This document shows, piece after piece, positions 1 through 64,000 of a stretch of 64,000 nt of DNA. Source of the stretch: Patescibacteria group bacterium (GTDB lineage: Bacteria > Patescibacteriota > JABMPQ01 > JAQVVF01). Both the position numbers and the translations under genes were made by a program. How positions within the stretch are numbered: the first letter of the stretch is position 1; every line of letters begins with the position of its first letter. The DNA lies in contig JAQVVF010000002.1 of assembly GCA_028699085.1 (NCBI GenBank), forward strand, positions 68,557-132,556, read 5' to 3'. Below the pieces are notes generated by a model, which saw nothing but the letters and a program-made list of their open reading frames with translations, was not told where the DNA came from and ran no database searches.

Positions 1-209
1 GCACGAGTCTTAACTGGGGACTGTCCGCTGATTCTTTTTAGATTATCAATCATTATATCAATAAGTTTTGGATCTTTCAAGGTCTTTCCGGCACCAATAT
101 TCAAAACAACTTTAGTGATCTTTGGAATTTCATTTACATTTTTATAACCAAACTTCTCCTTCATAAAAGGCACAATCTTCTCATTATATTTTTTTTGTAG
201 TTCTGTCAT
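1..209 (-). CDS. rplE: 50S ribosomal protein uL5, N-terminal part (gene runs off the left edge)
   Basis: Hand translation from the ATG at 209-207 gives MTELQKKYNEKIVPFMKEKFGYKNVNEIPKITKVVLNIGAGK..., a uL5 N-terminus. It sits in the canonical position after rplX. Confidence 0.9.
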   Translation of the reverse strand, partial: MTELQKKYNEKIVPFMKEKFGYKNVNEIPKITKVVLNIGAGKTLKDPKLIDIMIDNLKRISGQSPVKTR

Positions 210-227
210 TACTTTATTACTTTATAA

Positions 228-536
228 TTAAATAGTTTCTTTGCATTTCTTGCAAATTCTAAATTTTTTCTTGTTTTCACCAATCTTTATTCCTGTTCTA
301 ACAGCCTTATTGCATTTTGGACATTTAAACAAAACATTAGAAATATCAATTGGCATATCTACTTGTATTTTCTGACCTTTCTTATCTTGTCTTTTAGATT
401 TTGCATGCTTTGACAATTTATTAACATTCTCAACAACAATTTTATCTTTTTTTGGCAAAACCGAAAGAACTTTGCCAACCTTGCCTTTGTCTTTGCCTGA
501 TATTACTAATACATTATCGCCTTTTTTAATTCTCAT
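228..536 (-). CDS. rplX: 50S ribosomal protein uL24
   Basis: KOW motif GDNVLVISGKDKGKVGKV; located between rplN and rplE. The C-terminus carries CPKC...CKKC (zinc-ribbon type). Confidence 0.95.
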   Translation of the reverse strand: MRIKKGDNVLVISGKDKGKVGKVLSVLPKKDKIVVENVNKLSKHAKSKRQDKKGQKIQVDMPIDISNVLFKCPKCNKAVRTGIKIGENKKKFRICKKCKETI

Positions 537-583
537 AAAATTCTTATTTGTAAATATTATCTACAGAACAACATTATTTATTC

Positions 584-949
584 TTATAATACTTCAACTG
601 CTAAAGATATAATCTTAGAAAAATCGCCCTTTCTTAATTCACGAGCTACTGGACCAAAAATTCTAGTCCCTTTTGGCTCCTTGCCATCAATAATTACCGC
701 TGCATTTTCATCAAACTTAATATATGTTCCATCTTCACGTCTTAATTCTTTATTTTGTCTGACGATAACAGCTTTTACTACTTCCTTGTTCTTAACAACT
801 CCGCCTGGAATAGCTTCTAATACAACAGCTGTAATAGTATCTCCAATTCTAGCGTATCTTCTTTTAAATCCTCTATGTACTCTAACACAACGGATAATCT
901 TTGCTCCGGTGTTATCAGCAACTTTCAATTTTGTTTGAGTCTGTATCAT
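584..949 (-). CDS. rplN: 50S ribosomal protein uL14
   Basis: [17 protein letters not shown]... is a typical uL14 N-terminus; operon position fits. Confidence 0.97.
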
Positions 950-950
950 C

Positions 951-1214
951 TTATTTAGCTAATATTTTCTTTAATCTATAATGTTTATCTTTGCTCAAAG
1001 GCCTGCATTGCTCAATCAAGACAACATTACCAACTTTAGCTTTATTATTCAAATCATGAGCTTTTACTTTCAAAGAAACATAATATCTCTTTTTATAAAC
1101 AGGATGAGCCTTAATTCTTTCAACCTCAACAACAATGGATTTATCCATTTTATCAGATACAACTGTACCTTCTAATTGGCGTGGCATTTTTTTCTTATCT
1201 AAATTTTTTTCCAT
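951..1214 (-). CDS. rpsQ: 30S ribosomal protein uS17
   Basis: [18 protein letters not shown]...HPVYKK motif; operon position. The start could instead be the internal Met (MPRQLEG). Confidence 0.93.
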
Positions 1215-1233
1215 ATAATTTATAATACTGTAA

Positions 1234-1434
1234 TTAAGCTTCTTTAATTAATAATCTTTCTTTCATGACTGTCAGAACTTTTGCAATATCTTTCTTTAAC
1301 AAAGAAATTTCTTTTACATTCTTATGTTGATTTGAAGCAATCTTAAATCTAACTTCACGCAGGCTTTCTCTTTTTTCAGCCAACATTTTCACTAACTCTT
1401 TATCCTTTTTTTCTCTGATTTCTTTAACTTTCAT
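1234..1434 (-). CDS. rpmC: 50S ribosomal protein uL29
   Basis: 66-aa helical Lys-rich protein lying between rplP and rpsQ. Confidence 0.9.
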   Translation of the reverse strand: MKVKEIREKKDKELVKMLAEKRESLREVRFKIASNQHKNVKEISLLKKDIAKVLTVMKERLLIKEA

Positions 1435-1461
1435 ACTTTAAAACTTTATAACTTTAAAACT

Positions 1462-1869
1462 TTATAACTCCATTATAAACTTAGTCTTAATCGGTAATTT
1501 GTTAGCAGCCAAACGTAATGCCTCTCGTGCGACTTTCTCCGTTACTCCGTCCATTTCAAATAAAATCTTTCCTGGTGCAACAGAAACAACAAAATGATCA
1601 ACTGCACCCTTGCCTTTACCCATTGGAGTTTCAGCTCCTTTTGTAGTTACTGGCTTATCAGGAAATATTCTAATCCAAACTTTTCCACCACGTTGGATAA
1701 ATCTAGTCATAGCACGTCTAGAAGCTTCAATCTGTCTTGCTGTCAACCACTTACCTTCCATCGCTTTAATACCAAACATACCAAAACTTAATTGACTTCC
1801 ACGAACCTCAAGTCTTTTATTGCTTCCTTTTTGCCATTTTCTATGTTTTACTTTTTTCGGCATTAACAT
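1462..1869 (-). CDS. rplP: 50S ribosomal protein uL16
   Basis: [13 protein letters not shown]...[12 protein letters not shown]...[11 protein letters not shown] are uL16 motifs. Confidence 0.97.
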
Positions 1870-1898
1870 ATATTCGAAATTAGCTTAATTCTTAAAAA

Positions 1899-2540
1899 TT
1901 ATTTCTGAAAAACTTCACCTTTATAAATCCACACTTTGACACCGATTGTTCCCATTGTAGTTTGCGCATTTCTTTTAGCAAAATCAATATTAGCTCTCAA
2001 AGTATGTAAAGGTAATTTTCCTTCTGCAACCCATTCTCTTCTCGACATTTCCGATCCATCTAATCTGCCAGAAACCATAATCTTGCAACCTTTGACATGT
2101 CTATTCTGCATTGTTCTCTCTAATGCTCTCTTAATAACTCTTCTAAATGAAATTCTTTTTTCAAGTTGTTCTGCAATTAATACTCCAACTGTAGCTGCAT
2201 CTGCTTCTGGCTCTTTTATTTCTTTAATATTAATATCAACCTTTATTCCATTACCAACAATTTTTGCAATATCTTTTTTCATATCTTCAATTTCTGTTCC
2301 ACCACGACCGATAATAATTCCAGGTCTTGAAGAATGCAAAGTAAAAATTATTGATTGTGCAGTTCTTTCAATTTCAACTATAGACAAAGCAGCATTTTTC
2401 AATTTCTCAAAAATCATCTTTCTCAACTTTACATCACTAATCAAATAATTTTTATATTTTTGATTATCAGAAAACCACTTCGATGACCAAGTCTGCAATC
2501 CCCCTATTCTCAAACTGATTGGACTTATCTTATGTCCCAT
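1899..2540 (-). CDS. rpsC: 30S ribosomal protein uS3
   Basis: MGHKISPISLRIG...KH-domain GRGG...GRLDGSEMSR are uS3 motifs. Confidence 0.97.
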   Translation of the reverse strand: MGHKISPISLRIGGLQTWSSKWFSDNQKYKNYLISDVKLRKMIFEKLKNAALSIVEIERTAQSIIFTLHSSRPGIIIGRGGTEIEDMKKDIAKIVGNGIKVDINIKEIKEPEADAATVGVLIAEQLEKRISFRRVIKRALERTMQNRHVKGCKIMVSGRLDGSEMSRREWVAEGKLPLHTLRANIDFAKRNAQTTMGTIGVKVWIYKGEVFQK

Positions 2541-2583
2541 ATGTTTAAATAAAAATACTTAATAACTTTATAAAACCTTTAAA

Positions 2584-3087
2584 CTACATTGCTTTTCTTT
2601 GGAAGATCTTATTACCACCGCTTGTCTTTCTTCCAAAAAATCCCCGTTTCTGATCATTATTCTTGCCCCATTTCTTTTTTTTCTTTACTTTCTTTTCTTG
2701 TTTTTCTACAATTTTAGCTTCTTCTTTCTTAATTTTCTTAGCTTTTTTTCCTTTTACTTTTTCTTCCAATTCAATTTCAATATGGCTTGTTCTTCTTCTA
2801 ATAGTATAAGCTCTACCAAATGCTCGAGGACGAAATCTCTTCAATGTCGGTGCTTCATTAACAAAAACCTTAAAAACAAACAGATTATCTTTCTCCATAT
2901 TAAAGTTATGAACTGCGTTACTTGTAGCAGATAATAACAATTTCAATACTAAATCTGAAGATTTTTTATTCAAAAATCTCAATTGATTTTCTGCATCAAT
3001 CACATCTAAACCTCGAATTAGATCAACTACTAATTTCGCTTTTCTCGGAGCAATATGTAAATGTCTTAATGTTGCTTTAACTGACAT
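2584..3087 (-). CDS. rplV: 50S ribosomal protein uL22 with a Lys-rich C-terminal extension of about 55 aa
   Basis: LRHLHIAPRKAKLVVDLIRG...RAFGRAYTIRRRTSHIEI is the uL22 core. The protein is 167 aa, against about 110-120 aa in typical bacteria. Confidence 0.95.
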   Translation of the reverse strand: MSVKATLRHLHIAPRKAKLVVDLIRGLDVIDAENQLRFLNKKSSDLVLKLLLSATSNAVHNFNMEKDNLFVFKVFVNEAPTLKRFRPRAFGRAYTIRRRTSHIEIELEEKVKGKKAKKIKKEEAKIVEKQEKKVKKKKKWGKNNDQKRGFFGRKTSGGNKIFQRKAM

Positions 3088-3098
3088 ATATAGATTAA

Positions 3099-3446
3099 TT
3101 ATTCTTTAACTTCTTTTTTTTCACCTTCTTGCGCAGCTGCTAACTTTTGCGTCTCTGCTGCTTGAGCTGCTGCTGCTTCTTCCTTAGCAATTCTACCACC
3201 ATGAACTTCAAATCTTCTTGTCGGAGAAAACTCACCCAATCTATGTCCAACCATTTCTTCTGTTAAAAATACTGGAATGTGTTCTTTTCCATTATGTACT
3301 CCAATTGTAAAACCTACCATTTCTGGAAAAATAGTTGAGGATCTAGACCATGTTTTAATGATAGTCTTATCTCCTTGTCTCAATTTCTTTAATTTCTTTA
3401 AAAGTTTTGGATCACACCACAAACCTTTCTTTAAACTTCGTGACAT
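3099..3446 (-). CDS. rpsS: 30S ribosomal protein uS19 (Ala/Glu-rich C-terminal tail)
   Basis: MSRSLKKG...[31 protein letters not shown]...[11 protein letters not shown] matches uS19. Confidence 0.97.
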
Positions 3447-3473
3447 AATATATGTAACTTAGTATCTTATAAA

Positions 3474-4304
3474 TTATTTTCTTCTTCTAAGTATCAACTT
3501 ATCCGATAATCTATGAGGTTTTCTAGTCTTGACACCCATTGCTGGCTTGCCCCATCTTGTCTTTGGATGAATCATACCAATTGAGTTTCTTCCTTCACCA
3601 CCACCATGTGGGTGATCTTTTGGATTCATCGCTTTACCTCTTACTTCTGGTCTTCTGCCCATTTTTCTGCTTCTACCTGCGCTACCAATTATGATATTTC
3701 CATGATCAATATTGCTAATTCTACCAATCGTTGCACAAGAATCAATTAAGATATTTCTTACTTCACCAGAAGGAAATTTTAATTGAGCAAACTTGCCTTC
3801 AATTGCTAAAAGTTGAGCAGCTGCACCAGCACTTCTAACCATTTGTCCGCCTCTATTAGGCGCAAATTCAACTTCAGAAATAAAAGTACCCGTAGGAATA
3901 TATTTCAATGGATATCTATTTCCAACGGTTGCTTCAAGCTTTTTCAATGAACTCTTGACTTTATCACCAACCTTCAAATTTTCTTGAGCTAAAATATATG
4001 CCTTAGAACCATCAGTGTATTCAATCAATGCAACAAAAGCAGATCTATTTGGATCATATTCCAAGCTTTTTACTTCACCTTCAACATCATAATTTGATCT
4101 TCTAAAATCAATCATTCTATATTGTCTTTTGCTGCTTCCACCACGATGACGAATCGTAATTTTTCCTCGATGATTTCTACCACTATGTTTTTTTAATGCT
4201 ACAATCAAACCTTTTTCAGGTTCTTTTTTTGTTAACATTGAAAAATCAACGGTCGTAATATATCGTCTTGATGCTGTAACTGGTTTGTAGGTCTTAATTG
4301 GCAT
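3474..4304 (-). CDS. rplB: 50S ribosomal protein uL2
   Basis: GRNHRGKITIRHRGGSSKR...MNPKDHPHGGGEGR are uL2 motifs. Confidence 0.98.
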   Translation of the reverse strand: MPIKTYKPVTASRRYITTVDFSMLTKKEPEKGLIVALKKHSGRNHRGKITIRHRGGSSKRQYRMIDFRRSNYDVEGEVKSLEYDPNRSAFVALIEYTDGSKAYILAQENLKVGDKVKSSLKKLEATVGNRYPLKYIPTGTFISEVEFAPNRGGQMVRSAGAAAQLLAIEGKFAQLKFPSGEVRNILIDSCATIGRISNIDHGNIIIGSAGRSRKMGRRPEVRGKAMNPKDHPHGGGEGRNSIGMIHPKTRWGKPAMGVKTRKPHRLSDKLILRRRK

Positions 4305-4349
4305 TATCGAAAATTATTACTTTATAAATTTTGTAACTTTAAAACTCCG

Positions 4350-4754
4350 TTATACTCCTTCATAGATCTGGATGCTTTTTCCTGCTGGCAATGTTACAAT
4401 CGCTTTCTTTTTTGCGGAAGTCTGTCCAACTGTTTTTCCATATCTTCTTGATTTTCCAGATAAATTTATAACATTAACTTTTATTGGTTTAATTCCATAA
4501 ACTGCATAAATTGCTCTTGCAATCTCTTGCTTTGAAGCTGAGCTCTTTACTTGAAAAACATATTTATTAGAAATATTCAAATCTGCGCCTTTTTCTGAAA
4601 CTACCGGTTTTAACAAACATCTATGTGCTGCGCTATAAATATTTACAGCCTTTTTCGACTTTTCAGTATTTTTAGCAACTGAATCTTTCTTCTTAATAGA
4701 AGTTTCTTTTTTCTCATCTTTCTTTCCTTTTTTGAATACATCTAATAAAGCCAT
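4350..4754 (-). CDS. rplW: 50S ribosomal protein uL23 with a Lys-rich N-terminal extension of about 40 aa
   Basis: Core sequence LLKPVVSEKG...YVFQV...KPIKVNVIN...KKAIVTL; operon position between rplD and rplB. Confidence 0.93.
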   Translation of the reverse strand: MALLDVFKKGKKDEKKETSIKKKDSVAKNTEKSKKAVNIYSAAHRCLLKPVVSEKGADLNISNKYVFQVKSSASKQEIARAIYAVYGIKPIKVNVINLSGKSRRYGKTVGQTSAKKKAIVTLPAGKSIQIYEGV

Positions 4755-4770
4755 ATATTTAACTTGAAAA

Positions 4771-5382
4771 TTATTTAATCATTGCTAAAGATTTCTTATC
4801 TACAACCAATGTATCATATTTAACAACGTCATAAACGTTCAATAAATTTGATAATAATGGTTTTACACTTGAAACATTTCTGATAGACTTCATTGTCTTT
4901 TCATCATTTTCATTCAGCATTACCAAGGCGTTTTTTTCTACTTTAATATTCCTTAAAATCTTTACAAACTCTTTAGTTTTAATTGCTTCCATTTTTAATT
5001 CATCAAGAACAACTAATTTCTTTGAATTGTATTTATCAGAAAGCGCCATATGCAAAGCTTTTCTTTTTTCCTTCTTGTTTATTCTTTTTACATCATTCTT
5101 AGTCGCAACAGGACCAAATGTCTTACCTCCGCCCTTCCATAATGGAGAACGAATAGAACCAACACGAGCACGTCCTGTACCTTTTTGCTTCCATGGCTTA
5201 ATACCGCCACCTCTTACCTCAGCTCTATCTTTTGATTTGGAAGTAACTTCTTTTTTGCTCAATTGGGCAACAACTGCACGATGTACAACAGAATTTTTAA
5301 CTTCAACACCAAAAATATTTGGATCTAAATCCACTGTACCAACTTTCTTTCCTTCTTTGTTCAATATATCAACTTTTAACAT
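4771..5382 (-). CDS. rplD: 50S ribosomal protein uL4
   Basis: RGGGIKPWKQKGTGRARVGSIRSPLWKGGGKTFGP is a uL4 motif. Confidence 0.97.
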   Translation of the reverse strand: MLKVDILNKEGKKVGTVDLDPNIFGVEVKNSVVHRAVVAQLSKKEVTSKSKDRAEVRGGGIKPWKQKGTGRARVGSIRSPLWKGGGKTFGPVATKNDVKRINKKEKRKALHMALSDKYNSKKLVVLDELKMEAIKTKEFVKILRNIKVEKNALVMLNENDEKTMKSIRNVSSVKPLLSNLLNVYDVVKYDTLVVDKKSLAMIK

Positions 5383-5400
5383 ATGTAGCTAAAATAATCT

Positions 5401-6012
5401 TTAATTTCCACGAATTCTTAACCATGTTCCAACTTTGCCAGGCAAAGCTCCTTTTACGGCTAATACGTTTTCATTCACATTTATATCTAAAACTGATGAA
5501 TTCTTTGAAGTTACATTTTCTCCACCCATTCTTCCACCCATTCTTCTACCTTTCATAACGTGTTGAGGATGACCGGAGTTAATAGAACCAGGAGCTCTCC
5601 AATCGTGCTTATGACCATGCGAATGTGGTGCTCCATGAAAACCATGCCTCTTCATAACTCCAGCAAAGCCCTTACCTTTTGAAACGCCTGAAATAGACAA
5701 AGAATCACCAATTTTGAACTGTGAAATATCAATTTTATCACCAATTTTAAATGGAGTCAAGTCTTCAATTCTGAACTCTGCGAAACTACTTAAATTTTCT
5801 TTGATACCCGCCTTATTTAACGATCCTTTTACTCTACCATCGCCCTTTTTAACAATTTTATAGCCAACTTGAATAGCAGAATAGCCATCCTTTTTAGCAT
5901 CCAAAAGCCTAGTAACAAAACAATTACCAATTCTAATTAAGGTAACAGCTTCAAGTTTACCTTCTTTGTACATTCTACTCATTCCAATTTTTTCGCCAAA
6001 AATGAATTTCAT
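5401..6012 (-). CDS. rplC: 50S ribosomal protein uL3
   Basis: GEKIGMSRMY...GKGFAGVMKRHGFHG...HKHDWRAPGSIN are uL3 motifs. Confidence 0.97.
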   Translation of the reverse strand: MKFIFGEKIGMSRMYKEGKLEAVTLIRIGNCFVTRLLDAKKDGYSAIQVGYKIVKKGDGRVKGSLNKAGIKENLSSFAEFRIEDLTPFKIGDKIDISQFKIGDSLSISGVSKGKGFAGVMKRHGFHGAPHSHGHKHDWRAPGSINSGHPQHVMKGRRMGGRMGGENVTSKNSSVLDINVNENVLAVKGALPGKVGTWLRIRGN

Positions 6013-6243
6013 TGCTTAAAAATATATATTAACAATATTTATCTATTTCTAAAAAATAAATAAAGACCTAGATAAATTAGGTTAACAAACCTCAAGCGAA
6101 CTAGTCGCCATCTTATTTGCTAAACTTAGTCTATATCTAAAACTATATCTAAACTCGTAACAAATACCTTTAAAACATTCACAAAATCTTTCTCAAGCAT
6201 TCAAATACTCACTCGATTTATTCGAAAAAGCATTCGAGTAAGA

Positions 6244-6585
6244 TTACATCTTTATTTCAACATCAACACCTGCTGGTAAATTAAGGTTCGACAAAGCATC
6301 AATAGTCTTTGGAGTTGGCTTTACAATATCAATCAATCTCTTATGAATTCTAATCTCAAATTGTTCACGAGCGTCTTTATGAACAAATGTAGATTTCAAA
6401 ACAGTATCCCTATGCTTTTCAGTAGGAAGTGGAATCGGGCCGATAACTTCTGCACCGGATCTCTTTGCAGTTTCAATTATCTGCTCTGCTGATTGATCAA
6501 TAATCTTATGATCAAATGCCTTAATTTTAATTCTTATTCTTGGAGAAGATGTTTCTTCTTTCTTTTCTTGATTCTTTGTCATCAA
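6244..6585 (-). CDS. rpsJ: 30S ribosomal protein uS10 (short N-terminal extension)
   Basis: [40 protein letters not shown]...[12 protein letters not shown] matches uS10. Confidence 0.97.
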
Positions 6586-6596
6586 AAGGACTTATT

Positions 6597-6630
6597 TATT
6601 AAAACCCGACTCAAGTTTGATGAGTCGGGT
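6597..6630 (-). terminator. Strong hairpin plus U-tract after tuf, ending about 11 nt before the rpsJ start
   Basis: ACCCGACTCA (6604-6613) pairs perfectly with TGAGTCGGGT (6621-6630) around a 7-nt loop. On the minus strand the hairpin is followed by TTTTAATA. Confidence 0.75.
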
Positions 6631-6643
6631 CTTACTTAATCAT

Positions 6644-7837
6644 TTATTTAATAATCTTAGTTACAACACCAGCACCAACTGTTTTTCCGCCTTCGCGGAT
6701 AGCAAATTTCATCTTTTCTTCCATAGCAACTGGAGCAACTAATTTAACTTTCATTCCATTTACAGTATCGCCAGGCATAACCATTTCAGTTCCAGAAGGT
6801 AATGTTACTTCACCAGTAACATCAGTAGTTCTGACATAGAATTGTGGTTTATAGCCATTTGTAAATGCTGTATGGCGTCCGCCTTCTTCTTTCTTCAAAA
6901 TATAGGATTCTGCTTCAAATTCAGTATGAGGAGTAATTGAACCTGGTTTTGCTAATACTTGTCCTCTTTCAACATCTTCTTTCTTTGTACCACGTAACAA
7001 GATACCAGCGTTATCACCAGCTCTACCTTCATCCAAAGATTTATTGAACATTTCAATGCCAGTAGCAACAGTTTTTTGAGTAGGTTTTAAACCAACAATT
7101 TCAACAGCATCATTAATTTTAACCATGCCTCTTTCAATTCTACCAGTTACAACAGTTCCACGTCCTTCAATTGAGAATACATCTTCAATAGGCATTAATA
7201 ATGGTTTATCAACATCTCTTTTTGGATCAGGGATATATGAATCTAATTTTTCCAATAATTCTAGAATTGGTTTTCCTGCTTCACCTGATGGATCTTCCAA
7301 AGCTTTTAAAGCTGAACCTTTTACAATTGGAACTTCATCGCCAGGAAAATGATATTTCTTTAATAATTCTCTAACTTCTTCTTCAACCAAAGCAACCATT
7401 TCTGGGTCGTCAACTTGATCAACTTTGTTTAAAAATACAACAATTGATGGAACACCAACTTGATAAGCTAAAAGAATATGCTCTCTTGTTTGAGGCATTG
7501 GTCCATCAGCAGCAGATACAACCAAAATAGCACCATCCATTTGAGCTGCACCAGTAATCATATTCTTAATATAATCAGCGTGTCCTGGGCAATCAACGTG
7601 TGCATAGTGTCTTTTGTCTGTTTCATATTCACAGTGAGCTGTAGCAATAGTAATACCTCTCTCATGCTCTTCTGGAGCTGAGTCAATTTGATCAACTGAT
7701 CTTTCTTGTGCTTTACCTTTTCCAGTAGCATTGATAACTTTCAAAATAGCTGCTGTTAAAGTAGTTTTACCATGATCAACATGGCCAATTGTACCTACGT
7801 TTAAATGTGGTTTTGATCTGTCAAATTTTTCTGCCAT
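6644..7837 (-). CDS. tuf: Elongation factor Tu
   Basis: [18 protein letters not shown] and NKVD GTPase motifs; full-length 397 aa. Confidence 0.99.
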
Positions 7838-7863
7838 TTTTTTATAGTTTAATTATTATTTTA

Positions 7864-7892
7864 ATTATATACGCAAAAAATTATAATGTCAA
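7864..7892 (-). promoter_or_regulatory. Sigma-70-type promoter for tuf
   Basis: On the minus strand, TTGACA (7892-7887), a 17-nt spacer, then TATAAT (7869-7864). Confidence 0.6.
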
Positions 7893-8021
7893 ATCTAAAT
7901 CCTCTATTTTTACAACTTAAAAAAAATTATGCAAAAATAAAAAATAATATTTCAAAAATCTATTTTGCAAGAAGCATTATAACAACATTTATGATATAAA
8001 GCAAGACCTTTTTGTTGATAA

Positions 8022-8432
8022 CTATAAGTCAAATCTCTCATCTTCTTGCTCACAATCAACATCATAATAATAGCTCAAATCTTCCTCAACAAAATTATCT
8101 TTCTTACTATTTTGCTTAAGCGATTCATAATCAATACATTGCTTATCTTCTATCCAATTCTTTTTTGGCAAGTATTCTGAATAATCTTTTTCTGCTTCTT
8201 CGTTTTCTAATTTCCAACTAGCTATGTCAGAATTTATTTTATCAATCAACATTTTTCCTGAACAACACTTATCAGTTTTTTCTTTTTTGCTCAATATTTT
8301 TTCATATTCAGGAATAGACATTAAAACAAAAGAAGGTTTTCCATTTTCTACAATAATATATTTTCCGCCAGTAGATTTAAATAATCTCAAAATTGCCGGA
8401 AATTCTTTTGGATCTAAAACATTGATTGTCAT
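8022..8432 (-). CDS. Hypothetical protein with a Phd/YefM-antitoxin-like N-terminal segment and an acidic C-terminal half
   Basis: KYIIVENGKPSFVLMSIPEYEKIL resembles the Phd/YefM fold signature. The start is taken at the ATG for MTINVLD. No toxin partner lies adjacent. Confidence 0.5.
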   Translation of the reverse strand: MTINVLDPKEFPAILRLFKSTGGKYIIVENGKPSFVLMSIPEYEKILSKKEKTDKCCSGKMLIDKINSDIASWKLENEEAEKDYSEYLPKKNWIEDKQCIDYESLKQNSKKDNFVEEDLSYYYDVDCEQEDERFDL

Positions 8433-8524
8433 AATATTTTTATTTTTAATTATTAGATTATTCAATTATCCAATTACTAAATGTTTTCAATTAACATTTA
8501 GTAATTAAGAATTTAATAAACTTT

Positions 8525-10648
8525 TTATTTTCCTTCTTTTTTGCCAGTTCTTCCTTCAACAATCTGCAATTCTACATTCTTTGGAACTTGTTCATAATGA
8601 TCAAATTCCATTACGAAATTTCCACGTCCAGAAGTAATTGATCTGATTGTTGTTACATAGCCAAACATTGATGCAAGAGGAACCATGGCAGAAATAATTT
8701 TTAAGTTATCTCTATCTTCCATTTTTTGAATTTGTGCTCTTTTTGAATTTAAATCTCCAACAATATCACCCATGAACTCAGCTGGCATCATAGCTTCAAT
8801 TTTCATTATTGGTTCAAGTAAAATTGGTTTTGCTCTTCTCTCGCCTTCTTTCATCGCCATAGATGCAGCAATTTTGAAAGCAGCTTCAGAAGAATCAACA
8901 TCATGGAAAGATCCATCATATAATGTTGCTTTGATATCAATTACTGGATAACCAGCAATTACGCCTTCTGTTAATGCCTCTTTACAACCTTTTCCTACAG
9001 CAGGAATAAATTCTTGAGGAATGACACCACCTTTAATTTCATTAATAAATTCAAAACCTTTATTTCTTTCATTTGGTTCTAATCGGAGCCAAACATGTCC
9101 ATACTGACCATGACCACCTGATTGTCTAATATATTTTCCTTCAGCCTCAGCAGTACCCAAAATAGTTTCTTTATAAGCAACTTGTGGATTGCCAATATTA
9201 GCTTCGACTTTAAATTCTCTTTTCATTCTATCGACTAAAACATCCAAGTGTAATTCACCCATACCAGAAATAATTGTCTGCATTGTTTCTTCATCAGTAT
9301 GAACTTTAAAAGTAGGATCTTCTTCCGACAAAGCACGCAAAGCCATCGACATTTTTTCCTGATCAGCTTTTGTTTTTGGTTCAATGGCAATTGAAATAAC
9401 TGGTTCAGGAAAAGTAATTTTTTCCAACATAACAGGATGTTCCATATCACATAAAGTATCGCCAGTAGTAGTACCCTTTAAACCAACAATTGCTGCAATA
9501 TCACCAGCATAGACCTCATCCACTTCCTCTCTTTTATTTGCATGCATACGAATAATTCTACCGACTCTTTCTTTACTATCAGTTGAAGAATTCAAGACAT
9601 AAGATCCAGCTGTTAGAATACCTGAATAAACTCTAAAATAAACTAATTTTCCAACAAACGGATCAGTTGCTACTTTAAAAGCTAAAGCTGTAAATGGTTC
9701 AGTATCACTAACCTTTCTTTCAATTTTTTTTGTCTCGTCTTTTGGATCAAATGCAACTATTGCCGGCACATCTAAGGGGCTAGGCAAACAATCAATTACA
9801 TAATCTAATAACTTTTTGATAATTGCTTTTCTACCATCGCCACCCAAAACTGGAAAAAACTTTCCTGTCAAAGTTGCTTTTCTCAAAGCTGCTCTAATCT
9901 CTTCTTCAGTCAATTCTTGTCCTTCTAAATATTTCTCCATTAATTTATCATCAAATTCAACTATTTTTTCAATCATTTCAGCTCGATATTTTTCACACTT
10001 TTCTTTCATATCAGCAGGAATTTCTTTTGGCTCAGATAATTCCATACCCTCTTCTTTTGCATCGACATTAAAATAAGCCTTCATCATAATAAGATCTACA
10101 GCGCCTTTAATATCTTCGCCAGAACCAATTGGCAACATTACTGGATGAGCATTTTTTGATAATCTGCTGTGAATTGAATCTAAGCTTCTATAAAAATCAC
10201 CGCCAACTAAATTGATCTTATTCAAAAAACAAATTCTTGGAACATGATATTTGTCAGCTTGATGCCAAACAGTTTCCGATTGAGGCTCAACTCCCATTTT
10301 GCCATCAAAAACTACAACAGCTCCATCTAAAACACGCAAGGATCTTTCAACTTCTACTGTAAAATCAACGTGTCCAGGAGTATCAATAATATTAATACGA
10401 TGCTTGTCTTGTTCTTTTTTCCAAATTGGAGACCAAAAACAAGTTGTTGCAGCTGAAGTAATCGTAATTCCTCTTTCTTGTTCTTGTTCCATCCAATCCA
10501 TAGTAGCAGCGCCTTCATGAACTTCACCAATCTTATGTGAAATTCCAGTGAAAAACAAAATACGCTCAGTGATAGTTGTTTTACCAGCATCAATATGAGC
10601 TATAATTCCAATATTTCTTGTTTTTTCAAGTGAGTATTCTCTTGGCAT
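8525..10648 (-). CDS. fusA: Elongation factor G
   Basis: [17 protein letters not shown] and the GELHLDV region; 707 aa. Confidence 0.99.
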
Positions 10649-10721
10649 AATAAAAATTTAAAAATAAAAATAAATAATAAAAAACACCTACTTAAATATA
10701 TAAAATATCTAAAATCAACTG

Positions 10722-11474
10722 TTATCTTACATCAAAAGGCAGAGTTAAAGGCTCTGAAAATGGCACTGTCACTTCTTCCAATAAGTATCTTTCAGCAATT
10801 CCTACATTAGATTCACATGCTCCCCCATTGGGCGTAAATGAAGCAATGGAAACAGATTGCTTTTGATTTCCATTTTTAACAAAATACCTATCTCCAAACA
10901 CTCTAAGAACTCTAAAATCATCAAGTGGACCATCTGTAATAAAAGCACTTCCTGTGCAATTTGCATCACTGAAATAGACTGTCAAAGAAGAATTTAAGTC
11001 AGCATCAATGTATAAAAATTTCTTCAACGACGGAATATAAATATCAAAAGTCCTTACACCAACATTATTATAAAATCTTAAACTAGCATCTACCAGTATT
11101 CCTAAATCTTGATTATTTGCATCATAAACATGCAATTGCATTCCAGGAACACCCTGTTCACCACGATCTCCTTTTTCTCCCCTTTCGCCTTGGATGCCTT
11201 TAATACCTTGCTCACCTTTATCACCCTTTTCACCTTGAGGTCCCTGATCTCCTTTTACTCCTTGTGGTCCTGTTGGCCCAACGACTGATTTGCTTCCTGC
11301 TTTTAATTTTGCGACATCAACACTTAAAGTATTTACTTTTTTCTTCAAATTTTTTACTAATGTCCAAATTGAAACTTTATTAGCAGCCTGAACAATTGTT
11401 ACACCAGATAATAAAAATAATACAAGAGATACCGCAACAATCGCAACTAAAAACTTTTTGTTTGATTCTTGCAT
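10722..11474 (-). CDS. Membrane-anchored or secreted collagen-like (Gly-X-Y repeat) protein
   Basis: N-terminal hydrophobic segment, then 15 uninterrupted GXY triplets GPTGPQGVKGDQGPQGEKGDKGEQGIKGIQGERGEKGDRGEQGVPG (nt 11142-11279), then a globular C-terminal domain of about 140 aa. Confidence 0.85.
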   Translation of the reverse strand: MQESNKKFLVAIVAVSLVLFLLSGVTIVQAANKVSIWTLVKNLKKKVNTLSVDVAKLKAGSKSVVGPTGPQGVKGDQGPQGEKGDKGEQGIKGIQGERGEKGDRGEQGVPGMQLHVYDANNQDLGILVDASLRFYNNVGVRTFDIYIPSLKKFLYIDADLNSSLTVYFSDANCTGSAFITDGPLDDFRVLRVFGDRYFVKNGNQKQSVSIASFTPNGGACESNVGIAERYLLEEVTVPFSEPLTLPFDVR

Positions 11475-11504
11475 ATTTTTTTATAATTAAATTCTATCGT
11501 TCTT

Positions 11505-11532
11505 ATTATAATATAAATTATTTTTTTTGCAA
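11505..11532 (-). promoter_or_regulatory. Sigma-70-type promoter for the collagen-like gene
   Basis: On the minus strand, TTGCAA (11532-11527), a 16-nt A/T spacer, then TATAAT (11510-11505). Confidence 0.55.
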
Positions 11533-11576
11533 GCTTCTTTCTGCTTTATAACTTTAAAAACTTTACAACTTTACAA

Positions 11577-11602
11577 ACTAAAACCTCCGTTTACTACGGA
11601 GG
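11577..11602 (-). terminator. Rho-independent terminator after the 11630..12052 gene (hairpin could act on either strand)
   Basis: CCTCCGT (11584-11590) pairs with ACGGAGG (11596-11602). T-runs flank the hairpin on both strands. Confidence 0.7.
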
Positions 11603-11629
11603 TTTTTTATTTATAGACTTCCTAAAATC

Positions 11630-12052
11630 TTATTGCTTTGGTGCAGCTGGAGCAGATGGAGCAGCAGGATTTGATCCACCCTTCATTGTTCCAACATTTT
11701 TTTTCTTAACCATGAAATAATATAAGATTGATGCTAACCAAGACCATCCAACAAAGAATGTGATGATCAAAACAGCCAACCATACGCCTCTATTTGGAAA
11801 TTCTCTTTTGATACAATCAACTAACATCATAATCCAGAATACCAAGAAAAATAGACCGATCAGTCCACCAATAATTGCGATGATAATTCCAAAGATACCC
11901 ATTCCCATTCCTAATCCTGCCAATGCTTCTGCATCGCTTTCGTTCAATGTTGTAGTAGTTGTATAATTAAAATCTAAATCATTTTGCGCAAAGGCAAAAT
12001 TTGCTCCCAATGTAAGTACGCATACTGTAAGAAAAGCAAAAATTTTCTTCAT
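11630..12052 (-). CDS. Small membrane protein with signal peptide and a PLD-N-terminal-like transmembrane motif
   Basis: Signal peptide MKKIFAFLTVCVLTLGANFAFA; hydrophobic segments; the pattern WIMMLVDCIKREFPNRGVWLAVLII...ILYYF recalls the small cardiolipin-synthase-N type domain (from memory). Confidence 0.6.
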   Translation of the reverse strand: MKKIFAFLTVCVLTLGANFAFAQNDLDFNYTTTTTLNESDAEALAGLGMGMGIFGIIIAIIGGLIGLFFLVFWIMMLVDCIKREFPNRGVWLAVLIITFFVGWSWLASILYYFMVKKKNVGTMKGGSNPAAPSAPAAPKQ

Positions 12053-12175
12053 AATTTTTTTATTAATTAATTATTGTTTTGTTTTAAATAATTCTTATTG
12101 ACAGTCGACCTGCATCTGTCTACTTATCTGTAATATATCATCTTAAAAAAAACATGCAAGATTAATAATACACAG

Positions 12176-12205
12176 GACAAAAAAATATGCGAGCAAGTCG
12201 CATAT
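12176..12205 (-). terminator. Rho-independent terminator after rpsG
   Basis: ATATGCGA (12185-12192) pairs with TCGCATAT (12198-12205). On the minus strand the hairpin is followed by a run of 7 T. Confidence 0.75.
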
Positions 12206-12249
12206 TTGTGTTTTAGTAGTCTTAAAAAATTAGTAAAATTCGTAACTGA

Positions 12250-12720
12250 TTATCTTGCAAAGTGAGCAAAAGCTTTATTTGCTCTTGCCATTCTATGGGA
12301 ATCTTCTTTCTTTCTAACAGCTGATCCTTGATTCTTTGCCGCATCAATTATTTCTGTAGCTAATCTGATTGACATTGGCTGACCTTTTTTAGCTTTTGCA
12401 GCCTCAATAATCCATCTGAAGGCTAAAGTTTGTTTTCGATCGCCTCTTACTTCATAAGGGATCTGATAATTAGCGCCACCGATTCTTCTACCTTTTATTT
12501 CCAAATCTGGAGCTACATTTTTTAAAGCTAAATCAAAAATTTCAATTGGATCTTTTTTTAGTTTTGTAGAAATAAAACCTAATGTATTATAAATTGTTTT
12601 TCTAGCTGCGCCTTTCTTACCTCTTTCCATAATACTGTTGATAAATTTGGATACAACTAAATTACCATATTTTGGATCTGGTTTTAATTCTCTTTTATAT
12701 TGTCTTTTTCTTCTTGCCAT
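12250..12720 (-). CDS. rpsG: 30S ribosomal protein uS7
   Basis: PDPKYGN...VSKFINSIMERGKK...EVRGDRKQTLAFRWI matches uS7. Confidence 0.97.
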   Translation of the reverse strand: MARRKRQYKRELKPDPKYGNLVVSKFINSIMERGKKGAARKTIYNTLGFISTKLKKDPIEIFDLALKNVAPDLEIKGRRIGGANYQIPYEVRGDRKQTLAFRWIIEAAKAKKGQPMSIRLATEIIDAAKNQGSAVRKKEDSHRMARANKAFAHFAR

Positions 12721-12730
12721 AAATGATTAA

Positions 12731-12823
12731 ATTCTCAATTTACAATTCTCAATTTTCAAATTATCTAATCCAGCTTTGGAAATTGATTATTGAAAATTTA
12801 TTGTAAATTGATCATTGAAAATT
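12731..12823 (-). promoter_or_regulatory. Long imperfect inverted repeat in the rpsL-rpsG intercistronic region (candidate S7 translational operator)
   Basis: TCAATTTACAAT (12735-12746) is perfectly complementary to ATTGTAAATTGA (12800-12811). AATTTTCAA (12751-12759) is complementary to TTGAAAATT (12790-12798, repeated at 12815-12823). Confidence 0.45.
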
Positions 12824-12828
12824 AGTAA

Positions 12829-13272
12829 TTATTTTGTTTCAGCCTTCTTCTTTCCGGAAGCTGATTTCTTCGCGCCATATTTGCTTCTTTGTTGCATTCT
12901 ACCTTCAACACCAGCAGTATCTAAAATACCTCGAACAATATGATATTTTACACCAGGCAAATCCTTAACTCTTCCGCCACGAACAACAACGATTGAGTGC
13001 TCTTGCAAATTATGTCCTTCACCAGGAATATAAGCAGTTACTTCCATTCCGTTTGTTAATCTAACTCTAGCGATTTTTCTCAAAGCAGAGTTTGGTTTCT
13101 TTGGAGTAGTTGTTGTAACTTTTGTGCAAACACCTCTTTTGAAAGGATTGCCTTCTTCTAAAACAACATATCGTTTTTTAATCTTATTAAAATCCCTCTG
13201 CAATGCAGGTGCTTTAGATTTTCTTTTTCCAGATTTTCTTCTTCTCTTAACTAATTGATTTATTGTCGGCAT
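12829..13272 (-). CDS. rpsL: 30S ribosomal protein uS12
   Basis: [13 protein letters not shown]...[10 protein letters not shown]...GHNLQEHS...[15 protein letters not shown]. The start is taken at the MPTINQ Met rather than the longer ORF-track start. Confidence 0.97.
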
Positions 13273-13298
13273 ATATAATAATTTTTTATGATAAACAA

Positions 13299-13327
13299 AT
13301 ATTATCAAATAATAATTTGATTGTCAA
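13299..13327 (-). promoter_or_regulatory. Sigma-70-type promoter for rpsL
   Basis: On the minus strand, TTGACA (13327-13322), a 17-nt spacer, then TAATAT (13304-13299). Confidence 0.55.
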
Positions 13328-13348
13328 CAGTTATTAATAGTTTCTAGA

Positions 13349-13975
13349 CTATGCTAAAAACTTATCTATTATTCCAATCACCCAATAGAAATATCTAGAA
13401 AATAAACTGCCACCAATTAACAACAATCCGATCAAAACAAAAAAACCATACTTGTCTAAAAACATTTTGACATTTTCTGCAGAAGGAGGAAGCAAGGCAA
13501 ATAACAATTTTGATCCATCCAAAGGCGGAACTGGAATAACATTAAATGATAGTAACAAAGCATTGATCAATATGAATGTATACAAAAAATCAAACAAGGC
13601 ATTTCCTTCACCTAATCCTGTCAAAGGATAAACAAATTTCAATAACAAAACAAAAATAACAACCAAAATCAAATTAGAAAATGGTCCAGCCAAGGCAACA
13701 ATTGCCGGCCCGATCCTTTGATTCTTAAGATTATATGGATTAAATGGTACTGGTTTGCCCCAACCAAATCCAACAAAAAGCATCAACAATGTTCCCCATA
13801 TATCCATGTGCTTTAGAGGATTCAAAGTCAGCCTTCCTTGATTTTTTGCTGTTGGATCTCCTAATAATGTCCCTGCTAAAGCATGTGAAAATTCATGGAT
13901 CGTAATAGCAAAAATCATTGAAACTGCCCAAGCAAAAAACATTATTGGATTAGTTAAAAGCAATGAAATTATCAT
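13349..13975 (-). CDS. Site-2-protease-like (M50 family) membrane zinc metalloprotease
   Basis: HEFSH zinc motif in the first transmembrane region, multiple transmembrane segments, and NVIPVPPLDG downstream. Confidence 0.8.
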   Translation of the reverse strand: MIISLLLTNPIMFFAWAVSMIFAITIHEFSHALAGTLLGDPTAKNQGRLTLNPLKHMDIWGTLLMLFVGFGWGKPVPFNPYNLKNQRIGPAIVALAGPFSNLILVVIFVLLLKFVYPLTGLGEGNALFDFLYTFILINALLLSFNVIPVPPLDGSKLLFALLPPSAENVKMFLDKYGFFVLIGLLLIGGSLFSRYFYWVIGIIDKFLA

Positions 13976-14119
13976 ATTTTAGTAATTAATTAGAATTATC
14001 GGCAACTAGTAATTTAGTTATTTTGTTATTTATAATTTTGTTATTCGAAATTCGCTTGTCAAAACAATAATACTCTGTTATTATTACAAATACAAATTAA
14101 CTTTAATTATCTAAATCAT

Positions 14120-14293
14120 ATGGCAAAACGTTGTGATATCTGCAAACGCGGACCAAGAAAATCAGTTTCACGTTCTCATTCTAACATCGCCAATAAAAGA
14201 AGGCAATATTTAAATTTGCAAAAAATTGAGTATAAAGGCGAAAGTTTGAAGGCCTGCACAAAATGCATTAAAACACTATATAGAACAAAGTAA
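14120..14293 (+). CDS. rpmB: 50S ribosomal protein bL28 (57 aa, below the ORF-track cutoff)
   Basis: Hand translation gives MAKRCDICKRGPRKSVSRSHSNIANKRRQYLNLQKIEYKGESLKACTKCIKTLYRTK. The motif C.ICGK.P..G..VSHSN...KR....NLQ is bL28-like. Confidence 0.85.
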   Translation: MAKRCDICKRGPRKSVSRSHSNIANKRRQYLNLQKIEYKGESLKACTKCIKTLYRTK

Positions 14294-14302
14294 TAAGACA
14301 AC

Positions 14303-16228
14303 ATGACAAAAACAAAAATAAAAACTAAACCAAAAACAAAGACAATGATTTCCATTGCCTTACTCGCATTTATAATTTCCGGCTTAGGTCTCGCTGCCGG
14401 AATTTTTTATAATGTAAATTATCCAAAATCAAAATGCAAAAATGCGTTTAAGATTGTCAAATCAAGCAAATGCCAAGGATCATACAAAAAATATACTGTT
14501 GTATCTTTTTGTTCAAAAAATAAAACAGTCCAAAAATTAGCAATAAAAAAATTAAAGAAAAATAAAAAGTGCTATAAATCTTATAAAATTATTAAGAAAA
14601 AAGCCTGCAAATCTTACTACAACAAAACAATTAAATTGTACTGCCCAAAACAAACTGAAAATAACATTAATCAAAATATTAATCAGCCAAACGAATCAAA
14701 TAATAGCACTAATTCACCAATAGGCGAGAATGCCAGCTTGAATCAAAATGAATCAACAGATAACACAGATGACAATGTATCAATTGACGATCCGATTGAT
14801 GAAGAATTCGAAGATATCGAAGATGAGTTGCCAGCAGAACCTATTACAGATTTAGAAGATAATTTAGCTGACATTAATCTAATCAACAAACCAGGATGGC
14901 CAAAAAATAAAAATCATGACAATGAAAAAATCCAATCCATTATTGCTGCAAATATCGACAATCAAGGATCAAAAGAAATAATCAACCAATCTCTAATTGA
15001 TGGCTATAGCACCTTAAGACTTTATGCTTGGCAAAATAATGGACAGCTCTTTAATAATAATTGGCCGATAGAAATTACCAATTGTCCAGCAGGCTGTGTT
15101 CCAAATCAACAAATCATTTCACATAATTTTAAAGCTGTAAATTTTCAAAATAGAGTCTCCAACTTTGCAACTCCTATTTCCATTGGAAAAAGCAATGAAA
15201 TAATTACTAGTATCTATAAAGCCGGACCTCCAGGTTTTTGGTTTCATGATTTATTCAGTTTCAATAAAGACGGACAGAATAATTCCTTCTGGCCAAAAAC
15301 AAAAGAAAAAAATACTACAAATCTAATTATCTCCAACTTAGAAAACAATCAAAATACAAATGTTCTTTTTGGCAGTTCCAATAATACCTACATTCTCAAT
15401 AATCAAGGTGCTGATATTTTTAATAATCTTTCTAATAAAAAAAGTTTTGCACTAACTATTGATGATTCAATTCAAGCTAATCCTAAATTAATTTCATTAG
15501 GCTTTGACTCTGGATCTCCTACATTGCAAATATATGATACAGCTGGAAACAATTTACCAAGTTTTCCTAAACAATTACCTGAACTAAAATCATACTCATC
15601 TTCTCCTTCTTTGACTCTTTCTGATCTCAATAACGACGGATCAAGAGAAATAATTATTCTTGGCGAACATACTCAAGATGGCCTATATTTAAATGCAATC
15701 CAAAATAACGGAAATTCTTTATCTGGATTTCCAATTCAGATTTCTGCTAACCTTACTTCAGATAGCGGTTTAAAAATTTCTAGTGCTGACATTGATCAAG
15801 ACAACAACAATGAAATAGTTTTATTTTTTAGAAATACTGATGAAAACATTATTACTTTTAAAATAATCAATTACAATGCTACGGTCTCGCTCACTAGCCA
15901 ATTGCCTGGAAACAAATTTAGCGAGCCTTTGCTAGCAAATCTAAACAACGATAATAATTTAGAGATTGTCACCACAATCGACAACTCACTATACATTATT
16001 GATACCGCTGAATTAGCTTTTAGAAAAATTGATGCAGCAGGCGATGATCCAAACGAATTTGGCTATTTTCCAACTGTGTTCTTAACTGATTTAGATAATA
16101 ATAATCGCATTGATTTTGTTTCCAACATTGGCAACAAAACAAATGCTTGGGAATTAAATTTCTCAACTAATAACATGCCTTGGCCAATGCCAGATCAAAA
16201 CAATCAGCGCACCAGAATCGCACCATAA
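14303..16228 (+). CDS. Large N-terminally anchored, Asn-rich surface protein with FG-GAP/VCBS-like repeats
   Basis: N-terminal transmembrane segment (ISIALLAFIISGLGLAAGIF), a Cys/Lys-rich stalk, an acidic linker, then repeated D.(D/N).(D/N)G..EI motifs (LSDLNNDGSREIII, SADIDQDNNNEIVLF, LANLNNDNNLEIV, LTDLDNNNRIDFV). Confidence 0.7.
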   Translation: MTKTKIKTKPKTKTMISIALLAFIISGLGLAAGIFYNVNYPKSKCKNAFKIVKSSKCQGSYKKYTVVSFCSKNKTVQKLAIKKLKKNKKCYKSYKIIKKKACKSYYNKTIKLYCPKQTENNINQNINQPNESNNSTNSPIGENASLNQNESTDNTDDNVSIDDPIDEEFEDIEDELPAEPITDLEDNLADINLINKPGWPKNKNHDNEKIQSIIAANIDNQGSKEIINQSLIDGYSTLRLYAWQNNGQLFNNNWPIEITNCPAGCVPNQQIISHNFKAVNFQNRVSNFATPISIGKSNEIITSIYKAGPPGFWFHDLFSFNKDGQNNSFWPKTKEKNTTNLIISNLENNQNTNVLFGSSNNTYILNNQGADIFNNLSNKKSFALTIDDSIQANPKLISLGFDSGSPTLQIYDTAGNNLPSFPKQLPELKSYSSSPSLTLSDLNNDGSREIIILGEHTQDGLYLNAIQNNGNSLSGFPIQISANLTSDSGLKISSADIDQDNNNEIVLFFRNTDENIITFKIINYNATVSLTSQLPGNKFSEPLLANLNNDNNLEIVTTIDNSLYIIDTAELAFRKIDAAGDDPNEFGYFPTVFLTDLDNNNRIDFVSNIGNKTNAWELNFSTNNMPWPMPDQNNQRTRIAP

Positions 16229-16254
16229 AAATTTAAAAACATAAGAATATAAAA

Positions 16255-16281
16255 ACGAGACCAACAAGTCTCGTTTTTTTA
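16255..16281 (+). terminator. Rho-independent terminator
   Basis: ACGAGAC (16255-16261) pairs with GTCTCGT (16268-16274), followed by TTTTTTT. Confidence 0.8.
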
Positions 16282-16359
16282 CTTTTTTGATAATTCAATA
16301 ATTAAGCAATCTAGCAATAAAACAATGAAACGATTTATCATTTAACCAGTCTAACTAAT

Positions 16360-16626
16360 TTATTTTTTATCTTTCTTAAACAATCGAACTAAGAATACAG
16401 CACCAATTACCATCAACAAAGTTAAAAAACCAGCATAAATAAATTTCGCCCAAATATTATCTCTTTGCGGAAAAATATAATCAATAAATGACTTAATCGC
16501 ATCATTCCATGCTAAACCAACAATCAAACCGAAAGCAGCAGCAATATAACCGCTCACTTTCTTCAATGCTTCATCTCTTAATTTTATACTCTGCTCTTTA
16601 ATTTTATTTAAAGCCATTTTTACCAT
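16360..16626 (-). CDS. Small two-transmembrane-segment membrane protein, unknown function
   Basis: Amphipathic N-terminus plus two hydrophobic segments (GYIAAAFGLIVGLAW and FIYAGFLTLLMVIGAVFLV). Confidence 0.6.
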   Translation of the reverse strand: MVKMALNKIKEQSIKLRDEALKKVSGYIAAAFGLIVGLAWNDAIKSFIDYIFPQRDNIWAKFIYAGFLTLLMVIGAVFLVRLFKKDKK

Positions 16627-16711
16627 ATTTTAATATGCTAATTAATCAATCAAACAAACTAGCATATTTTCGAAATAAAATCAATCTTTAACAATTTAAC
16701 AATAAAAATTT

Positions 16712-16984
16712 TTATTTCTTTCCTTCCCAATAAGCATCTCCTTCTTCTTCCATTTTTTCTAATCTATCATAATAATCAGGAAATTCATTCAAATGTGCTA
16801 GAGCAATTTTTCCAGTCATTACAGGATCATCATTAGTCACATTAGTATGCATATCAACAGTTCCATGCTCTAATTCGACATCTAGACCTCTTCGAAATTG
16901 ATCGACGTCAAATTTTGTCCAATCAATTCCCAATTTTTCACCAATTTGCTTAGTTTCTTCTACTGTAAAATTTTGTTTTGACAT
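16712..16984 (-). CDS. Conserved hypothetical soluble protein (ELEHG...IALAHL.E.PDYY motif)
   Basis: A 90-aa ORF. From memory the motif set resembles a DUF family seen in phage and CPR genomes; not verified. Confidence 0.55.
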   Translation of the reverse strand: MSKQNFTVEETKQIGEKLGIDWTKFDVDQFRRGLDVELEHGTVDMHTNVTNDDPVMTGKIALAHLNEFPDYYDRLEKMEEEGDAYWEGKK

Positions 16985-16989
16985 ATTGT

Positions 16990-17130
16990 TTAATTAATAT
17001 TTTTATGTTTTTTTATTCTTATATAATCTCTTTCTCTTTTTAATTTTAAAGGAGGAGCAACTCTCAGCCTATGTGATGTTCGATAGGCTACCTTTCCATG
17101 ATGAGTTTTGCTAGAAGCGTAATTTTTCAT
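16990..17130 (-). CDS. Candidate 46-aa highly basic protein (weak bL32-like N-terminus)
   Basis: Hand translation gives MKNYASSKTHHGKVAYRTSHRLRVAPPLKLKRERDYIRIKKHKNIN. The local GC is higher than the surroundings. It is not in the ORF track because it is under 60 aa. Confidence 0.35.
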   Translation of the reverse strand: MKNYASSKTHHGKVAYRTSHRLRVAPPLKLKRERDYIRIKKHKNIN

Positions 17131-17206
17131 AAATTTATTTTAACACAAAACCCTGTTATAATATAGTAGTAATAATAACTATTAATCTATATTTAATAAA
17201 TATTTT

Positions 17207-18034
17207 ATGAAAAGATTTTTACTCGCCATCACTTCAACGCTTTTTTTACCAACTCTTGGTTTAGCTTTTTTGTTTCTCAATATCACCCACACCATGCTCT
17301 CGCCAAATATTTACAAAAAAGCTTTGACTGATGCCAATGCTTATGAACGTTTATCAAAAATTAATATCAATCAATTATTGTCTATTTTTTCCAAAAACAA
17401 AAATTTAGATATAATGCAAAAAGTCAAAATTAAAGTTTCCAAAGAAACATTGCAAAAAACAGTTGAGCCAACTATCGATTTCTTTTTTGTTGATGTTTTA
17501 AGAAATGGCAAAAAAACAATTATCATTGATTTATCTGATTTTCAAAAAGATTTTTTAGGCCAATATAATATTCCTATTTATCTTTTTCCAGAAGGAATTA
17601 TTCCGCAAAATTATTCTATTCCCATTCCTGGAACAATCTTGCTATTTCAACCATTTATTGCCATCTTGCCAATTCTAACTTATTTATTTTTTGCACTCTC
17701 TTTCTTTTATTTATTTTTAATAATTCTTTTCAAAAAAAATAATCGCGGAAAATTAAGATTGCCAGCCTATCTTATTTTTAGCTTAGGATTAACTTATCTA
17801 ATTATTTATTTTGTTGCTTGGTTTTTAGATCCATCCAAATATATCTCATTAGGATCGCAAAATTTTGCCCAGATTGCTCTAGATGTTTTAAATAATCTAA
17901 AAGTTGTTTTTATCAGACCTTATTTAATTGAAGGCATCATTTTAATAAGCATCAGTATAATTGCATTTATTATTTCTTTTTTTATTCCTCAAGAAAAAAA
18001 TAAATTAATTTTGCCCAACAAACCAATCAAATAG
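17207..18034 (+). CDS. Polytopic membrane protein, unknown function
   Basis: Several long hydrophobic segments; no recognisable catalytic motif. Confidence 0.6.
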   Translation: MKRFLLAITSTLFLPTLGLAFLFLNITHTMLSPNIYKKALTDANAYERLSKININQLLSIFSKNKNLDIMQKVKIKVSKETLQKTVEPTIDFFFVDVLRNGKKTIIIDLSDFQKDFLGQYNIPIYLFPEGIIPQNYSIPIPGTILLFQPFIAILPILTYLFFALSFFYLFLIILFKKNNRGKLRLPAYLIFSLGLTYLIIYFVAWFLDPSKYISLGSQNFAQIALDVLNNLKVVFIRPYLIEGIILISISIIAFIISFFIPQEKNKLILPNKPIK

Positions 18035-18042
18035 TTTGAAAC

Positions 18043-18075
18043 AAAAAACGGATCTTTCCAGAATCCGTTTTTTTA
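18043..18075. terminator. Bidirectional terminator between convergent genes
   Basis: ACGGAT (18048-18053) pairs with ATCCGT (18063-18068), flanked by an A-run on the 5' side and a T-run on the 3' side. Confidence 0.75.
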
Positions 18076-18096
18076 TTTAAAATAATCCTTTTAATA

Positions 18097-18879
18097 TTAC
18101 ATCGGCCTCAATGTTCCAGAAAAAATTTGCCAAGCCAAAGCTGATTTTGCAATCAAACTTAATAGAATATAAATTGATTCGCCATACAAATAATTTTTCC
18201 AAGGCCCAACTTTCCTATACTGCAAAAACATATTTAAAGCAAAGATATCAAAAAACACAAATATCGAAATCAAAATTCCATAAACAAATTTTGGAATTAC
18301 ATCACCAACGGAAGAAACTGCTCCAGCAAAATAAAGATAAATCACAATCCATGGCACGATTCCCATAATGCAACCAAAAACAAAAGCAGTCCAATTGATC
18401 TTCGTCGTCAATTGATTATATTTTTCCATCATTAGCCCAAATAAAATCATTGCCGAATTAACAGTAAACATTAATATCAAGCTTGATAAGTCATACATAC
18501 CGCATAGCATTGAAATAATCACAATCATTAATGAAGAAGAAATAGCATATTCATACCATCTGATATAATTGATGTGCTTTTTTAAATTTCTTTCATAGAA
18601 TTTAAATAATACTGTTGCAGTCAAAAAATGAGCTAATGCTGAAAGAAATAAGAACATCGCTACCATCGGACCAATTCTCAATTCTGCAACTTCCTTTATA
18701 ACTGTTGTTATTGCTTTTGTTGCCAAATCAAAACTCAAATAAGATGTCGTGATTGGCAATTTAAAATCATTGCTCAACCACAACATTAAGCAAGCTTGAA
18801 TCAAATGGAAAAAACCCATCACTGCATTATAAATCCGCAGCTTGCGATAAGTTTTTTCAGAACCTGTTTTTGTTGTCAT
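18097..18879 (-). CDS. Heliorhodopsin
   Basis: 260 aa with 7 transmembrane segments. Near-collinear match, from memory, to heliorhodopsin 48C12: GFFHLIQ (H25), SALAHFL (H84), RWYEYAISSSLMIV (E110), FGCIMGIVPWI, YILLSLIAKSALAWQIFSGTL (K245 as the Schiff-base lysine). Confidence 0.9.
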   Translation of the reverse strand: MTTKTGSEKTYRKLRIYNAVMGFFHLIQACLMLWLSNDFKLPITTSYLSFDLATKAITTVIKEVAELRIGPMVAMFLFLSALAHFLTATVLFKFYERNLKKHINYIRWYEYAISSSLMIVIISMLCGMYDLSSLILMFTVNSAMILFGLMMEKYNQLTTKINWTAFVFGCIMGIVPWIVIYLYFAGAVSSVGDVIPKFVYGILISIFVFFDIFALNMFLQYRKVGPWKNYLYGESIYILLSLIAKSALAWQIFSGTLRPM

Positions 18880-18928
18880 TTTTATTTTTAAATTATTTTA
18901 TAAAGAAGCAATTTATGTATCTCTATTC

Positions 18929-19096
18929 TTATTTGCAATTTTCTTTTGGCATTTCCATATTTGGGTTGCCATGCTTCACCCACTTACCTTTTTCACAAAC
19001 CCAAGAATCTTCTGGAGTAGAAAATCTTAATATTAAAACAATTCCAATTCCTAAAATAATTATTGCCCCAATAATAATTAAAAGTGTTTTTTTCAT
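18929..19096 (-). CDS. 55-aa single-pass membrane/secreted protein (W.C.KGKWVKHGNP...C motif)
   Basis: Hand translation gives MKKTLLIIIGAIIILGIGIVLILRFSTPEDSWVCEKGKWVKHGNPNMEMPKENCK. It starts 9 nt after the stop of the upstream gene. The plus-strand ORF 18870..19109 is its antisense shadow. Confidence 0.6.
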   Translation of the reverse strand: MKKTLLIIIGAIIILGIGIVLILRFSTPEDSWVCEKGKWVKHGNPNMEMPKENCK

Positions 19097-19105
19097 TAAT
19101 TATCA

Positions 19106-20038
19106 TTAAACTTTAATAAGCTTTTCTTGTTTACCATGCCTGTAAGACAAATATAAAAAGAAAACTAAAAGCGAAATTGTAGATACCGGAGCAATCCAGA
19201 ATGGGAATTCTTTGCCAAAAGATTCTAGAATCATAATTGCGCCAAGAACTCCAATCGAATACATTGCGCCATTTTTTAAATAAGCAAATTTTGCAATCAC
19301 ATCTATTCCTTTGATTGTAAGCTCTCTAACTACAAGCGCGCCCAAACCATTACCAATCAAAATCAAAGGCACATAAATAGTAAAAGCAAAAGCACCAATT
19401 ACACCATCAATAGAAAAAGAAGCATCTAATACTTCTAAATAAAATATCTTGCTCCATGCGCCAACACTGCTTGATTTCAGCAATGTTTTGCCTTTTTCTT
19501 CGGCATTTTTCTTCAAACCATCAGTAATAAAAAAGGCAGTTGCGCCGATTGAAGTCGATAATGCCATTGCCGGATTTCCAGCGCTAACAGACAATCCAAT
19601 CATTACTGTAAAAAATACTGAGGCAATTGCATAAAACCAAACTCCTTGATGAAATATAATATGTTCAACTAAAAAAGCATATTTCTTTTTTTCCAGAAAT
19701 AGCCAAGACAAAGCAACAAACAGCAAATAAATTCCACCACCAGATAATAATAATGGCTTTGATTCTTCCAACGCATCTTTTATAGCTGGATCATTTGAAA
19801 AAGCAAATGTTATAACTTCAAAAAATCCTAGATCAGTATTAGCTAGCCAAACAATCAAAAAAGGCAAGATACCTCTAACCAAAAATACTGCAATCAACAA
19901 TCCCCAAAACAAAAATATTTTCCGAAATCTTTTCGGTAAAGTTTGTAAAACATGAGCATTAACAATTGCATTATCAACACTTGAAATGATTTCAAAAACA
20001 CACAAACCTAAAACAATAACTAGATCTTGTAATAACAT
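19106..20038 (-). CDS. TerC/DUF475-like integral membrane protein
   Basis: N-terminal EIISSVDNAIVNA motif typical of the TerC/DUF475 superfamily; 8 or more hydrophobic segments. Confidence 0.65.
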   Translation of the reverse strand: MLLQDLVIVLGLCVFEIISSVDNAIVNAHVLQTLPKRFRKIFLFWGLLIAVFLVRGILPFLIVWLANTDLGFFEVITFAFSNDPAIKDALEESKPLLLSGGGIYLLFVALSWLFLEKKKYAFLVEHIIFHQGVWFYAIASVFFTVMIGLSVSAGNPAMALSTSIGATAFFITDGLKKNAEEKGKTLLKSSSVGAWSKIFYLEVLDASFSIDGVIGAFAFTIYVPLILIGNGLGALVVRELTIKGIDVIAKFAYLKNGAMYSIGVLGAIMILESFGKEFPFWIAPVSTISLLVFFLYLSYRHGKQEKLIKV

Positions 20039-20105
20039 TCTTAAGTATTAAAAAAGTAATATTAATATATTATGATATTTTTTTGATTTTTGCTAGTTAA
20101 AAATA

Positions 20106-20294
20106 CTATTTTGTCTCACCACGAAAACCATATCCAGGTTTAACCTTTTTCTTAGCATGATGTTTTTTTTCAGCTTTTATTGTCTTGCCGATATTCTGTA
20201 CATCTTTAAATTCACCTGTCCTTTCTCTCTTAGTGTACAATTTTTTACCACGTCTTTCCATTTTTGTCCTAAAGACACCTTTTCTTTTTGGCAT
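20106..20294 (-). CDS. Small highly basic hypothetical protein
   Basis: A 62-aa Lys/Arg-rich ORF with no recognisable motif. Confidence 0.4.
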   Translation of the reverse strand: MPKRKGVFRTKMERRGKKLYTKRERTGEFKDVQNIGKTIKAEKKHHAKKKVKPGYGFRGETK

Positions 20295-20344
20295 AATTTT
20301 AAATTATTAATACTTATCCGCCAAAGTTCAATAGAACAAAGACG

Positions 20345-20376
20345 GAAAAAAATATACCTAGATAATCTAGGTATAT
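20345..20376 (-). terminator. Rho-independent terminator after the DEAD-box helicase gene
   Basis: 11-bp perfect stem: ATATACCTAGA (20352-20362) pairs with TCTAGGTATAT (20366-20376). On the minus strand it is followed by TTTTTTT. Confidence 0.8.
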
Positions 20377-20403
20377 TCTAACATAATATTTAAAAAATAT
20401 TAA

Positions 20404-21771
20404 TTACCAGCCAAGCCCATAATTAAATTGTCCGCCATTTCTTTTTGGAAAACGTCTGCTTCCTTGTCCGTCAGTTTGCTGACGTCCACGTCTTTGTCCT
20501 TGAAAATTAGATCTGCCTCTTCCTTGGAAGGAAGTATTAGTTCTAGCTTGTATTGGACGAAAAGAATTGAAAGCAGGCTGGATTGATTGCTCTAATTCTG
20601 GAGTTTTCGAAATACTAATGCTATTTCTAATTAGTCTTTCTATTTGAACAACTTTATATTTTTGATCTGACATAGCAAATGAAATTGCTCGTCCACCTTT
20701 TCCAGCTCTGCCAGTTCTACCAATTCGATGAACATAATCTTCTGGATCATCAGGCAAATCATAATTGATAACTAACTCAATACTTGAAACATCAATACCT
20801 CTTGATGCAACATCAGTTGCAACCAAAATTCTTGATCTGCCTTGCTTAAATAAATTTAAAGCTGCTTGTCTTTGAGCAAAGCTCTTATTGGAATGTATTT
20901 CAGAAGCATTGAATCCAGAAGTAATCAAAAATCTACATAATTTGCTTGCACCAAATTTAGTTCTAGTAAAAATTAATACAGTTCCTTTGTATTGTTTTAA
21001 CAATTTTGATACTAGTAATCTTTTTTGATGAGGATTTACAACAAACAATTCCTGATCAACATTTTCAGCTGCAGTGCCAGCTTGAGCTACTTCAATCCTG
21101 ATTGGACTTTTCATATATTTTGCTGCAATTGCAACTATTCTTCCAGGCATTGTTGCTGAAAACAACATCGTTTGCCTATTTGTTGGTACAGTTTCCAATA
21201 TTTCTTTAATTTGAGGCGCAAAACCCATATCTAGCATTCTGTCAGCTTCATCCAAAACTAAAGTATTAACTTTGCTTAAATTCAAATTGCGTCTTTGTAA
21301 ATGATCAATTATACGGCCTGGAGTGCCGATAATAATGTGTGGATGGCTATAGATTCTTTGTCTTTGCATGCTCATTGATGCGCCACCGACCAATATCGCA
21401 GTTTTGAGACCAAGAGTCCTGCCAATTTTTAATAATGATTCATCAACCTGCATCGCCAATTCTCTTGTTGGCAAAAGAATTAAACCTTGACCATTTGTCT
21501 TGGCAATTCTTTGCATCATTGGCAAACCAAAAGCCATTGTCTTACCAGTACCAGTTTGAGCTATGCCGATAATATCTTTTTCAGAAATAGCAACTGGAAT
21601 AGCCTTTTCTTGAATTGGAGTTGGAATTGTAAATTGTTGTTTTTTCAACGAATTTAAAAGATCTGGGACTAATCCTAGATTTAAAAACGACGCTTTCTTT
21701 GAAAGCACTGCTTCATTTGACATAAATATGTGATCCGATTCCTGCGACGTCACATATTTAGGTAAATGCAT
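20404..21771 (-). CDS. DEAD-box ATP-dependent RNA helicase with an Arg/Gly-rich C-terminal tail
   Basis: Q-motif region, AQTGTGKT, DEAD, SAT and HRIGRTGRAG motifs. The start is uncertain (Met at 21771 or 21723). Confidence 0.93.
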   Translation of the reverse strand: MHLPKYVTSQESDHIFMSNEAVLSKKASFLNLGLVPDLLNSLKKQQFTIPTPIQEKAIPVAISEKDIIGIAQTGTGKTMAFGLPMMQRIAKTNGQGLILLPTRELAMQVDESLLKIGRTLGLKTAILVGGASMSMQRQRIYSHPHIIIGTPGRIIDHLQRRNLNLSKVNTLVLDEADRMLDMGFAPQIKEILETVPTNRQTMLFSATMPGRIVAIAAKYMKSPIRIEVAQAGTAAENVDQELFVVNPHQKRLLVSKLLKQYKGTVLIFTRTKFGASKLCRFLITSGFNASEIHSNKSFAQRQAALNLFKQGRSRILVATDVASRGIDVSSIELVINYDLPDDPEDYVHRIGRTGRAGKGGRAISFAMSDQKYKVVQIERLIRNSISISKTPELEQSIQPAFNSFRPIQARTNTSFQGRGRSNFQGQRRGRQQTDGQGSRRFPKRNGGQFNYGLGW

Positions 21772-21822
21772 GAGCGAGGCTCGAATCTATGGGTGAAAAC
21801 ACCCTAATTTCTAATTACTCTA

Positions 21823-21851
21823 AGTATAGCAAAAAATTAATCTTTTGTCAA
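21823..21851 (-). promoter_or_regulatory. Sigma-70-type promoter for the helicase gene
   Basis: On the minus strand, TTGACA (21851-21846), a 17-nt spacer, then TATACT (21828-21823). The 5' UTR contains the hairpin GGGTG-TTTT-CACCC. Confidence 0.55.
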
Positions 21852-21888
21852 TAAATAAAAAATCTAGTTGAATAAATTAACGTTAAGA

Positions 21889-22407
21889 TTAAATTTTTCG
21901 ACTATCATATGCCCAATGCAACACTGCCTGTCTTTGTCTTTTCCGGCAATCCCAATCACCCTTAAAACAATTTTTCTTAATCTGAGCAATATGGCGCTTT
22001 ATTGCCTTCCAACGCTTTATCTGACGCTGATCATCGTTGTGTCTTCTTCCCAAATAGTATCTACAATACCATTGAAACCAACCTCTAGGATCATCAACAT
22101 GAATCCATCCTTTAGCTCTCCAAACTGACAAAGGCTGACTAGCATTAATGCCAAAATAATTCAATTTTGGATCATGAAATTCATGACAAAGCTTTGCTTT
22201 TTTATACCAATCTACTGGAAATTCTTTTTTACAATCAGTCATATACTTTCCGCCAAAAACACCCATTTCTAACATTTCTTTCGGCGTAAGTTCGGGCCGA
22301 AATTCAGGATCAAAATTTTTACCCATTGGTTCTGTCAAATAATATCGATAATTCTTCTGCATTAAATCATTAACTACCACCAATTTTTTATACTTTTTAT
22401 TTTTCAT
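21889..22407 (-). CDS. Conserved hypothetical protein (Trp/Cys/Arg-rich, DPRGWFQWYCRYYLGRR motif)
   Basis: A 172-aa ORF. I recall the motif from uncharacterised proteins but cannot name the family. Confidence 0.6.
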   Translation of the reverse strand: MKNKKYKKLVVVNDLMQKNYRYYLTEPMGKNFDPEFRPELTPKEMLEMGVFGGKYMTDCKKEFPVDWYKKAKLCHEFHDPKLNYFGINASQPLSVWRAKGWIHVDDPRGWFQWYCRYYLGRRHNDDQRQIKRWKAIKRHIAQIKKNCFKGDWDCRKRQRQAVLHWAYDSRKI

Positions 22408-22565
22408 ATTAATATATTTTATTTTTCTTCAAAGACACTTCTTAATTCATCTTTTCTCTCCTTAAAATTTTCTTTCGGTTCCTTACTTTTTTTTATGCTC
22501 TTTATATCTAAAGTATATCAAAAATCTAATCAACAAAAAATCCCCACACAGGAGGATTTTTAATT

Positions 22566-23579
22566 TTATTTTATTTTTAAAATCTTACTCGGCGAATTAA
22601 ACATCGCATTCATCAAAGATTCAGCCACATGAAAAGGCTTGCCTCGATATGGCACTTCATGAATATCAAAACCAGGCATGTAATTTATTTCAATTATTCC
22701 AAATTTTTCAAACTTTTTAATATCAGAAGCAATCAAATCAATCGCGCAAAATCTTAATTGAAAAATTTCCGCAATTTCTACTGCCAACTTTTTATATTTT
22801 GGATTTACTTCACTATCACATTCAAATGATCTTCCTCCAGTACTAACATTAGCATTCTGTCGCAAAAAAACTTTGTCATCTTTCACAACAACATTATCCT
22901 CAGTTAATTTCTTTTCTCTCAAATTTCTTCTGAATTCAAAATCATTTACAATTGGACATAATGGCTGATCTTTGCCTACTCCTGGCTGATCATTATATTC
23001 GTCAATTAATTGTCTGATTGTTTGCTTACCATCTCCATCAACATAGGCAGGCTCACGTCGCAATGATGTTAACACTTTTCCGTCCATCACCAACAATCGA
23101 TAATCACAACCAAAAAGATATTCTTCAATCAGAAAAGAATTCGGTCTGCCTTTTTTACGACGATTATATTTGTAAACCTCTTTAATTGCTCCAATCAAAC
23201 ATTCCTTATCTTTTATTCCAACAGTTACTGCATGTCCTTGACTGCCATCTATTGGTTTGACCACAACAGGAAATTTAATAATTTTCTGATCAACCATCTG
23301 CAAAGTCTTGCGCATATTTTTCAAAATCCAACCCTTTGGATTCGGAATTTTATGTTTATTCAAGATCAATTTTGCCAAAGCTTTATTACCAGAAACAGTG
23401 CAAGAAACATGGCTATTCAAATCAGGCACATGCCATTTTACATAGACATTTTTACCTTTTTTACTGAATATTCTTAAACCTCTAGCTTTATCAACTAGCT
23501 CAACATCAACACCATTTTTCTCGGCTGCCGATAATAACGCTCCCGTGCAATTAAATTTCGAATACGGTATTTTTTCCAT
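22566..23579 (-). CDS. Stand-alone ATP-grasp ligase resembling the cyanophycin synthetase G (ATP-grasp) domain
   Basis: FPVVVKPIDGSQGHAVTVGI, LIEEYLFGCDYRLLVMDGKV, REPAYVDGDGKQTIRQLIDEYN, LRQNANVSTGG and IIEINYMPGFDIH all parallel CphA segments recalled from memory. There is no Mur-ligase-like domain. Confidence 0.75.
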   Translation of the reverse strand: MEKIPYSKFNCTGALLSAAEKNGVDVELVDKARGLRIFSKKGKNVYVKWHVPDLNSHVSCTVSGNKALAKLILNKHKIPNPKGWILKNMRKTLQMVDQKIIKFPVVVKPIDGSQGHAVTVGIKDKECLIGAIKEVYKYNRRKKGRPNSFLIEEYLFGCDYRLLVMDGKVLTSLRREPAYVDGDGKQTIRQLIDEYNDQPGVGKDQPLCPIVNDFEFRRNLREKKLTEDNVVVKDDKVFLRQNANVSTGGRSFECDSEVNPKYKKLAVEIAEIFQLRFCAIDLIASDIKKFEKFGIIEINYMPGFDIHEVPYRGKPFHVAESLMNAMFNSPSKILKIK

Positions 23580-23717
23580 GATTTAAAACTTTCTTTATAT
23601 TTTTATATAAAAAGACACTCTGTCCAGACTGTCTTTTTAGAAAAACTTGATTATTTGATTATTATGATATAATAACAAAAATTAAATAATATGTCAAGTT
23701 TGCAACTTTTTATCACT

Positions 23718-23788
23718 TCGGGGACCCGGGAATCGAACCCGGTCTACATCCACCCCATGGACGCGTACTACCGGTATACTAGTCCCCG
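23718..23788 (-). tRNA. tRNA-Pro (anticodon GGG)
   Basis: Manual cloverleaf: acceptor CGGGGAC/GTCCCCG with discriminator A, anticodon stem CGTCC/GGATG, loop AUGGGGU, T-arm CCGGG-TTCGATT-CCCGG. No encoded CCA. A TTGATT-17-TATAAT promoter lies just upstream. Confidence 0.9.
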
Positions 23789-23828
23789 ACTTAAACATTA
23801 TTATATGCTTTAACAACCGCAAAATCAA

Positions 23829-23858
23829 CAAAAAAAAAGAAGCTATATATAACTTCTT
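23829..23858 (-). terminator. Terminator after the lipoprotein gene
   Basis: AAGAAG (23837-23842) pairs with CTTCTT (23853-23858) plus inner A/T pairs. On the minus strand it is followed by a long T-run. Confidence 0.55.
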
Positions 23859-23901
23859 ACATAAAAAAACAAAAAATATCATAGATCAAAATTAGAATTT
23901 T

Positions 23902-24555
23902 CTATTCGATTACTTCACATCTTATTGTCGGCTTGTTGCTCCATACGTACACCGCAGTAAGTGTAATATCAGCAACTGTCTCACTACCAACTGTTTGATA
24001 AAAACTAGTTTGGTACACATTGAAACGCAAAGAATCACTTCCTATAGACCTTTTGCTTCCATCATCTTCAATAATAAAACATTCGGAATCAACAAATTTA
24101 CTTTCTTTCCCATTGAGCGGAGCTTCTACTTTGACCTCATAACCACCAATCAATAAATTAGAAAAAGAATATGTCCCATCAAAATCTGGCGTATCAATTC
24201 CTTCATATTGGCAAAGAGGATTAGATCTACAAGCATCTATTAAATCGCTGTTATTGCCCTTATAGCTATACCGTATTCTCAGTTCCGTTTCAAAATCATT
24301 ATATTGCCCATTACATTCATGTTTATAAGTGTCTTCAACAAATACGCATTGTATTTTTCTACCTTCTTTCATGGCAGAATAAGGAATAACGCCTCCTCCC
24401 GGAAACCTGATATATATACTACCAGACACGCTTCCAAACTGATCTTCTGACAAAGTAATGGTTTGATTTTGACTCTGATCTTGTTCACAAGACAACAAAA
24501 CGCTTATCAAAACAAATATCACGACACTGAAAAATCGAGTCTTGTTCTCTAACAT
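23902..24555 (-). CDS. Predicted lipoprotein with a carboxypeptidase-regulatory-like beta-sandwich segment
   Basis: Start chosen at the ATG preceded by GAGGAGGG. Signal peptide MLENKTRFFSVVIFVLISVLLSC with a lipobox-like LLSC. GTYSFSNLLIGGYEVKV resembles the CarboxypepD_reg pattern. Confidence 0.6.
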   Translation of the reverse strand: MLENKTRFFSVVIFVLISVLLSCEQDQSQNQTITLSEDQFGSVSGSIYIRFPGGGVIPYSAMKEGRKIQCVFVEDTYKHECNGQYNDFETELRIRYSYKGNNSDLIDACRSNPLCQYEGIDTPDFDGTYSFSNLLIGGYEVKVEAPLNGKESKFVDSECFIIEDDGSKRSIGSDSLRFNVYQTSFYQTVGSETVADITLTAVYVWSNKPTIRCEVIE

Positions 24556-24644
24556 TCTCCCTCCTCTTTTGGGTTTCAACTATCACGAAATAATTTTCTA
24601 AAGATCTTTCTTTACATAAATTAATTTTCTTTAAACATTAATTT

Positions 24645-24672
24645 ACATTACAACACTTTTCTATTTTGTCAA
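24645..24672 (-). promoter_or_regulatory. Candidate promoter for the lipoprotein gene
   Basis: On the minus strand, TTGACA (24672-24667), a 16-nt spacer, then TAATGT (24650-24645). Confidence 0.45.
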
Positions 24673-24673
24673 T

Positions 24674-24697
24674 AAAAAAAGCCACATTGCTGTAGCT
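24674..24697 (-). terminator. Terminator closing the CC/CDC operon
   Basis: The minus-strand RNA AGCUACA-GCAA-UGUGGCU forms a 7-bp stem with one G-U pair, followed by UUUUUUU. Confidence 0.65.
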
Positions 24698-24713
24698 CTA
24701 CAAAAAGAACAAA

Positions 24714-24911
24714 TTAACCACGAAGTTTCAAAAAATTCAATCTCTTATCTTTCGTTTTTCTCTGAATCGGAACTGTCAAAAATTTTTTCTTACAATGCTC
24801 AAAAGGAATACCTTCGCCTCGTCTTGTTTGATTTAACATAAAAACAGAATCTACCGACAAATGGTTGCTGAACAAAGTAATGAGCAATGCTTCAAAAAGT
24901 CTGCTTCCCAT
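24714..24911 (-). CDS. 65-aa hypothetical protein overlapping the 3' end of the upstream gene by 20 nt
   Basis: Start chosen at ATG 24911 because AGGAGA lies 6 nt upstream. The protein begins MGSRLFEALLITLFSNHLSVDSVFMLNQTRRGEGIPFEHCKKKF... and has no recognised family. Confidence 0.45.
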   Translation of the reverse strand: MGSRLFEALLITLFSNHLSVDSVFMLNQTRRGEGIPFEHCKKKFLTVPIQRKTKDKRLNFLKLRG

Positions 24912-25308
24912 CTTGATCTCCTGTATCATCGAATATCCCTGAGAATCTGACCAAATCAGTCCTTAAATCACCAGGTCTCTTTCTTTCATCCTGCAATAAA
25001 AAATGGAAACCTTTGCCTTCAGATTCAACAGGATTACTATCATGTGGCAAAATCACCAAGTTCCAATTCTGAATACAGGTAGTATCTTGAAAAGGATTGA
25101 AATTCCTCAAGATCTCACAATCACATTTGATTTTCAAAGCCATGAAAAAAATGGTTACCCTTCCGAAATGAATTCTGCCAATTCCATTTTTTTGCATTTC
25201 ATTATATTCAGCGATCACTTCTCTGGTCTTTTCCAAACTATGAATTCCACCTTCACAACAACCAGCACGTCGCGCATTCAATTCTTGGTAAAAAGTTCCT
25301 ATCTGCAT
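24892..25308 (-). CDS. Hypothetical protein, CC...CDC motif, paralog A (138 aa)
   Basis: Start at the ATG preceded by GGAGGGGG (7-nt spacing). It is a paralog of the gene immediately upstream, shows higher GC than the host, and matches no recognised family. Confidence 0.65.
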   Translation of the reverse strand: MQIGTFYQELNARRAGCCEGGIHSLEKTREVIAEYNEMQKNGIGRIHFGRVTIFFMALKIKCDCEILRNFNPFQDTTCIQNWNLVILPHDSNPVESEGKGFHFLLQDERKRPGDLRTDLVRFSGIFDDTGDQDGKQTF

Positions 25309-25309
25309 T

Positions 25310-25702
25310 TCACACCCCCTCCGATCCGACACAGCACTGCGGCATCATCGGATCGCATACGCCACGCACGTAATCTAAATTGATTACACCCAAATCACCA
25401 ATCGAAATTCCCTTTCGCACTCCCTTAATAGACAAATCCCACTGCTCAGACAGCCACCCATTGCCCATATTCAAACATTCCACCTGGCAATCGCATCTCG
25501 CTCCAATTTCCATCAAAAATTCAATCGCCCAATCAGCACGAATTGAAAACTCCAAAGACAGCTCCTGCACTCTGCTAAAAGAATGAACATCATTGCTGCA
25601 ACATTTACGGCCTTCGCGCATCAACTTTACAAAACCAATCAAATCCAAACTGCCTTTTTCAATAGAAAAACCAGAATCGTAAATAGAGCTCATTGGACTC
25701 AT
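25310..25702 (-). CDS. Hypothetical protein, CC...CDC motif, paralog B (130 aa)
   Basis: Start at the ATG preceded by GGAGGA. Its TGA stop is separated from the ATG of paralog A by 1 nt (TGA-A-ATG). Both share CC..(G/D)(I/V)HS(L/F), CDC, W(N/D)L(V/S)I and GDL. Confidence 0.65.
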   Translation of the reverse strand: MSPMSSIYDSGFSIEKGSLDLIGFVKLMREGRKCCSNDVHSFSRVQELSLEFSIRADWAIEFLMEIGARCDCQVECLNMGNGWLSEQWDLSIKGVRKGISIGDLGVINLDYVRGVCDPMMPQCCVGSEGV

Positions 25703-25830
25703 TTCCTTTTCCTCCATCACCAGCATAACTTTTGCTGGTTGCCTGCCAAAATTGGCAGGTCTTTTTTACCTTTTGGGCGTCAAATTTAAGAACAAAAAAT
25801 TGACATCAAAATGTCAAAAGAACATATCTA
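25703..25830 (-). promoter_or_regulatory. Structured 5' leader of the CC/CDC operon (three hairpins/palindromes)
   Basis: On the minus strand: TTGACAT-TTTG-ATGTCAA followed by TTTTTTG (25800-25817), CCTGCCAA-TT-TTGGCAGG (25742-25759), and ACCAGCA-6/7 nt-TGCTGGT (25719-25739) ending 3 nt before the SD. Confidence 0.5.
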
Positions 25831-25832
25831 CT

Positions 25833-25860
25833 AATATATACTATTTTAATATTTTGTCAA
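25833..25860 (-). promoter_or_regulatory. Sigma-70-type promoter of the CC/CDC operon
   Basis: On the minus strand, TTGACA (25860-25855), a 16-nt spacer, then TATATT (25838-25833). Confidence 0.55.
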
Positions 25861-25906
25861 TAAAAACAAATCACAAATCATGAACTGTATGTAATCTTAT
25901 AATATC

Positions 25907-26977
25907 TTAATTTATAGCTATATTCTCAATAATTCTTACAATATTTACCAAATCAGCTATTTTAATTTTCTCTTTTACACTATGACATTTTTCCCGACCA
26001 TAACCAATACTCAAAGACTCAATTCCTTTTTCACAAAAAACATTTGCATCTGTCGCTCCCATTCTCTTTTCATATGCTACTTTCAATCCCGACTTTCTAA
26101 TACCCTTTGAAATCATTTCGACTAAAGCGCTGTCTTTTTTATAATTATATCCAACAACTTCCTGCATTTTTTTCAATTCATATTTAGCATTGAATTTTTT
26201 ACAGCTATTTTTTAATTTTTTTTCTAATATTCCAATTTGTTTTTTAAAAATATTTTTATCAATCGCCCGAATCTCACCAACAAAATTTATTTCATCACAG
26301 ATTACATTTCCGCCTCTGCCACCAGAAACAACACCAATATTTGAAACACAATATTTGCTAATCCTGCCCGGCTTCCACATATTAATAAATTCTGCAAGAC
26401 AATTAATCGAATTCACGCCTTCTTCTGGCGCGCGCGAGTGCGCCATTTTTCCAATTACCTTACCCGAAAAACTCTGAATATATGGAGCGCCACAAGTTAT
26501 AAAGCCACAACGCGATGAACTATCAATAATTACTGCTCTCTTTGATTTCAAATTTTCGAAAACTAAATTCCTTGCTCCAACGCATCCAATTTCCTCCTGC
26601 ACTGTAAAAATCAATTCCAATGGCCGTACATTTTTTTGTTTTCGTAAATTTTTAACTGCCAACAAAATACCTGCAACACCGGCTTTATCATCAGCTCCCA
26701 AAATTGTCCTCCCATCGCTTCTGATAACACTATTTTTAATTATTGGCTTAATATTTTTTCCCGGCGAAACTGTATCCATATGAGCCGACAAAATTATTGG
26801 CTCGCCTCTGCCTTTTGTTTTTGCAATCACATTGCCGATTTTATCTTGCTTTGCTTTAATTTTAATTTTTTTTAAATAATCAATAATAAAATCAGCAACC
26901 TTTTTTTCATTGCCAGTTTCACTATTAATTTTTACTAGTTTCAAAAAAACTCTTACAACTTCAAGATCTCTCTTCAT
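25907..26977 (-). CDS. M20-family metallopeptidase/amidohydrolase (PepT/ArgE/DapE-like)
   Basis: SAHMDTV, LGADDKAGVAGIL and TVQEEIGCVGA metal-ligand motifs. Host-like AT-rich composition and no SD. Confidence 0.8.
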   Translation of the reverse strand: MKRDLEVVRVFLKLVKINSETGNEKKVADFIIDYLKKIKIKAKQDKIGNVIAKTKGRGEPIILSAHMDTVSPGKNIKPIIKNSVIRSDGRTILGADDKAGVAGILLAVKNLRKQKNVRPLELIFTVQEEIGCVGARNLVFENLKSKRAVIIDSSSRCGFITCGAPYIQSFSGKVIGKMAHSRAPEEGVNSINCLAEFINMWKPGRISKYCVSNIGVVSGGRGGNVICDEINFVGEIRAIDKNIFKKQIGILEKKLKNSCKKFNAKYELKKMQEVVGYNYKKDSALVEMISKGIRKSGLKVAYEKRMGATDANVFCEKGIESLSIGYGREKCHSVKEKIKIADLVNIVRIIENIAIN

Positions 26978-26993
26978 AAAAAATAATTAAATA

Positions 26994-27021
26994 ATTATAT
27001 CTTAAATTTAATAATTCTCAA
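26994..27021 (-). promoter_or_regulatory. Candidate promoter for the M20 gene
   Basis: On the minus strand, TTGAGA (27021-27016), a 16-nt spacer, then TATAAT (26999-26994). Confidence 0.4.
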
Positions 27022-27045
27022 AAAAAGGATTAACTAATTTCTTAA

Positions 27046-28767
27046 TTAATCCATAAAAGAACAACTTGTCATTGCCGAATTAGATCGGCCATGAACAATA
27101 TAACCATCAGAGATTGGAATGCAAGTCACTGTATTTCCGCCAAAACTAGAGCTATTTGCATCATTATCAAGCCAATACCAAACACAAATTCTCGTCCGCA
27201 CATTTTCTTTGTCCGCCTTTTTATTAGCTGGATCAAAAATCATCATTTCATCAATTACCATCTCGCAATATTCTTGAGCAATAACAGTTCGTTGTTTTGC
27301 CATTTCCGCAAATGTTTTCACTAGCTTTCTCCATGTACTCCGCATCATCCCCTTACTAATTGCCACAGCATGTCCGCCAGCAGCTTTGTTATCACCACCC
27401 GACAACTTCAGCACTACTTCCGCATCCAATCTTTTTCTAGCCTGTCTAATTTTTACAAACCAATTTTCTCGACCAGACATCACAAAAATTTCTCGCCCAA
27501 CATTTTTAAACATTGTTACCATCTTTGTGGATTCAGGATCAGCCATTTTCCATCCTCTCGTTGACTTTGCCAAAGCCATCAAAGACTTCAAATCTCCCAA
27601 TCCTAAAAATATCTTTTTTCCTAGTTCCAAATCTTTTTTATCTCCCAACTCACGAAAACCAATCAGTTGCAAATTATTATCAAAAGCAAACCAATATTCC
27701 CGAATCTGCATATCTGAAAGTTCCTGCATTGATTCATTAGAATATTCAACGCCCTTCCAAATAAAATTGTTTCCTTTCCAAACAACTGTATAGGCAAAAA
27801 AATTTTTCAATTCAACAAAACCATCGCTTCCCAAAAATTTGATCCATTCTTCATTCAAACGCTCATCAAATAACCATGCCATCAATTCTTTATAATCCAA
27901 AAAAGTCAGCAGATTTGGATGCAGTAAAACTTTGCCATCAAAATAGGCATCAATAATCTTCTTTTCAATATCTGCTGCAAATACTGCCATCCTGTTTTTC
28001 TGTAAATCATTTTTGTCAATTTCAGAATATTCTTTGAAGACTCTTTCCACCAAATCAAGTTTTTTGCCTTTCAAATAAACTCCATCATCTTTGACTTCTG
28101 CCAGAAAAGATATCCCAAACAAAAAAGTCAAACCAAATTCTTTTCCGTATTCTTCAAACAGCTTTGTCAAAGCCTGCTGTTCCGGACCATAACCATCGCG
28201 CCAAGGAGTCAAAAGAATTCCCACATTTCCGCCATTTGGCAACAAATCATGGATAGCTTCGACATACTTTTTGGCAATTGGCTCAAAAAATTTTTTGTCA
28301 GGGAAAAAATTACGCGAAATAATATCAATTACTGCTCCATAACCAGAACCAGTTGCACCCAAAGTAAATTCATTAATCTTCAATCCTTCAGCAGTTCTGA
28401 TTGCATCAATCCGAATTCTTTTTGCCAAAATTACGTTTTTTCTTTCCAATTCTTTTTTCCAAATCTCAATCTGCAATTTTGACCGACCGCAACACAAATC
28501 CTGCCACAGCCAAGAATATTCGCCATTGCTTGATCTCCTCGCCAAATCAACACAACCTCTCAAAAATCTTGGAATCAGATCTTCAAGCCTTTTCAAAGTT
28601 GCAATCTCTCCACAAGTCAAAGCATAAGTTTCCAGCCCAATTCTTGCCGTATAATTTTTTGGCATAGTCCCAATTTTTCCCCAATAAAGACCTTGTTCCA
28701 AATATTCCTTTTCCATTTGCCTACCCAAATCATCATAATCAAACAGCTGTCTGCTCGTTCCCTGCAT
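27046..28767 (-). CDS. Glutathionylspermidine-synthetase-like / circularly permuted ATP-grasp amide ligase (573 aa)
   Basis: RIRIDAIRTAEGLKINEFT parallels R.D......G..KLLE.N. HPNLLTFLDYKELMAWLF parallels P.......NKALL.LLW. VVLKLSGGDNKAAGGHAVAI parallels V.KP...REG..V. VIAQEY parallels the hinge. All parallels are to GSP-synthase family members (E. coli YgiC/Gss) recalled from memory. AGGAGAG lies 6 nt upstream of the ATG. Confidence 0.55.
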   Translation of the reverse strand: MQGTSRQLFDYDDLGRQMEKEYLEQGLYWGKIGTMPKNYTARIGLETYALTCGEIATLKRLEDLIPRFLRGCVDLARRSSNGEYSWLWQDLCCGRSKLQIEIWKKELERKNVILAKRIRIDAIRTAEGLKINEFTLGATGSGYGAVIDIISRNFFPDKKFFEPIAKKYVEAIHDLLPNGGNVGILLTPWRDGYGPEQQALTKLFEEYGKEFGLTFLFGISFLAEVKDDGVYLKGKKLDLVERVFKEYSEIDKNDLQKNRMAVFAADIEKKIIDAYFDGKVLLHPNLLTFLDYKELMAWLFDERLNEEWIKFLGSDGFVELKNFFAYTVVWKGNNFIWKGVEYSNESMQELSDMQIREYWFAFDNNLQLIGFRELGDKKDLELGKKIFLGLGDLKSLMALAKSTRGWKMADPESTKMVTMFKNVGREIFVMSGRENWFVKIRQARKRLDAEVVLKLSGGDNKAAGGHAVAISKGMMRSTWRKLVKTFAEMAKQRTVIAQEYCEMVIDEMMIFDPANKKADKENVRTRICVWYWLDNDANSSSFGGNTVTCIPISDGYIVHGRSNSAMTSCSFMD

Positions 28768-28814
28768 TTTTTTCTCTCCTGCCTACATTTTTGTAGGCCC
28801 TGGTTGTAAAGAAC

Positions 28815-28841
28815 AATCAAAAACCGGCTTTTAGAGCCGGT
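28815..28841 (-). terminator. Rho-independent terminator (module 1), 47 nt upstream of the ligase ATG
   Basis: ACCGGCT (28823-28829) pairs with AGCCGGT (28835-28841). On the minus strand it is followed by TTTTTGATTG. Confidence 0.7.
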
Positions 28842-28868
28842 CTTTGCACAATATAATTTCTTTAAAAA

Positions 28869-28955
28869 TTATCTTATATAATACAAAAATCGACTCATAA
28901 AAATGAAATGATAATGCCATGAATAAAATTTAAATTGTTGACTGATACTTAACAT
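28869..28955 (-). CDS. Candidate 28-aa mini-ORF (module 1)
   Basis: Hand translation gives MLSISQQFKFYSWHYHFIFMSRFLYYIR. It is paralogous to the mini-ORF at 29082..29156. There is no SD, so coding status is unproven. Confidence 0.3.
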   Translation of the reverse strand: MLSISQQFKFYSWHYHFIFMSRFLYYIR

Positions 28956-29028
28956 ATATATACTTAATTGCTTATATTCGTACGATTAGTTGCAGTTGCA
29001 GTTGCATTCGCAATATTAATAAGATGAA

Positions 29029-29057
29029 AACAAAAACTGGCCCAGATATTGAGCCAG
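29029..29057 (-). terminator. Rho-independent terminator (module 2)
   Basis: The minus-strand CTGGCTC-AATATCT-GGGCCAG forms a 7-bp stem with one G-U pair, followed by TTTTTG. Confidence 0.65.
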
Positions 29058-29081
29058 CTTTTTAAAAAAATTATTTAAAAT

Positions 29082-29156
29082 TTATACAATAAAAAGTCGA
29101 CTCAATAATCTTGAATGCCAGTAATGTGTATAAAATTGTCGGCTAATATTTTTCAT
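29082..29156 (-). CDS. Candidate 24-aa mini-ORF (module 2)
   Basis: Hand translation gives MKNISRQFYTHYWHSRLLSRLFIV. The ATG lies 8 nt after a consensus -10, so the transcript would be near-leaderless. Coding status is unproven. Confidence 0.3.
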   Translation of the reverse strand: MKNISRQFYTHYWHSRLLSRLFIV

Positions 29157-29164
29157 AATAATAT

Positions 29165-29192
29165 ATTATATAACACCTACATCTTTTGTCAA
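29165..29192 (-). promoter_or_regulatory. Consensus sigma-70-type promoter driving module 2
   Basis: On the minus strand, TTGACA (29192-29187), a 16-nt spacer, then TATAAT (29170-29165). Confidence 0.6.
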
Positions 29193-29210
29193 TATAACTT
29201 ATCAACAGGC

Positions 29211-29693
29211 CTATTCTGTTCCTTTTTCTTTTTCAGAATATAAATAATCATAATCTATTTTTTTGTATTTAAATAATTCATCATTATTAAAAAATCTGAA
29301 TACTTCTTTCTCCGTATTTTCAGGACTATCGGAAGCATGAACAATGTTGCTTGAACCAGATATACATAAATCGCCTCTGATACTTCCAGCATCAGCTTCA
29401 TAGCCCTTTGTTGGTCCAACTAGCAAGCGAACAGCTGATATCGCATTATAACCTTCCAAAACTGCAGCAACACAAGGCGCACTTTTCATAAAACCCTTTA
29501 AGTCATTAAAAAAAGGCTTGTCCTTATGATGAGCATAATGTTCATCTAATAATACATCGCTTAATTGCATCATTTTCAATGCTGTAATTTTCAATCCTTT
29601 TTTTTCAAAACGAGAAATCACTTCACCTAAAAGATTTCTTTGCAAACCATCTGGTTTTATGATAACTAATGTTCTTTCAATTTTGTCTGGCAT
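29211..29693 (-). CDS. ndk: Nucleoside diphosphate kinase (with a short C-terminal extension)
   Basis: ERTLVIIKPDGLQRNLLGEVISRFEKKGLKI...NIVHASDS (active-site His region). Confidence 0.93.
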   Translation of the reverse strand: MPDKIERTLVIIKPDGLQRNLLGEVISRFEKKGLKITALKMMQLSDVLLDEHYAHHKDKPFFNDLKGFMKSAPCVAAVLEGYNAISAVRLLVGPTKGYEADAGSIRGDLCISGSSNIVHASDSPENTEKEVFRFFNNDELFKYKKIDYDYLYSEKEKGTE

Positions 29694-29711
29694 AAAATTG
29701 TTTTATTTAAT

Positions 29712-31016
29712 TTAACCTTTAATTTTGTCCATTAATTTTCTTAACTTTTTCAAAATCCTGAACTGTCCATCTTCCATAAAAAAATCTTTCAAATTTATTT
29801 CTTTATTCAATCCTCTTTTTATTCTCTTTCTCCAAGAAGACTGCTCATGTGATTCTATTGTTTCAAGATACAGATTTAATAATTTCTGAGTTTGATTTTG
29901 GATCGAAAATAATTTTGCTAGTTCTAAAGACTTTGTCGACATTTTAGCACGTAAATCTGGATTTCGCAACAACTCTAAAACTTTTTCAGAATATAAATCT
30001 GAATCATCATTTGGAATTTCAAAACCATTCTCTAAATCCGCCACAACTGAAGTCAAACCTTCATCCTTCAACATTACAATTGGCAAACCAGAAGCTGCTG
30101 CTTCCAACAAAACCAAACTTTGAGTATCAGTCTTCGATGCAAAAACAAAAAATTCTGCATCTGCAAAACATTTTGGCACTTCATCTCGATTCGCAAATCC
30201 GCCAAAAATAACTCTGTCTTGCAATTTCATTTTTTCAAATTCATTTTTTAAATCATCTAAACTTGGTCCAGAACCGATTATCGCCATCACGCAATTTTCA
30301 TCTTCTTTAGCTACTTTTTCAAACATCTCCGCTAAAAACATCGGATTCTTGGGAAGAGCCACTCTGCCCAAATACATTATTATTTTCTTGTCAGCTGGAA
30401 TATTAAACTTTGATCTTAAATATTTTTTTTCAACATTACTAAATTTATCCAACTCAATTCCAGTCTGAATAACTGAAATATCATTTTTTACTCCATATTC
30501 TTGCAACATTTTTTTAACTTTTTCCGAAGGCGAAATTAAAGCATCGCATCTTTGGCTATAAAAAACTGAGATATCTTTTGCCAAGCTCATCACTGCTTTA
30601 TCCATCCTATACCAATTTTTAAATAATGAATGACCTGTATATTTTTCATAAAGCGTATGATAAGTATGGACAACTGGAATATTATAAAATAATGCTACAA
30701 TACTTGCATACATTCCCATATAAAATGGCGTATGAGAATGAACTATGTCAATTTTAAATTTATAAAAATCATGAAAAATCGGAGGTAGATTTGGAAGCGT
30801 CATTGTGAATTCCGAAAATACATCTTGCTTCAATGATTCAATACGATAAACTCTTGGACCATCTTTTGGAACATTTCCATTTTCATCTTTTAATAATGGC
30901 GCAAAAATAAAAACCTGATGACCTTGTTTTTCCAGTTCATCTTTGAATAAATCTATTGAGTTCGCAACACCAGAGACATAAGGATGATAGGTGTCTGTAA
31001 AAAATGCTATATTCAC
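29712..31016 (-). CDS. Family 4 (GT-B) glycosyltransferase; GTG start
   Basis: NIAFFTDTYHPYVSGV N-terminus and a C-terminal E..GL...EA...G.P motif (LLEAAASGLPIV). The start codon is GTG at 31016-31014. Confidence 0.85.
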   Translation of the reverse strand: MNIAFFTDTYHPYVSGVANSIDLFKDELEKQGHQVFIFAPLLKDENGNVPKDGPRVYRIESLKQDVFSEFTMTLPNLPPIFHDFYKFKIDIVHSHTPFYMGMYASIVALFYNIPVVHTYHTLYEKYTGHSLFKNWYRMDKAVMSLAKDISVFYSQRCDALISPSEKVKKMLQEYGVKNDISVIQTGIELDKFSNVEKKYLRSKFNIPADKKIIMYLGRVALPKNPMFLAEMFEKVAKEDENCVMAIIGSGPSLDDLKNEFEKMKLQDRVIFGGFANRDEVPKCFADAEFFVFASKTDTQSLVLLEAAASGLPIVMLKDEGLTSVVADLENGFEIPNDDSDLYSEKVLELLRNPDLRAKMSTKSLELAKLFSIQNQTQKLLNLYLETIESHEQSSWRKRIKRGLNKEINLKDFFMEDGQFRILKKLRKLMDKIKG

Positions 31017-31109
31017 GTTAAAAAAGTTAAAAGTTAAAAGTTAAAAGTTAAAAGTTAAAAGTTAAAAGTTAAAAGTTAAAATTAAAAAGTTAAAAGTTAA
31101 AAGTTACAA
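31017..31109. repeat. Heptanucleotide tandem array (GTTAAAA)n of about 13 units, abutting the GT4 start codon
   Basis: 8 perfect units at 31026-31081, flanked by degenerate units (31017-25, 31082-88, 31089-31109). A partially complementary T/A-rich segment (TTTTTACTT-type) lies at 31132-31172. Confidence 0.9.
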
Positions 31110-31174
31110 ATCGAAAGTCGTCATCATTCCTTTTTATTTTTTACTTGCAGTTTTTTACTTTTTACTTTTGACTT

Positions 31175-31891
31175 CTATCTTATGTCGACAAAATCACTTG
31201 GCTGTTTTTTTAAAATAAAAACATTCCAATAATTTTTGATGTGAAACCATAAAAATTTAAAAAATCCCTTCTGAAAACGTCTTGGAGATGTATACACAAA
31301 AATCTTTGGATCAAAAACAACTTTACCATATTTTTTTAATTTCTGGCCTAGATATATATCTTCTGCTGATTTTAGATTCAAATCATATCCGCCAGCTTTT
31401 TCAAAAAAATCTTTTCGATATGCAAAATTCATTCCCGTCACATTATCTTTTCCAAATAATCTCGATATGTGCAAAAACAAAGTATAAATATATCTTGCTA
31501 GAAATCTTAAATAAAATGGACCACCGTTCATTCTTACACTGCCATAAAACAAGACCGCATTATTTTCTTCAAAATATTTGCTAATTTGACTAAGCCAGTT
31601 TTTTGGATAAACCGTGTCAGCATCGCAACTAACAATAATATCACCTTGTGCAATTTTAGCTCCAGATTGCCTAGCATAAGACACGCCTTTTCTGTTTTCT
31701 TTAACAATCTTTAAATTAGAAAAATTATGTTTTTTTGCTACATCCAAAACAACGCCTTCAGTATTATCAGTGCAAGCATTCAAGCTAATAATTAATTCAT
31801 AATCAACAAAATCTTGACTGACCAATGATTCAACGCAAGGTCTAATATATTTTTCTTCATTATATGCTGGAACAACAATCGAAATTTTCAT
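31175..31891 (-). CDS. Family 2 (GT-A) glycosyltransferase
   Basis: ISIVVPAYNEEKYI...DCDADTVYP (DxD region). Confidence 0.88.
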   Translation of the reverse strand: MKISIVVPAYNEEKYIRPCVESLVSQDFVDYELIISLNACTDNTEGVVLDVAKKHNFSNLKIVKENRKGVSYARQSGAKIAQGDIIVSCDADTVYPKNWLSQISKYFEENNAVLFYGSVRMNGGPFYLRFLARYIYTLFLHISRLFGKDNVTGMNFAYRKDFFEKAGGYDLNLKSAEDIYLGQKLKKYGKVVFDPKIFVYTSPRRFQKGFFKFLWFHIKNYWNVFILKKQPSDFVDIR

Positions 31892-31903
31892 GATCGAAAT
31901 TAA

Positions 31904-32761
31904 TTATAATTTGTTGCAATTAATTTTAATTCCATCTCCAACACATTTTATATCTTCATCCAGATCAGTCCTAAAAACTTTAATGCCTGAATTATTCAAG
32001 TTATCCAAAGTAGTTTGATGCGGATGATGATAAGAATTTTTCAAACCTACCATAATTATACCATAATTCGATGCAACTTTTTCCAAAAAATCCACTGAAC
32101 TTGAATACTTGCTTCCGTGATGCCCAACTTTCAAAATATCACTCTTTAAATCTGCGTTATTATTCAAAATTTCTTTTTCAATTTCCATTCCTGCATCACC
32201 TGTCATCATAATCGAATTTTGTCCATAAATCAACCTTAAAACAATTGAAGAATTATTCAAATCATCACTTTCAACATTATTGATTGGCGCTAATATTTTT
32301 ATTGTTGTTTGACCCAACAAAACCTCATCTCCAGCTTTAACATTCTTTGAAACAATATTTTTTTCTTTAATTAAATTTAATAGTTCCAGATATCCAGCAT
32401 AATCATTTTTAGTTCCATAATATAACACCTCGCCAACATCATATCTTTTTAAAATATCAACTAAACCATCGACATGGTCGCTATGTCCATGACTTAGAAT
32501 TACTAATTCAATTTTTTTATCATAATATGGCATTATTTCTCCTAATTTTGACAGCACTTTACTACCCGGCCCACCATCAATCAAAATATCTTGAGAATCA
32601 GCAGTTCGAAAATAACTAGCATCACCTTGTCCTACATCAAAAAAATAAGCAGTTAATTTTTGATCATTACCTTTAAATACCATTGGCCACAAAACAATGT
32701 TTAACAATCCAAATACCACCATTACGCTATATGCAAATTTTTTATTTTTAATTTTAACCAT
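31904..32761 (-). CDS. comEC: ComEC C-terminal metallo-beta-lactamase module encoded as a separate ORF
   Basis: LSHGHSDHVDG motif and the GHHGS region. Its ATG overlaps the stop of the upstream ComEC membrane module (TAATG). Confidence 0.8.
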   Translation of the reverse strand: MVKIKNKKFAYSVMVVFGLLNIVLWPMVFKGNDQKLTAYFFDVGQGDASYFRTADSQDILIDGGPGSKVLSKLGEIMPYYDKKIELVILSHGHSDHVDGLVDILKRYDVGEVLYYGTKNDYAGYLELLNLIKEKNIVSKNVKAGDEVLLGQTTIKILAPINNVESDDLNNSSIVLRLIYGQNSIMMTGDAGMEIEKEILNNNADLKSDILKVGHHGSKYSSSVDFLEKVASNYGIIMVGLKNSYHHPHQTTLDNLNNSGIKVFRTDLDEDIKCVGDGIKINCNKL

Positions 32762-34227
32762 TATTTTTTTCTTAATGCCCTCCAGATAATATAAATAATA
32801 ACATAATATATAATAACTAACCCAAACCAAATTTTTTTTACTTCAATTGCTGCCCAATTAAATTGCGAAAAAAATTCCACAATCTTAATCATATATGACA
32901 CAAACAACCAGGCAATCAATCCTAATAATTTTCCTAAAGGAAAAAATATTATTCCAGCTAATCCTCCCAAAAAACCAACTAGCATTGTAATCGGAATTAT
33001 CGGCAAGATCAACAAATTTGCTAAAGGTGAAATTAAAGATAATCTTTCAAAATTATTAAATATTATTGGTAAAACCAAAAATTGTGCAGCAAATGTTGTT
33101 GCTAATACCTCTCTCAACTTAAAGACATTCGGCATTTTTTTCAAATATCTCAAAATAATTGGCGTAAAATAAACAATTCCGATCGTTGCCAAAAATGATA
33201 ATTGGAATCCGACATCAAAAGACAAAAACAATGGATTAACTGTAACTATTGCAATTGCCGAAAACAATAACACATTGCGAATATTCGACATCCTGCCAAA
33301 ATTCAATGCCACAACAACTAATCCGCCCATAATTGATGCTCTAATCGCCGACGCTTGGATTCCAGTCAATAATACAAAAAATATTAAACCCAAAACAGCT
33401 AACCAAAACGCCTTTTTGCGATCAAAAACCATTATCCCAAGATATAACAGTATAGAAGAAATCACTGTCACGTGATAACCTGAAACAACAATTACATGAG
33501 ACACGCCAACTAAATTGAATTTATCCAATAATTCCTTCGGCAAACCGCTTTTATTTCCTAACAATAAACCATCAATCAACGATGCCTGAGGTTCTGGCAA
33601 AATTTTATTTATGCTGTCTCTAAAATAATATTTAATTTTCAAAACAAAATTAAATATAAAATTTCCTTTATTCTTATCAGCTAGAATAATCTCTGGATTA
33701 TATACTACAGAATAAATACCTGACTTTGCTAAATAATCACGATAATTAAATTCATTAAACTCTCCAGGATCTTTTAATTTAGCTTTTACTTCCAATAGAT
33801 CGCCATAATTAAAAACTGGATATCTTGGCACTGTAATCAAAATTCTGCCTTTTAAATTTTTATCAAGCTCTTTTGATCTTAAATTGCCAAGCACTAATTT
33901 TGTGTTTTCTATTCGTAAATCAGGTTCAACAATTACCGTTCCAACCAACACAATTTCCCTTTTTTCATTATAATATTGAATCCAATCACTATTTATTTTT
34001 GGCAAAGCTAATTCATATCGAAGCATACCAAGAAAGAAAACGATGATCCCAAATCCAATTACTAAACACACCTTAAATTTATGCCAAATAAAAATCAAAA
34101 TAAAAGCGCAATTTAAAAGCGCTAATTTTATTATTAAATCAATCAAAAAAAATTGAGATAAAAAAATCCCTCCTAAAAATGACACTCCAAGCCAAAAAAA
34201 TATTTTTGCTTTAGACAATTTGAACAC
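32761..34227 (-). CDS. comEC: ComEC/Rec2 DNA-uptake channel, membrane (competence) module
   Basis: 488 aa, polytopic. An OB-like N-terminal region (DUF4131-type) is followed by a competence-domain pattern. Confidence 0.8.
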   Translation of the reverse strand: MFKLSKAKIFFWLGVSFLGGIFLSQFFLIDLIIKLALLNCAFILIFIWHKFKVCLVIGFGIIVFFLGMLRYELALPKINSDWIQYYNEKREIVLVGTVIVEPDLRIENTKLVLGNLRSKELDKNLKGRILITVPRYPVFNYGDLLEVKAKLKDPGEFNEFNYRDYLAKSGIYSVVYNPEIILADKNKGNFIFNFVLKIKYYFRDSINKILPEPQASLIDGLLLGNKSGLPKELLDKFNLVGVSHVIVVSGYHVTVISSILLYLGIMVFDRKKAFWLAVLGLIFFVLLTGIQASAIRASIMGGLVVVALNFGRMSNIRNVLLFSAIAIVTVNPLFLSFDVGFQLSFLATIGIVYFTPIILRYLKKMPNVFKLREVLATTFAAQFLVLPIIFNNFERLSLISPLANLLILPIIPITMLVGFLGGLAGIIFFPLGKLLGLIAWLFVSYMIKIVEFFSQFNWAAIEVKKIWFGLVIIYYVIIYIIWRALRKK

Positions 34228-34349
34228 TATATCTGTTCATGACTAAATAAAAAATAAATCAATGATCTAAATATTTGTTCAAAATTTATTATAACAAAAA
34301 GTCCGTGACATTTCACGGACTTATATTTTATACCTTTAATCTATTTTGT

Positions 34350-35498
34350 TTATTTATTCAATTTTCTTCTAATAAAAGCTGGCACATCTAATTCATCATC
34401 ATCTGCCTCAATTGGTCTGCGAGGCTCTTGAATTTTAGGTTTATTATTATCTACTGATTGATAGCTAAATCCCTTAAAAACATCATTTTGGATTGAAGAA
34501 GAAGACGTTGATAATGGCATAGAATCATCTAAGCTCTTTTTCTTTTTCTTAGATGAGAATCCAGTTGCAATTACTGTAATCTTAATTTCATTATTTAAAC
34601 TTTCATCTCTAACAGCGCCAAAGATAATTTTTGCTTTTGGATCAACAGACTCAGTAATAACCTTTGCAGCCTCATCAATTTCTAACATTCCCAAATCATC
34701 ACCGCCAGAAACATTGAATAATACACCAGTCGCACCATCAACAGATTGTTCAAGCAATGGACTATCAATCGCTTTCTTTGCAGCTTCTGCGGCTCTATTC
34801 TCGCCAGATGCAACACCAATACCCATCAATGCTGAACCAGTACCTTCCATAATTGCTCGGACATCTGCAAAGTCAACATTAACAACTCCAGGAATTGTAA
34901 TCAAATCAGATATACCTTGAACACCTTGTCTCAATACTTCATCAATAACCTTGAAAGCATCGGTTAAAGCAGTTTTTTTATCAATTATCTGTAACAACTT
35001 ATCATTAGGAATTGTAATTAATGTATCAACTTTGCTTTCTAATTCTTCATGTCCTTTTTCAGCAATTTCATTTCTTTGAGCGCCTTCAAAAGCAAACGGT
35101 TTTGTTACTACTCCGACAGTCAAAGCACCAGCTTCTTTTGCAATACTAGCAACAACTGGAGCTGCACCTGTACCAGTTCCACCACCAAGACCGCAAGTAA
35201 TAAAAACCATATCACTGCCTTTTACAGCTTCTTGAATTTCTTCTTGATCTTCCTCAGCTGCCTGTCTTCCAATTTCTGGATTCATGCCTGCTCCTAATCC
35301 TCGAGTTAAAGTCTTTCCAATATTAATTCGCGTTTTAATATTTGATACCTGTAATGCTTGTGCGTCAGTATTAACAATAATAAAATCTACACCCTTCATT
35401 GACGAAGAATGCATTCTACTCACCGCTGAACATCCACCTCCACCAACACCGATTACTTTAATTCTTGCAAATGTTTCAATTTCCGGTTTTATCTCCAT
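34350..35498 (-). CDS. ftsZ: Cell division protein FtsZ
   Basis: [21 protein letters not shown] and NVDFADV motifs. Confidence 0.98.
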
Positions 35499-35650
35499 AA
35501 ATTTATTTTAAATGCTAAAAAAATATCTTAAACAAAAATGAGCTTATCTAATAGCTCATTATAGGTTAAAAAATTTTATTCATCAAGAATCAATGTGGAT
35601 AAGTTGAACAAGACTATTGTTCAAACCGACCAAATTTTGTTTACAGCAAT

Positions 35651-36886
35651 CTAGGGAAGAAATGTTTTAAACCAACCTTTTATCTTATCGACTGTATTAC
35701 CCATCGAAGAAATTCCAGGGATATCTTTTCTTTCTTCAACATGAGAGAGACCCCACATAATTAAACCTTCTGGAGTTGCATATGATGGATCATCCATCTT
35801 GTCAACGACTCCTGGGATACTTTCTGGAAAGCCTATTTGAGCAGGAAGTCTCAATTCTTTTTTAGCCAAATCAACAATGTTTGGCAACTTCGCACCACCG
35901 CCACATAATACTATTCCTGCCGGCAATTTTCCTGATCGATCAATCTTTCTTAATTCTTTATCTACCATTGAAAACATTTCTGAAAGTCTTGCTTCAATTA
36001 TTTCAACAATTTTTTTTCTAGCAACTAATTGTGGCTCACCGCCAACAATTTTTGATAAATCAACCTCATCTCTTTTATCAACATCAGATGTAGCCGCAAC
36101 TCCATATTCTAATTTAATTCTTTCAGCATCTTCGATTGAGGTTCTTAATCCAATCGCTAAATCATTTGTAATATGTTCTGAACCAATTGGCAAAACAGAA
36201 ACAGTCATTAAGTCACCTTCCTCATAGACAACTAATCCTGTTGTTCCTCCGCCAATATCTACCAAAACAACACCAAGTTCTTTTTGTTTTTTTGACAAAA
36301 CAGAATAACTTGCTGCCAAAGGAGATACAATCAGATCGTCAATTTCGATTCCTGCTCTAGCAATACATTTAGTTAAATTTTTAATATATGATGTAGCACC
36401 TTCAACTATTACAGCCTCAACTTCTAATCTAACGCCATTCATCCCGATTGGATCCTTAATGCCTTCCTGATTGTCAACAATAAAATATCTTGGCACAACA
36501 TGTAAAATTTCATGATTAGGTGGCAATGAAATAGCTGATGCCGCATCAATTGCTCTAGAAACATCATCATTAGTAATTTCATTATCAGCACGACCAACAG
36601 CAATAACACCTTTGCTATTTTCAGAAATAACATGACTGCCGCCAACAGAAACAAAGGCATGCTCAATTGGCACACCACTTGTTCTTTCTGCTTTTTCAAT
36701 AGACGAGGATATACTACTTGTTGCTTCTTCAACATCAACAACAACACCACGTCTTATCCCATTAGAAAAAGATTCCCCCAAACCAATAATTTGCGGTTTT
36801 TCTGTTTCAAAATCAACTCTTGAAACAATTGTTCTAATTTTGTGAGACCCTATATCTAGTCCAACAATAATTTCTTCTTTAGGCAT
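35651..36886 (-). CDS. ftsA: Cell division protein FtsA
   Basis: Actin-like ATPase motifs VGLDIGSHKIR, VDIGGGTT and LCGGGAKLP; adjacent to ftsZ. Confidence 0.95.
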   Translation of the reverse strand: MPKEEIIVGLDIGSHKIRTIVSRVDFETEKPQIIGLGESFSNGIRRGVVVDVEEATSSISSSIEKAERTSGVPIEHAFVSVGGSHVISENSKGVIAVGRADNEITNDDVSRAIDAASAISLPPNHEILHVVPRYFIVDNQEGIKDPIGMNGVRLEVEAVIVEGATSYIKNLTKCIARAGIEIDDLIVSPLAASYSVLSKKQKELGVVLVDIGGGTTGLVVYEEGDLMTVSVLPIGSEHITNDLAIGLRTSIEDAERIKLEYGVAATSDVDKRDEVDLSKIVGGEPQLVARKKIVEIIEARLSEMFSMVDKELRKIDRSGKLPAGIVLCGGGAKLPNIVDLAKKELRLPAQIGFPESIPGVVDKMDDPSYATPEGLIMWGLSHVEERKDIPGISSMGNTVDKIKGWFKTFLP

Positions 36887-37002
36887 TTAATTTTGATTTT
36901 GTTTTGTAAATATAATACTTTTCAATAATAGATTTATTGTAACAAAAAAATCAATAAATTGTAAGATTAGTTTGTTGATAATTAGATCTAAAAAATTTCT
37001 AA

Positions 37003-37380
37003 TTAAATATTAAATAAATTTAAAATTCTTGGCAAGAATATAATCACTCCAATTGCAACAGCCGCTACTGCTGCAACAAGTACAGTTGCTGCCATCATAT
37101 CTTTAATTACCATTGCATAAGAATGAATTCGAGGCTTCAAAATATCAACGATTCTTTCAAAAATTGAATTAACAAGTTCAGCAAAAATAACCAATGTCAT
37201 TGCAATTATCAATACTAAGGATTCTAATCTTGATACTTTAAAAAATACCATCAAAATTATCACTATCACGGCAAAAAATAAATGGATTCTAAAATTCTGT
37301 TCTTCTTTAAATGTATAAATCAAACCCTTAAAAGAATAACCAAAACTTTTTATCAATCTTTTTAAATCAATTATTTTCAT
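37003..37380 (-). CDS. dgkA: Diacylglycerol/undecaprenol kinase family protein
   Basis: 125 aa, 3 transmembrane segments, EQNFRIH and ELVNS.IE motifs. Confidence 0.85.
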   Translation of the reverse strand: MKIIDLKRLIKSFGYSFKGLIYTFKEEQNFRIHLFFAVIVIILMVFFKVSRLESLVLIIAMTLVIFAELVNSIFERIVDILKPRIHSYAMVIKDMMAATVLVAAVAAVAIGVIIFLPRILNLFNI

Positions 37381-37781
37381 TTTATTTTTTTTAATATCTG
37401 ATTTTGCATAAAAACCATTTTTTTATAACCATTTTCATCTTCATCCGAATAGTCAAAAAGATGTAAAATCCCATGTATAAGAATTTCTGCTAACTCTTCT
37501 TTTTGATTTCTTTTAGCCTTTTTTGCTTGTTTGCTAACTTGATCCAGACAAATAAAAATCTGACCTAAAAATTTCTCTTCTTTAATGTTAAAAGTCAGAA
37601 CATCAGTAATTTTATCAATTTTACGATATTTTCTATTTAAATATCTTATCTCTTTATTTTTAACCAAAACCAGATCAAAGTCATAATTACTTTTTTCATT
37701 CAGATAGCTAAAAGTATTTTTAGCTATCTTTTCAAAAAAGTCTTTACTAATTATTCTCTTTGTGCGATTAATTAAATTCAT
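37377..37781 (-). CDS. ybeY: rRNA maturation endoribonuclease YbeY (variant metal motif)
   Basis: HGILHLFDYSD corresponds to the consensus HG.LHL.GYDH, with the third His position occupied by Asp. Confidence 0.8.
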   Translation of the reverse strand: MNLINRTKRIISKDFFEKIAKNTFSYLNEKSNYDFDLVLVKNKEIRYLNRKYRKIDKITDVLTFNIKEEKFLGQIFICLDQVSKQAKKAKRNQKEELAEILIHGILHLFDYSDEDENGYKKMVFMQNQILKKIK

Positions 37782-38023
37782 TATTGTTTGAATGCTTGAC
37801 TATCTAATTTTCCAATCCTACGTAAATAATCTCTTTCTTTTCTAAATTCACTGCGCTTAATAGCGCTTCTTCTTGTTAAATTCTTACTTTTCTTTCTTTC
37901 AAATCGTTTTTTGCTTCTTGCCAAAACTAAAACTCCACTTCTCTGAAGTTGTTTTTTAAACCTTCTTAGCATGCTTTCAATTTTCTCATCGCCTCTTTTG
38001 GTTACATCAACCATTAGATTCAC
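37781..38023 (-). CDS. rpsU: 30S ribosomal protein bS21
   Basis: ESMLRRFKKQLQRSGVL...RFERKKSK matches bS21. Confidence 0.9.
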   Translation of the reverse strand: MNLMVDVTKRGDEKIESMLRRFKKQLQRSGVLVLARSKKRFERKKSKNLTRRSAIKRSEFRKERDYLRRIGKLDSQAFKQ

Positions 38024-38053
38024 CCACCTTTCTAATAAATAATATTTAATAAA

Positions 38054-39388
38054 CTAATTCTTTTGATTTAACTTCTTTTTGATTTCAATAGCTAGATTAT
38101 CTTGACTTAATACTTCCTGAATACCACTTTGCATATCTCTAATTAAAACACTTTTATCTAGAACTTCTTTTTGACCCAAAATTAATGCATATCTAACACC
38201 TTGGTTGCTTGCATATCTTAATTGCGATTTAATACTATCTTTATGCATATTTTCAATAACAAAAATACCATTATCCATTAATGTATTGATAATTCCTAAA
38301 GCTTTTTTTCTAGCCATATCTCCCAACTGTACTAACATTATATCAGCTTTCTTTCTAGGCAAATCTTTCCTTTCTCTGTTCTCTTTTAAATAATTAATTA
38401 TTCTTTCTACACCTAATGCCATGCCTATCGCTGGAGTTTCTCTTCCACCCATAATTTCAACTAAATCATCATATCTGCCTCCACCACCGAAACTTCCTTG
38501 TGAAGCAGATGCCTTTTCAGAAGTTGGCCAAAATTCAAAAGCAGTTTTTGTATAGTAATCTAAACCACGAACTAATTTAGAATTCAAATTATAAGGAATT
38601 TTAGCTTCATCCAAATATTCAAGTACTTCTTTAAAATGATTGTGGCATTCATCACACAAATAATCAATAATTTGAGGTGCTTCATTTACTACTTCCTGGC
38701 ATCTTGAATTTTTGCAATCCAAAATCCTTAAAGGATTCTTTTTTAATCTTTTTTTACAATCAATGCACAATCTTTGTTTTTTACTAGACAAAAAATCAAC
38801 AAGCATTTCACGATATTGTTCACGACAGACTCTACAACCAACACTATTAATCTGAACCTCAAAATTGTTCAATCCAATTTTCTTCAAAACTTTCCATGCA
38901 ATAAAAATAACTTGCGCATCAATAACTGGTTTTGAACTACCCAAAGCTTCAATATTAAATTGATGAAATTCTCTTTGTCTTCCTGCTTGAGGCTTTTCTC
39001 TGCGAAACATCGGACCAACGTAATATAATTTTACTGGTTGAGGATAGGTATGCATTCCATTTTCTATATAAGCTCTAACAACACCGGGAGTACCCTCTGG
39101 TCTTAATGTTAAATCATCTCCCCCTTTGTCTAGAAAAGAAAACATTTCCTTCTGAACAATATCTGTGTTCTCTCCAGTCGATCTTTGGAACAACTCAGTC
39201 CTTTCTAAAATAGGGGTTTCTACTTTACTAAAACCAAAAGTTGCAGTAGTTTTTTCTACAGCATCTAAAAATAAATCCCAATATGGCATTTCTGAAGGCA
39301 ATATATCATGCATCCCTCTAACTTTTTCAACTAATTTTTTCTTTACTCTTAATTTAGGTTTCTTTAATGTTTTCTTAGGTCTGCCCAT
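38054..39388 (-). CDS. hisS: Histidine--tRNA ligase
   Basis: GMHDILP, LRPEGT, FRRE.PQ.GR.REF and NPLRILDCK motifs, plus the anticodon-binding domain. Confidence 0.96.
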   Translation of the reverse strand: MGRPKKTLKKPKLRVKKKLVEKVRGMHDILPSEMPYWDLFLDAVEKTTATFGFSKVETPILERTELFQRSTGENTDIVQKEMFSFLDKGGDDLTLRPEGTPGVVRAYIENGMHTYPQPVKLYYVGPMFRREKPQAGRQREFHQFNIEALGSSKPVIDAQVIFIAWKVLKKIGLNNFEVQINSVGCRVCREQYREMLVDFLSSKKQRLCIDCKKRLKKNPLRILDCKNSRCQEVVNEAPQIIDYLCDECHNHFKEVLEYLDEAKIPYNLNSKLVRGLDYYTKTAFEFWPTSEKASASQGSFGGGGRYDDLVEIMGGRETPAIGMALGVERIINYLKENRERKDLPRKKADIMLVQLGDMARKKALGIINTLMDNGIFVIENMHKDSIKSQLRYASNQGVRYALILGQKEVLDKSVLIRDMQSGIQEVLSQDNLAIEIKKKLNQKN

Positions 39389-39397
39389 AGTTAATAA

Positions 39398-39982
39398 TTA
39401 ATTTTTAACACTAAAATAAAGCGGCGTTTTAAAAATACCAACTTTTGCCAATGGCCAGCCTCGCAGCCAAACACGTCCTATCAAATTTTTTTCTGGCAAA
39501 GGACCCCATATTCTCGAATCACTACTGGCTTTTCTATTATCACCCAAGACAAAATATTCATCATCATTGACTTTATAATCGATTTTACCTGGAGTTTTCA
39601 AATCTGCTGGCAAATAACTCTCGTCAACCAAAACTCCTTCCGGATGATCTTGGTTATATATTTTAACACTTCCATCAAAAATTTCAAGTCTTTCACCTGG
39701 CAAAGCAATAATTCTCTTTATAAAATATTGAGATGGATCTTTTGGATATTTTAAAATAACAACGTCTCCTCGCTTAGGTTTTTCGAAACGATAGCTTATT
39801 TCATCAACGATAAGATATTGACCATCAGAAAAATTCGGCTCCATGCTATCACCTCTTACAAAAAAAGGTTGAAACAAAAAATATCTTATTGGAACAATAA
39901 TTGCTAGAGAAATCAAAATAATCTTTACCAATTCAACAACAAATTCTTTTGTTGAGGTCTTTTGCACTGTTTTTGTTTCCAT
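39398..39982 (-). CDS. lepB: Signal peptidase I
   Basis: GDSMEPN (catalytic Ser), KRIIALPGE and GDNRKASSDSR boxes. Confidence 0.93.
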   Translation of the reverse strand: METKTVQKTSTKEFVVELVKIILISLAIIVPIRYFLFQPFFVRGDSMEPNFSDGQYLIVDEISYRFEKPKRGDVVILKYPKDPSQYFIKRIIALPGERLEIFDGSVKIYNQDHPEGVLVDESYLPADLKTPGKIDYKVNDDEYFVLGDNRKASSDSRIWGPLPEKNLIGRVWLRGWPLAKVGIFKTPLYFSVKN

Positions 39983-40117
39983 TTTAAAACCTCCATCGCT
40001 TTTTTAAAAAAGCAAATTAGTATTTTTTTAATTAATATAATTATACCACAACTAAAGATTTGTTAGCAAGACCAATTGACATCAATAAACAACAACTTAT
40101 ATAATACATTATATATT

Positions 40118-41497
40118 ATGTTAAATCATAACAGCGAAAAAAATAAAAACTGGAAAGATAAAATTGTCCCAACATTCTTGATTATTTTTTTATTGATTGC
40201 TTCACTTATTTCATATAAGTTTTTTTCAATTGGCAAAACAATTTTCAAAATAACAGCTGCAAATACGTCGTTATTAGGACAGCTTCAAAAATTTGCAATA
40301 CCTAACAAAAAACTAAAAGGCGAAAAAGAAAAAAGAACAAACATATTACTTCTTGGAGTTGGCGGAGAAGGTCATGATGGCGCAATGCTTACTGACACAA
40401 TTATTATTTTCAGTATTAAATATGAAGATGATAAACCTAGAGTTGCTCTGATTTCTATCCCTCGAGATCTCTATGTTGATCTAAAAAATTTTGGCAACAC
40501 AAAAATTAATAGCATTTATGCTTTAGACAAAGATAGCAGTCCTGATTCAAATCGCATTATTAAATCAATCGAAGATATCACTGGTCTGCCAATCCATTAT
40601 TATGTTCAAGCTGACTTTGAAGGTTTTAAAAAAGCCGTTGATGCTATTGGCGGAATTAATGTTAATGTAGAACACAGTTTTATCGATGAAGAATACCCAA
40701 CTGATGACTTCGGATATGAAACAATTTCTTTTGAAAAGGGGTTAAATCACATGAATGGAGAAACAGCACTAAAATATTCTCGATCTCGACATGGCATTGT
40801 TACTGATGGCTCAGAAGCATACGAAGCAAACGACAGTGCTAGAGCAAAAAGGCAACAACAAATTCTTTACGCTTCAAAAGAAAAAGCAATGTCTCTCTGG
40901 ACTATTAGTAATCCTAAAAAAATTAATGATCTTTTAGGAATTCTTGGAGAACATATAAGAACGAATTTAGAGCTATGGGAAATGTTAAAACTTGGAGAGC
41001 TTGCCAAAAATATTGATTCAAGCGATCTAAAAAATCACGTTCTAGATGATTCTCCAAATGGCTTGCTCTATGCTTCAACTAGTCCGGACGGTGCATTTAT
41101 TTTTCTGCCAAAAACAAATAACTTCACAGAGATCCATCATTACTGCAAAAATGTTTTTGAGCCAAAACAAGAAGATATTGAAACAGCAAATATTAAAGTC
41201 CTGAATGGAACAGAAATTCCAAATCAAGCGCAAGAAGCAGCCGCAATGATCGCCTATGATAATATCAAAATATTAGCTCTTGACAATGCATCGAAAATAG
41301 ATTATAACAAAACGATAGTCTATGATTATTCAAATGGCAAAAAACCAAATACTATCGAATTTTTAAAAAACAGATTTGATGCTAAAGTCATTAAATCAAC
41401 AACCATTCCGAAAGAATATATTGATAATAATAATCAAATAGACATTATTATGATTATCGGTAAAAATTTTTCGCAATTACCTCGCTATGAATACTAA
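40118..41497 (+). CDS. LytR-CpsA-Psr (LCP) family cell-envelope transferase
   Basis: NILLLGVGGEGHDGAMLTDTIII and SIPRDLYV motifs. The start is taken at the first ATG (the ORF track begins at an upstream TTG). Confidence 0.88.
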   Translation: MLNHNSEKNKNWKDKIVPTFLIIFLLIASLISYKFFSIGKTIFKITAANTSLLGQLQKFAIPNKKLKGEKEKRTNILLLGVGGEGHDGAMLTDTIIIFSIKYEDDKPRVALISIPRDLYVDLKNFGNTKINSIYALDKDSSPDSNRIIKSIEDITGLPIHYYVQADFEGFKKAVDAIGGINVNVEHSFIDEEYPTDDFGYETISFEKGLNHMNGETALKYSRSRHGIVTDGSEAYEANDSARAKRQQQILYASKEKAMSLWTISNPKKINDLLGILGEHIRTNLELWEMLKLGELAKNIDSSDLKNHVLDDSPNGLLYASTSPDGAFIFLPKTNNFTEIHHYCKNVFEPKQEDIETANIKVLNGTEIPNQAQEAAAMIAYDNIKILALDNASKIDYNKTIVYDYSNGKKPNTIEFLKNRFDAKVIKSTTIPKEYIDNNNQIDIIMIIGKNFSQLPRYEY

Positions 41498-42821
41498 TGT
41501 CGTTATAATTGGCAGACCAAACTGTGGCAAATCAACACTTTTTAACAAACTTGTTGGACGTAGTAAAGCTGTTACATCACCCATTGCTGGTACAACAAGA
41601 GACGTTGTCAAAGGTTCTACTAGTTGGAAAGGAAAAGTATTTACGCTTTTTGACACTGGAGGATTCGAATACAAAGTCAAAGAACAAGATGTTATAAGTA
41701 AAAGTGTTCAAGACCAAATCCAATTCGCTTTAAAAAAAGCGGATATTATTTTATTTATAACAAATATTAAAACAGGCATTACTGCCCCAGATATTAGTTT
41801 TTCTCAAGAACTTAAAAAAGTAAAAAAACCAATAATTCTTGTTGCAAATAAAGCTGACAATGAAGATTTAAGACAAAGAGGATCAGAGATGTTAAGCCTT
41901 GGACTCGGACAACCACAAGTAATTTCAGCCTTAACTAGCGTTGGCGTTGGAGATTTGCTTGATAAAATATCTGCCTTAATAGAAAAAACAGAAGAATCAG
42001 AAAATGAAGACAATGAAATTAAACCAATTAGAGTGGGTTTTTTTGGCAAACCTAATGTCGGAAAATCTTCAATAATTAATGCTTTAACTGGTGAAGAAAA
42101 AGTTATTGTTTCTGATATTCCAGGAACAACAAGAGATGCAATCGAAAATACTATTAATTATAAGAATAAAAAATTAATTGTAATTGACTCTGCTGGAATA
42201 AAAAGAAAAAGAGAAGCCAGATTTGATATTGAAAAATTTTCTATCAGAAAAAGCTTGCAAACAATTTTAGATTGTGATGTTATCTTGTTTGTTGTAGATT
42301 GCGAGGACTTTTTATCAAGACAAGATAAAAGAATTTCCGAAAGAATTCTAGAAAGTAAGGCTAGTGTCATCATTGTCGCCAACAAATTTGATTTAATGGA
42401 ACAAAAACAAAATAATATTGATAAAATAGTAAACTCACTACGTTTCCATTTTAATTTCCTTTATTTTGCTCCAATTATTTTTACTTCCGCAAAGACAAAT
42501 CAAAATATTAAAGAAATTTTAGATTTAATACTTTTAGCTGATGAAAAAAGAAAAAAAGTTGTTAATCAAGAAGAATTAACAAAATTTTTATTAGACATCT
42601 TAAAAAATTATCCTCCTCATCGCAATAAAAAATCAAAGAAAAGACCAAAGCTAATTAGGCTAATTCAATTCAGAACTGATCCGCCAAAATTTAATCTTTA
42701 TTTAGAAGGACCAGAAACAATCGCTCCTCAATATTTAAGATTTTTAGAGCGAAAAATTCACGAAAAATATGGATTTGAATGCGCTCCACTTCATATTTCA
42801 GTAGCACGTGAAGACAAATAA
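41487..42821 (+). CDS. der: Ribosome-associated GTPase Der/EngA
   Basis: Two G domains (GRPNCGKST and GKPNVGKSS) plus a KH-like C-terminus. It overlaps the LCP gene by 11 nt. Confidence 0.95.
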   Translation: MNTNVVIIGRPNCGKSTLFNKLVGRSKAVTSPIAGTTRDVVKGSTSWKGKVFTLFDTGGFEYKVKEQDVISKSVQDQIQFALKKADIILFITNIKTGITAPDISFSQELKKVKKPIILVANKADNEDLRQRGSEMLSLGLGQPQVISALTSVGVGDLLDKISALIEKTEESENEDNEIKPIRVGFFGKPNVGKSSIINALTGEEKVIVSDIPGTTRDAIENTINYKNKKLIVIDSAGIKRKREARFDIEKFSIRKSLQTILDCDVILFVVDCEDFLSRQDKRISERILESKASVIIVANKFDLMEQKQNNIDKIVNSLRFHFNFLYFAPIIFTSAKTNQNIKEILDLILLADEKRKKVVNQEELTKFLLDILKNYPPHRNKKSKKRPKLIRLIQFRTDPPKFNLYLEGPETIAPQYLRFLERKIHEKYGFECAPLHISVAREDK

Positions 42822-42896
42822 TTTAGCATTATATTTTTAAAATCCGATTCAAATAATTTCCTAAAATAAAAAAAACAAAAAATAACAACTTCAATT

Positions 42897-43094
42897 ATGA
42901 TAAACATTTGCCGGGCAATAGGAAAAAGAATTGATCAAAAATTTCTAGATGATTTTTCAAAAGAAGGTATCCTTTATGATTCAAAAAAAATCTGGCTTAC
43001 TATTACAGGCAATAGTGTGCGAACTCCTCGTTTTATCTGCGGAATTTCAAAACAATTAACACGCGGACAATTAATTAAAACCAAAAAAAATTAA
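42897..43094 (+). CDS. Hypothetical 65-aa ORF
   Basis: ORF only, no motif. It may be half of a disrupted gene together with 43100..43282. Confidence 0.25.
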   Translation: MINICRAIGKRIDQKFLDDFSKEGILYDSKKIWLTITGNSVRTPRFICGISKQLTRGQLIKTKKN

Positions 43095-43099
43095 TTATC

Positions 43100-43282
43100 T
43101 TGGCTGGAAGTTTTAAAATTGTTGATATTCCTTTAGAGCATCCTCTATATCAAGAAATAATAATTGATCGCACAAAGCCAAAAAGATTTGTTATTACGCT
43201 TGATCTATCTAAATTTCCTGCTGGCTATTCAGGAAATATAAAATTATCTTTTCATTTAGATCCTAAAAGCGTTCTGATCTAA
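43100..43282 (+). CDS. Hypothetical 60-aa ORF (TTG start)
   Basis: ORF only. It lies in a different frame from the preceding ORF. Confidence 0.25.
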   Translation: MAGSFKIVDIPLEHPLYQEIIIDRTKPKRFVITLDLSKFPAGYSGNIKLSFHLDPKSVLI

Positions 43283-43314
43283 ATCTTATTAAAAAAATAA
43301 ATAATATTTAATTT

Positions 43315-43836
43315 ATGAAAATAATTATTGGTCTAGGCAATCCAGGTGAAAAATATAATAACACTCGTCACAATGTTGGCTTTCAAACTTTAAACATATT
43401 AGCAAAAAAGCTGGATCTAAATTTTAGTTTAGAAAAAAAATTCAATGCTGAAATTGCTCAGACTACTCTAAAAGACGAAAAAACAATTCTTGCCAAACCA
43501 CAAACTTTTATGAATAATTCCGGTCTTTCAGTTCAAGCTCTTGTTTCATTTTACAAAATTGATCCTAAAAAAGATCTAATTATAATTTACGACGACATTG
43601 ATTTGCTAATTGGTGAAATCAGAACTTCTGGACAATCTTCTGGCGGTCATAACGGCATGCAATCAATTATTCAATCATTAGGAACAAATGAAATAAAACG
43701 CTTTAGAATCGGTATTTTAAATTTGCCAAAAGAACAGATTTCCAAAACTTCTAATTATGTTCTTGGAAATTTTTCGAAAAAAGAGCAAGACATTATTAGT
43801 AAAAGTATAGGCCAAGTCATTGAAGAAATTGTTTAA
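43315..43836 (+). CDS. pth: Peptidyl-tRNA hydrolase
   Basis: IIGLGNPGEKYNNTRHNVGF and GGHNGM motifs. Confidence 0.96.
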   Translation: MKIIIGLGNPGEKYNNTRHNVGFQTLNILAKKLDLNFSLEKKFNAEIAQTTLKDEKTILAKPQTFMNNSGLSVQALVSFYKIDPKKDLIIIYDDIDLLIGEIRTSGQSSGGHNGMQSIIQSLGTNEIKRFRIGILNLPKEQISKTSNYVLGNFSKKEQDIISKSIGQVIEEIV

Positions 43837-43845
43837 AACAGAATA

Positions 43846-43873
43846 AAAAATCGCAATAATGCGATTTTATTTT
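43846..43873 (+). terminator. Rho-independent terminator after pth
   Basis: ATCGCA (43850-55) pairs with TGCGAT (43860-65) around loop ATAA, followed by TTTTATTTT. Confidence 0.75.
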
Positions 43874-43900
43874 ATAATTTAATCATGCTTTATCCATTTT

Positions 43901-43988
43901 CCTGTCTGCAAGCCTAAGCAAAAGCTTAAATTATAGCTACTCACAAAACTTAAGGAGGGATAGTTTTGCTTTGGCAACTCGCAGACAG
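43901..43988 (+). ncRNA. Candidate structured RNA element (about 88-nt extended hairpin) in the pth-mfd spacer; identity unknown
   Basis: CTGTCTGC (43902-09) pairs with GCAGACAG (43981-88). AAGCAAAA (43915-22) pairs with TTTTGCTT (43965-72). CTTAA pairs with TTAAG near the apex. An AAGGAGGG sequence is embedded in the 3' arm. Strand is unproven. Confidence 0.3.
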
Positions 43989-44088
43989 AAAAATGAAAAA
44001 AACTTTTTCATAACATATTAGCAAATGGAAAAAAAATGTCAAGATTCGAAATCTTGCCAAAAAGATAAAAATATGCTATCCTCTACCC

Positions 44089-47000
44089 ATGCTAGAACAA
44101 CTAGCCAAAACGCTTTCTTCAAACAAAAAAACGGTTTTTACCGGCATTTGTGAACAAGCAAAGCCATACATTATTACCAAGCTGATACCCCCAGAAAATC
44201 AAAATCAGCCGATTTTTTATTTTGTAAAAAATCATCAACTTGCATTATTCACATATTATAATCTAAAAAACTGGCAACACAATACCATAGCCAGAATTTT
44301 CAAACCAATCGAAGAAAAATCACTAAATCTAGACAATGAAAAAATACGACAAAATTTCATAGAAAAACAAAATTTTTTATCAGATATATCAGAAAATAAG
44401 CCTGGATTTTATGTTATTCCAATCGAACATATTGATAGCTCATGTCCAAAGATTAACAATTTTGAAAAAAATTTCTCAAGTGCTACAAAAAATGAGCTTA
44501 TAGATCCAAATGATTTAGCAAAAGATCTAACTTCTCAAGGATATGAACGAGCAACAAATGCCGTCTCAAAAGGATACTTTTCTAAGAAAGGCGGTCTTAT
44601 CGAAATATTTCCAATCAACAAAAAATATCCAGTCAGAATAGAATTTATTGGTAATAGAATTGAAGAAATTCAACTCTTTGATCCAAAAAATAGAAAAGGA
44701 TTAGAAAAAATTGATTTAATATTTATTCCACCTATCAAGACCAATGACAGTAACGGCAAGTTATCTGATTATTTAAAATTAACAAAAAAAGCAATTGCTA
44801 TTATTAACGATCCTCAAAGCTTAAAAGAATCCATCGATCCATTTTCTTACAAACCATACCAGCAATTCGAAAAAACAATCAGTGAATTAACACAAATTAT
44901 CATTCAATCTTTTCCTGAAGAAAAAACAATTGATCTTGATTTTTCATCAATTCCAAATTATAGCAACAATTTATTAGCTCTTAAAAAAGATTTACAAAAA
45001 TATCAAGATTTTAAAATAATTATTTTTACCCAAGAAGAAAAAATAATTAAAAAAATATTTGCTAATTTAAATATTGATCCTTCTGAAATAATTTTTGAAA
45101 AAAAAGAATACTTAAAAAATATTACGGGCTTTAAAAGCAATCAACATAAATTACTATTTTTAACTGACAATGAAATAATTCAAGAAAAAACTGAAAATAA
45201 AAAAAGAATTAATGAAGCTTTTATTTCCGAATTAAAAATTAACGACTTTTTAGTTCATGAAGATCATGGTATTTGTTTATTTAAAGGAACAACAAAAAGA
45301 ATTATTGATAAAATTGAAAAAGAATATTTGATTTTGGAATATGCCAATAACGATAAACTTTTTTTGCCAGTTGAATATTCTGAAAAAATAACTAAATATA
45401 TTGGCCAATCACATCCAAAAATCAATCGCCTTCATACTGCTTCTTGGTTAGAATTAAAAAGTAAAATAAAAAAAAGGACTGAAATTATTGCCAAGGATCT
45501 TCTAAAAATTTATGCCAGTCGCGAAAAATCACAAGGCTTTACTTTTTCAGCTGATACAGAGATTCAAAAAGAATTAGAAAATAGTTTTCCATATCAAGAA
45601 ACTCCTGATCAAATAAAAGTCATTAAAGAGGTAAAAGACGATATGGAAAAGAAAAAATCAAAAAAACCAATGGATCGATTAATTTGTGGCGATGTTGGTT
45701 TTGGTAAAACAGAAATCGCGTTACGTGCTGCTTTCAAAGCTACTCAAGATAAAAAACAAGTTGCTATTCTTTGTCCAACAACCATTCTTGCTAAACAACA
45801 TTTTGATAATTTCAAAAATCGATTAGAAAATTTTGATTTAAAAATTGCAGTTATTTCTCGCTTCCAATCAAAATTGCAACAACAAGATATCTTGGAAAAA
45901 TTATCAACTGGACAAATTGATATCATCATTGGTACTCACCGACTATTATCAACTGATATAAAATTTAAAGATTTAGGTCTTCTAATCTTAGACGAGGAAC
46001 AAAGATTCGGTGTTAAACATAAGGAAACAATCAAAAAATTAAAAGCTAATATTGATATTCTGGCATTATCAGCAACTCCAATTCCCAGAACTTTGAATTT
46101 ATCATTATCCGGACTTCGAGATATTAGTATTATCAGCACTCCGCCTCCAGGTAGACAATCAGTAATTAATTACATAAAGCCATATTCTGAAGATACAATC
46201 TATAATGCTTTCAAAAAAGAGCTTGATCGCAATGGCCAGATTTATTTTCTCCATAATAAAGTCCAAACTATCCAGGCTGCAACAGAAAAAATTAAAAATT
46301 TGTTAAAAAAATATAACAAGCCAATTTCAGTTGCCTTCGCTCATGGACAAATGCCAGAAAACAATCTTGAAAAAATCATGGCTGAATTTTACGACAAAAA
46401 AATTGATATTTTGATTGCTTCATCAATTATTGAGAATGGCCTTGATATTCCAAATGTTAATACCATCATTATTGATAATGCTTCCAATTTTGGTCTCGCT
46501 GATTTATATCAGCTAAAAGGAAGAGTCGGAAGAGGACAAAAACAAGCCTTTGCTTACTTTTTGTATAAAAGCACAGAATTAAAAGAAAAAGCAAGACGCA
46601 GATTAGAAGCATTGCTTGAAGCAAAAGAGCTTGGATCTGGTTTTCAATTGGCATTAAGAGATCTTGAAATTAGAGGTGCAGGAAATATTTTAGGTAAAGA
46701 GCAATCTGGCGCTGTCACAACAGTTGGCTTAAATTTATATTGCCGACTACTAAATCAGGCAATTCAAAATCTAAAATCAGGACAAGAAAAGACAACTGAA
46801 GAAAAAATATCGCCAACTCTTGATTTGCCATTATCAGCTTATTTATCTGAAAAAATATTTCCTAATTTTGAAAAAAGATTAAAACTATACCAACAAATTA
46901 CGAATATCGAAAATATTAATGAACTAGAACAACAAAAAAACAATCTGCTCAAAGACATCGTAAATAATAGCGCTGAAGCAAATACTCAAATAAACTACTT

Positions 47001-47274
47001 AAATAATTTATTCTATATATTAGAACTTAAAATTATTGCCCAAAAAGCAAAAGTTAAATATATCAAGACAAAGCAAATTAATCAGCCAGACGGAAAAAAT
47101 TTTAATCGTTTTGTTATTAACTTCATTGGACAAACAAATTACGAAAAAGCATATCAATTAATCAAAAAAAATCCTCAATGGGATATTGAAGATACTGAAA
47201 TAAAAATAAACCAGTCTGATCTTGGACCAGACTGGAAAAATTCATTAAAACAAAGTTTACAATTTTTTATTTAA
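44089..47274 (+). CDS. mfd: Transcription-repair coupling factor
   Basis: CarD/TRCF RNAP-interacting region (FLVHEDHGIC...), helicase motifs GDVGFGKTE and DEEQRFG, and a TRG-like region. Confidence 0.95.
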   Translation: MLEQLAKTLSSNKKTVFTGICEQAKPYIITKLIPPENQNQPIFYFVKNHQLALFTYYNLKNWQHNTIARIFKPIEEKSLNLDNEKIRQNFIEKQNFLSDISENKPGFYVIPIEHIDSSCPKINNFEKNFSSATKNELIDPNDLAKDLTSQGYERATNAVSKGYFSKKGGLIEIFPINKKYPVRIEFIGNRIEEIQLFDPKNRKGLEKIDLIFIPPIKTNDSNGKLSDYLKLTKKAIAIINDPQSLKESIDPFSYKPYQQFEKTISELTQIIIQSFPEEKTIDLDFSSIPNYSNNLLALKKDLQKYQDFKIIIFTQEEKIIKKIFANLNIDPSEIIFEKKEYLKNITGFKSNQHKLLFLTDNEIIQEKTENKKRINEAFISELKINDFLVHEDHGICLFKGTTKRIIDKIEKEYLILEYANNDKLFLPVEYSEKITKYIGQSHPKINRLHTASWLELKSKIKKRTEIIAKDLLKIYASREKSQGFTFSADTEIQKELENSFPYQETPDQIKVIKEVKDDMEKKKSKKPMDRLICGDVGFGKTEIALRAAFKATQDKKQVAILCPTTILAKQHFDNFKNRLENFDLKIAVISRFQSKLQQQDILEKLSTGQIDIIIGTHRLLSTDIKFKDLGLLILDEEQRFGVKHKETIKKLKANIDILALSATPIPRTLNLSLSGLRDISIISTPPPGRQSVINYIKPYSEDTIYNAFKKELDRNGQIYFLHNKVQTIQAATEKIKNLLKKYNKPISVAFAHGQMPENNLEKIMAEFYDKKIDILIASSIIENGLDIPNVNTIIIDNASNFGLADLYQLKGRVGRGQKQAFAYFLYKSTELKEKARRRLEALLEAKELGSGFQLALRDLEIRGAGNILGKEQSGAVTTVGLNLYCRLLNQAIQNLKSGQEKTTEEKISPTLDLPLSAYLSEKIFPNFEKRLKLYQQITNIENINELEQQKNNLLKDIVNNSAEANTQINYLNNLFYILELKIIAQKAKVKYIKTKQINQPDGKNFNRFVINFIGQTNYEKAYQLIKKNPQWDIEDTEIKINQSDLGPDWKNSLKQSLQFFI

Positions 47275-47999
47275 TTTTTTACTTGAATGTTTTCAAGCAA
47301 AGCATCCATGTGCTTTATATTATTTTCAGTATAATAATCTTCTGCTTCTTTTGTTGGAAAAGCTTGACCAGGAGTAATTGTGAATACTTTATTGCCAGCA
47401 GAAAAGAGATACTTGATTCCTAAAATACCATATTTTTGATCAAATTCATCTGTAACTATAACTTTTAAAGCATTAATTTTTTGATCCTTACCAATCATAA
47501 CACTTTCTAATTCTAACAAATTATCTTGGTCAAAATTATAAGTTATAACATCTCTTAGAGATTCTTTTGCATCGTTATTAATAACGCCAACTCCGAATAT
47601 TCCAAAATCATAAAAATCATATTTTCTTTCACCAGGAATATCAATTTGTCTTACCTTTCGACTTTGTTCTAATACTTCAGGATATAAGAAAGAAATTCCT
47701 TGAACATCAAATTCCAACCAATCAGCAGTTACATTTTTGCTCTCATTTAAATTTACATTTTCATTTACAGCAGTATTTTCATTAACATTTACTTTTTGTT
47801 CATTTACCTTAATTTCTTCTATTTTTTTATCTTTCTTTAAACTAATATAGTTCTTAAATTCAATATCACTTGTAACTAAAAAAGCAATTAAATATCCTCC
47901 TAAACCTAAAACCAAAACACCAAAAATTATTCCCAAAACAATTTTTAATGTTTTTTCTCGATTTTGCTTTTTTTGTTCTTGATTTTGTTCGTTAATCAT
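47271..47999 (-). CDS. N-terminally anchored hypothetical protein
   Basis: Single transmembrane segment (IVLGIIFGVLVLGLGGYLIAFLV) then a soluble domain. Its stop overlaps the mfd stop in a shared TTAA. Confidence 0.55.
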   Translation of the reverse strand: MINEQNQEQKKQNREKTLKIVLGIIFGVLVLGLGGYLIAFLVTSDIEFKNYISLKKDKKIEEIKVNEQKVNVNENTAVNENVNLNESKNVTADWLEFDVQGISFLYPEVLEQSRKVRQIDIPGERKYDFYDFGIFGVGVINNDAKESLRDVITYNFDQDNLLELESVMIGKDQKINALKVIVTDEFDQKYGILGIKYLFSAGNKVFTITPGQAFPTKEAEDYYTENNIKHMDALLENIQVKN

Positions 48000-48118
48000 A
48001 AAAAATGATTTAAAATAAATTATCTAACAGTATAATTTATTTTTGGCTTTTTGTCAACAGTTTGTTTATAACCTACTTTTTTGCTACCATAAAACAAATA
48101 GTCAATTTTGTAAAATCT

Positions 48119-49210
48119 ATGAATAATGACCTCAAATACTGGAATGCTCTAAATCAAAATTTAAAAATTGGTGCCAGAAGATTCAAAAAAATATATAACT
48201 ATTTTTCCGACATGGAACAAGCCTGGCATGCCGATTCATTAGAATTAAGCAAAGCTGGCTTAGAAGATAAAGTCATAGATTATATTCTAGTAAAAAGACC
48301 AACCATTTCAATAGATTTTGAAATGGAAAGATTAGAAAAAGAAAATATCCAAATCATTACAATCAAAGATAAAAAATACCCAAAATTGCTCAAAGAAATT
48401 TATGACCCGCCTGCTCTACTCTATGTCCGAGGCGAATTAAAAGAGCAAGACGAATTTGCCATCAGCGTTGTTGGCACTAGAAAAATTTCTCAATACGGTA
48501 AACAAGTTGTTCCTGATATTGTCCATGAATTAGCAAGCAACAAAATCACAATAATATCTGGTTTAGCACTTGGAACTGATACTTTTGCTCATCAAGCAGC
48601 AATTGCTGCCCAAGGTCGAACTATCGCAGTCTTAGGATCAGGACTCGATCGGCAACATATTTACCCGTATTGCAACAAATCTCTTTCTGAAATTATTTCT
48701 CAACATGGAGCAATAATTTCCGAATATCCATTGGGTACCTTGCCACTAAAACAACATTTTCCTGCTCGTAATAGGATTGTATCTGGCATGTCACTTGGGA
48801 TATTAATAATTGAAGCACCAATGGATTCTGGCGCTTTGATTACAGCTAAATTTGGTTTAGAACATAATCGAGATATCTTTTCGATTCCTGGCAGTATTTA
48901 TTCTGAAAACTCAAAAGGACCAAATAATTTAATTAAACAAGGTGCAAAATTAATTACTTGTGCCCAAGATATCTTAGATGAACTTAATCTATCGCTTGCA
49001 ACTTCATATCAACAAACCAAAAAAATTGTTCCAGAAAGCAAAGAAGAAGAAATCTTATTAAATATAATTACCAAAGAACCTCTTCACATTGACAAAATAG
49101 TTCAGCAATCCAAAATGCCTGCTTCACAAGTTAGTGCATCTTTAACAATAATGGAGATGAAAGGTAAAGTTCGTAATTTAGGAGCAATGAATTATGTATT
49201 AGCCAGATGA
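48119..49210 (+). CDS. dprA: DNA processing protein DprA
   Basis: Rossmann-like core VVGTRKIS.YG...IISGLALGTDT.AH and FPARNRIVSG. The start is taken at ATG 48119. Confidence 0.92.
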   Translation: MNNDLKYWNALNQNLKIGARRFKKIYNYFSDMEQAWHADSLELSKAGLEDKVIDYILVKRPTISIDFEMERLEKENIQIITIKDKKYPKLLKEIYDPPALLYVRGELKEQDEFAISVVGTRKISQYGKQVVPDIVHELASNKITIISGLALGTDTFAHQAAIAAQGRTIAVLGSGLDRQHIYPYCNKSLSEIISQHGAIISEYPLGTLPLKQHFPARNRIVSGMSLGILIIEAPMDSGALITAKFGLEHNRDIFSIPGSIYSENSKGPNNLIKQGAKLITCAQDILDELNLSLATSYQQTKKIVPESKEEEILLNIITKEPLHIDKIVQQSKMPASQVSASLTIMEMKGKVRNLGAMNYVLAR

Positions 49211-49296
49211 AAATTTGACTTATTCCATAAAAAGATTATTGTAGAAAATATACAATAAAAATATTTTTTACTTTTAAAATTTTACTTTTAAAATTT

Positions 49297-51540
49297 ATGC
49301 CTAAGTTAGTTATAGTTGAGTCGCCTACAAAAGCCAGAACAATAACTCGTTTTTTACCAAAAAAAGATTATATTATCGAATCTTCTTACGGCCATATCCG
49401 CGATCTCCCCAAAGCAGAATTAGGAGTTGATGTTGAAAATAATTTTGAACCAAAATATATTATTCCAACAAAAGCTAAAAAACAAGTCAGCATTTTAAAA
49501 AAAGAAACTAAAAAAGCTGATAGCGTGATACTTGCAACTGATGAAGACCGCGAAGGAGAAGCAATCGCCTGGCATCTCGTTAAGGCTCTCGATCTAGATC
49601 AAGACAAAGCTGATCGTATTGTTTTTCATGAAATTACCGAAAAAGCGATTCTTAATGCTTTAAAAAAGCCTCGAAAAATAAATTTAGATTTAGTCGATGC
49701 TCAACAAGCACGACGTATTTTAGATAGATTAGTTGGCTACAAACTATCGCCTTTTTTATGGAAAAAAATTAGACGCGGATTATCAGCTGGACGTGTTCAA
49801 TCTGTTGCTGTCCGCTTAATTGTTGATAAAGAGAGAGAAAGAGAAAAATTTAAAGAACAAGAATATTGGCAAATAGAAGCAGAACTAAAGAAAAAAAACG
49901 CTAAAGAATCATTTCTAGCAAGATTAATTAAAAAAGACGAAACAATCTTCAAGAAATTAGACATTAAAAATAAAGAACAAGCCGACAAAATTGTTACTGA
50001 TCTTAATAATGCAGAATATTTAGTATCAGATATTATAAAAAAAGAAATCAGAAAATCTCCAACTCCTCCATTTACAACCAGTACTTTGCAACAAGAAGCT
50101 TCAAAAAAATTAGGCTATTCTGCAAAACAAACAATGATGCTTGCTCAACAACTCTACGAAGGTATTAATATTGATGGTAAATCAACAGGCTTGATTACAT
50201 ACATGAGAACAGATTCTGTTAACTTAGCTGAAGATGCTTTAGCTGAAGCAAAAAATGTTATTGAACAAAAATATAGTTCAGAATATTCTCTATCTGAACC
50301 AAGACGTTTCAAAACTAAATCAAAAGGCGCGCAAGAAGCACATGAAGCAATCAGACCGACTTCTTTCACTAGAATCCCGGACGAAATACAAAACAGTTTA
50401 GATCCAAAACAGTACAAACTTTACCGCCTAATTTGGCAAAGAGCTCTTGCCTGTCAAATGCAACAAGCAACCCTAGATTCTGTCTCTGTTGATATCAAAG
50501 CAAAAAATTATACCTTCAGATCTAATGGTTCAACAGTCAAATTCGCTGGCTTTTTAAAAGTCTATGCGCAAGATGGAAAATTACCTTTGAAAGAAGTAAT
50601 TTTGCCAGAATTAACAAAAAACGAAATTTTAGATTTTGTAAAGTTACTTCCAGGCAAACATATGACCGAACCGCCTGCTCGCTATTCTGAAGCAACATTG
50701 ATTAAAGCACTAGAAGAACAAGGTATCGGCCGTCCATCAACCTATGCTCCAACCCTCTCCACAATTCAATTACGAAACTATGTTACTAAAGACGAAAACC
50801 GCAAATTCTATCCTACTGAAGTCGGAATTTTAGTTGATGACCTTCTAGTTAAACATTTTCCACAAATTGTCGATATTAAATTTACAGCTTTAATGGAAGA
50901 AAGCTTAGATAAAATTGCAGAAGGTGAAAAAAAATGGCAACCAACTATCAAAGAATTTTATGATCCTTTTGCTAAAAATTTAAAAACCAAAGAAACTGAA
51001 GTTAAAAAATTTGAAGAAGAAACTGGAAAAAAATGTCCAAAATGCGGAAAACCAGTTGTTATCAAATATGGACGTTTTGGGAAATTCCAAGCTTGCTCTG
51101 GCTTTCCAGAATGTAAATTTGCCGAACCAATCGAATCAGAAAAGAAAGAAAAAGAAGAGCTTGAAAAAAAATATGCTGGAGAAAAATGTGAAAAATGCAA
51201 TTCGCCGATGATTATTAAACAAGGACGTTTCGGCCAATTCTTAGCTTGCTCTAAATATCCAGAATGCAAAACAACTAAGCCAATTGAAAAAACAACTGGG
51301 GTCAAATGTCCAAAATGTGGCAAAGGAGATATTATTGAAAAAAGATCAAAACGAGGCAAAACTTTCTTTGCCTGCAACCAATATCCAAAATGCAAAAATG
51401 CCTATTGGAGCAAACCTACTGGCGAAAAATGTCCTAAATGCCAATCACTATTGATTTATGCTACTGATAAAAAAATAAAATGTTCGAGCAAAGAGTGCGA
51501 TTTTACAAAAGATCAGCCAGAAAAAAAAGAAGAAAAATAA
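49297..51540 (+). CDS. topA: DNA topoisomerase I with four C-terminal zinc ribbons
   Basis: TOPRIM region LVIVESPTKA...ATDEDREGEAIAWH, active-site region YMRTDS, and four C..C...C..C modules. Confidence 0.97.
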   Translation: MPKLVIVESPTKARTITRFLPKKDYIIESSYGHIRDLPKAELGVDVENNFEPKYIIPTKAKKQVSILKKETKKADSVILATDEDREGEAIAWHLVKALDLDQDKADRIVFHEITEKAILNALKKPRKINLDLVDAQQARRILDRLVGYKLSPFLWKKIRRGLSAGRVQSVAVRLIVDKEREREKFKEQEYWQIEAELKKKNAKESFLARLIKKDETIFKKLDIKNKEQADKIVTDLNNAEYLVSDIIKKEIRKSPTPPFTTSTLQQEASKKLGYSAKQTMMLAQQLYEGINIDGKSTGLITYMRTDSVNLAEDALAEAKNVIEQKYSSEYSLSEPRRFKTKSKGAQEAHEAIRPTSFTRIPDEIQNSLDPKQYKLYRLIWQRALACQMQQATLDSVSVDIKAKNYTFRSNGSTVKFAGFLKVYAQDGKLPLKEVILPELTKNEILDFVKLLPGKHMTEPPARYSEATLIKALEEQGIGRPSTYAPTLSTIQLRNYVTKDENRKFYPTEVGILVDDLLVKHFPQIVDIKFTALMEESLDKIAEGEKKWQPTIKEFYDPFAKNLKTKETEVKKFEEETGKKCPKCGKPVVIKYGRFGKFQACSGFPECKFAEPIESEKKEKEELEKKYAGEKCEKCNSPMIIKQGRFGQFLACSKYPECKTTKPIEKTTGVKCPKCGKGDIIEKRSKRGKTFFACNQYPKCKNAYWSKPTGEKCPKCQSLLIYATDKKIKCSSKECDFTKDQPEKKEEK

Positions 51541-51548
51541 TTCAATTA

Positions 51549-51571
51549 CCCTAGCAAAACTAGGGTTTTTT
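51549..51571 (+). terminator. Rho-independent terminator after topA
   Basis: CCCTAG-CAAAA-CTAGGG followed by TTTTTT. Confidence 0.8.
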
Positions 51572-51622
51572 ATTAAATTTGACTTGCTTAAAATTTAGAT
51601 TTATGCTAATAATATCAAGTTT

Positions 51623-53773
51623 ATGAACGAAAAAATATTTTTCGACCAAGCTAAACAACTTTACCAAGATAATGAGCTTGAATTAATCAAGAAGGCTTAT
51701 CTTTTTGCAAATCGCTGCCATATTGACCAAATGCGCGAAAGTAAGGAGCCTTTTATTACTCACCCACTTAATGTGGCTCTTTTTTTAATGAAAATGAATC
51801 TTGACGCCACTACAATCGTTGCCGCACTACTACATGATACTGTCGAAGATACATGCATTAAATTAGAGGACATAAAAAAAGAATTTGGCAACGAAGTTGC
51901 TAAATTAGTTTCTGGTGTTACAAAATTAAAACAAGCCGTAATTTACCAAGAAAATATTAAAAGTTATTCAGCTGAAAATATTAGAAGAATGTTTCTAGCA
52001 ATGGCACAAGATATTCGTGTTGTCTTGATCAAATTAGCTGATCGATATCACAACATGGCTACTTTAGATTACAAAGAACCAAAAAAAAGATTAGAAAAAG
52101 CCCGTGAAACACTTGATATTTATGCTCCTTTAGCAAATCGTCTTTGCATGGGTGAACTAAAAGGCCAATTAGAAGACTACGCCTTCCCTATACTAATGCC
52201 AAATGAATATAATTGGGTCAAAGGCTTAACCCAGAAAAAGATTGAAGAACGAAAAAAATACATTGATAAAGTCATAATTGATATAAAAAGAAAACTAAAA
52301 AAAGCAAATTTTAAATATATTGATATTCACGGAAGAGCAAAACATTATTACAGTCTTTATAAAAAATTATTACGCAATAATAAAAATATCAATGAAATTT
52401 ATGATATCGTTGCTTTACGTATAATAGTTAAAGACATTCCAACATGTTATGCCGTGTTAGGTCTTATTCATCAAAATTGGAGACCTTTAATAGGTAGAAT
52501 CAAAGACTATATTGCGTTACCAAAAACAAACGGCTATCAATCTATACATACTACTGTAATCAGACCAGATGGCGAAATCATCGAAATCCAAATTAGAACA
52601 GCAACTATGCACGAAGAAGCAGAACGCGGTATTGCAGCTCACTGGCAGTACGATGAATTAGGTAAGCCAAAAAATCCAGCGAAACTACCAGCTGAAAAAA
52701 TTGCTTGGATTAAAAAATTGACTGATTGGCAAAAAGAGCTGCCAATCAAAAATAGGTCAGAAAAATTTGCTGAATCTCTAAAAATTGATATCTTTAAAGA
52801 TCGCATCTTTGCTTTCACGCCAAAAGGTGACGTTTTAGATTTACCAGAAAACGCAACTCCAATCGACTTTGCTTATCAAGTTCATACTGAAATTGGACAC
52901 AGATGCAAAGAAGTTTGGATTAACGGCCATATTGCTTCATTAGATTATAAAATCAAAAATGGTGACGTTGTTAATATTGTCACCTCATCAATTGCAAAAC
53001 CAAAAAGAGATTGGCTAACTTTTGCTAAAACTAGCATTGCTCAAAGTAAAATTAAAGATTGGTTTAAAAAGGTAGATAAAGACAAAAATATCGCTTACGG
53101 GAAAAGAATTTTAAATATTGAGCTTGCTCAGTTAGGACACAAGCCAATTGAAACCGTACCTAAAACTAAACTTTCTAATGCTTTACAAAAATTAAATTAT
53201 CATGATTTAAATGGCATGCTCGCTGCATTAGGAGAAGGAGAAATCAATTTAAATCAAATCATCAAAGCTATTTATGAAGAAAAGGAATTCTTAGAAAAAG
53301 ATGACAAAAAATTTATTTTCTTTAAAAAAGAACCACAACCAAGAGCAATAATTTCCGAAACTGGCGGGTTTTTAACCAAAATAGCAAAGTGCTGTAATCC
53401 AACGATTAACGATAAAATCAAAGCTCATATCACCAGATCTGAAGGCGCTAGTATTCATAAATATAATTGCCCAGAGTTGCTAAAAGCAGAACAAGGTAGA
53501 ATTGTTGATGCTAAATGGGATACAGATCTAAAAGAAAATTTTCACGCTAAGATTGAAGTCGAAAGCCTTAATCGCATTGGTATGATCAAAGATATATCAA
53601 CACTCTTATCAAATTTTAATATTAATATTGAAAATTTTCACTCAAAACAAAATCCTAAAAAGGATACTTTTATCCTTTGTTTACACCTTGAAATAAAAAA
53701 CCTCGATCAGTTTTTCGAGGTTTTGCATGAAATTTCTAAAATTGAAGGTATAATTGATGTCAGAAAAGTTTAA
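51623..53773 (+). CDS. rel: Bifunctional (p)ppGpp synthetase/hydrolase (RSH family)
   Basis: HD domain (HPLNVA...LLHDTVEDT), synthetase domain (RAKHYYSLYKK...YQSIHT), and TGS and ACT-like C-terminal domains. Confidence 0.95.
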   Translation: MNEKIFFDQAKQLYQDNELELIKKAYLFANRCHIDQMRESKEPFITHPLNVALFLMKMNLDATTIVAALLHDTVEDTCIKLEDIKKEFGNEVAKLVSGVTKLKQAVIYQENIKSYSAENIRRMFLAMAQDIRVVLIKLADRYHNMATLDYKEPKKRLEKARETLDIYAPLANRLCMGELKGQLEDYAFPILMPNEYNWVKGLTQKKIEERKKYIDKVIIDIKRKLKKANFKYIDIHGRAKHYYSLYKKLLRNNKNINEIYDIVALRIIVKDIPTCYAVLGLIHQNWRPLIGRIKDYIALPKTNGYQSIHTTVIRPDGEIIEIQIRTATMHEEAERGIAAHWQYDELGKPKNPAKLPAEKIAWIKKLTDWQKELPIKNRSEKFAESLKIDIFKDRIFAFTPKGDVLDLPENATPIDFAYQVHTEIGHRCKEVWINGHIASLDYKIKNGDVVNIVTSSIAKPKRDWLTFAKTSIAQSKIKDWFKKVDKDKNIAYGKRILNIELAQLGHKPIETVPKTKLSNALQKLNYHDLNGMLAALGEGEINLNQIIKAIYEEKEFLEKDDKKFIFFKKEPQPRAIISETGGFLTKIAKCCNPTINDKIKAHITRSEGASIHKYNCPELLKAEQGRIVDAKWDTDLKENFHAKIEVESLNRIGMIKDISTLLSNFNINIENFHSKQNPKKDTFILCLHLEIKNLDQFFEVLHEISKIEGIIDVRKV

Positions 53774-54690
53774 TAACTTTTTCCAGAAATTACTTCCATA
53801 ATATTTCCTAATTCTTCTTCAGAAAAGAAATCAACAATCACCTTACCTGTTTTTCCAGTTTTCTTTATTTCTACTTTTGTACCCAAAGATTGAGCCAAAC
53901 GCTCCTCATAATCTAAGATTAGAGGAGTTTTTTGATTGAAAGATCTTAAATGTTTTTTTACTTTTACACTCTTTGCTCCATTTTCAGAATCCCGAACAGA
54001 TAAATTGTTCAGCAAAATATTCTTAAATAATTTCAATTGTTCTTCTTCAGTTTTCAAACTTAAGATTGCTTTTGCATGACCAAAGCTAATTTTCTTTTCA
54101 AAAATAGCCTTTTGTATCTCTTCTGGCAAAGTCAACAATCTTAAAGTATTTGTCACAAAAGCACGGCTTTTAGCAACTTTTTTTGCTACTTCTTCCTGTT
54201 TTAAATTAAATTCATCAATTAAACTGCTGTAAGCCAAAGCTTCTTCCATGGGATTCAAATCTTGACGCTGGACATTTTCGACTAAAGCCATTTCTAATTT
54301 TTGCTGTTCAGTCAACTCTCTAACAATCACTGGAACTTTTTTTAAACCAGCAAGTTTTGATGCTTGAAGTCTTCTTTCTCCAGCCAATAGCTGATACTGA
54401 TTATCAAAAACCTTCGTTGCAATCAATGGCTGTAAAATTCCATGTATTTTAATTGATTCTGCCAACTCTTTTAACTGTAATTCATCAAAATGTTTTCTTG
54501 GTTGATGCGGATTTGGTTCAATAAAATTAGTTTCAACCAAAATTACCGACTCACTCAAAGCAGGCGAAAATTTCTTTAATCTTTCAACTGTTTTCTGACT
54601 GACTTCCTTTTTTTGACTATTTTTAACAAATTGATTCTTTTTTAATGGGATTAAAGATTCCAAACCACGTCCCAAACTCTTATTTAGCAT
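53770..54690 (-). CDS. parB: Chromosome partitioning protein ParB/Spo0J
   Basis: IEPNPHQPRK, GILQPL and LAGERRLQA motifs. Confidence 0.93.
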   Translation of the reverse strand: MLNKSLGRGLESLIPLKKNQFVKNSQKKEVSQKTVERLKKFSPALSESVILVETNFIEPNPHQPRKHFDELQLKELAESIKIHGILQPLIATKVFDNQYQLLAGERRLQASKLAGLKKVPVIVRELTEQQKLEMALVENVQRQDLNPMEEALAYSSLIDEFNLKQEEVAKKVAKSRAFVTNTLRLLTLPEEIQKAIFEKKISFGHAKAILSLKTEEEQLKLFKNILLNNLSVRDSENGAKSVKVKKHLRSFNQKTPLILDYEERLAQSLGTKVEIKKTGKTGKVIVDFFSEEELGNIMEVISGKSY

Positions 54691-55492
54691 AAATAGTTTT
54701 TACTTTTTGTTGTGAATTTTCTAAATTTATTTTATTAATAACGTCTAATGCTTCTTTGCCTAAACTCCGATAAGCACGAGCTCCTTTTGACCAAGAAGCA
54801 TATTGTAGAATTGATTTTCCAAAACTTGGAGCTTCAGCTAATCTAACATTGCGAGGAATAATTGATTCAAAAACTCTAAATGGAAACTTTGTTCTAACTT
54901 CTGATACAACCTCTTCCGACAATTTGATTCTTCGATCATGCATTGTCAGTAATACTCCTAAAATTTCCAAATTAGGCTGTAAATTATCTTTAATCAACTG
55001 AATTGTTTTCAATAATTGGCCTAAACCTTCCAAAGCATAATACTCACATTGTACTGGAATTAAGACATAATTAGAAGCAACTAAACTGTTAATAGTTAAC
55101 AACCCTAAAGAAGGTGGACAATCAATTAATACAAAATCAAAATCAACAAGTTTCTCTAATGCTTTTTTCAATCTATATTCTCTATCCTCCATGTCAACCA
55201 ATTCGATTGTTGCACCAGCTAGAGATTGATTAGTTGGTAACACAAAAAGATTTTTCACCACTGATTCCATAATCACATCATGAATGTCAGCTTTATCAGT
55301 CAGCACTTCATAAATTCCTTTTGTCTCTTCATTAACCAAGACACCAACACCAGAACTCGCATTTCCTTGTGGATCAAAATCAACAATTAATACCCGTTTT
55401 CCCAATTCAGCCAAAGCTGCCGCAAAATTTATTGTTGTGGTTGTTTTACCAGTACCGCCTTTTTGATTTACAATTGATATTATATTTGGCAT
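54680..55492 (-). CDS. parA: Chromosome partitioning ATPase ParA/Soj
   Basis: Deviant Walker A NQKGGTGKTTT and the DCPPSLG motif. Confidence 0.95.
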   Translation of the reverse strand: MPNIISIVNQKGGTGKTTTTINFAAALAELGKRVLIVDFDPQGNASSGVGVLVNEETKGIYEVLTDKADIHDVIMESVVKNLFVLPTNQSLAGATIELVDMEDREYRLKKALEKLVDFDFVLIDCPPSLGLLTINSLVASNYVLIPVQCEYYALEGLGQLLKTIQLIKDNLQPNLEILGVLLTMHDRRIKLSEEVVSEVRTKFPFRVFESIIPRNVRLAEAPSFGKSILQYASWSKGARAYRSLGKEALDVINKINLENSQQKVKTIYAK

Positions 55493-55570
55493 ACTTTTAT
55501 CTTATCATACTATATTTAATTAAAATTGACAACAACGTAAAATCAAGCTAAAATTGATTTAAAGTGACTA

Positions 55571-55651
55571 GCCGAAGTGGCGAAATGGCAGACGCGCACG
55601 ACTCAAAATCGTGTGAGTTTACTCATGAGGGTTCGACTCCCTCCTTCGGCA
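55571..55651 (+). tRNA. tRNA-Leu (anticodon CAA)
   Basis: Manual cloverleaf: acceptor GCCGAAG/CTTCGGC plus A, anticodon stem CACGA/TCGTG with loop CUCAAAA, long variable arm, T-arm GAGGG-TTCGACT-CCCTC. Confidence 0.92.
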
Positions 55652-55675
55652 TTTATATTATACCAAATTTATTCA

Positions 55676-55702
55676 AAAACGGCTCACTCGAGTCGTTTTT
55701 TT
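55676..55702. terminator. Bidirectional terminator between tRNA-Leu and glyA
   Basis: AACGGCTC (55678-85) pairs with GAGTCGTT (55690-97), flanked by an A-run and a T-run. Confidence 0.7.
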
Positions 55703-55729
55703 GTTATTTCATTATTTAGTTATTTCTAA

Positions 55730-56965
55730 TTATTTAAGTCCTGGCATTTCATATTTTCCACACAACTTCTTAACTTCATTCTTTATCCTTTTTAAAACTC
55801 GTTCGTTATTCACATTCTCGCTTACTTCATTCATCCAAAAAGCAATTTGCTTCATTTCTTTTTCTTTCATACCCAAAGTTGTTATTGCCGGTGTTCCAAT
55901 CCTAATTCCAGACGGATCAAAAGGTGAGCGCTTATCATAAGGTACTGTATTTGCATTACATTCAATTCCTGCTTTGATTAAAGCAGACGACATTTGTTTG
56001 CCAGACAAATTCTTGTTTGTCATATCAATTAAAATCAAATGATTGTCAGTTCCACCAGTTACCAAATCAAAATTATAATTTAATAATTCTTTTGCCAAAG
56101 CTTGAGCGTTTTTGATAATCTGCTTAGCATAATTCTTAAATTTTGAAGTATCAGCTTCTTTCAACGCTACAGCAATTGCCGCAGTTGTATTATCATGCGG
56201 TCCCCCTTGAAGACCAGGAAATACGGCTTTATCAATCAATTTAGCATGTTTTTCTTTACACATAATCATCGCTCCTCTTGGACCTCGTAAAGATTTATGT
56301 GTTGTCGTTGTTACAACATCAGCATAAGGAACTGGACTTTGATGCAATCCTGCTGCTACTAATCCTGAAATATGGGCAATATCAGCCAAAAAATAAGCAC
56401 CAACCTCATCAGCAATCTCTTTGAATTTTTTAAAATCAATCTTACGAGGATAAGCAGTTGCACCAGCAACAATAATCTGTGGTTTTTCACGTTTTGCTAT
56501 CTCTAAAATTTCATCGTAATCTAACAGGTTCGTTTTTTTATCAACAGCATATTGAACCGCATTAAAAAACTTGGCAGTTGCTGAAACTTTCCAGCCATGA
56601 GTTAGATGTCCGCCATGAGGCAAGCTCATTCCCATTATTTTTTCTGAAGGTTTAAGTAAAGCAAAATAGACCGCCAAATTTGCTGGAGAACCAGAATATG
56701 GCTGAACATTAACATGATCTGCCCTGAACAACTTTTTTGCTCGGGCTACAGCTTCTTCTTCAATTTGATCAATGTACTCTTGTCCTTCATAATATCTTTT
56801 TCTAGAATAGCCTTCAGAATACTTATTTGTCAAAATAGAGCCAGTTGCTTCTAATACGCTCTTTGAAACATAATTTTCAGAAGGAATTAAACGAATACTC
56901 TCAGCTTGTCTTTTCTGTTCTTTTTTAATAAGATCGTAAATCTTTCTATCTGTTGCTTTTAGCAT
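55730..56965 (-). CDS. glyA: Serine hydroxymethyltransferase
   Basis: LIPSENY, PYSGSPAN and TTTTHKSLRGPRG (PLP lysine) motifs. Confidence 0.97.
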   Translation of the reverse strand: MLKATDRKIYDLIKKEQKRQAESIRLIPSENYVSKSVLEATGSILTNKYSEGYSRKRYYEGQEYIDQIEEEAVARAKKLFRADHVNVQPYSGSPANLAVYFALLKPSEKIMGMSLPHGGHLTHGWKVSATAKFFNAVQYAVDKKTNLLDYDEILEIAKREKPQIIVAGATAYPRKIDFKKFKEIADEVGAYFLADIAHISGLVAAGLHQSPVPYADVVTTTTHKSLRGPRGAMIMCKEKHAKLIDKAVFPGLQGGPHDNTTAAIAVALKEADTSKFKNYAKQIIKNAQALAKELLNYNFDLVTGGTDNHLILIDMTNKNLSGKQMSSALIKAGIECNANTVPYDKRSPFDPSGIRIGTPAITTLGMKEKEMKQIAFWMNEVSENVNNERVLKRIKNEVKKLCGKYEMPGLK

Positions 56966-57019
56966 AATTTAAAATTTAAATATCAAAAATAAAAATTACA
57001 ATGCAAAATTTAAAATTTT

Positions 57020-57643
57020 TTATTTTACATTGTCATTTTCCATTTTGATTTTTGCATTTTCAATTTTCACATCTCCTTGTCTTAACATTTTAATTTTATT
57101 TTCAGTTACATCAACTACTGTTGAGATATGGCCTTCTGTTAATTTTCCGCCATCGATCACTAAATCAGGTTCATTGCTTTTTCCCTCAAACTGTTTCTTA
57201 ATGTCTTCAACAGAATAGCAAGTCTTCTCGCCTGCCAAATTTGCACTTGTTGAAGTTACTGGAAAATCTACCTTCTCCATTATTTTTTTTATTAAATCAT
57301 AACTTGATATTCTAATTCCTAATGTATTTTTTACAAAAGGAATATTTTTTTTATTTTTTAAAACCAAAGTTAAAGGTCCAGGCAAATATTTTTTTGCCAA
57401 TTCCAATGCATTGTTATTAATCTCAACATATTCTTTTGCCATTTCCAAATCTTTCATAAAAACAGATAATTCCTTACTAACATCGCGCTGCTTAATCTCA
57501 AAAACCTTTTTAACAGCATCTTTACTCAAAGCATTAGCCAGTATTCCATAAGCAGTTTCTGTCGGTGCAACAATAACTTTATTATCTTTTAAATATTTTA
57601 TAATCTCATCAATTTTTATTTCATCGATATCAACTATTTTCAT
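57020..57643 (-). CDS. tsaC: L-threonylcarbamoyladenylate synthase (YrdC/TsaC type)
   Basis: VIVAPTETAYGILANA, PGPLTLVL and TSTSANLAGE motifs. Confidence 0.88.
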   Translation of the reverse strand: MKIVDIDEIKIDEIIKYLKDNKVIVAPTETAYGILANALSKDAVKKVFEIKQRDVSKELSVFMKDLEMAKEYVEINNNALELAKKYLPGPLTLVLKNKKNIPFVKNTLGIRISSYDLIKKIMEKVDFPVTSTSANLAGEKTCYSVEDIKKQFEGKSNEPDLVIDGGKLTEGHISTVVDVTENKIKMLRQGDVKIENAKIKMENDNVK

Positions 57644-57761
57644 AGCAATTACTTTATAAACTTTAGAAACTAATTAATTTATCTTATCATAGCCAAAACT
57701 TATTGCAAAGTTTTCTCATCTTGTTAAAATATAATTAAGATTATTAAATAATCCAAAACAA

Positions 57762-57926
57762 ATGGCAAAAGCAAAATTTGTTGGCAACAAAGAAACAAAA
57801 ATGTGCCACGTATCAGGATGCGGTGCTTTGAAAAACATCAAAAAAAGCAATCGCGAGAATTTTTCTTCCTGCAAAATTGCACAAAAAAAAGGCTACAAAT
57901 GCTGCAAGCTTTGTGGTAAAAAATAG
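57762..57926 (+). CDS. 54-aa Ada-like metal-binding (Cys-rich) small protein
   Basis: Hand translation gives MAKAKFVGNKETKMCHVSGCGALKNIKKSNRENFSSCKIAQKKGYKCCKLCGKK. The pattern FVG.K....H...C......N...F.S...A...GY..CK.C resembles Ada-N-terminal-like zinc domains (from memory). Confidence 0.55.
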   Translation: MAKAKFVGNKETKMCHVSGCGALKNIKKSNRENFSSCKIAQKKGYKCCKLCGKK

Positions 57927-57938
57927 TTAAAATATAAA

Positions 57939-57965
57939 AAGACAGCACTGCTGAAGGGCTGTCTT
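57939..57965. terminator. Hairpin terminator between convergent genes
   Basis: AAGACAGC (57939-46) pairs with GCTGTCTT (57958-65). A T-run follows on the minus strand. Confidence 0.6.
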
Positions 57966-57977
57966 TAAAATTAAAAA

Positions 57978-58709
57978 TTATTTTACCATTTGCTTTGCTC
58001 TTTCAAGCTCTTCTGGCCTATTTATTCCAAGTACATTATTTAAATCAGTAGTTACTACAGTATCTAACTTTAATCCTTTTTTATTCATAATCTCAATCAG
58101 ATCAGTCAAATAATATTCTTTCTGAACATTATTATCAGTAATTAAATCTAAATTGTCTAATAATGCTTTTACTTTAAAACAATAAACGCCAATATTCATT
58201 TCTGAAATTTTCAATTCTTCTGCGGTTGCATCTTTTTGCTCAACAATTTTCAAAACATTATTATCTTTATCTCTAATTATTCGCCCCCATTCAGGCGGAT
58301 TTTTTTTGATATCAACTGTCAGTATGCAACCATCTAAATTATTCTTTTCACATTTGTCTAATAACGACAAAAACATTTCTTTTTTCAAAAAAGGCATATC
58401 TCCATAAGAAATCAAAACATATCCATCAGCATGCATTAATAAATCCTTTGCCTGCATTACAGCATGTCCAGTACCCAATTGTTCTTTTTGATATACATAT
58501 TCAACTCTATTTTTTAAATAATCTCTGACTAATTCTTGTTTAAAACCAACAACTAAAATAATTTTTTCAACATTCAGATCTTCCATTGTTCTTACCTGGT
58601 ACTCAATCATTGGTTCCTCGCCTATCTTCATCATCACTTTTGGCATATCAGTACAATTTAATCTTGTCCCTTTTCCTCCTGCCAAAATGACTGAAATAAT
58701 ATTTTTCAT
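57978..58709 (-). CDS. Sugar-1-phosphate nucleotidyltransferase, GlmU N-terminal-domain-like (no acetyltransferase domain)
   Basis: ILAGGKGTRL, EQLGTGHAV and YGDMP motifs; 243 aa. Confidence 0.8.
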   Translation of the reverse strand: MKNIISVILAGGKGTRLNCTDMPKVMMKIGEEPMIEYQVRTMEDLNVEKIILVVGFKQELVRDYLKNRVEYVYQKEQLGTGHAVMQAKDLLMHADGYVLISYGDMPFLKKEMFLSLLDKCEKNNLDGCILTVDIKKNPPEWGRIIRDKDNNVLKIVEQKDATAEELKISEMNIGVYCFKVKALLDNLDLITDNNVQKEYYLTDLIEIMNKKGLKLDTVVTTDLNNVLGINRPEELERAKQMVK

Positions 58710-58751
58710 AAATTTAAATAAAATAAAAAGTGAAACTAGTTCACTTTAATT

Positions 58752-59327
58752 CTAACCCAAAGTTCGAAACCATTCAAGAATTGCCTGTGCATTTTGTTCC
58801 GCTGATTTACCAGTTGTATTCAGCAACAATTTCTTTTTCATTCTACTACTTGCAAATGCTTCTCGATATGCATCACGCTTTCGAAAAATACTTTTCAAAT
58901 CTTTGTCCCAATTACCAGTTTTTCCTAAAATCCGCCTTTCTTCCATCCTTCTATGCAATTCATCGTCATCAACATCTAACACAATCAAACAAACTCCAAT
59001 ACTATTCAGATATTCTTCCAACTCGTCATGCTCTGTATCAATTCCATGGAACAGTTTCAAATACACGATATCGGTCAGATGCAAACGCAACATTAATACT
59101 TCCTCATGTTCAGCAGCTTCAAAAACAGGCAAAAGAGATTCCATCTTTGTCCTTCCATATTCAACCATTTCCCACAACTTACCTTCATAAGACGCAACAA
59201 CAGCTGGATGATAATACCCATGAACAGTTACTGACACACATTCAGTGAATAACCTCTCCAATTCTGCCATAATGCTCGATTTTCCAGATTGATTACAACC
59301 TTCAAGAATACCCTTGAACAGCTGCAT
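58752..59327 (-). CDS. P-loop NTPase/kinase-like protein, GC-richer and SD-bearing (probable horizontal acquisition)
   Basis: Walker A-like LEGCNQSGKSS at residues 8-18. AGGAGGG lies upstream of ATG 59327. It has its own TTGACT-16-TATAAT promoter and flanking hairpins. Confidence 0.6.
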   Translation of the reverse strand: MQLFKGILEGCNQSGKSSIMAELERLFTECVSVTVHGYYHPAVVASYEGKLWEMVEYGRTKMESLLPVFEAAEHEEVLMLRLHLTDIVYLKLFHGIDTEHDELEEYLNSIGVCLIVLDVDDDELHRRMEERRILGKTGNWDKDLKSIFRKRDAYREAFASSRMKKKLLLNTTGKSAEQNAQAILEWFRTLG

Positions 59328-59428
59328 TCCCTTCCCTCCTTGCAAAGTACGTTATCTTAAGATTATATAATAAAAATAAAAAAAGTCAAGATTACTTGGC
59401 TTTATTTTTTAACCATTTTTTTATAATT

Positions 59429-60082
59429 CTACAATATACATTTTACAATATTTGTTGCTTGATAAAGGCCTTTTACAGTAAAATTATTCAGTTCTGCTTT
59501 CTCTTCTGAATATTTACCGCCTGGTCTTTCAATCTTGATTGCTACAATATATGGAAAACCTCTTTTTATATAATCAATGTTATCAGGCACATCTTCTATG
59601 ATTGCAATTTTTTTATCTCGATGCTCATTAATCACATCTTTCAATACATCTTTCATAAAACTGCCATCGCCTTCAGTCACAATAATTTTTGAGAAAAAAC
59701 CATTTATTTGGCAACTATTAATTTTTGCCTCTTGGAATCTTTTTGTCCCTAATGAAACTAAAAATAGCTCACATTCATCCTTGATACTCTCCAAGAATGA
59801 AATGACATCATCGTACAAATAAGTTTTTGAATTTGAAACAAGACCGTTTACTTCAGCCATTAGGCTTTGAATATCCGTAATCTCACCTTCCAAAAGTCTC
59901 AAATGCAAAGCAGGATCATAAGGCCTTTTTAACTTTTTTTTAATATATGTGTAAGTTTGTTCATATCTTTCAGAAGACACATTATAACGCATAAAAATAG
60001 TCTTCAAATGCCTCTTGAAAAGCTCGGTATTGAATATGGTATGATCAAAGTCTAATATTACTAATTTATCCTTTTTTAACAT
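59429..60082 (-). CDS. HAD-superfamily hydrolase
   Basis: The N-terminal motif DFDHTIF is HAD motif I (D.D.T). Confidence 0.7.
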   Translation of the reverse strand: MLKKDKLVILDFDHTIFNTELFKRHLKTIFMRYNVSSERYEQTYTYIKKKLKRPYDPALHLRLLEGEITDIQSLMAEVNGLVSNSKTYLYDDVISFLESIKDECELFLVSLGTKRFQEAKINSCQINGFFSKIIVTEGDGSFMKDVLKDVINEHRDKKIAIIEDVPDNIDYIKRGFPYIVAIKIERPGGKYSEEKAELNNFTVKGLYQATNIVKCIL

Positions 60083-61056
60083 AATTTTAACAAAATCTTA
60101 GCTAACTTATTTGGATCATGATGAATCAGACTTCGCTTCAAAATATCGCCTTTTTTCTTTTCTTTAAGCTTGCCCAATAAATCTGCACCAACAAATCCCA
60201 ATTTGGATTTACTAGCTGAGTATTCAACAAAGCTTTCCTTTCTTTTTTTGTATTCTGTAAGGACTTTTTCATCAGGTCTCACATTATTATATAACACAAA
60301 ATCTATTTTTGAGCCAGAATATTTTTTGACAATACTAACATGTTCCTGAACACTAAAATTGTTCGTCTGCCCCCACTTGGTCATTAAATTACAAACATAT
60401 ACTTTTTTAGCTTTACTAATCTTTAAAGCATTAGCAACTCCAGGAACACACAAGCATGCCACAACCGATGTATACAAATCTCCAGGTCCAATTACAATTA
60501 GATCAGCATCCAAAATTGCCTTCACAACCTTAGAATTAACCTTAATTTTCGGCTCAATCCAAGCTTTTTCAATCTTCAATTTGCCCTCAAATCCAACAAC
60601 TTCATCAATTAAAGTTTCAGACTTTATAATTTGCCTATTTTCAAGCTCAATACATAAATTAGCTCTCTTCAAGGCAACAGGAAATATATCAGCCTTAATT
60701 TTTAATTCTTTTTTCAATTCATCAATCGCTTTTTCAATATTGTTATTTTTTTCCTGCAAATTAGCAATGATAATATTCCCCAAATTATGGCCTGCCAATT
60801 TTCCTTTTTCAAAACGTAAATCCAAAATCTCTTGCCATTTTTTATTTTCTGGCATCAAAGCCAAAATCATCTTTCTCAAATCTCCCATTGGCAACAAATC
60901 TATATTTTCTTTCAATAATCTACCAGTTGATCCCCCATTATCAGTAATTGGATAAATTCCTGTTAGTTCACAATTTTTTGCATTTTTCAAACCACCTAAA
61001 ACAACGCTTGCTCCTGTTCCACCGCCGAGATAAACAATTTTCTTGACTTTTTGCAT
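60076..61056 (-). CDS. YvcK/CofD-family protein (gluconeogenesis-factor-like)
   Basis: YLGGGTGASVVLGGLK N-terminus and the GPGDLYTSV motif. Confidence 0.85.
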   Translation of the reverse strand: MQKVKKIVYLGGGTGASVVLGGLKNAKNCELTGIYPITDNGGSTGRLLKENIDLLPMGDLRKMILALMPENKKWQEILDLRFEKGKLAGHNLGNIIIANLQEKNNNIEKAIDELKKELKIKADIFPVALKRANLCIELENRQIIKSETLIDEVVGFEGKLKIEKAWIEPKIKVNSKVVKAILDADLIVIGPGDLYTSVVACLCVPGVANALKISKAKKVYVCNLMTKWGQTNNFSVQEHVSIVKKYSGSKIDFVLYNNVRPDEKVLTEYKKRKESFVEYSASKSKLGFVGADLLGKLKEKKKGDILKRSLIHHDPNKLAKILLKLC

Positions 61057-61113
61057 AGAAATGTAATTATGTAGAAAGTTAACGATTCCACCTTAGACAG
61101 AAGGAGAGAAAAA

Positions 61114-61338
61114 ATGCAAACGCGCAAAAATCTCCAGATATTTCTTCTCGTAATTGAAATCCTCTTAATAATAGCAGTCATATACCCAATCGCCCTTTCA
61201 ATCTTTAATTTCGTAACAAAGAACGAAAGTATCTATCAAATCGCCAGCAACAATAGTAATTTAATACCTTTGTACGGTTCTTTTATCCTCTTAATTTGTG
61301 GAATTTTTTATGCAAGATACGATCTAAAAAAACAATAA
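61114..61338 (+). CDS. Small two-transmembrane-segment membrane protein
   Basis: AAGGAGAG lies 6 nt upstream of the ATG. Two hydrophobic segments. The terminator AACCTC-ATCC-GAGGTT plus a T-run lies at 61352-61372. Confidence 0.55.
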   Translation: MQTRKNLQIFLLVIEILLIIAVIYPIALSIFNFVTKNESIYQIASNNSNLIPLYGSFILLICGIFYARYDLKKQ

Positions 61339-61417
61339 CCAGCCCTTTCTCAACCTCATCCGAGGTTTTTTTGTATTCGAAAATAAATTTGATTTATTCG
61401 AAAAATTATTAGAGTGA

Positions 61418-63235
61418 TTATTCCACTGTTACGCTCTTTGCCAAATTCCTCGGCTTATCAACATCCAAGCCTTTTATTTCTGCCATATGATAAGCCAAAA
61501 GTTGTATTGGAATTACTGTTAGCAAAGGCTCCAACATTTCCAAAGTTTCTGGAATATAAATCACATCATCAACATATTTTTCGATTTCATAATTATCTTC
61601 TGTTGTTACAGCAATAATTTTTCCTGATCTTGCTTTAATTTCCTGCATATTGCTAATTGTTTTATCATAAACACTATCTTTTGGCGCTACAAAAACGCAT
61701 GGAAATTTTTCATCAATCATTGCAATTGCGCCATGTTTCATCTCGCCAGCAGAATAACCTTCGGCATGCACATAAGAAATTTCTTTCATTTTCAAAGCAC
61801 CTTCCAAAGCTAATGGATAATTGAATCTTCTGCCTAAATAAAGGAAATTTTTATAATCACGATATTTTTCCGCCAAGTTTTTTATTTTATCATTTTGTTC
61901 TAAAATCTTTTTGATCTTTTCTGGAATTTTTTTAATCTCGGAAGCTATTTCTTTTCCTTCCATAAAAGACAAATTTCTCACTCTACCAAATTCCAATGCC
62001 AAAATTGCTAAAACTGTAATTTGCGCTAAAAATGCTTTTGTAGAAGCAACTCCAATTTCTGGTCCAGCATGAACAAACACTCCGCCATCAGTCTCACGCG
62101 CAATTGTTGATCCAACAACATTAGAAATTCCTAACACCTTAATTCCTTTTCGCTGAATCTCTCGCATTGCTGCAATCGTATCAGCTGTCTCACCAGATTG
62201 CGAAATCACAAAAACCAAAGTATCTTTATCTAGTAAAATTCTTTTGTAACGTAATTCTGATGCGCATTCTGCCTCGCAAGGGATAGAAGCACATTCTTCA
62301 ATCATATATTTCCCAACCAATCCAGCATGCAAAGCAGTACCACAAGCAATAAAAATAATTCTTTTAACCTTCAATAATTCTTCTGTTGTTAAATTCAAAC
62401 CGCCTAAATGCGCAATACCTTCTGAAGGAATAATTCTTCCAGCAAAAGCATTTTCCATTATTTTTGGTTGTTCAAAAATTTCTTTCAACATGAAATGATT
62501 GAATCCTTTCTTTTCTGCTAAATCAGCTTCCCAATCAATTTCATGTATTTTTGAATCAACTTTTTTATCATCAATTGTAATTGTATAGAAACCATCTTTT
62601 GTGATTTCCACAATTTCATTTTCCTCAATAAAAACTACTTTTTTTGTGTATGGCATCAAAGCCGTCGCGTCAGAAGCAAAATAATTTTCGCCCTCGCCAA
62701 CTCCCACGACTAATGGACTGCCATGACGGGCTGCTACAATTCTATCAGGTTCTTTAGATGAAATTACAACAATTCCATATGTTCCATCAACACAAAGTAG
62801 TGCACGCCTTACTGCCTCTTTTAGATTTCCTTCATAATATTTTTCAATCAAATGCGATAATACTTCTGTATCAGTTTCTGACCGAAATTTATGGCCTTCG
62901 TTAATTAATTGTTCTTTCAATTTCGCAAAATTTTCAATAATGCCATTATGAATTACTGCAATTTTTCCTTCACAATCTAGATGCGGATGAGCGTTTTGAT
63001 CAGTCACTCCACCATGAGTTGCCCATCTTGTATGACCCATACCAATTGTTCCAACAAGATTTGTCATTTCCAAATTTTGCCCAATTCTTCCAACACTTTT
63101 TACAAAATTAATTTTACCAGAATCTACAGTTGCCAATCCCCAAGAATCATACCCGCGATATTCTAATTTTTTCAAACCATCAACCAAAATTGGCGATGCT
63201 TTTTTATCTCCGATATAAGCAATTATTCCACACAT
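61418..63235 (-). CDS. glmS: Glutamine--fructose-6-phosphate aminotransferase
   Basis: MCGIIAYIG N-terminal nucleophile, two SIS domains, and a C-terminal KSVTVE. Confidence 0.98.
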   Translation of the reverse strand: MCGIIAYIGDKKASPILVDGLKKLEYRGYDSWGLATVDSGKINFVKSVGRIGQNLEMTNLVGTIGMGHTRWATHGGVTDQNAHPHLDCEGKIAVIHNGIIENFAKLKEQLINEGHKFRSETDTEVLSHLIEKYYEGNLKEAVRRALLCVDGTYGIVVISSKEPDRIVAARHGSPLVVGVGEGENYFASDATALMPYTKKVVFIEENEIVEITKDGFYTITIDDKKVDSKIHEIDWEADLAEKKGFNHFMLKEIFEQPKIMENAFAGRIIPSEGIAHLGGLNLTTEELLKVKRIIFIACGTALHAGLVGKYMIEECASIPCEAECASELRYKRILLDKDTLVFVISQSGETADTIAAMREIQRKGIKVLGISNVVGSTIARETDGGVFVHAGPEIGVASTKAFLAQITVLAILALEFGRVRNLSFMEGKEIASEIKKIPEKIKKILEQNDKIKNLAEKYRDYKNFLYLGRRFNYPLALEGALKMKEISYVHAEGYSAGEMKHGAIAMIDEKFPCVFVAPKDSVYDKTISNMQEIKARSGKIIAVTTEDNYEIEKYVDDVIYIPETLEMLEPLLTVIPIQLLAYHMAEIKGLDVDKPRNLAKSVTVE

Positions 63236-63398
63236 AATAATAAAATTTAAAATTAATACTCAACCTGTTAATTCATAATATTATATTTTTTCATCTATTT
63301 CAAGACACTTGTCCGCCAAAAATTTTTGACAAAAACAAATAAAAACCGGCCAAAAACCGATTTTTTTAATTTTCTTCAAAATTTTTTATTTTTAAGTT

Positions 63399-64000
63399 TT
63401 ACTTTTTTATCACAACCATCGCTTTTCTGCCATTCAAAATCGGATAAGGATTTGATTTGCTAGTTCCATCAATAAAATCATGAATTGAATCAAACAAATT
63501 ATCAAAAGTATATCTGAATTTAAATCCTTGCCATACTCCTGGATCATTAGTAATAAAACCATTCTCATCAAATCCTACAACCACTAAATTATGATAAACA
63601 GGTCCTGGAGCTGTAAAATGTGGATTAGCTAGCAATTGACCAGCAGTTGGCACTAATACTGGATTGCCTTTTGCAACTTCTTCTTTAATATCATCAATCA
63701 TAATATCATATTTAACTTCCACATTCTTATAACCATAATATTCCTTAGCTAATTTGGCAATATTTTCAGCCTTCAAATCATAATGTCCGCCCCAATTCTG
63801 CATTTGCCAATCTACCATATCTAAAATTTCCTGATTTGCCACATTCTTTGGCATTTCTTGATTAAAATATTCACCTTTTAGATAATGATCGATCATCATT
63901 AAAGAGGCTTCCTCACAAGCTTCTTGCCATGGTTCTGCCCAATTTTGATAAGGCGCTTGACAAGTAAAAGGCACCTCTAAATCACAAGCTTCTGGAATCA
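63399..64000 (-). CDS. C39-like (papain-fold) peptidase-domain protein, probably 5'-truncated by the window edge
   Basis: FTCQAPYQNWAEPWQEACEEASLMMIDHYL is a Q...C catalytic-type motif. The reading frame stays open upstream of the GTG at 63974 to nt 64000. Confidence 0.6.
   Translation of the reverse strand, partial: IPEACDLEVPFTCQAPYQNWAEPWQEACEEASLMMIDHYLKGEYFNQEMPKNVANQEILDMVDWQMQNWGGHYDLKAENIAKLAKEYYGYKNVEVKYDIMIDDIKEEVAKGNPVLVPTAGQLLANPHFTAPGPVYHNLVVVGFDENGFITNDPGVWQGFKFRYTFDNLFDSIHDFIDGTSKSNPYPILNGRKAMVVIKK

Follow-up and report, generated by a model that had tools for sequence, protein, structure and literature searches.

A heliorhodopsin of a Patescibacteria genome encoded in a putative two-gene block behind a DUF475 gene

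Genes and transcription of the locus

Three co-oriented genes occupy positions 20038-18097 on the minus strand of the window, the 64,000-nucleotide stretch of DNA that was analysed, in the order DUF475/TerC-like gene, gene for a 55-aa protein and heliorhodopsin (HeR) gene. They are separated by 9 nt (19097-19105) and 49 nt (18880-18928), and the ORF coordinates match the order and gaps given in an earlier reading of this DNA made from the letters only (the sequence-only reading). The features of the locus are:

20072-20100, minus strand: candidate sigma-70-like promoter, TTAACT-17-TATCAT; it lies 33 nt before the start of DUF475 and is a consensus match only.
19106-20038, minus strand: gene for a DUF475/TerC-superfamily integral membrane protein of 310 aa (MDD3887444.1), the conserved backbone gene and first of the putative transcription unit.
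18929-19096, minus strand: gene for a 55-aa single-pass protein with an N-terminal TM helix and a predicted extracytoplasmic, Cys-stapled beta-hairpin (MDD3887443.1, 'hypothetical').
18090-19084, minus strand: block of small ORF and HeR gene, ~993 nt, present in the window and absent from the sister genome L088/L089.
18097-18879, minus strand: HeR gene, 260 aa, with Schiff-base K245, counterion E110, H25, H84 and an SLIAK motif (NCBI accession MDD3887442.1).
18039-18073, minus strand: intrinsic terminator hairpin with U-tract, AAAAAAACGGAUUCUGGAAAGAUCCGUUUUUU, just past the HeR stop codon; -14.1 kcal/mol, z = -2.8.

The 260-aa protein matched PF18761 with 337.7 bits (cutoff 26.7) over residues 14-257, spanning profile positions 1-242 of 242, and the NCBIfam equivalog NF038020 'HeR' with 348 bits (cutoff 100; profile 1-244 of 244), which upholds the earlier full-length heliorhodopsin call. 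Its top relatives of solved structure were TaHeR (6is6, E 8e-87) and 48C12 (6su3, E 1.5e-68), and it could be aligned end to end with both chains. Pairwise alignment placed H23, H80, E107 and K241 of 48C12 at H25, H84, E110 (in RWYEY) and K245 (in SLIAKSALAWQIF), the same equivalences as in the sequence-only reading, and the serines S76 and S237 at S80 and S241. The SxxxK motif in TM7 is S241-L-I-A-K245, aligned to S237...K241 of 48C12. The equivalents of the Schiff-base Lys, E110, H25 and H84 were invariant in an alignment of 16 sequences, and among relatives the HeR gene displayed a dN/dS of ~0.05, with dS up to 1.25. Five Lys/Arg residues within the first 16 positions of the protein are compatible with a cytoplasmic N-terminus, as in the inverted seven-TM topology of the family.

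The nearest named relatives of the protein are from Patescibacteria, Berkelbacteria, Dojkabacteria and Nomurabacteria, and NCBI labels this exact protein 'heliorhodopsin HeR' from a Patescibacteria MAG. Judged by homology, the 260-aa gene product is a bona fide heliorhodopsin of a Patescibacteria (CPR) genome. The reduced-genome host named in the earlier reading is borne out by the NCBI assignment and by the CPR-typical DUF5654 and DUF5661 encoded in the flanks. The find is less new than had been implied, as the protein was already annotated as HeR and CPR HeRs have been published from Saccharimonadia, Dojkabacteria, ABY1 and other classes (Chiriac et al. 2022, PMC9166423). An operon group of the type 'TerC family protein-helR' has likewise been published, for Cryobacterium (PMC11109279).

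The hairpin 3' of HeR was overlooked by a simple terminator scanner and was recognised by folding. The HeR and 275-aa genes converge on it, and it is probably bidirectional. The terminator scan found no credible terminator between the three genes, in line with the single terminator after HeR that had been described. The 49-nt spacer forms no more than a weak hairpin (-6.1 kcal/mol) that lacks a U-tract. Consensus RNA folding of this spacer, which separates the small ORF from HeR, gave 0 pairs, so the hairpin of this genome is not conserved. Promoter-like matches occurred across the region at chance level, and the match at 20072-20100 is a suggestion rather than evidence. In an Rfam scan of the window one tRNA alone reached the gathering score, and no yybP-ykoY riboswitch was detected upstream of DUF475.

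Co-orientation, short gaps, no internal terminator and a single terminator at the end are the features expected of an operon. From the gaps and the terminator position, the three genes are probably read as one transcript, also because the small ORF and HeR sit between the DUF475 stop codon and the terminator of DUF475. Note that in the related locus L084 DUF475 and the small ORF are more than 100 nt apart, which leaves room for a separate promoter.

Relatives of the locus and the two-gene block

The DUF475 protein matched PF04332 (DUF475) with 155.2 bits over profile positions 1-288 of 293, NF010612 with 392.6 bits (cutoff 386) and, as a secondary match, the TerC family PF03741 with 75.1 bits. 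Homologs ~70% identical to it were found in thousands of Patescibacteria proteins, and DUF475 appears from this distribution to be a near-universal housekeeping gene of CPR/Patescibacteria. Characterised TerC proteins are associated with metal (Mn2+) export or with control by a yybP-ykoY riboswitch. A literature search found no functional paper on DUF475, and nothing was returned when 'heliorhodopsin' and 'DUF475' were combined.

The order DUF475, small ORF, HeR was found in four close lineages (the window, L084, L090 and L092), in which HeR is at least 91% identical. A syntenic sister genome (L088/L089) encodes a DUF475 protein 88% identical to that of the window and has neither the small ORF nor HeR; in L088, only 59 nt separate DUF475 from the 275-aa gene. 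The window and L088/L089 have a common flank order, which begins with ATP-grasp, DEAD helicase, a 62-aa gene and DUF475 and then continues with the convergent 275-aa gene, DUF5661, DUF5654, FG-GAP, L28, M50, S12, S7 and EF-G. The terminator hairpin of the window is also found behind HeR in L090 and L092, and in the HeR-less L088 it stands directly after DUF475. When the window was compared with L088 by blastn, the alignment ended at window position 19084 and restarted at 18090, and the two pieces overlapped by 24 nt on L088.

These comparisons indicate that the small ORF and HeR form a ~1-kb two-gene accessory block, lying between the stop codon of the housekeeping DUF475 gene and its terminator. 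The difference between the window and L088 may reflect an insertion here or a deletion in L088, both being compatible with the data. No direct repeat flanking the block was confirmed at its borders by a repeat search. The 24-nt overlap of the blastn pieces is the sole hint of a repeat, and may be a matter of chance in AT-rich DNA.

The two parts of the locus have also diverged to different extents. Between the window and L090, dS was 1.10 for DUF475 and 0.20 for HeR, and the divergent block was confined to the body of DUF475. These values indicate that recombination exchanged the DUF475 allele without involving HeR, the small ORF and HeR having stayed nearly identical.

Candidate partners and mode of action

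The explanation considered likely for the locus as a whole is that HeR is a photoreceptor working with scavenged retinal, encoded with the small ORF in an accessory block behind a housekeeping DUF475 gene. No blh/crt family was found among the scanned ORFs of at least 100 aa in the window, and the scan also covered several short ORFs of the ribosomal-protein cluster (1-14000) and neighbours at 16360-16984, about nine other short ORFs of that cluster being left out; the absence of a retinal-synthesis gene from the window, as first noted in the sequence-only reading, thus holds for the ORFs scanned. CPR genomes with rhodopsins have been described as lacking blh, and TaHeR takes up external retinal fast (PMC9296517). 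External retinal is proposed here because no blh/crt gene was seen in the window and because CPR genomes generally do not encode them. In the proposed mechanism, which is drawn only from homology, the HeR apoprotein would take up all-trans-retinal made by other organisms and would hold it through a protonated Schiff base with K245, for which E110 would be the counterion. The HeR would then serve as a slow-cycling photoreceptor that alters the activity of another protein through direct contact, and would probably not be an ion pump. HeRs have been reported to bind glutamine synthetase, photolyase and an ABC transporter (PMC11109279). The strong purifying selection on HeR suggests that the cell benefits from the protein although its chromophore must come from outside, and a HeR kept under such selection (dN/dS ~0.05) in a reduced genome with no visible retinal synthesis is a clean example of its kind.

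The 55-aa protein carries the motif RF..PEDxWVCxxGxWVKHGNPxxxMPxxxCK, and its AF2 model comprises a helix at residues 2-26 and a hairpin at 31-42 (pLDDT 91). An in-frame homolog of the ORF is present in all four HeR-bearing lineages, and the dN/dS of 0.12-0.35 over 51 codons points to purifying selection on the protein. A clean ATG start was seen only in the window; in L090 the ATG is followed by a 1-nt deletion, and an in-frame ATG is lacking in both L092 and L084. The small family contains at least 109 members, with 1006 representatives at 50% clustering, and most of the latter are N-terminal modules of larger Gmad2, Germane and BNR proteins. By family membership, the 55-aa protein is the minimal form of a widespread CPR surface-protein module made up of an N-terminal anchor and a Cys-hairpin. 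It could be that adjacency of this family to HeR carries no specific meaning, because the family occurs mostly as an N-terminal module of larger surface proteins.

Outside this lineage, the small family adjoins HeR in two of 80 family loci, which had been gathered with a narrower alignment of the family: the genes are co-oriented with a 34-nt gap in L142 and divergent in L113, and the HeRs of these two loci fall in two other CPR HeR subclades. Among the neighbours of the 80 loci there was no dominant partner, the largest cluster comprising 6 loci. A search of the six-frame ORFs of all HeR loci with the small-family HMM gave matches confined to this lineage, with none at the 84 other loci, of which about 20 are from CPR. 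The partnership of the 55-aa gene with HeR, as put forward in the sequence-only reading, is thus upheld in part: the gene is gained or lost with HeR here and its family recurs beside HeR in two of 80 loci elsewhere, but it is missing from the 84 other HeR loci and belongs to a generic N-terminal module.

A tentative alternative, unlikely on present evidence, makes the 55-aa protein an accessory subunit dedicated to HeR, for example one that binds the extracellular face of HeR or relays its signal, and takes the pair for a mobile two-gene light-sensing cassette in CPR. The joint presence or absence of the two genes in this lineage, the purifying selection on the small ORF and the immediate proximity of the family to HeR in L142 and L113 would all be expected of such a subunit. 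In addition, the family loci contain 2 HeRs in 0.417 Mb where roughly 0.03 would be expected; we estimated this expectation ourselves by taking some 98 HeRs across 1326 CPR genomes, each about 1 Mb in size (numbers from PMC9166423), and the enrichment rests on that assumed background and on two loci only. The about 20 CPR HeR loci outside the lineage (84 sampled in all) with no small-family member, the otherwise heterogeneous neighbourhoods of the family, its prevalence as a module of the larger Gmad2, Germane and BNR proteins and a start codon that is missing or non-canonical in all but one of the four lineages all argue against it. The fuller proposal, in which a minimal Cys-hairpin protein and HeR travel as a mobile two-gene cassette in several independent CPR lineages and the small protein is an extracellular-side partner of HeR, for example in retinal capture from host cells or in light-signal relay, is doubtful; if true, it would be the first genetically defined membrane partner of HeR in organisms unable to make retinal. 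As to a functional link with HeR, the membrane-anchored 55-aa Cys-hairpin protein is the better candidate of the two neighbours. The new, modest and narrower lead is a Cys-hairpin membrane protein of small size whose gains or losses coincide with those of HeR and which is found beside HeR in two other CPR lineages.

By tblastn, no DUF475 gene was found within 6 kb of HeR at any of 82 other HeR loci, from which the small ORF and the 62-aa and 275-aa genes were likewise missing, and no DUF475 gene was found in the 80 small-family loci. No Pfam family recurred beside HeR more than three times among the 149 immediate neighbours of 84 HeRs. The nearest sister HeRs (68-76% identity) have other neighbours, namely TspO/DUF378, ECF sigma, CNNM and ZIP, and no DUF475. 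The TerC-like gene had been proposed as a conserved HeR partner, and this was not borne out: the pairing is limited to one shallow clade and is missing from L088, from 84 other HeR loci and from the sister HeRs, with Cryobacterium as the only case in the literature. What survives of the suggested conserved partner set is the small gene, which travels with HeR in this lineage; DUF475 does not. Two further candidates were rejected. A DUF378 gene downstream of HeR was present in L084 and L174 only and is absent from the window, and a 'metal-transporter theme' near HeRs (CNNM, ZIP, CDF, P-type ATPase, DUF475) amounted to cherry-picking, no such family occurring more than twice among the 149 neighbours.

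It is accordingly quite unlikely that DUF475, the 55-aa protein and HeR constitute a functional three-protein membrane module, for example a light-modulated TerC-type cation exporter. Such a module would agree with the co-oriented genes, the 9- and 49-nt gaps and the single terminator, with the preservation of the order in four lineages at synonymous divergence near saturation, and with the presence of other cation transporters (CNNM, ZIP, CDF) near some HeRs; regulation of a membrane transporter by HeR has a precedent in OmrDE, and 'TerC family protein - 66 nt - helR' occurs in four Cryobacterium species (PMC11109279). However, the syntenic sister L088 retains DUF475 without HeR, DUF475 was found at none of the 82 other HeR loci and none of the 80 small-family loci, and its allele was replaced by recombination next to a nearly identical small ORF and HeR. 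Moreover, DUF475 is near-universal in CPR and HeR is rare, with rhodopsins of any kind in 86 of 1326 genomes (PMC9166423), and the Cryobacterium group is a single genus with 4 of 448 HeRs (PMC11109279). On gene distribution, DUF475 does not appear to be a family-level HeR partner, and the adjacency would reflect the position of the block rather than a conserved three-way partnership. Some facultative coupling between DUF475 and HeR may exist, because their order survived HeR dS values of up to 1.25 across the lineages keeping it and because the TerC-helR arrangement has been published in Cryobacterium.

It is very improbable that the small ORF is a remnant in decay or without expression, with HeR as the only part of the inserted block that matters. 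The start codons point that way (an ATG only in the window, a frameshift after it in L090, none in frame in L092 and L084), as does the fact that gene callers passed over the ORF in L084, L090 and L092. Against decay stand an open frame of at least 51 codons kept in four lineages at 31% genomic GC, the dN/dS of 0.12-0.35, the confident AF2 model, and invariant E29, D30, W32, W39, H42, G43, P45 and both Cys that match the large family.

Neither 48C12 nor TaHeR is known to transport ions. A light-driven or light-gated ion transporter supplying energy to a fermentative CPR cell is a highly improbable role for the window HeR, since its residues follow the 48C12/TaHeR pattern (E110, H25, H84, S80, S241), even though some giant-virus HeRs transport protons (cited in PMC11109279) and a minimal cell would gain from extra proton-motive force. 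The present analysis removes a tempting false lead: TerC/DUF475 is a housekeeping gene, and the HeR block lies next to it by chance. This matters because conserved gene partners offer one of the few ways into the function of HeRs, which is still only partly understood.

Comparison with known heliorhodopsins

TaHeR of the Thermoplasmatales archaeon SG8-52-1 (PDB 6is6, 7u55) is 56% identical to the window HeR over 248 aligned residues. Both carry the Schiff-base Lys, the counterion Glu and the His pair, and TaHeR also has the Met found at M217 of the window HeR, where 48C12 has Q213. The TaHeR host likewise lacks a retinal pathway, with TaHeR binding external retinal fast (PMC9296517). The two proteins differ in host, an archaeon as opposed to a CPR bacterium, and in genomic context, and the TM5-TM6 loop region of the window HeR is 5 residues longer (AGAVSSVGDV, SAESV in TaHeR). 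The founding family member, HeR 48C12 (PDB 6su3, 6su4), is 49% identical, with H23, H80, E107, K241, S76 and S237 conserved; Q213 is replaced by M217 and W163 by V167 in the window HeR. The source of 48C12 is an actinobacterial fosmid, whereas the window HeR is from CPR.

Among the published CPR HeRs, SLIAK is one of the commonest TM7 motifs, and it is also that of the window HeR; the same paper describes neither the DUF475-small ORF-HeR arrangement nor the small Cys-hairpin family (PMC9166423). The 'TerC family protein - helR' group of Cryobacterium (PMC11109279, Supplementary Data 9) likewise has a TerC-superfamily gene directly upstream of and co-oriented with the HeR gene, at a 66-nt gap. 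That group consists of four species of Actinobacteria with a TerC-family gene, whereas the window has the DUF475 branch, an intervening 55-aa gene and a CPR host. The regulatory HeRs, whose partners (glutamine synthetase, photolyase and the ABC transporter OmrDE) are not among the genes of the window HeR locus, modulate a same-operon partner in a light-dependent manner and provide the model for the mode of action proposed here (PMC11109279).

Identity and genomic setting of the heliorhodopsin

The 260-amino acid product, proposed from the sequence alone to be a heliorhodopsin (HeR), belongs to that family and retains the residues of its chromophore site. It covered the entire Pfam model PF18761 (Heliorhodopsin; 337.7 bits) and matched the NCBIfam equivalog NF038020 ('HeR') at 348 bits (cutoff 100). 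The closest solved structures were those of the characterised heliorhodopsins TaHeR (6is6; E 8e-87) and 48C12 (6su3), to which it was 56% and 49% identical, respectively, in pairwise alignment. The alignment with 48C12 paired H23, H80, E107 and K241 with H25, H84, E110 and K245, confirming the assignment of both histidines, the counterion glutamate and the Schiff-base lysine, and additionally paired S76 with S80 and S237 with S241. The gene is under strong purifying selection (dN/dS about 0.05 among relatives), and a neighbour-joining tree, the phylogenetic placement that had been called for, put it in an HeR subclade confined to Patescibacteria (CPR). The gene lies in the following arrangement.

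Open reading frames of the heliorhodopsin locus (window positions)
20038-19106, minus strand: DUF475 protein, 310 aa; ORF; PF04332 at 155 bits with a secondary TerC match
19096-18929, minus strand: small single-pass Cys protein, 55 aa; ORF
18879-18097, minus strand: HeR, 260 aa; ORF; PF18761 and NF038020

The coordinates agree with the layout first described, namely three co-oriented genes separated by 9 nt (DUF475 to small ORF) and 49 nt (small ORF to HeR). The placing of a terminator solely after the rhodopsin gene also held, as a U-tract hairpin (-14.1 kcal/mol, z = -2.8) directly follows the HeR stop codon while the 49-nt spacer contains only a weak hairpin with no U-tract, which was not conserved in the relatives inspected. 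A promoter match at 20100-20072, at consensus level only, lies upstream of DUF475, from where the three genes would be co-transcribed. The locus is flanked upstream by a very basic 62-aa protein (20106-20294, minus strand) and downstream by a convergent 275-aa multi-pass membrane protein (17207-18034, plus strand), neither with a Pfam or NCBIfam match. Among the comparison loci (L-numbers), L084, L088 and L092 also have the 275-aa gene, whose place is taken in L090 by a 246-aa gene; L088/L089 likewise have a gene of 62 aa upstream, and L090 has one of 51 aa at that position.

All three proteins are identical, residue for residue, to NCBI entries from a 200,518-bp 'Patescibacteria group bacterium' contig: MDD3887442.1 ('heliorhodopsin HeR'), MDD3887443.1 ('hypothetical protein PHN19_01580') and MDD3887444.1 ('DUF475 domain-containing protein'). 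The HeR gene was therefore already annotated, and HeRs in CPR are a kind already described, including three in class ABY1, with SLIAK listed as a common TM7 motif (PMC9166423). The window has a GC content of 31% and encodes a ribosomal cluster of str/S10 type, FtsZ, FtsA, HisRS, topoisomerase I, RelA/SpoT and ParAB, together with the CPR-typical DUF5654 and DUF5661. Between rpsG (S7) and fusA (EF-G) of the str operon lie a 250-aa protein with collagen triple-helix repeats (PF01391; 10722-11474, minus strand) and a 140-aa protein without a family (11630-12052, minus strand); the gene calls of L088 and L090 include a protein of comparable size at this place. ARAGORN called a tRNA-Pro(GGG) at 23717-23789 (minus strand), and the Rfam scan at gathering threshold returned only a tRNA-Leu (55571-55651). 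At 39982-40076, gene orientation flips from minus strand (left) to plus strand (right) and GC skew changes from about -0.3 to about 0; this position could be near a replication origin, and ParA and ParB are encoded at 53770-55492.

DUF475 as a candidate partner

The sequence-only reading had suggested that the two neighbouring genes form a conserved partner set with HeR. For the TerC-like gene this idea fails. HeR loci were sampled from species-representative genomes (80 loci) and from contigs of close HeR homologs, and none of the 82 loci outside the window lineage had DUF475 within 6 kb of HeR. Among the 149 immediate neighbours of 84 HeRs, three was the highest count for any Pfam family, and TerC/DUF475 was not recurrent. 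GAF, DegV, FMN_red and MFS were each seen three times (L004-L083), as were proteins with MerR and B12-binding domains, the architecture of CarH/LitR-type light-responsive regulators (3/149; L004-L083). The order DUF475-small ORF-HeR was confined to four close lineages, namely the window (with which the identical Logan contig L001 was counted), L090/L091, L092 and L084. The HeRs of the other three are 91-99% identical to that of the window, and the four form a terminal clade within the CPR-only subclade. Different genes adjoin the HeRs at 68-76% identity, as follows.

Neighbours of HeR genes at 68-76% identity
L002: unknown genes
L085 4663-5953 and L086 326-1661 (two contigs): ECF sigma factor and a 250-aa unknown protein
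L087 1549-2802: CNNM/CorC transporter, 18 nt upstream
L174 904-2374 (nearest sister HeR, 70% identical): TspO/MBR, 39 nt, HeR, 46 nt, DUF378
L176 5790-7360: two unknown genes, then a ZIP transporter

DUF378 also lies 3' of HeR in L084 (5220-6378) and was absent from the window and from every other fetched locus. Homologs of DUF475 with about 70% identity number in the thousands among Patescibacteria proteins, while rhodopsins of any kind occur in 86/1326 CPR genomes (PMC9166423).

Gene order on either side of DUF475 is shared with a sister genome, GCA_964574655.1 (L088; also L089), whose DUF475 is 88% identical to that of the window. In that genome 59 nt separate DUF475 from the convergent 275-aa gene, and the syntenic locus contains no small ORF and no HeR. 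The hairpin 3' of DUF475 in L088 is the same terminator as the one behind HeR in the window, L090 and L092, and blastn delimited the extra block to window positions 19084-18090 (about 993 nt). The small ORF and HeR thus make up an accessory block that sits between the DUF475 gene and the terminator belonging to it, and DUF475 is kept in L088 without HeR.

The window and L090 share 92-99% nucleotide identity over about 5.5 kb outside the DUF475 body, and only 69-83% within it (window about 19960-19061; L090 8001-8933). Synonymous divergence (dS) was 1.10 for DUF475, whereas HeR and the small ORF had values of 0.20 and 0.22, respectively. It therefore looks as if homologous recombination replaced the DUF475 allele alone and left the neighbouring cassette in place.

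The 55-amino acid protein and its family

All four lineages have an in-frame homolog of the small ORF between DUF475 and HeR, which gene callers missed in three of them. Its dN/dS of 0.12-0.35 (51 codons), compared with about 0.05 for HeR and 0.06-0.11 for DUF475, points to a coding sequence. The start varies between lineages: a clean ATG is present in the window only (19080-19096), a 1-nt deletion just after ATGAAAAAAA gives MKKIF* in L090/L091 (L090 8934-8960), and no in-frame ATG was found in L092 (2006-2090) or L084 (5002-5025). The frame downstream is conserved despite these changes.

The AlphaFold2 model of the protein (pLDDT 91) has a transmembrane helix at residues 2-26 followed by a beta-hairpin at 31-42. 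Clustered at 50%, its family, with the motif RF..PEDxW[IV]CxxGxWVKHGNPxxxMPxxxC, has 1006 representatives, and the majority are larger proteins that carry the module at the N terminus and also contain Gmad2, Germane or BNR/GH43-like domains. Larger CPR proteins bearing it include those at L113 1598-2260 and the fetched proteins P0360, P0380, P0418 and P0455. It appears to be an undescribed module of membrane anchor and Cys-hairpin, with no Pfam family.

The recurrence of this gene beside HeR gave a divided answer. Among 80 metagenomic loci carrying the family (0.417 Mb in total), none had DUF475 and two had HeR immediately adjacent. In L142 the small gene precedes a co-oriented HeR by 34 nt; in L113 a 220-aa protein, the module fused to Gmad2, is divergent from HeR. 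These HeRs belong to two further CPR subclades, and their sister HeRs lack the small gene. The family was found at 0/84 HeR loci outside the window lineage, and its neighbourhoods are otherwise heterogeneous. Taking 1326 CPR genomes, each of about 1 Mb, to hold about 98 HeRs (our estimate from the numbers in PMC9166423), one would expect about 0.03 HeRs in 0.417 Mb, against the two seen. The association is suggestive but weak because it comes from two loci and an assumed background. Of the proposed partner set, the 55-aa part may still hold, and its product is a more plausible candidate for a local HeR partner than DUF475.

Retinal supply and comparison with known heliorhodopsin operons

As first noted, no retinal-biosynthesis gene (blh/crt) is visible in the window: no beta-carotene dioxygenase or carotenoid-synthesis family was detected among the ORFs scanned (about nine short ribosomal-cluster ORFs lay outside the scan). 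blh is likewise absent from CPR rhodopsin genomes, and external retinal is quickly taken up by TaHeR (PMC9296517). Retinal would be scavenged from other organisms, and HeR may be a slow photoreceptor whose contact with a partner modulates that partner. Reported HeR partners are glutamine synthetase, photolyase and an ABC transporter (PMC11109279).

Families listed near HeRs by Bulzu et al. include glutaredoxin, GSHPx and histidine kinases, among others, and TerC is not listed (PMC8612252). Of the ten HeR operon groups distinguished in a 2024 study, one is named 'TerC family protein' (PMC11109279); its members are four Cryobacterium species in which TerC precedes helR by 66 nt (PMC11109279, supplementary table). 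A TerC-superfamily gene upstream of HeR thus has a published precedent, and the Cryobacterium arrangement and the one described here are each confined to one shallow clade.

Follow-up and report, generated by a model that had tools for sequence, protein, structure and literature searches.

Tandem attenuator-like leader modules upstream of a rare ATP-grasp-type ligase in a variable region of a Patescibacteria genome

The interval between ndk and a tRNA-Pro gene in the 64,000-nt stretch of DNA analyzed here (the window) is, on a reading that we hold with somewhat better than even confidence, a variable region holding two unrelated units. Unit A would be an attenuator-controlled module composed of a leader (28768-29192), a gene for a putative acid-amine ligase (27046-28767), and a gene for an M20 peptidase (25907-26977), conserved in differing genomic contexts. 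Unit B, composed of cysA, cysB, and a gene for 71 amino acids (aa), followed by a lipoprotein gene, would have promoters of its own and be separate from unit A.

Results

Interval between ndk and tRNA-Pro

The window comes from a small-genome Patescibacteria bacterium. The block is bounded by two genes:

23717..23789, minus strand: tRNA-Pro(GGG), predicted by ARAGORN; lower block boundary
29211..29693, minus strand: ndk (NDK domain, 2.4e-50); upper block boundary and last gene of the conserved backbone

The tRNA was not reported by Rfam at the gathering score. A first-pass annotation had described the block as GC-richer DNA with Shine-Dalgarno (SD)-led genes, and statistics over the window confirmed both properties. 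The mean GC content of the whole window was 31.6%, and 1-kb bins of the block (24001-29000) ranged from 0.327 to 0.370; 200-nt windows peaked at 0.46-0.49 at 25200-25500 and at 0.385 at 24800-25100, in line with the earlier hand counts. GC3 was 0.28 for the lipoprotein gene, 0.32 for the 71-aa gene, cysB, and the ligase gene, 0.47 for cysA, and 0.24 for the M20 gene, against a mean of 0.220 (sd 0.039) for the other 59 ORFs of the window (Mann-Whitney p=2.3e-4). The starts at 24555, 24911, 25308, 25702, and 28767 were preceded by the SD sequences AGAGGAGGGAGA, GGAGATCAAG, GGAGGGGGTGTGAA, GGAGGAAAAGGAA, and AGGAGAGAAAAAA, respectively, and a strong SD, defined as an anti-SD duplex of -6 kcal/mol or stronger, was present in 5/6 block genes and 4/59 other genes (Fisher p=8.6e-5). 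Upstream of the M20 gene and the housekeeping genes, A/T alone was seen. Over the whole window, GC3 correlated with SD strength (rho -0.29, p=0.02), and genes combining an SD with raised GC3 also occur elsewhere in it (58752-59327 and 61114-61338) and in relatives (OTCase, DAGK, and others). Ligase orthologues down to 52% identity retain the strong SD and the raised GC3, and the M20 gene lacks an SD in every lineage; the signature is thus gene-specific and old, and its use as a mark of recent arrival was not borne out.

The transcription signals of the block are host-like, as had been noted, with sigma-70-like boxes matching at 11-12 of 12 positions and three intrinsic terminators located. Domain profile searches of the block also agreed with the first pass in finding no integrase or transposase domain, and repeat searches found no flanking direct repeat or tRNA fragment, the repeat families being promoter boxes and short, apparently chance matches.

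Synteny and exchange among lineages

Relatives with a 69-95% identical GT4 share the order ftsA-ftsZ-comEC-lactamaseB-GT2-GT4-ndk, after which three different gene sets follow (in L254, in L255, and in L005 and L256), supporting the earlier view that the block is accessory DNA. L005 carries the block at the same site. In all six lineages with visible flanks (37-100% identity), the mini-ORF modules, the ligase, and M20 are the only parts that travel together. The order leader-ligase-M20 is kept in the window, L005-8 (80% ligase identity), L004 (68%), L009 (61%), and L001-3 (52%); at 37% identity, ligase-M20 is seen in L010 and leader-ligase in L011. The surrounding neighborhoods otherwise differ among lineages. 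The proposal of one combined system was not supported: only the leader, the ligase, and M20 co-occur, and the genes of unit B were seen in just the window lineage and its 80% relative.

The window is nearly identical to L005 over a segment that begins at the ligase 3' end, spans M20 and cysA, and stops near 24500. The dS values against L005 were 0.005 for M20 and 0.05 for cysA, compared with 0.39-0.60 for flanking genes, a 10- to 100-fold drop that indicates a recent exchange between lineages of the segment from the ligase 3' end through cysA. Every homologue found lay on a low-GC contig whose promoters and leaders were of the same style; two carry a source name, in both cases Patescibacteria. 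No homologue of the ligase or cysA (the two block orphans searched) was found outside this narrow contig group, no donor outside Patescibacteria was found, and no viral relatives turned up; a host or neighbor bacterium as donor, suggested in the first pass, is therefore not supported. The block resembles tRNA-linked genomic islands in adjoining a tRNA, in its deviating composition and variable content, and in the recent inter-lineage exchange. However, such islands have an integrase, direct repeats, and a tRNA fragment, whereas the block is without these and lies on the 5' side of the tRNA.

Leader modules upstream of the ligase gene

The region between ndk and the ligase gene contains the following elements:

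29165..29192, minus strand: leader-ligase promoter (TTGACA, 16 nt, TATAAT; sigma-70-like, 12/12 matches)
29082..29156, minus strand: leader ORF 1, MKNISRQFYTHYWHSRLLSRLFIV, with orthologues intact in L005, L004, L009, and L001
29138-29144, 29118-29120, and 29092-29103: within leader ORF 1, region 1 (AGCCGAC), Trp codon 13, and region 2 (GAGTCGACTTTT), respectively
29032..29062, minus strand: intrinsic terminator 1 (regions 3 and 4; 13 pairs and a U-run)
28956..29031, minus strand: spacer between modules (two CGAAT motifs and GCAACT three times)
28869..28955, minus strand: leader ORF 2, MLSISQQFKFYSWHYHFIFMSRFLYYIR, with Trp codon 13 at 28917-28919 and region 2 at 28884-28896
28818..28846, minus strand: intrinsic terminator 2 (12 pairs and a U-run)

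In the window, the -10 box ends 8 nt from the first leader ATG, so the transcript would be essentially leaderless; L005, L004, and L009 share this promoter layout, their -10 boxes lying 6-8 nt from the ATG. All 11 leader ORF copies in the six lineages are intact (23-30 codons), vary in length by whole codons only, and conserve the ATG, and Trp is codon 13 in every copy. Phe, Tyr, Trp, and His make up 57% of codons 8-18, whereas these residues account for 10% of the window proteome (p=5e-37, or p=3e-13 with 5 diverged copies alone); homopolymeric codon runs are absent, and the lone invariant Trp stands amid mixed aromatic and His codons. The peptides are also conserved outside the RNA helices (MKNI…, Y-x-W-H). 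Leader ORF 2 is also conserved in L005, L004, and L009, and L001 keeps it as its second module; L011 has a single leader copy, whose peptide is very different except for MKNI and Trp-13. The 5' arm of terminator 1, AAAAGCUGGCUC, is complementary to region 2 and would form an antiterminator with it. The spacer includes a 47-nt insertion missing from L005, and in L001, similar CGAAT clusters lie 3' of each terminator. Terminator 2 is separated from the ligase SD by a 50-nt stretch with a short hairpin, and no promoter-like site was found there on the minus strand (28818 to 28768). The modules matched no Rfam family, leader families included, and neither the rest of the window nor the other 251 loci fetched contained a further copy of the element. 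The two mini-ORF modules touched on in the first pass are real and conserved, and they turned out to be the most informative part of the block.

RNAalifold, unaided, predicted helix 1:2 and the terminator. The proportion of paired cells in the alignment was 94% for 1:2, 100% for 3:4, and 92% for the alternative 14-bp 2:3 helix, whereas slid controls gave 12-56% overall and 30-56% for 2:3. Two pairs of helix 1:2 are altered on both sides, and the terminator helix has one CG/UA covarying pair; each helix shows just 2-3 compensated pairs across the 10 closely related modules, and the shuffle controls for the helices were marginal (5/500 and 18/500). Against shuffled sequences, the 2:3 duplex reached p<=0.001 in three m1 modules and 0.03-0.1 in the remaining modules, the second-module duplexes being weak (-7 to -10.7 kcal/mol, p 0.05-0.1); in 11/11 modules, it ends 9-20 nt before the stop codon. 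Whole modules folded more stably than their shuffles (z -4.6 to -5.0), with terminator and antiterminator states close in energy. The full-length best fold was the antiterminator in m1 of the window (-28.1 kcal/mol, z -4.6), m1 of L004, and L011. Helix 1:2 carries one mismatch in each of the two window modules and was not the best fold when the arms of module 1 were folded in isolation. The L011 module is not alignable at the nucleotide level, yet the 1:2, 2:3, and 3:4 pairings are present, and its helix arms, which encode Lys-Leu-Ala and Ser-Ala-Asn, still pair. The leader modules have the layout of ribosome-dependent attenuators in tandem, with a short ORF after the promoter, a terminator, a 2:3 antiterminator, and a helix 1:2 enclosing the Trp and aromatic codons.

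Ligase and M20 peptidase

Three features follow the leader:

27046..28767, minus strand: putative orphan acid-amine ligase, 573 aa (predicted ATP-grasp fold of the GspS/YgiC/Cp1B/eukaryotic glutathione [GSH] synthetase type; SD AGGAG)
26994..27021, minus strand: M20 promoter (TTGAGA, 16 nt, TATAAT; 11/12 matches), 16 nt before the ATG
25907..26977, minus strand: PepT-like M20 metallopeptidase, 356 aa (host-like composition, no SD)

The assignment of the 573-aa protein as a very divergent ATP-grasp acid-amine ligase with the GspS/YgiC/Cp1B/eukaryotic GSH synthetase fold is supported at the fold level by a structure model of moderate confidence (pLDDT 70.9), and the amide ligase call of the first pass is supported to the same extent. 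The predicted fold topology is shared with GspS, YgiC, YjfC, Cp1B, and eukaryotic-type GSH synthetases, and the nearest structural relatives of the model include peptide-acting ligases. However, the identity to these proteins is 12-13%, and the ligase differs from GspS, YgiC, Cp1B, and GSH synthetases in an N-terminal extension, an inserted domain of ~115 aa (about residues 330-445) that is missing from distant relatives, and Thr135 at the Asn position of the Mg-binding motif (read by hand). No Pfam or NCBIfam profile, GSP_synth (PF03738) included, matched the ligase at E<=0.1; one distant relative only, P0011, matched GSP_synth, at E=4e-4 and under the cut-off, and a PDB profile search yielded YjfC at E=1.4 only. 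Among 53 family members, K454, G142, Q498, R526, and H559 are invariant and R119, D121, and E133 are conserved in at least 90%; the R-x-D…E stretch can be aligned with the Ddl motif. The family is extremely rare (7 clusters among 5.8 billion proteins).

The M20 protein contains the domains PF01546 (Peptidase_M20, 3.6e-21) and PF07687 (M20_dimer, 3e-11), and the metal-ligand motifs HxD, D, EE, and H are visible in its sequence. It has these catalytic and dimerization domains in common with Peptidase T/M20B tripeptidases, and its best NCBIfam match is TIGR01883 (PepT-like, 2e-72), but the score of 244.1 bits lies below the equivalog cut-off of 274.25. Its GC3 and its lack of an SD agree with the host-like composition noted in the first pass. 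M20 is served by a promoter of its own, so that adjacency, kept in L001-L010, is what ties it to the ligase. The pair resembles the synthetase and amidase of E. coli GspS, in that an amide-forming ATP-grasp enzyme is accompanied by a hydrolase, here M20, that could reverse the reaction or process the product; GspS, however, has a fused CHAP amidase, whereas M20 is encoded separately.

Unit B

The remainder of the block contains the following features:

25703..25860, minus strand: promoter (25833-25860; 11/12 matches) and 5' UTR (about 130 nt) of the small-protein operon
25310..25702, minus strand: cysA, Cys-rich orphan of 130 aa (CC-x4-H … CDC … C motif; GC3 0.47; SD GGAGG)
24892..25308, minus strand: cysB, 138-aa cysA paralogue (same Cys/His motif; SD GGAGGGGG)
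24714..24929, minus strand: 71-aa ORF (65 aa from the 24911 start, which follows GGAG) that overlaps the cysB end
24678..24699, minus strand: intrinsic terminator after the 71-aa ORF
about 24644-24677: lipoprotein promoter TTGACAAAA (promoter repeat family D1)
23902..24555, minus strand: lipoprotein, 217 aa (lipobox LLSC; SD AGAGGAGG)

The cysA homologues form a single cluster (95% identity, 130 aa); a DUF2695 match reached E=0.06 only, and the AF2 model was unusable (pLDDT 34). The cysA and cysB products are related to one another (BLASTP E=5e-5), with 27 invariant columns that include all Cys and His residues. The 71-aa ORF is 98.6% identical in L005, and the lipoprotein gave weak beta-sandwich matches (Y_Y_Y, SdrD_B, and CarboxypepD_reg), all below threshold. 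No lineage other than that of the window and its 80% relative yielded the cysA/cysB pair, the 71-aa gene, or the lipoprotein gene, and unit B is not adjacent to the ligase in L001, L004, or L009. These genes are lineage-specific orphans with their own predicted promoters, outside the conserved module. A 3-codon ORF (ATG TTC TTT TGA) can be read in the small-protein UTR, 7 nt past the -10 box; it overlaps a weak U-run-bearing hairpin, which is followed by a GC-rich one.

Discussion

In the mechanism that we propose for unit A, the strong promoter would produce an essentially leaderless transcript with two tandem ribosome-dependent attenuators, each consisting of a 24-28-codon leader ORF, rich in Phe, Tyr, and His and with the invariant Trp-13, and then an intrinsic terminator. 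A ribosome reaching the stop codon would cover region 2, allowing terminator 3:4 to form and keeping the ligase gene silent; without translation, region 1 would pair with region 2, and terminator 3:4 would again keep the ligase off. Stalling within the aromatic/Trp codons, which occupy the 1:2 loop, would instead let region 2 pair with the terminator 5' arm (2:3), and transcription would continue into the SD-led ligase gene. Our data show the anatomy, conservation, co-occurrence, fold, pairing potential, and composition and SD statistics; we infer stalling to be the signal, as well as the amino acid or ligand that is sensed and the substrates of the enzymes. Like the E. coli trpL, pheL, and hisL attenuators, the modules place a short ORF, a terminator, and the exclusive helices 1:2, 2:3, and 3:4 between promoter and gene, with potential stall codons between regions 1 and 2. 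In classical attenuators one regulatory codon is repeated in a run, whereas here one invariant Trp-13 lies in a mixed Phe/Tyr/His stretch. The modules also differ from the E. coli elements in their tandem arrangement, in a first ORF at or beside the transcript 5' end, in controlling a ligase gene rather than an amino-acid biosynthesis operon, in matching no Rfam leader, and in having been found only in a few Patescibacteria-like contigs. Patescibacteria are not known to make tryptophan, which makes a Trp-sensing switch puzzling here. Given their conservation outside the helices (MKNI…), the leader peptides could have a role of their own.

The mini-ORFs might instead encode precursors of a RiPP-like pathway, which the ligase modifies (for example, by joining an amine or amino acid to a carboxylate) and M20 trims, the hairpins setting the precursor:enzyme ratio. 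Two paralogous short ORFs directly upstream of an ATP-grasp ligase and a peptidase (a single copy in L011), peptide conservation that includes Y-x-W-H, and the YgiC/YjfC-like, peptide-acting structural relatives would suit this pathway; RiPP operons usually have leaky terminators behind the precursor genes, and PGM1 in pheganomycin is reportedly a peptide-modifying ATP-grasp ligase. We nevertheless consider it unlikely, because a precursor gene has no need of the exclusive 1:2, 2:3, and 3:4 pairing, which L011 retains even though its peptide has otherwise changed greatly, and the ligase fold is of the GspS/GSH synthetase type rather than the RimK/microviridin type. Graspetide-type cross-links would lack partners in the 10 alignable peptides, which have no Asp, one Glu, and Lys only up to position 9, although the L011 peptide does contain Asp, Glu, and Lys. 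We give little credence to the modules being independent small-protein or small-RNA genes without a cis role, with the ligase transcribed from an unrecognized promoter and the complementarity between ORF end and terminator incidental. Regions 1 and 2 both encode Ser-Arg within the near-palindromic AGYCGRC, so part of the complementarity could stem from coding constraints, and several per-module duplex tests gave only p 0.03-0.1 and Rfam no match; this reading nonetheless accords poorly with the different residues encoded by the still-pairing arms of L011, with the strict promoter-to-ligase position in all lineages, L011 included, and with the lack of both a promoter-like site after terminator 2 and further copies in the window or the other 251 loci.

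It is also very improbable that the whole 5.4-kb block came from a non-Patescibacteria donor and was domesticated as one undescribed system. The SD sites in 5/6 genes, the raised GC3, the variable region beside a tRNA, and the recent near-identical exchange with L005 could be read in this way, but the ligase and cysA homologues are confined to low-GC contigs whose only named sources are Patescibacteria, the signature, kept in ligase orthologues down to 52% identity, is not a trace of recent import, unit B is absent beside the ligase in L001, L004, and L009, and neither an integrase nor att-like repeats were found. At the other extreme, the block may consist of ordinary chromosomal genes, its SD and GC3 values marking a minority host class (weakly expressed or with a long 5' UTR) and the synteny break being an ordinary rearrangement point; the similar genes elsewhere in the window and in relatives, the GC3-SD correlation, and the L005 block at the same site are consistent with this. 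We hold it to be very unlikely: GT4 homologues from the same clade vastly outnumber members of the ligase family, the genes after ndk fall into three different sets among relatives, and dS collapses over part of the block.

The kinds of component in unit A are known, and the combination of attenuator, ligase, and peptidase is, as far as we could find, apparently undescribed. On the attenuator reading, ligase expression would be added to constitutive M20 transcription when the antiterminator forms, and the ligase and the PepT-like M20 most likely make and cleave a small compound with an amide linkage (a short peptide or a peptide-amine conjugate, for example).

Layout and composition of the ndk–tRNA-Pro interval

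The block flagged in this Patescibacteria metagenome-assembled genome (window GC content, 31.6%) consists of the following features, from ndk to the tRNA-Pro gene:

29211–29693, minus strand: ndk
between ndk and the ligase gene, minus strand: leader stretch of 440 nt, non-coding in appearance, with mini-ORF modules
27046–28767, minus strand: ligase ORF, 573 aa
25907–26977, minus strand: M20 peptidase (PepT-like metallopeptidase)
25310–25702, minus strand: cysA, Cys-rich ORF, 130 aa
24892–25308, minus strand: cysB, Cys-rich ORF, 138 aa
between cysB and the lipoprotein gene, minus strand: 71-aa ORF
23902–24555, minus strand: lipoprotein
23717–23789, minus strand: tRNA-Pro(GGG), from ARAGORN

The tRNA-Pro gene was reported by ARAGORN and not by the Rfam tRNA model at its gathering score, which did report a tRNA-Leu at 55571–55651.

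The first-pass annotation had described the block as GC-rich and Shine-Dalgarno (SD)-bearing, and both descriptions were confirmed. GC content rose to 0.46–0.49 in 200-nt windows at 25.2–25.5 kb, and the GC3 of the lipoprotein, 71-aa, cysB, cysA, and ligase genes was 0.28–0.47, compared with 0.220±0.039 for the 59 other ORFs (Mann-Whitney p=2e-4). A strong SD preceded five of the six block genes and 4/59 genes elsewhere (Fisher p=9e-5), and the M20 gene was host-like in composition (GC3 of 0.244), as had been claimed. The promoters and hairpin terminators were located where they had been placed, and domain and repeat searches agreed that no integrase, transposase, or direct repeat lies in or around the block; no tRNA fragment was found there either. 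Three block promoters (24664–24673, 25852–25861, and 29184–29193) have in common an extended −35 box, ATTGACAAAA, which also occurs at 21843, 28011, and 49088 (six copies in the window versus 1.2 expected). Only four other genes in the window have a strong SD: 58752–59327 (minus strand) and 61114–61338 (plus strand), which are also raised in GC3 (0.32 and 0.35), and 39398–39982 and 37781–38014 (both minus strand). Of the first two, one encodes a 191-aa P-loop kinase-like protein and the other a membrane protein of 74 aa that matches KwaA weakly.

The SD/GC3 signature had been taken as a sign of foreign genes. Recent import cannot explain it, because the ligase gene retains an AAGGAGG-type SD and a GC3 of 0.32–0.37 in lineages down to 52% identity, whereas the M20 gene beside it never has an SD in any lineage. 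General leaderlessness of host genes, with an SD needed only where the 5′ UTR is long, was ruled out, as recognizable host promoters lie 11–96 nt from the ATG. In how they initiate translation, these genomes keep a stable split between an SD-led, GC3-raised ligase gene and an SD-less, host-like M20 gene in every lineage. A literature search returned nothing relevant on SD usage in Patescibacteria.

A conserved ligase–M20 module and lineage-specific orphan genes

Only seven close relatives of the 573-aa protein turned up in a set of 5.8 billion clustered proteins. Wherever downstream DNA exists, the M20 gene directly follows the ligase gene: in the window and in loci whose ligases are 80% (L005–L008), 68% (L004), 61% (L009), 52% (L001–L003), and 37% (L010) identical to that of the window. 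The surroundings of the pair vary, with OTCase and ArgRS genes in L001, an ABC exporter in L004, and a HAD hydrolase in L009. The cysA/cysB pair, the 71-aa gene, and the lipoprotein gene were found only in the window lineage and L005. Because the pair is conserved while its neighbors differ and the orphans are confined in this way, the block is not the single system that had been proposed; it is a conserved ligase–M20 module plus lineage-specific orphan genes. PADLOC and PHROGs gave no match for the ligase or the small proteins, and hence no support for a defense system or prophage, and scans of viral contigs with the ligase and with cysA/cysB found no relatives.

CysA and CysB are paralogues with a common CC-x4-H…CDC…C motif, which is probably a metal site. 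Their domain search gave only DUF2695 at E=0.06, a family on which the literature search returned nothing relevant, and an AF2 model of CysA from a four-row alignment was unusable (pLDDT of 34). The domain search with the lipoprotein returned beta-sandwich matches, all sub-threshold. The 5′ UTR of the cysA operon opens, within 25795–25832 (minus strand), with a 3-codon ORF (ATG TTC TTT TGA) 7 nt past the −10 box. The TGA forms part of the 5′ arm of a weak hairpin that has a U-run behind it; a GC-rich hairpin lacking a U-run comes next. This arrangement may be another candidate translation-coupled control element.

Exchange in the interval downstream of ndk

Relatives with a 69–95% identical GT4 protein retain the gene order ftsA-ftsZ-comEC-lactamaseB-GT2-GT4-ndk, and their gene content diverges after ndk. 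One of them (L254) has HD, ERCC4, PIF1-WYL, RadC, and antitoxin genes there; another (L255, 4996–8185) has six ORFs of ~150 aa in tandem on the opposite strand, where the window has the ligase block. L255 and L001 come from one sample at equal coverage, and the ligase module lies elsewhere, in L001. A 337-aa gene follows ndk in L005 and L256. In L005, 2.45 kb absent from the window (2846–5298) lie between ndk and the leader and encode the 337-aa protein, a TrpR-family HTH protein (PF01371, 6e-19), and an SD-led 129-aa protein, with the ligase block next.

Between the window and L005, dS was 0.39–0.60 for ndk, GT4, and GT2, but 0.005 for the M20 gene and 0.05 for cysA, and it approached 0 over ligase residues 201–280 and 526–573. 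The remaining ligase segments had a dS of 0.6–1.3 and a dN/dS of 0.14–0.40, values that rule out positive selection on the ligase and point to a mosaic from recombination. Since the content after ndk differs and dS drops, the ndk–tRNA-Pro interval is a variable, recently exchanged region. The view of the block as foreign is sustained in part: synteny and dS mark it as accessory and exchanged, but import from another phylum found no support, the block is not a single system, and no donor was found beyond a narrow group of low-GC contigs.

The ligase belongs to a family without a Pfam or NCBIfam profile

The ligase, named by NCBI “PHN19_01635 [Patescibacteria group bacterium]”, matched nothing in Pfam, NCBIfam, PADLOC, or PHROG, and no significant PDB match came from sequence searches that used either the protein alone or a 53-sequence profile. 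Its AlphaFold model, built from a seven-sequence alignment (pLDDT of 70.9, pTM of 0.67), matched ATP-grasp acid-amine ligases in a fold search, with the following values.

Fold-search matches of the ligase model
Cp1B: 16.4
YgiC: 14.6
3n6x: 13.9
GspS: 13.7
Trypanothione synthetase and eukaryotic-type glutathione synthetases: 9.6–13.5

Cp1B is an ATP-grasp enzyme that forms an amide in E-64 biosynthesis, and YgiC/YjfC are ligases that join peptide and spermidine (PMC12568646). An exhaustive profile search found 106 ligase relatives at E≤1e-3, two of which represent the close family. The family consists of seven close and about 100 distant relatives and has no profile in Pfam or NCBIfam. The distant relatives are ~20% identical and mostly about 420–500 aa long, and the window protein has an insertion of ~115 aa relative to them (roughly aa 330–445). 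When ten of them were tested against Pfam, none reached the cut-off and one gave a sub-threshold GSP_synth match. In the 53-sequence alignment, K454 and Q498 are invariant and R119, D121, and E133 nearly so, and the R-x-D…E segment aligns with the Mg-binding motif of D-Ala-D-Ala ligase; on our reading of the motif, its Asn position is occupied by Thr in the ligase. The earlier label of amide ligase is accordingly supported by the predicted fold and not by any sequence profile.

Two loci of ~20%-identity relatives (L252, 5771–7410; L253, 5150–8717) adjoin a glutaredoxin gene, or a GST-C-like gene and a lysine-2,3-aminomutase-like radical-SAM gene; these neighbors are a weak hint at thiol-peptide chemistry in the wider family. 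Just past the tRNA-Pro gene, at 22566–23579 (minus strand), the window encodes a stand-alone 337-aa ATP-grasp protein, a second amide ligase beside the block, which matches the central part of cyanophycin synthetase (TIGR02068, 1e-67, far under the cut-off) and GshAB.

Tandem leader modules upstream of the ligase gene

The mini-ORF modules noted upstream of the ligase gene proved genuine. Each comprises an ATG-started ORF of 23–30 codons followed by a strong intrinsic terminator; two occur in tandem in the window, L005, L004, L009, and L001, and one in L011, a 37%-identity locus. The ORFs are intact in all 11 copies and differ in length by whole codons only. Codon 13 is Trp in 11/11, and Phe, Tyr, Trp, and His make up 57% of codons 8–18, versus 10% in window proteins.

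Leader peptides
Window, first module: MKNISRQFYTHYWHSRLLSRLFIV
Window, second module: MLSISQQFKFYSWHYHFIFMSRFLYYIR
L001: MKFNCRQNHMYNWHEAFSSWLLY
L011: MKNITKLAKRIRWNHFRKGDEKSANFAIVR

In four lineages, the first leader ORF begins only 6–8 nt past the −10 box and is therefore essentially leaderless. Past the second terminator, no promoter-like site was found ahead of the ligase SD. Rfam gave nothing at gathering score for the whole block and, for the leader at E≤10, only sub-threshold noise (for example, L20_leader and miRNAs). Nhmmer with the module alignment found no further copies in 252 sequences. The degenerate pattern CGACAAWWT-N20-42-GAGTYGRYTTTT, used in genome and metagenome scans, was too loose, with chance matches among those listed; the sole genuine one among these was L068, which lies on the contig of L002.

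The leader RNA can adopt two mutually exclusive forms. RNAalifold predicted the terminator (3:4) together with a 7-bp helix that joins codons 5–7 (AGCCGAC, region 1) to the Ser-Arg-Leu codons close to the end of the ORF (region 2). Region 2, GAGUCGGCUUUU, is complementary to a second stretch as well, the terminator's 5′ arm, AAAAGCUGGCUC (region 3). The share of cells paired was 94% for 1:2, 92% for the 14-bp 2:3 duplex, and 100% for 3:4, versus 12–56% in slid controls; the close relationship among the 10 alignable copies limits the covariation. L011 cannot be aligned at the nucleotide level and its arms encode other residues, yet the three complementarities are the same. Against shuffled ORFs, the 2:3 duplex had p≤0.001 in three modules and p of 0.03–0.1 in the rest, and it ends 9–20 nt ahead of the stop codon in every module. 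Whole modules folded far better than shuffles (z of −4.6 to −5.0), with little energy separating the terminator state from the antiterminator state. In its layout, the module corresponds to a ribosome-dependent attenuator. If a ribosome reached the leader stop codon, it would cover region 2 and the terminator would form. If it stalled instead within the aromatic/Trp stretch, located in the loop that separates region 1 from region 2, it would leave region 2 free to pair with region 3, and transcription would run on. Two serial switches would sharpen the response. The stall may be caused by tRNA-Trp, or aromatic/His tRNAs, in the uncharged state; alternatively, a ligand may arrest the nascent peptide.

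Other elements surround the proposed switch. CGAAT/GCGAAT motifs crowd directly 3′ of the leader terminators (window 28956–29031; L001 9707–9746 and 9900–9940; L004 640–700 and 1010–1050; L009 1855–1890), accompanied by CACAAAT in L004 and L009. Two 40-nt clusters in L001 hold 7 of the 12 CGAAT copies on the plus strand of 15.6 kb, and the window has three GCAACT copies in a 47-nt insertion that is not present in L005. Such clusters could be a putative protein-binding site. Right 5′ of the ligase SD, the window (28768–28817), L004 (1200–1245), and L009 (2055–2125) have one or two GC-rich hairpins that vary in sequence; L005 and L001 lack them. In the 37%-identity lineage (L011 476–556, L010 1–63), an SD-led hydrophobic ORF of 26 codons, MKKFVILVVLAVILGIVEHLAQRKKS, runs into the ligase start codon (ATGA), an arrangement with no counterpart in the window.

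Interpretation and significance

The main rival explanation of the leader is that its peptides are RiPP-type substrates of the ligase. We rate this lower than attenuation on three grounds: the conservation of the three-helix logic, the absence of Asp and the lone Glu in the 10 alignable peptides, and a ligase type other than that of graspetides. A more far-reaching proposal, which we regard as improbable, is that the tandem leaders are a new Patescibacteria class of stalling sensor, reading host-supplied charged tRNA-Trp or aromatic amino acids, or a small molecule on the nascent chain with Trp-13 (a proposed likeness to TnaC), and switching on a hitherto unknown cycle of ATP-grasp ligase and tripeptidase that makes a new small peptide or peptide-amine metabolite for the symbiont's nutrient economy. 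In its most unusual version, the leader peptides would be both switch and ligase substrate.

Under the attenuator reading, the noteworthy content of the block is a conserved module in which tandem leader-peptide attenuators precede an orphan ATP-grasp ligase and a PepT-like M20 peptidase. The parts are individually of known types; what is new is the combination, the single fixed Trp codon in an aromatic-rich leader, and the occurrence in Patescibacteria, for which a literature search found no description of leader-peptide attenuation. Even if the block were merely a patch of accessory genes, the analysis would still part the three-part module from the orphans and correct the idea of a single foreign system.

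Patescibacteria have tiny genomes and obtain amino acids from other cells, and to our knowledge their gene regulation is almost unstudied. If the conserved tandem leaders do act as a switch, they would be a concrete instance, open to testing, of these bacteria sensing translation or amino-acid status. They would also offer a handle on an orphan enzyme family, since knowing what stalls the ribosome on the leader should show when the ligase is needed and thereby hint at its substrate.

Follow-up and report, generated by a model that had tools for sequence, protein, structure and literature searches.

A lineage-restricted operon of Saccharibacteria-related Patescibacteria encodes two paralogous Cys/His proteins, most likely a diverged branch of DUF2695, and a small basic protein

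Three small genes on the minus strand of a Patescibacteria group bacterium contig, here called B, A, and C, constitute a real three-gene, co-oriented operon with translational coupling. They lie within a stretch of 64,000 nucleotides, hereafter the window (positions 68,557 to 132,556 of contig JAQVVF010000002.1, assembly GCA_028699085.1). B and A are paralogous Cys/His proteins, and C is a short basic protein. The explanation that we favour, with a confidence that falls a little short of even, is that B and A are two very divergent DUF2695-like, metal-stapled helical proteins that are co-translated with a small basic partner from a lineage-restricted operon.

The three open reading frames were found at the positions given for them in an earlier reading of the DNA made without database searches (the sequence-only reading). 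Gene B (25702..25310, minus strand; 130 aa) encodes an acidic protein (pI 4.7) with a predicted all-helical core; its longest possible ORF starts at 25726. It is followed by its paralogue, gene A (25308..24892, minus strand; 138 aa), and by gene C (24911..24714, minus strand; 65 aa), which encodes a basic protein (pI 10.7) and for which an alternative upstream ATG at 24929 would give 71 aa. The junction between B and A reads TGA-A-ATG (25312..25306), i.e., a single base separates the stop codon of B from the start codon of A, and a Shine-Dalgarno-like GGAGG/AGGAG is located 5' of each start (25715..25711 for B, 25322..25318 for A, and 24922..24918 for C). The translational coupling of B and A that had been proposed is borne out by this junction and by the AGGAG/GGAGG motifs before the starts. 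It had also been proposed that C starts inside the end of A, behind an AGGAGA of its own; the AGGAG is indeed in place, but the overlap is due to a one-nucleotide deletion. Five of the six near-identical contigs (L001, L002, L003, L005, and L006) carry an extra base near 24938-24940, and the last 15 residues of A in the window, as well as the A/C overlap, are therefore products of this deletion. Residues 1-123 of gene A (25308..24940) are common to the relatives, whereas the tail encoded in the window is frameshifted. Gene A is intact in L001, L003, L005, and L006; there it encodes 127 aa, and its TGA and the upstream ATG of C overlap in the sequence ATGA. In L002, a run of Ns at an assembly gap interrupts the gene independently. 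The A sequence of the window is found unchanged in the NCBI protein MDD3887451.1, which comes from the MAG of a Patescibacteria group bacterium. A is also frameshifted in L010, and the frameshifts in two lineages (that of the window and that of L010) suggest that A may be dispensable. As for gene C, its start in L004 and L008 is the ATG equivalent to 24911, and thus the 65-residue form is the conserved one.

The family is confined to one small Saccharibacteria-related Patescibacteria clade. Word-indexed searching of 5.8 billion proteins retrieved nothing beyond the near-identical proteins and the L004/L007 pair, whereas a full HMMER search with a profile, run against 1.84 billion cluster representatives, yielded six proteins from about five related lineages, among them three new ones (the B-type P0012 from L008 and the A-type P0013 and P0014 from L009 and L010, respectively). 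A scan of 185,579 species-representative genomes matched only the Saccharibacteria MAG, a metagenome scan returned only L010, which was already known, and a scan of viral contigs for the A/B family gave no match. Likewise, HMMs of the A-type and B-type subfamilies detected no additional A/B paralogues in the window or in the fetched loci. The relatives comprise six near-identical contigs, with L001-L003, L005, and L006 at 97-98 % nucleotide identity, and more divergent lineages, one of which is represented by both L004 and L007 (an NCBI MAG of an uncultured Candidatus Saccharibacteria bacterium; 64 % identity over the operon). The order B-A-C is found in the lineage of the window, in L004/L007, and in L009, and L010 shows B-A up to the end of its contig. 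In L008, a B-type gene is followed directly by C, and A is absent; a heterodimer of A and B therefore cannot be obligatory. In L008 and L010, the promoter and the leader match those of L004 almost exactly, which argues that all carriers are close relatives.

The operon does not form an island. It is embedded in conserved chromosomal synteny, with genes for GT2 and GT4 glycosyltransferases and NDK and, further on, an M20 peptidase (25907..26977), B-A-C itself, a lipoprotein-like protein with weak Ig-like matches (23902..24555), and an ATP-grasp protein; its flanks share approx. 80 % nucleotide identity between the lineage of the window and L007. Protein C has a hydrophobic, helix-like N-terminal stretch and a conserved C-terminus, ..DK(R/K)xxFLK(L/I)RG-stop, in which ..K..FLK(L/I)RG-stop is invariant in four lineages. 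This C-terminus, together with the nearby RimK-like ATP-grasp and M20 peptidase genes, was the reason for considering a LysW-type amino-group carrier system. The idea was rejected: C is basic and ends in ..LRG, whereas the LysW-type protein is a small acidic carrier with a C-terminal Glu, and neither the ATP-grasp nor the M20 gene adjoins the module in L008 and L010.

Local G+C content peaks at 0.46-0.49 inside the region, compared with about 0.32 elsewhere, and protein homologues are nearly absent. For these reasons, a structured RNA was the idea tested first, and a reading in which the region is not protein-coding, being instead a large structured RNA or having its genes in the antisense ORFs (25003..25383 and 25380..25586), has to be weighed against the sense genes. 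Nothing in the window reached the gathering threshold of an Rfam 15 covariance model, and relaxing the cut-off to E 10 gave only noise in 24500..25950. Selection at the codon level, however, is clear. The dN/dS ratios between the window and L004/L007, the Saccharibacteria MAG lineage, are all below 1 (A 0.17, C 0.26, and B 0.40), and the sense frames show an excess of changes at third codon positions. Variable codons among members of the window lineage are synonymous and non-synonymous in the proportions 12:7 (B), 5:5 (A), and 2:2 (C). The sense ORFs stay open in about five lineages, including across approx. 64 % nucleotide identity, and the protein motifs persist where DNA identity falls to about 40 %. 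The antisense ORFs, on the other hand, differ in position and length in L007. With purifying selection acting on the sense frames, which remain open across lineages, and no conservation of the antisense ORFs, it is the sense ORFs that are the genes, as the sequence-only reading had assumed. Thus, the antisense ORFs were rejected as real genes and a large non-coding RNA was rejected as well; the non-coding reading is effectively refuted by the codon-level evidence, and we consider it extremely improbable.

Most of the genes around the B-A-C module evolve more slowly than it does, and the contrast is greatest for B. Between the lineage of the window and L007, dN is 0.02 for NDK and for the GT4 glycosyltransferase, 0.08 for the ATP-grasp protein, 0.15 for the M20 peptidase, and 0.17 for the lipoprotein, compared with 0.25 for both A and C and 0.82 for B. 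Among the nine neighbourhood genes compared, B is the fastest, the other eight (A and C included) having dN values of 0.02-0.30.

The paralogy of A and B, which had been claimed from shared motifs, is well founded. Pairwise BLASTP of A against B gives an E value of 5e-5, hhalign of the A-type against the B-type alignment gives a probability of 96.8 % (E 2.2e-10 over 97 columns), and the HMM of each type detects the other. An alignment of 10 family members served as the conservation check on the proposed motifs, and it modifies them considerably. Invariant positions (A numbering) are F6, C18, H23, F54, C62, D63, and C64, with W82 nearly invariant. Cys/His residues common to all 10 members amount to three Cys and one His in the pattern C-x3-8-H ... 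C-D-C. The His and three of the four Cys that had been described as invariant thus hold throughout the family, but the fourth Cys differs by subfamily: it is C17 in the A-type proteins and, in the B-type proteins, a Cys four residues after CDC. Of the proposed CC motif, the second Cys is invariant, as are the His and CDC that go with it, but the first is replaced by Gly in B of L004/L007 and by Tyr in B of L010. Neither W(N/D)L nor GDL...R, the two C-terminal motifs, proved general; W82 alone is nearly invariant among the 10 members. In the window, the set therefore takes the form C17-C18-x4-H23 ... C62-D-C64 in A and C35-x4-H40 ... C70-D-C72-x3-C76 in B; in total, the A/B proteins contain 4 to 8 Cys each. 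The A-type proteins differ further in a 9-residue insertion between helices, and the C-terminal portions of both A and B, 40 to 60 residues long, are additional and variable.

The only family to which this core can be related is DUF2695, a prokaryotic domain of about 53 residues. To our knowledge, no function is known for DUF2695, and it resembles the A/B proteins in comprising small prokaryotic proteins without a known role. DUF2695 (PF10905) is the top Pfam family for all four B-type lineages, with E values of 0.056, 0.0052, 0.0016, and 0.0002 and scores of 14.0 bits for B of the window, 17.4 for B of L004/L007, 19.0 for P0012, and 21.9 for B of L010; all of these lie below the Pfam gathering score of 25 bits (whole-protein hmmscan). 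Each match covers positions 11/16-51 of the 53 profile positions, begins in the C..H region, and ends at CDC. Since four independent orthologues match the same short profile in register, chance is an unlikely explanation, which argues for a far-diverged domain of the DUF2695 type. Differences are nonetheless substantial: apart from the B-type scores of 14 to 21.9 bits against a cut-off of 25, the A-type proteins gave no match to DUF2695 with hmmscan, and A and B have additional C-terminal regions, form a tandem pair, and are accompanied by a third small gene. Within these limits, the A/B core is most likely a very diverged branch of the uncharacterised DUF2695, as judged by comparison with the Pfam profile. 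In the literature, DUF2695 is listed among the genes repeatedly found in the neighbourhood of cyclodipeptide synthases (PMC5767969) and among those of a Klebsiella plasmid (PMC11349299). In the other comparisons, A, B, and C reached no curated threshold in Pfam, NCBIfam, PHROGs, or PADLOC, and no match to A or B was found among PDB sequences. The description of the proteins as an unrecognised family is accordingly right insofar as no database assigns them at a curated threshold, but it has to be qualified by the sub-threshold match to DUF2695 in all four B-type lineages.

AlphaFold2 models, built from shallow family alignments of 6 to 9 sequences, predict both proteins to be all-helical. The mean pLDDT of the A model is 66 (70-84 for most of residues 1-70 and lower beyond), and that of the B model is 69 (82-92 for residues 41-90). 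Both models place the C..H pair in the loop that follows helix 1, and CDC where a later helix begins. Such ligand placement is compatible, in the models, with one metal site that bridges the two segments, and we infer that the Cys3-His set binds one structural metal ion, most likely Zn2+. A shared metal or Fe-S site built on four Cys and one His had been suggested; a Cys/His set is indeed conserved in all 10 members, but it comprises three Cys and one His. The predicted arrangement resembles known Cys3His structural zinc sites, e.g., treble-clef-like fingers, in that the modelled ligands come from a loop (C-x4-H) and a helix start (C-D-C) and are invariant while their surroundings drift. It differs from them in that A and B match no zinc-finger family by sequence or fold. 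Indeed, comparison of the A/B models with solved structures gave no fold match and no helix-turn-helix with a significant structural match, and the zinc-binding anti-sigma (ZAS) motif H-x3-C-x2-C is absent from A and B, which also have no anti-sigma match in Pfam. Both proteins appear to be cytoplasmic, with no signal peptide evident in their sequences.

The same residues might instead serve redox chemistry. The three Cys and one His might ligate a [2Fe-2S] cluster or a similar centre, or act as a thiol switch, in which case A and B would be sensors of redox or iron status. An invariant set of 3 Cys and 1 His is consistent with this, although it is mitoNEET-type by analogy only, and the additional subfamily-specific Cys, within a total of 4 to 8 per protein, fit it as well. 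However, the CDGSH motif C-x-C-x2-(S/T)-x3-P-x-C-D-G-(S/A/T)-H is absent from the sequences, no zf-CDGSH match was obtained in Pfam even at E 10, and no other Fe-S family of Pfam was matched. Moreover, the predicted fold is helical, and C..H precedes CxC, which is unlike the motif order of CDGSH proteins. Small domains with a single Cys3His site are also more often structural Zn sites. An Fe-S or redox sensor is therefore an unlikely, though not negligible, alternative to the structural zinc site.

Expression of the operon appears to be governed by its own signals, and the promoter and terminator that the sequence-only reading had attributed to it are both present. A sigma-70-type promoter, TTGACA-16 nt-TATATT, with 11/12 consensus matches, is located at 25860..25833 (minus strand); its -35 element and surroundings are nearly identical among L004, L008, and L010. 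At the other end, an intrinsic terminator (AGCTACA-GCAA-TGTGGCT followed by a T-run) lies at 24699..24678 (minus strand), and its sequence is kept in L004 and L008. Directly 3' of the -10 element, the leader contains a palindrome, TTGACAT-TTTG-ATGTCAA, followed by a T-run (25817..25794, minus strand), which occurs once in the window against 0.03 occurrences expected. Its arms, TGACA..TGTCA, are unchanged in four lineages, with an inter-arm spacer that varies from 3 to 5 nt. Further downstream, a hairpin with the stem CCTGCC/GGCAGG (25760..25741, minus strand) is kept in four lineages, and the stem differs by lineage, being CCTGCC/GGCAGG in the window and CCGCCA/TGGCGG in the others, with one pair changed on both sides. 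A second hairpin, CCAGCA..TGCTGG (25738..25720, minus strand), is present just 5' of the ribosome-binding site of B in both the MFE and the centroid structures of the window lineage; a comparable but unrelated stem occurs in L010, and none in L004 or L008. Promoter, palindrome, and first hairpin are thus the elements preserved across four lineages. Folding of the whole leader gives z-scores of -2.65, -2.70, -0.13, and -0.88. The claim of a structured leader is therefore borne out in part.

The palindrome is either a DNA operator or a short 5' RNA hairpin/attenuator. If it were an operator, A and B might constitute a metal-dependent pair of transcription factors that bind it as homo- or heterodimers, with C as the regulated product. 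We regard this possibility, in which they would act as a metal-dependent repressor at their own palindrome, as very unlikely.

The explanation that we favour, with two metal-stapled DUF2695-like proteins and a basic partner, can be set out as follows. In the roughly 75-residue core of A and B, the Cys3-His set and its metal, most likely Zn2+, would staple a small helical domain. One promoter would read B, A, and C, with translation coupled through TGA-A-ATG (and through ATGA in relatives); the shared promoter and the coupling suggest that the three proteins are made together and probably form a small complex. The charge pattern is constant in direction, with pI values across all lineages of 4.7-6.3 for B, 6.9-9.9 for A, and 9.7-11.2 for C. 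Acidic B, neutral-to-basic A, and strongly basic C might therefore assemble, so that the Cys/His proteins hold or neutralise C; that C is part of the complex is probable from gene order, coupling, and opposite charge. The conserved leader palindrome and hairpins would control output, and the whole would represent an accessory, fast-evolving module and not a part of core metabolism.

Several of these features are also what would be expected of a toxin-antitoxin- or immunity-like system, in which C is the active protein and B (with A where present) binds and neutralises C and represses the operon at the palindrome. As in type II toxin-antitoxin operons, the genes are small and coupled, an acidic partner is combined with a basic one, a palindrome lies in the promoter region (here, directly downstream of the -10 element), evolution is fast, and distribution is patchy. 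The order of the genes, with the neutralisers first and the small protein after them, the rapid change of the partner protein B, a Cys/His gene copy number of one or two, and the very narrow distribution all fit this scheme. However, none of the three proteins has a significant match to a toxin, antitoxin, immunity, or defence profile in Pfam, NCBIfam, PHROGs, or PADLOC, and the chromosomal position of the operon is stable, its synteny being conserved in all lineages without a mobile island. Purifying selection acts on C, in which no toxin fold can be recognised, and the missing helix-turn-helix match of A and B also speaks against such a system. Furthermore, the operon has three genes instead of two, with a small protein of only 65 residues. 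On balance, a toxin-antitoxin-like function seems rather improbable for B-A-C. A broader possibility, to which we likewise give little weight, is that the operon encodes an undescribed three-protein system of one Saccharibacteria-like clade, in which two Cys3His metalloproteins sense metal or redox state or neutralise C, and C is the effector.

If the favoured explanation is true, a very divergent, duplicated branch would be added to the uncharacterised DUF2695, and the key residues of this branch would be those of a Cys3-His site. DUF2695 would also gain a fixed partner, the 65-residue basic protein, and a conserved regulatory leader. Should the three-protein reading be true instead, an episymbiotic bacterium would possess a small regulatory or toxin-antitoxin-like module of a new kind. 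The findings bear on no long-standing open question and are of modest curiosity. Small, fast-evolving proteins private to single lineages are common in Patescibacteria, and B-A-C adds one more case. Its locus may nonetheless serve as an entry point for a first biochemical test of DUF2695-type proteins.

Gene A differs in length between the window and its closest relatives. At 24938-24940 the window lacks one nucleotide that is present in all but one of the six near-identical contigs, a deletion that shifts the last codons of A (138 aa vs. 127) and abolishes the ATGA stop-start overlap between A and the 71-aa form of C. The 138-aa sequence is identical to that of NCBI protein MDD3887451.1, and the deletion itself could reflect either genuine variation or misassembly. 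Gene A is also interrupted in other loci. In L010, a related locus in which B and A run up to the contig end, a 1-nt deletion lies just 3' of the CDC motif (about 1700-1773), and A-type sequence (FNPFQDL..) resumes in another frame; in L002, one of the near-identical contigs, A is broken at about 6440-6500 by an assembly gap (NN and five missing bases). That A is frameshifted independently in the window and in L010 could be a hint that the gene is dispensable; alternatively, these frameshifts may be metagenome errors.

The surroundings of the module also vary. Homology between the window and the near-identical contig L001 stops exactly at a tRNA-Pro(GGG) gene (23717-23789), which was called by ARAGORN and was not listed by the Rfam scan at the gathering threshold. 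Past this tRNA, L001 (7730-12393) encodes a large serine recombinase of 610 aa along with a fragment of a DnaG-type primase, and the segment has the appearance of an integrative element located at tRNA-Pro and missing from the window. On the upstream side, a gene pair encoding a 107-aa Trp-repressor-like (YerC-type) protein and a 128-aa unknown protein with a C-terminal ..HWSH adjoins the module directly in L008 (551-1370), a locus with B and C without A, and in L010 (102-920), and lies further upstream in the near-identical contig L005 (1277-2103). Both genes are absent from the window between the NDK gene and the gene for a 573-aa protein.

The latter gene (27046-28767), located directly upstream of that for the M20 peptidase, yielded no match in Pfam or NCBIfam. 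It is syntenic in the Saccharibacteria MAG (62% identity, dN/dS 0.19), and its product is another clade-restricted unknown. For a 172-aa ORF (21889-22407) flanked by the ATP-grasp gene and the next large gene, family searches returned no match at all, and no gene was called at the equivalent place in the Saccharibacteria MAG (L007).

Conservation with respect to L007 is uneven in and around the operon. It is lowest, at about 35-45% nucleotide identity, at 25200-25500 (spanning the second half of B and the beginning of A), where G+C content reaches 0.46-0.49 in a genome of approx. 0.32. The intergenic stretch between gene C and the downstream lipoprotein-like gene (24556-24713) is 88-92% identical, whereas the value for the coding DNA of the operon is 40-75%. 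Besides the operon's terminator, this stretch contains another TTATTGACAAAATA promoter together with a 5' UTR of approx. 90 nt with GAAAGATCTTTAGAAAATTATTTCGTGATAGTTGAAACCC at its end, and it could serve as a conserved regulatory leader.

The leader of the operon itself carries two copies of GTTCTT (25821-25826 and 25788-25793), one on each side of the palindrome (25794-25817). A purine run complementary to this hexamer lies between the Shine-Dalgarno sequence and the AUG of B (GGAAAAGGAA, 25703-25710), and in minimum-energy folds of L010 and of L004, from the divergent Saccharibacteria lineage, the 5' copy pairs with this SD-AUG region. It is tempting to speculate that such predicted pairing might act as a translational switch.
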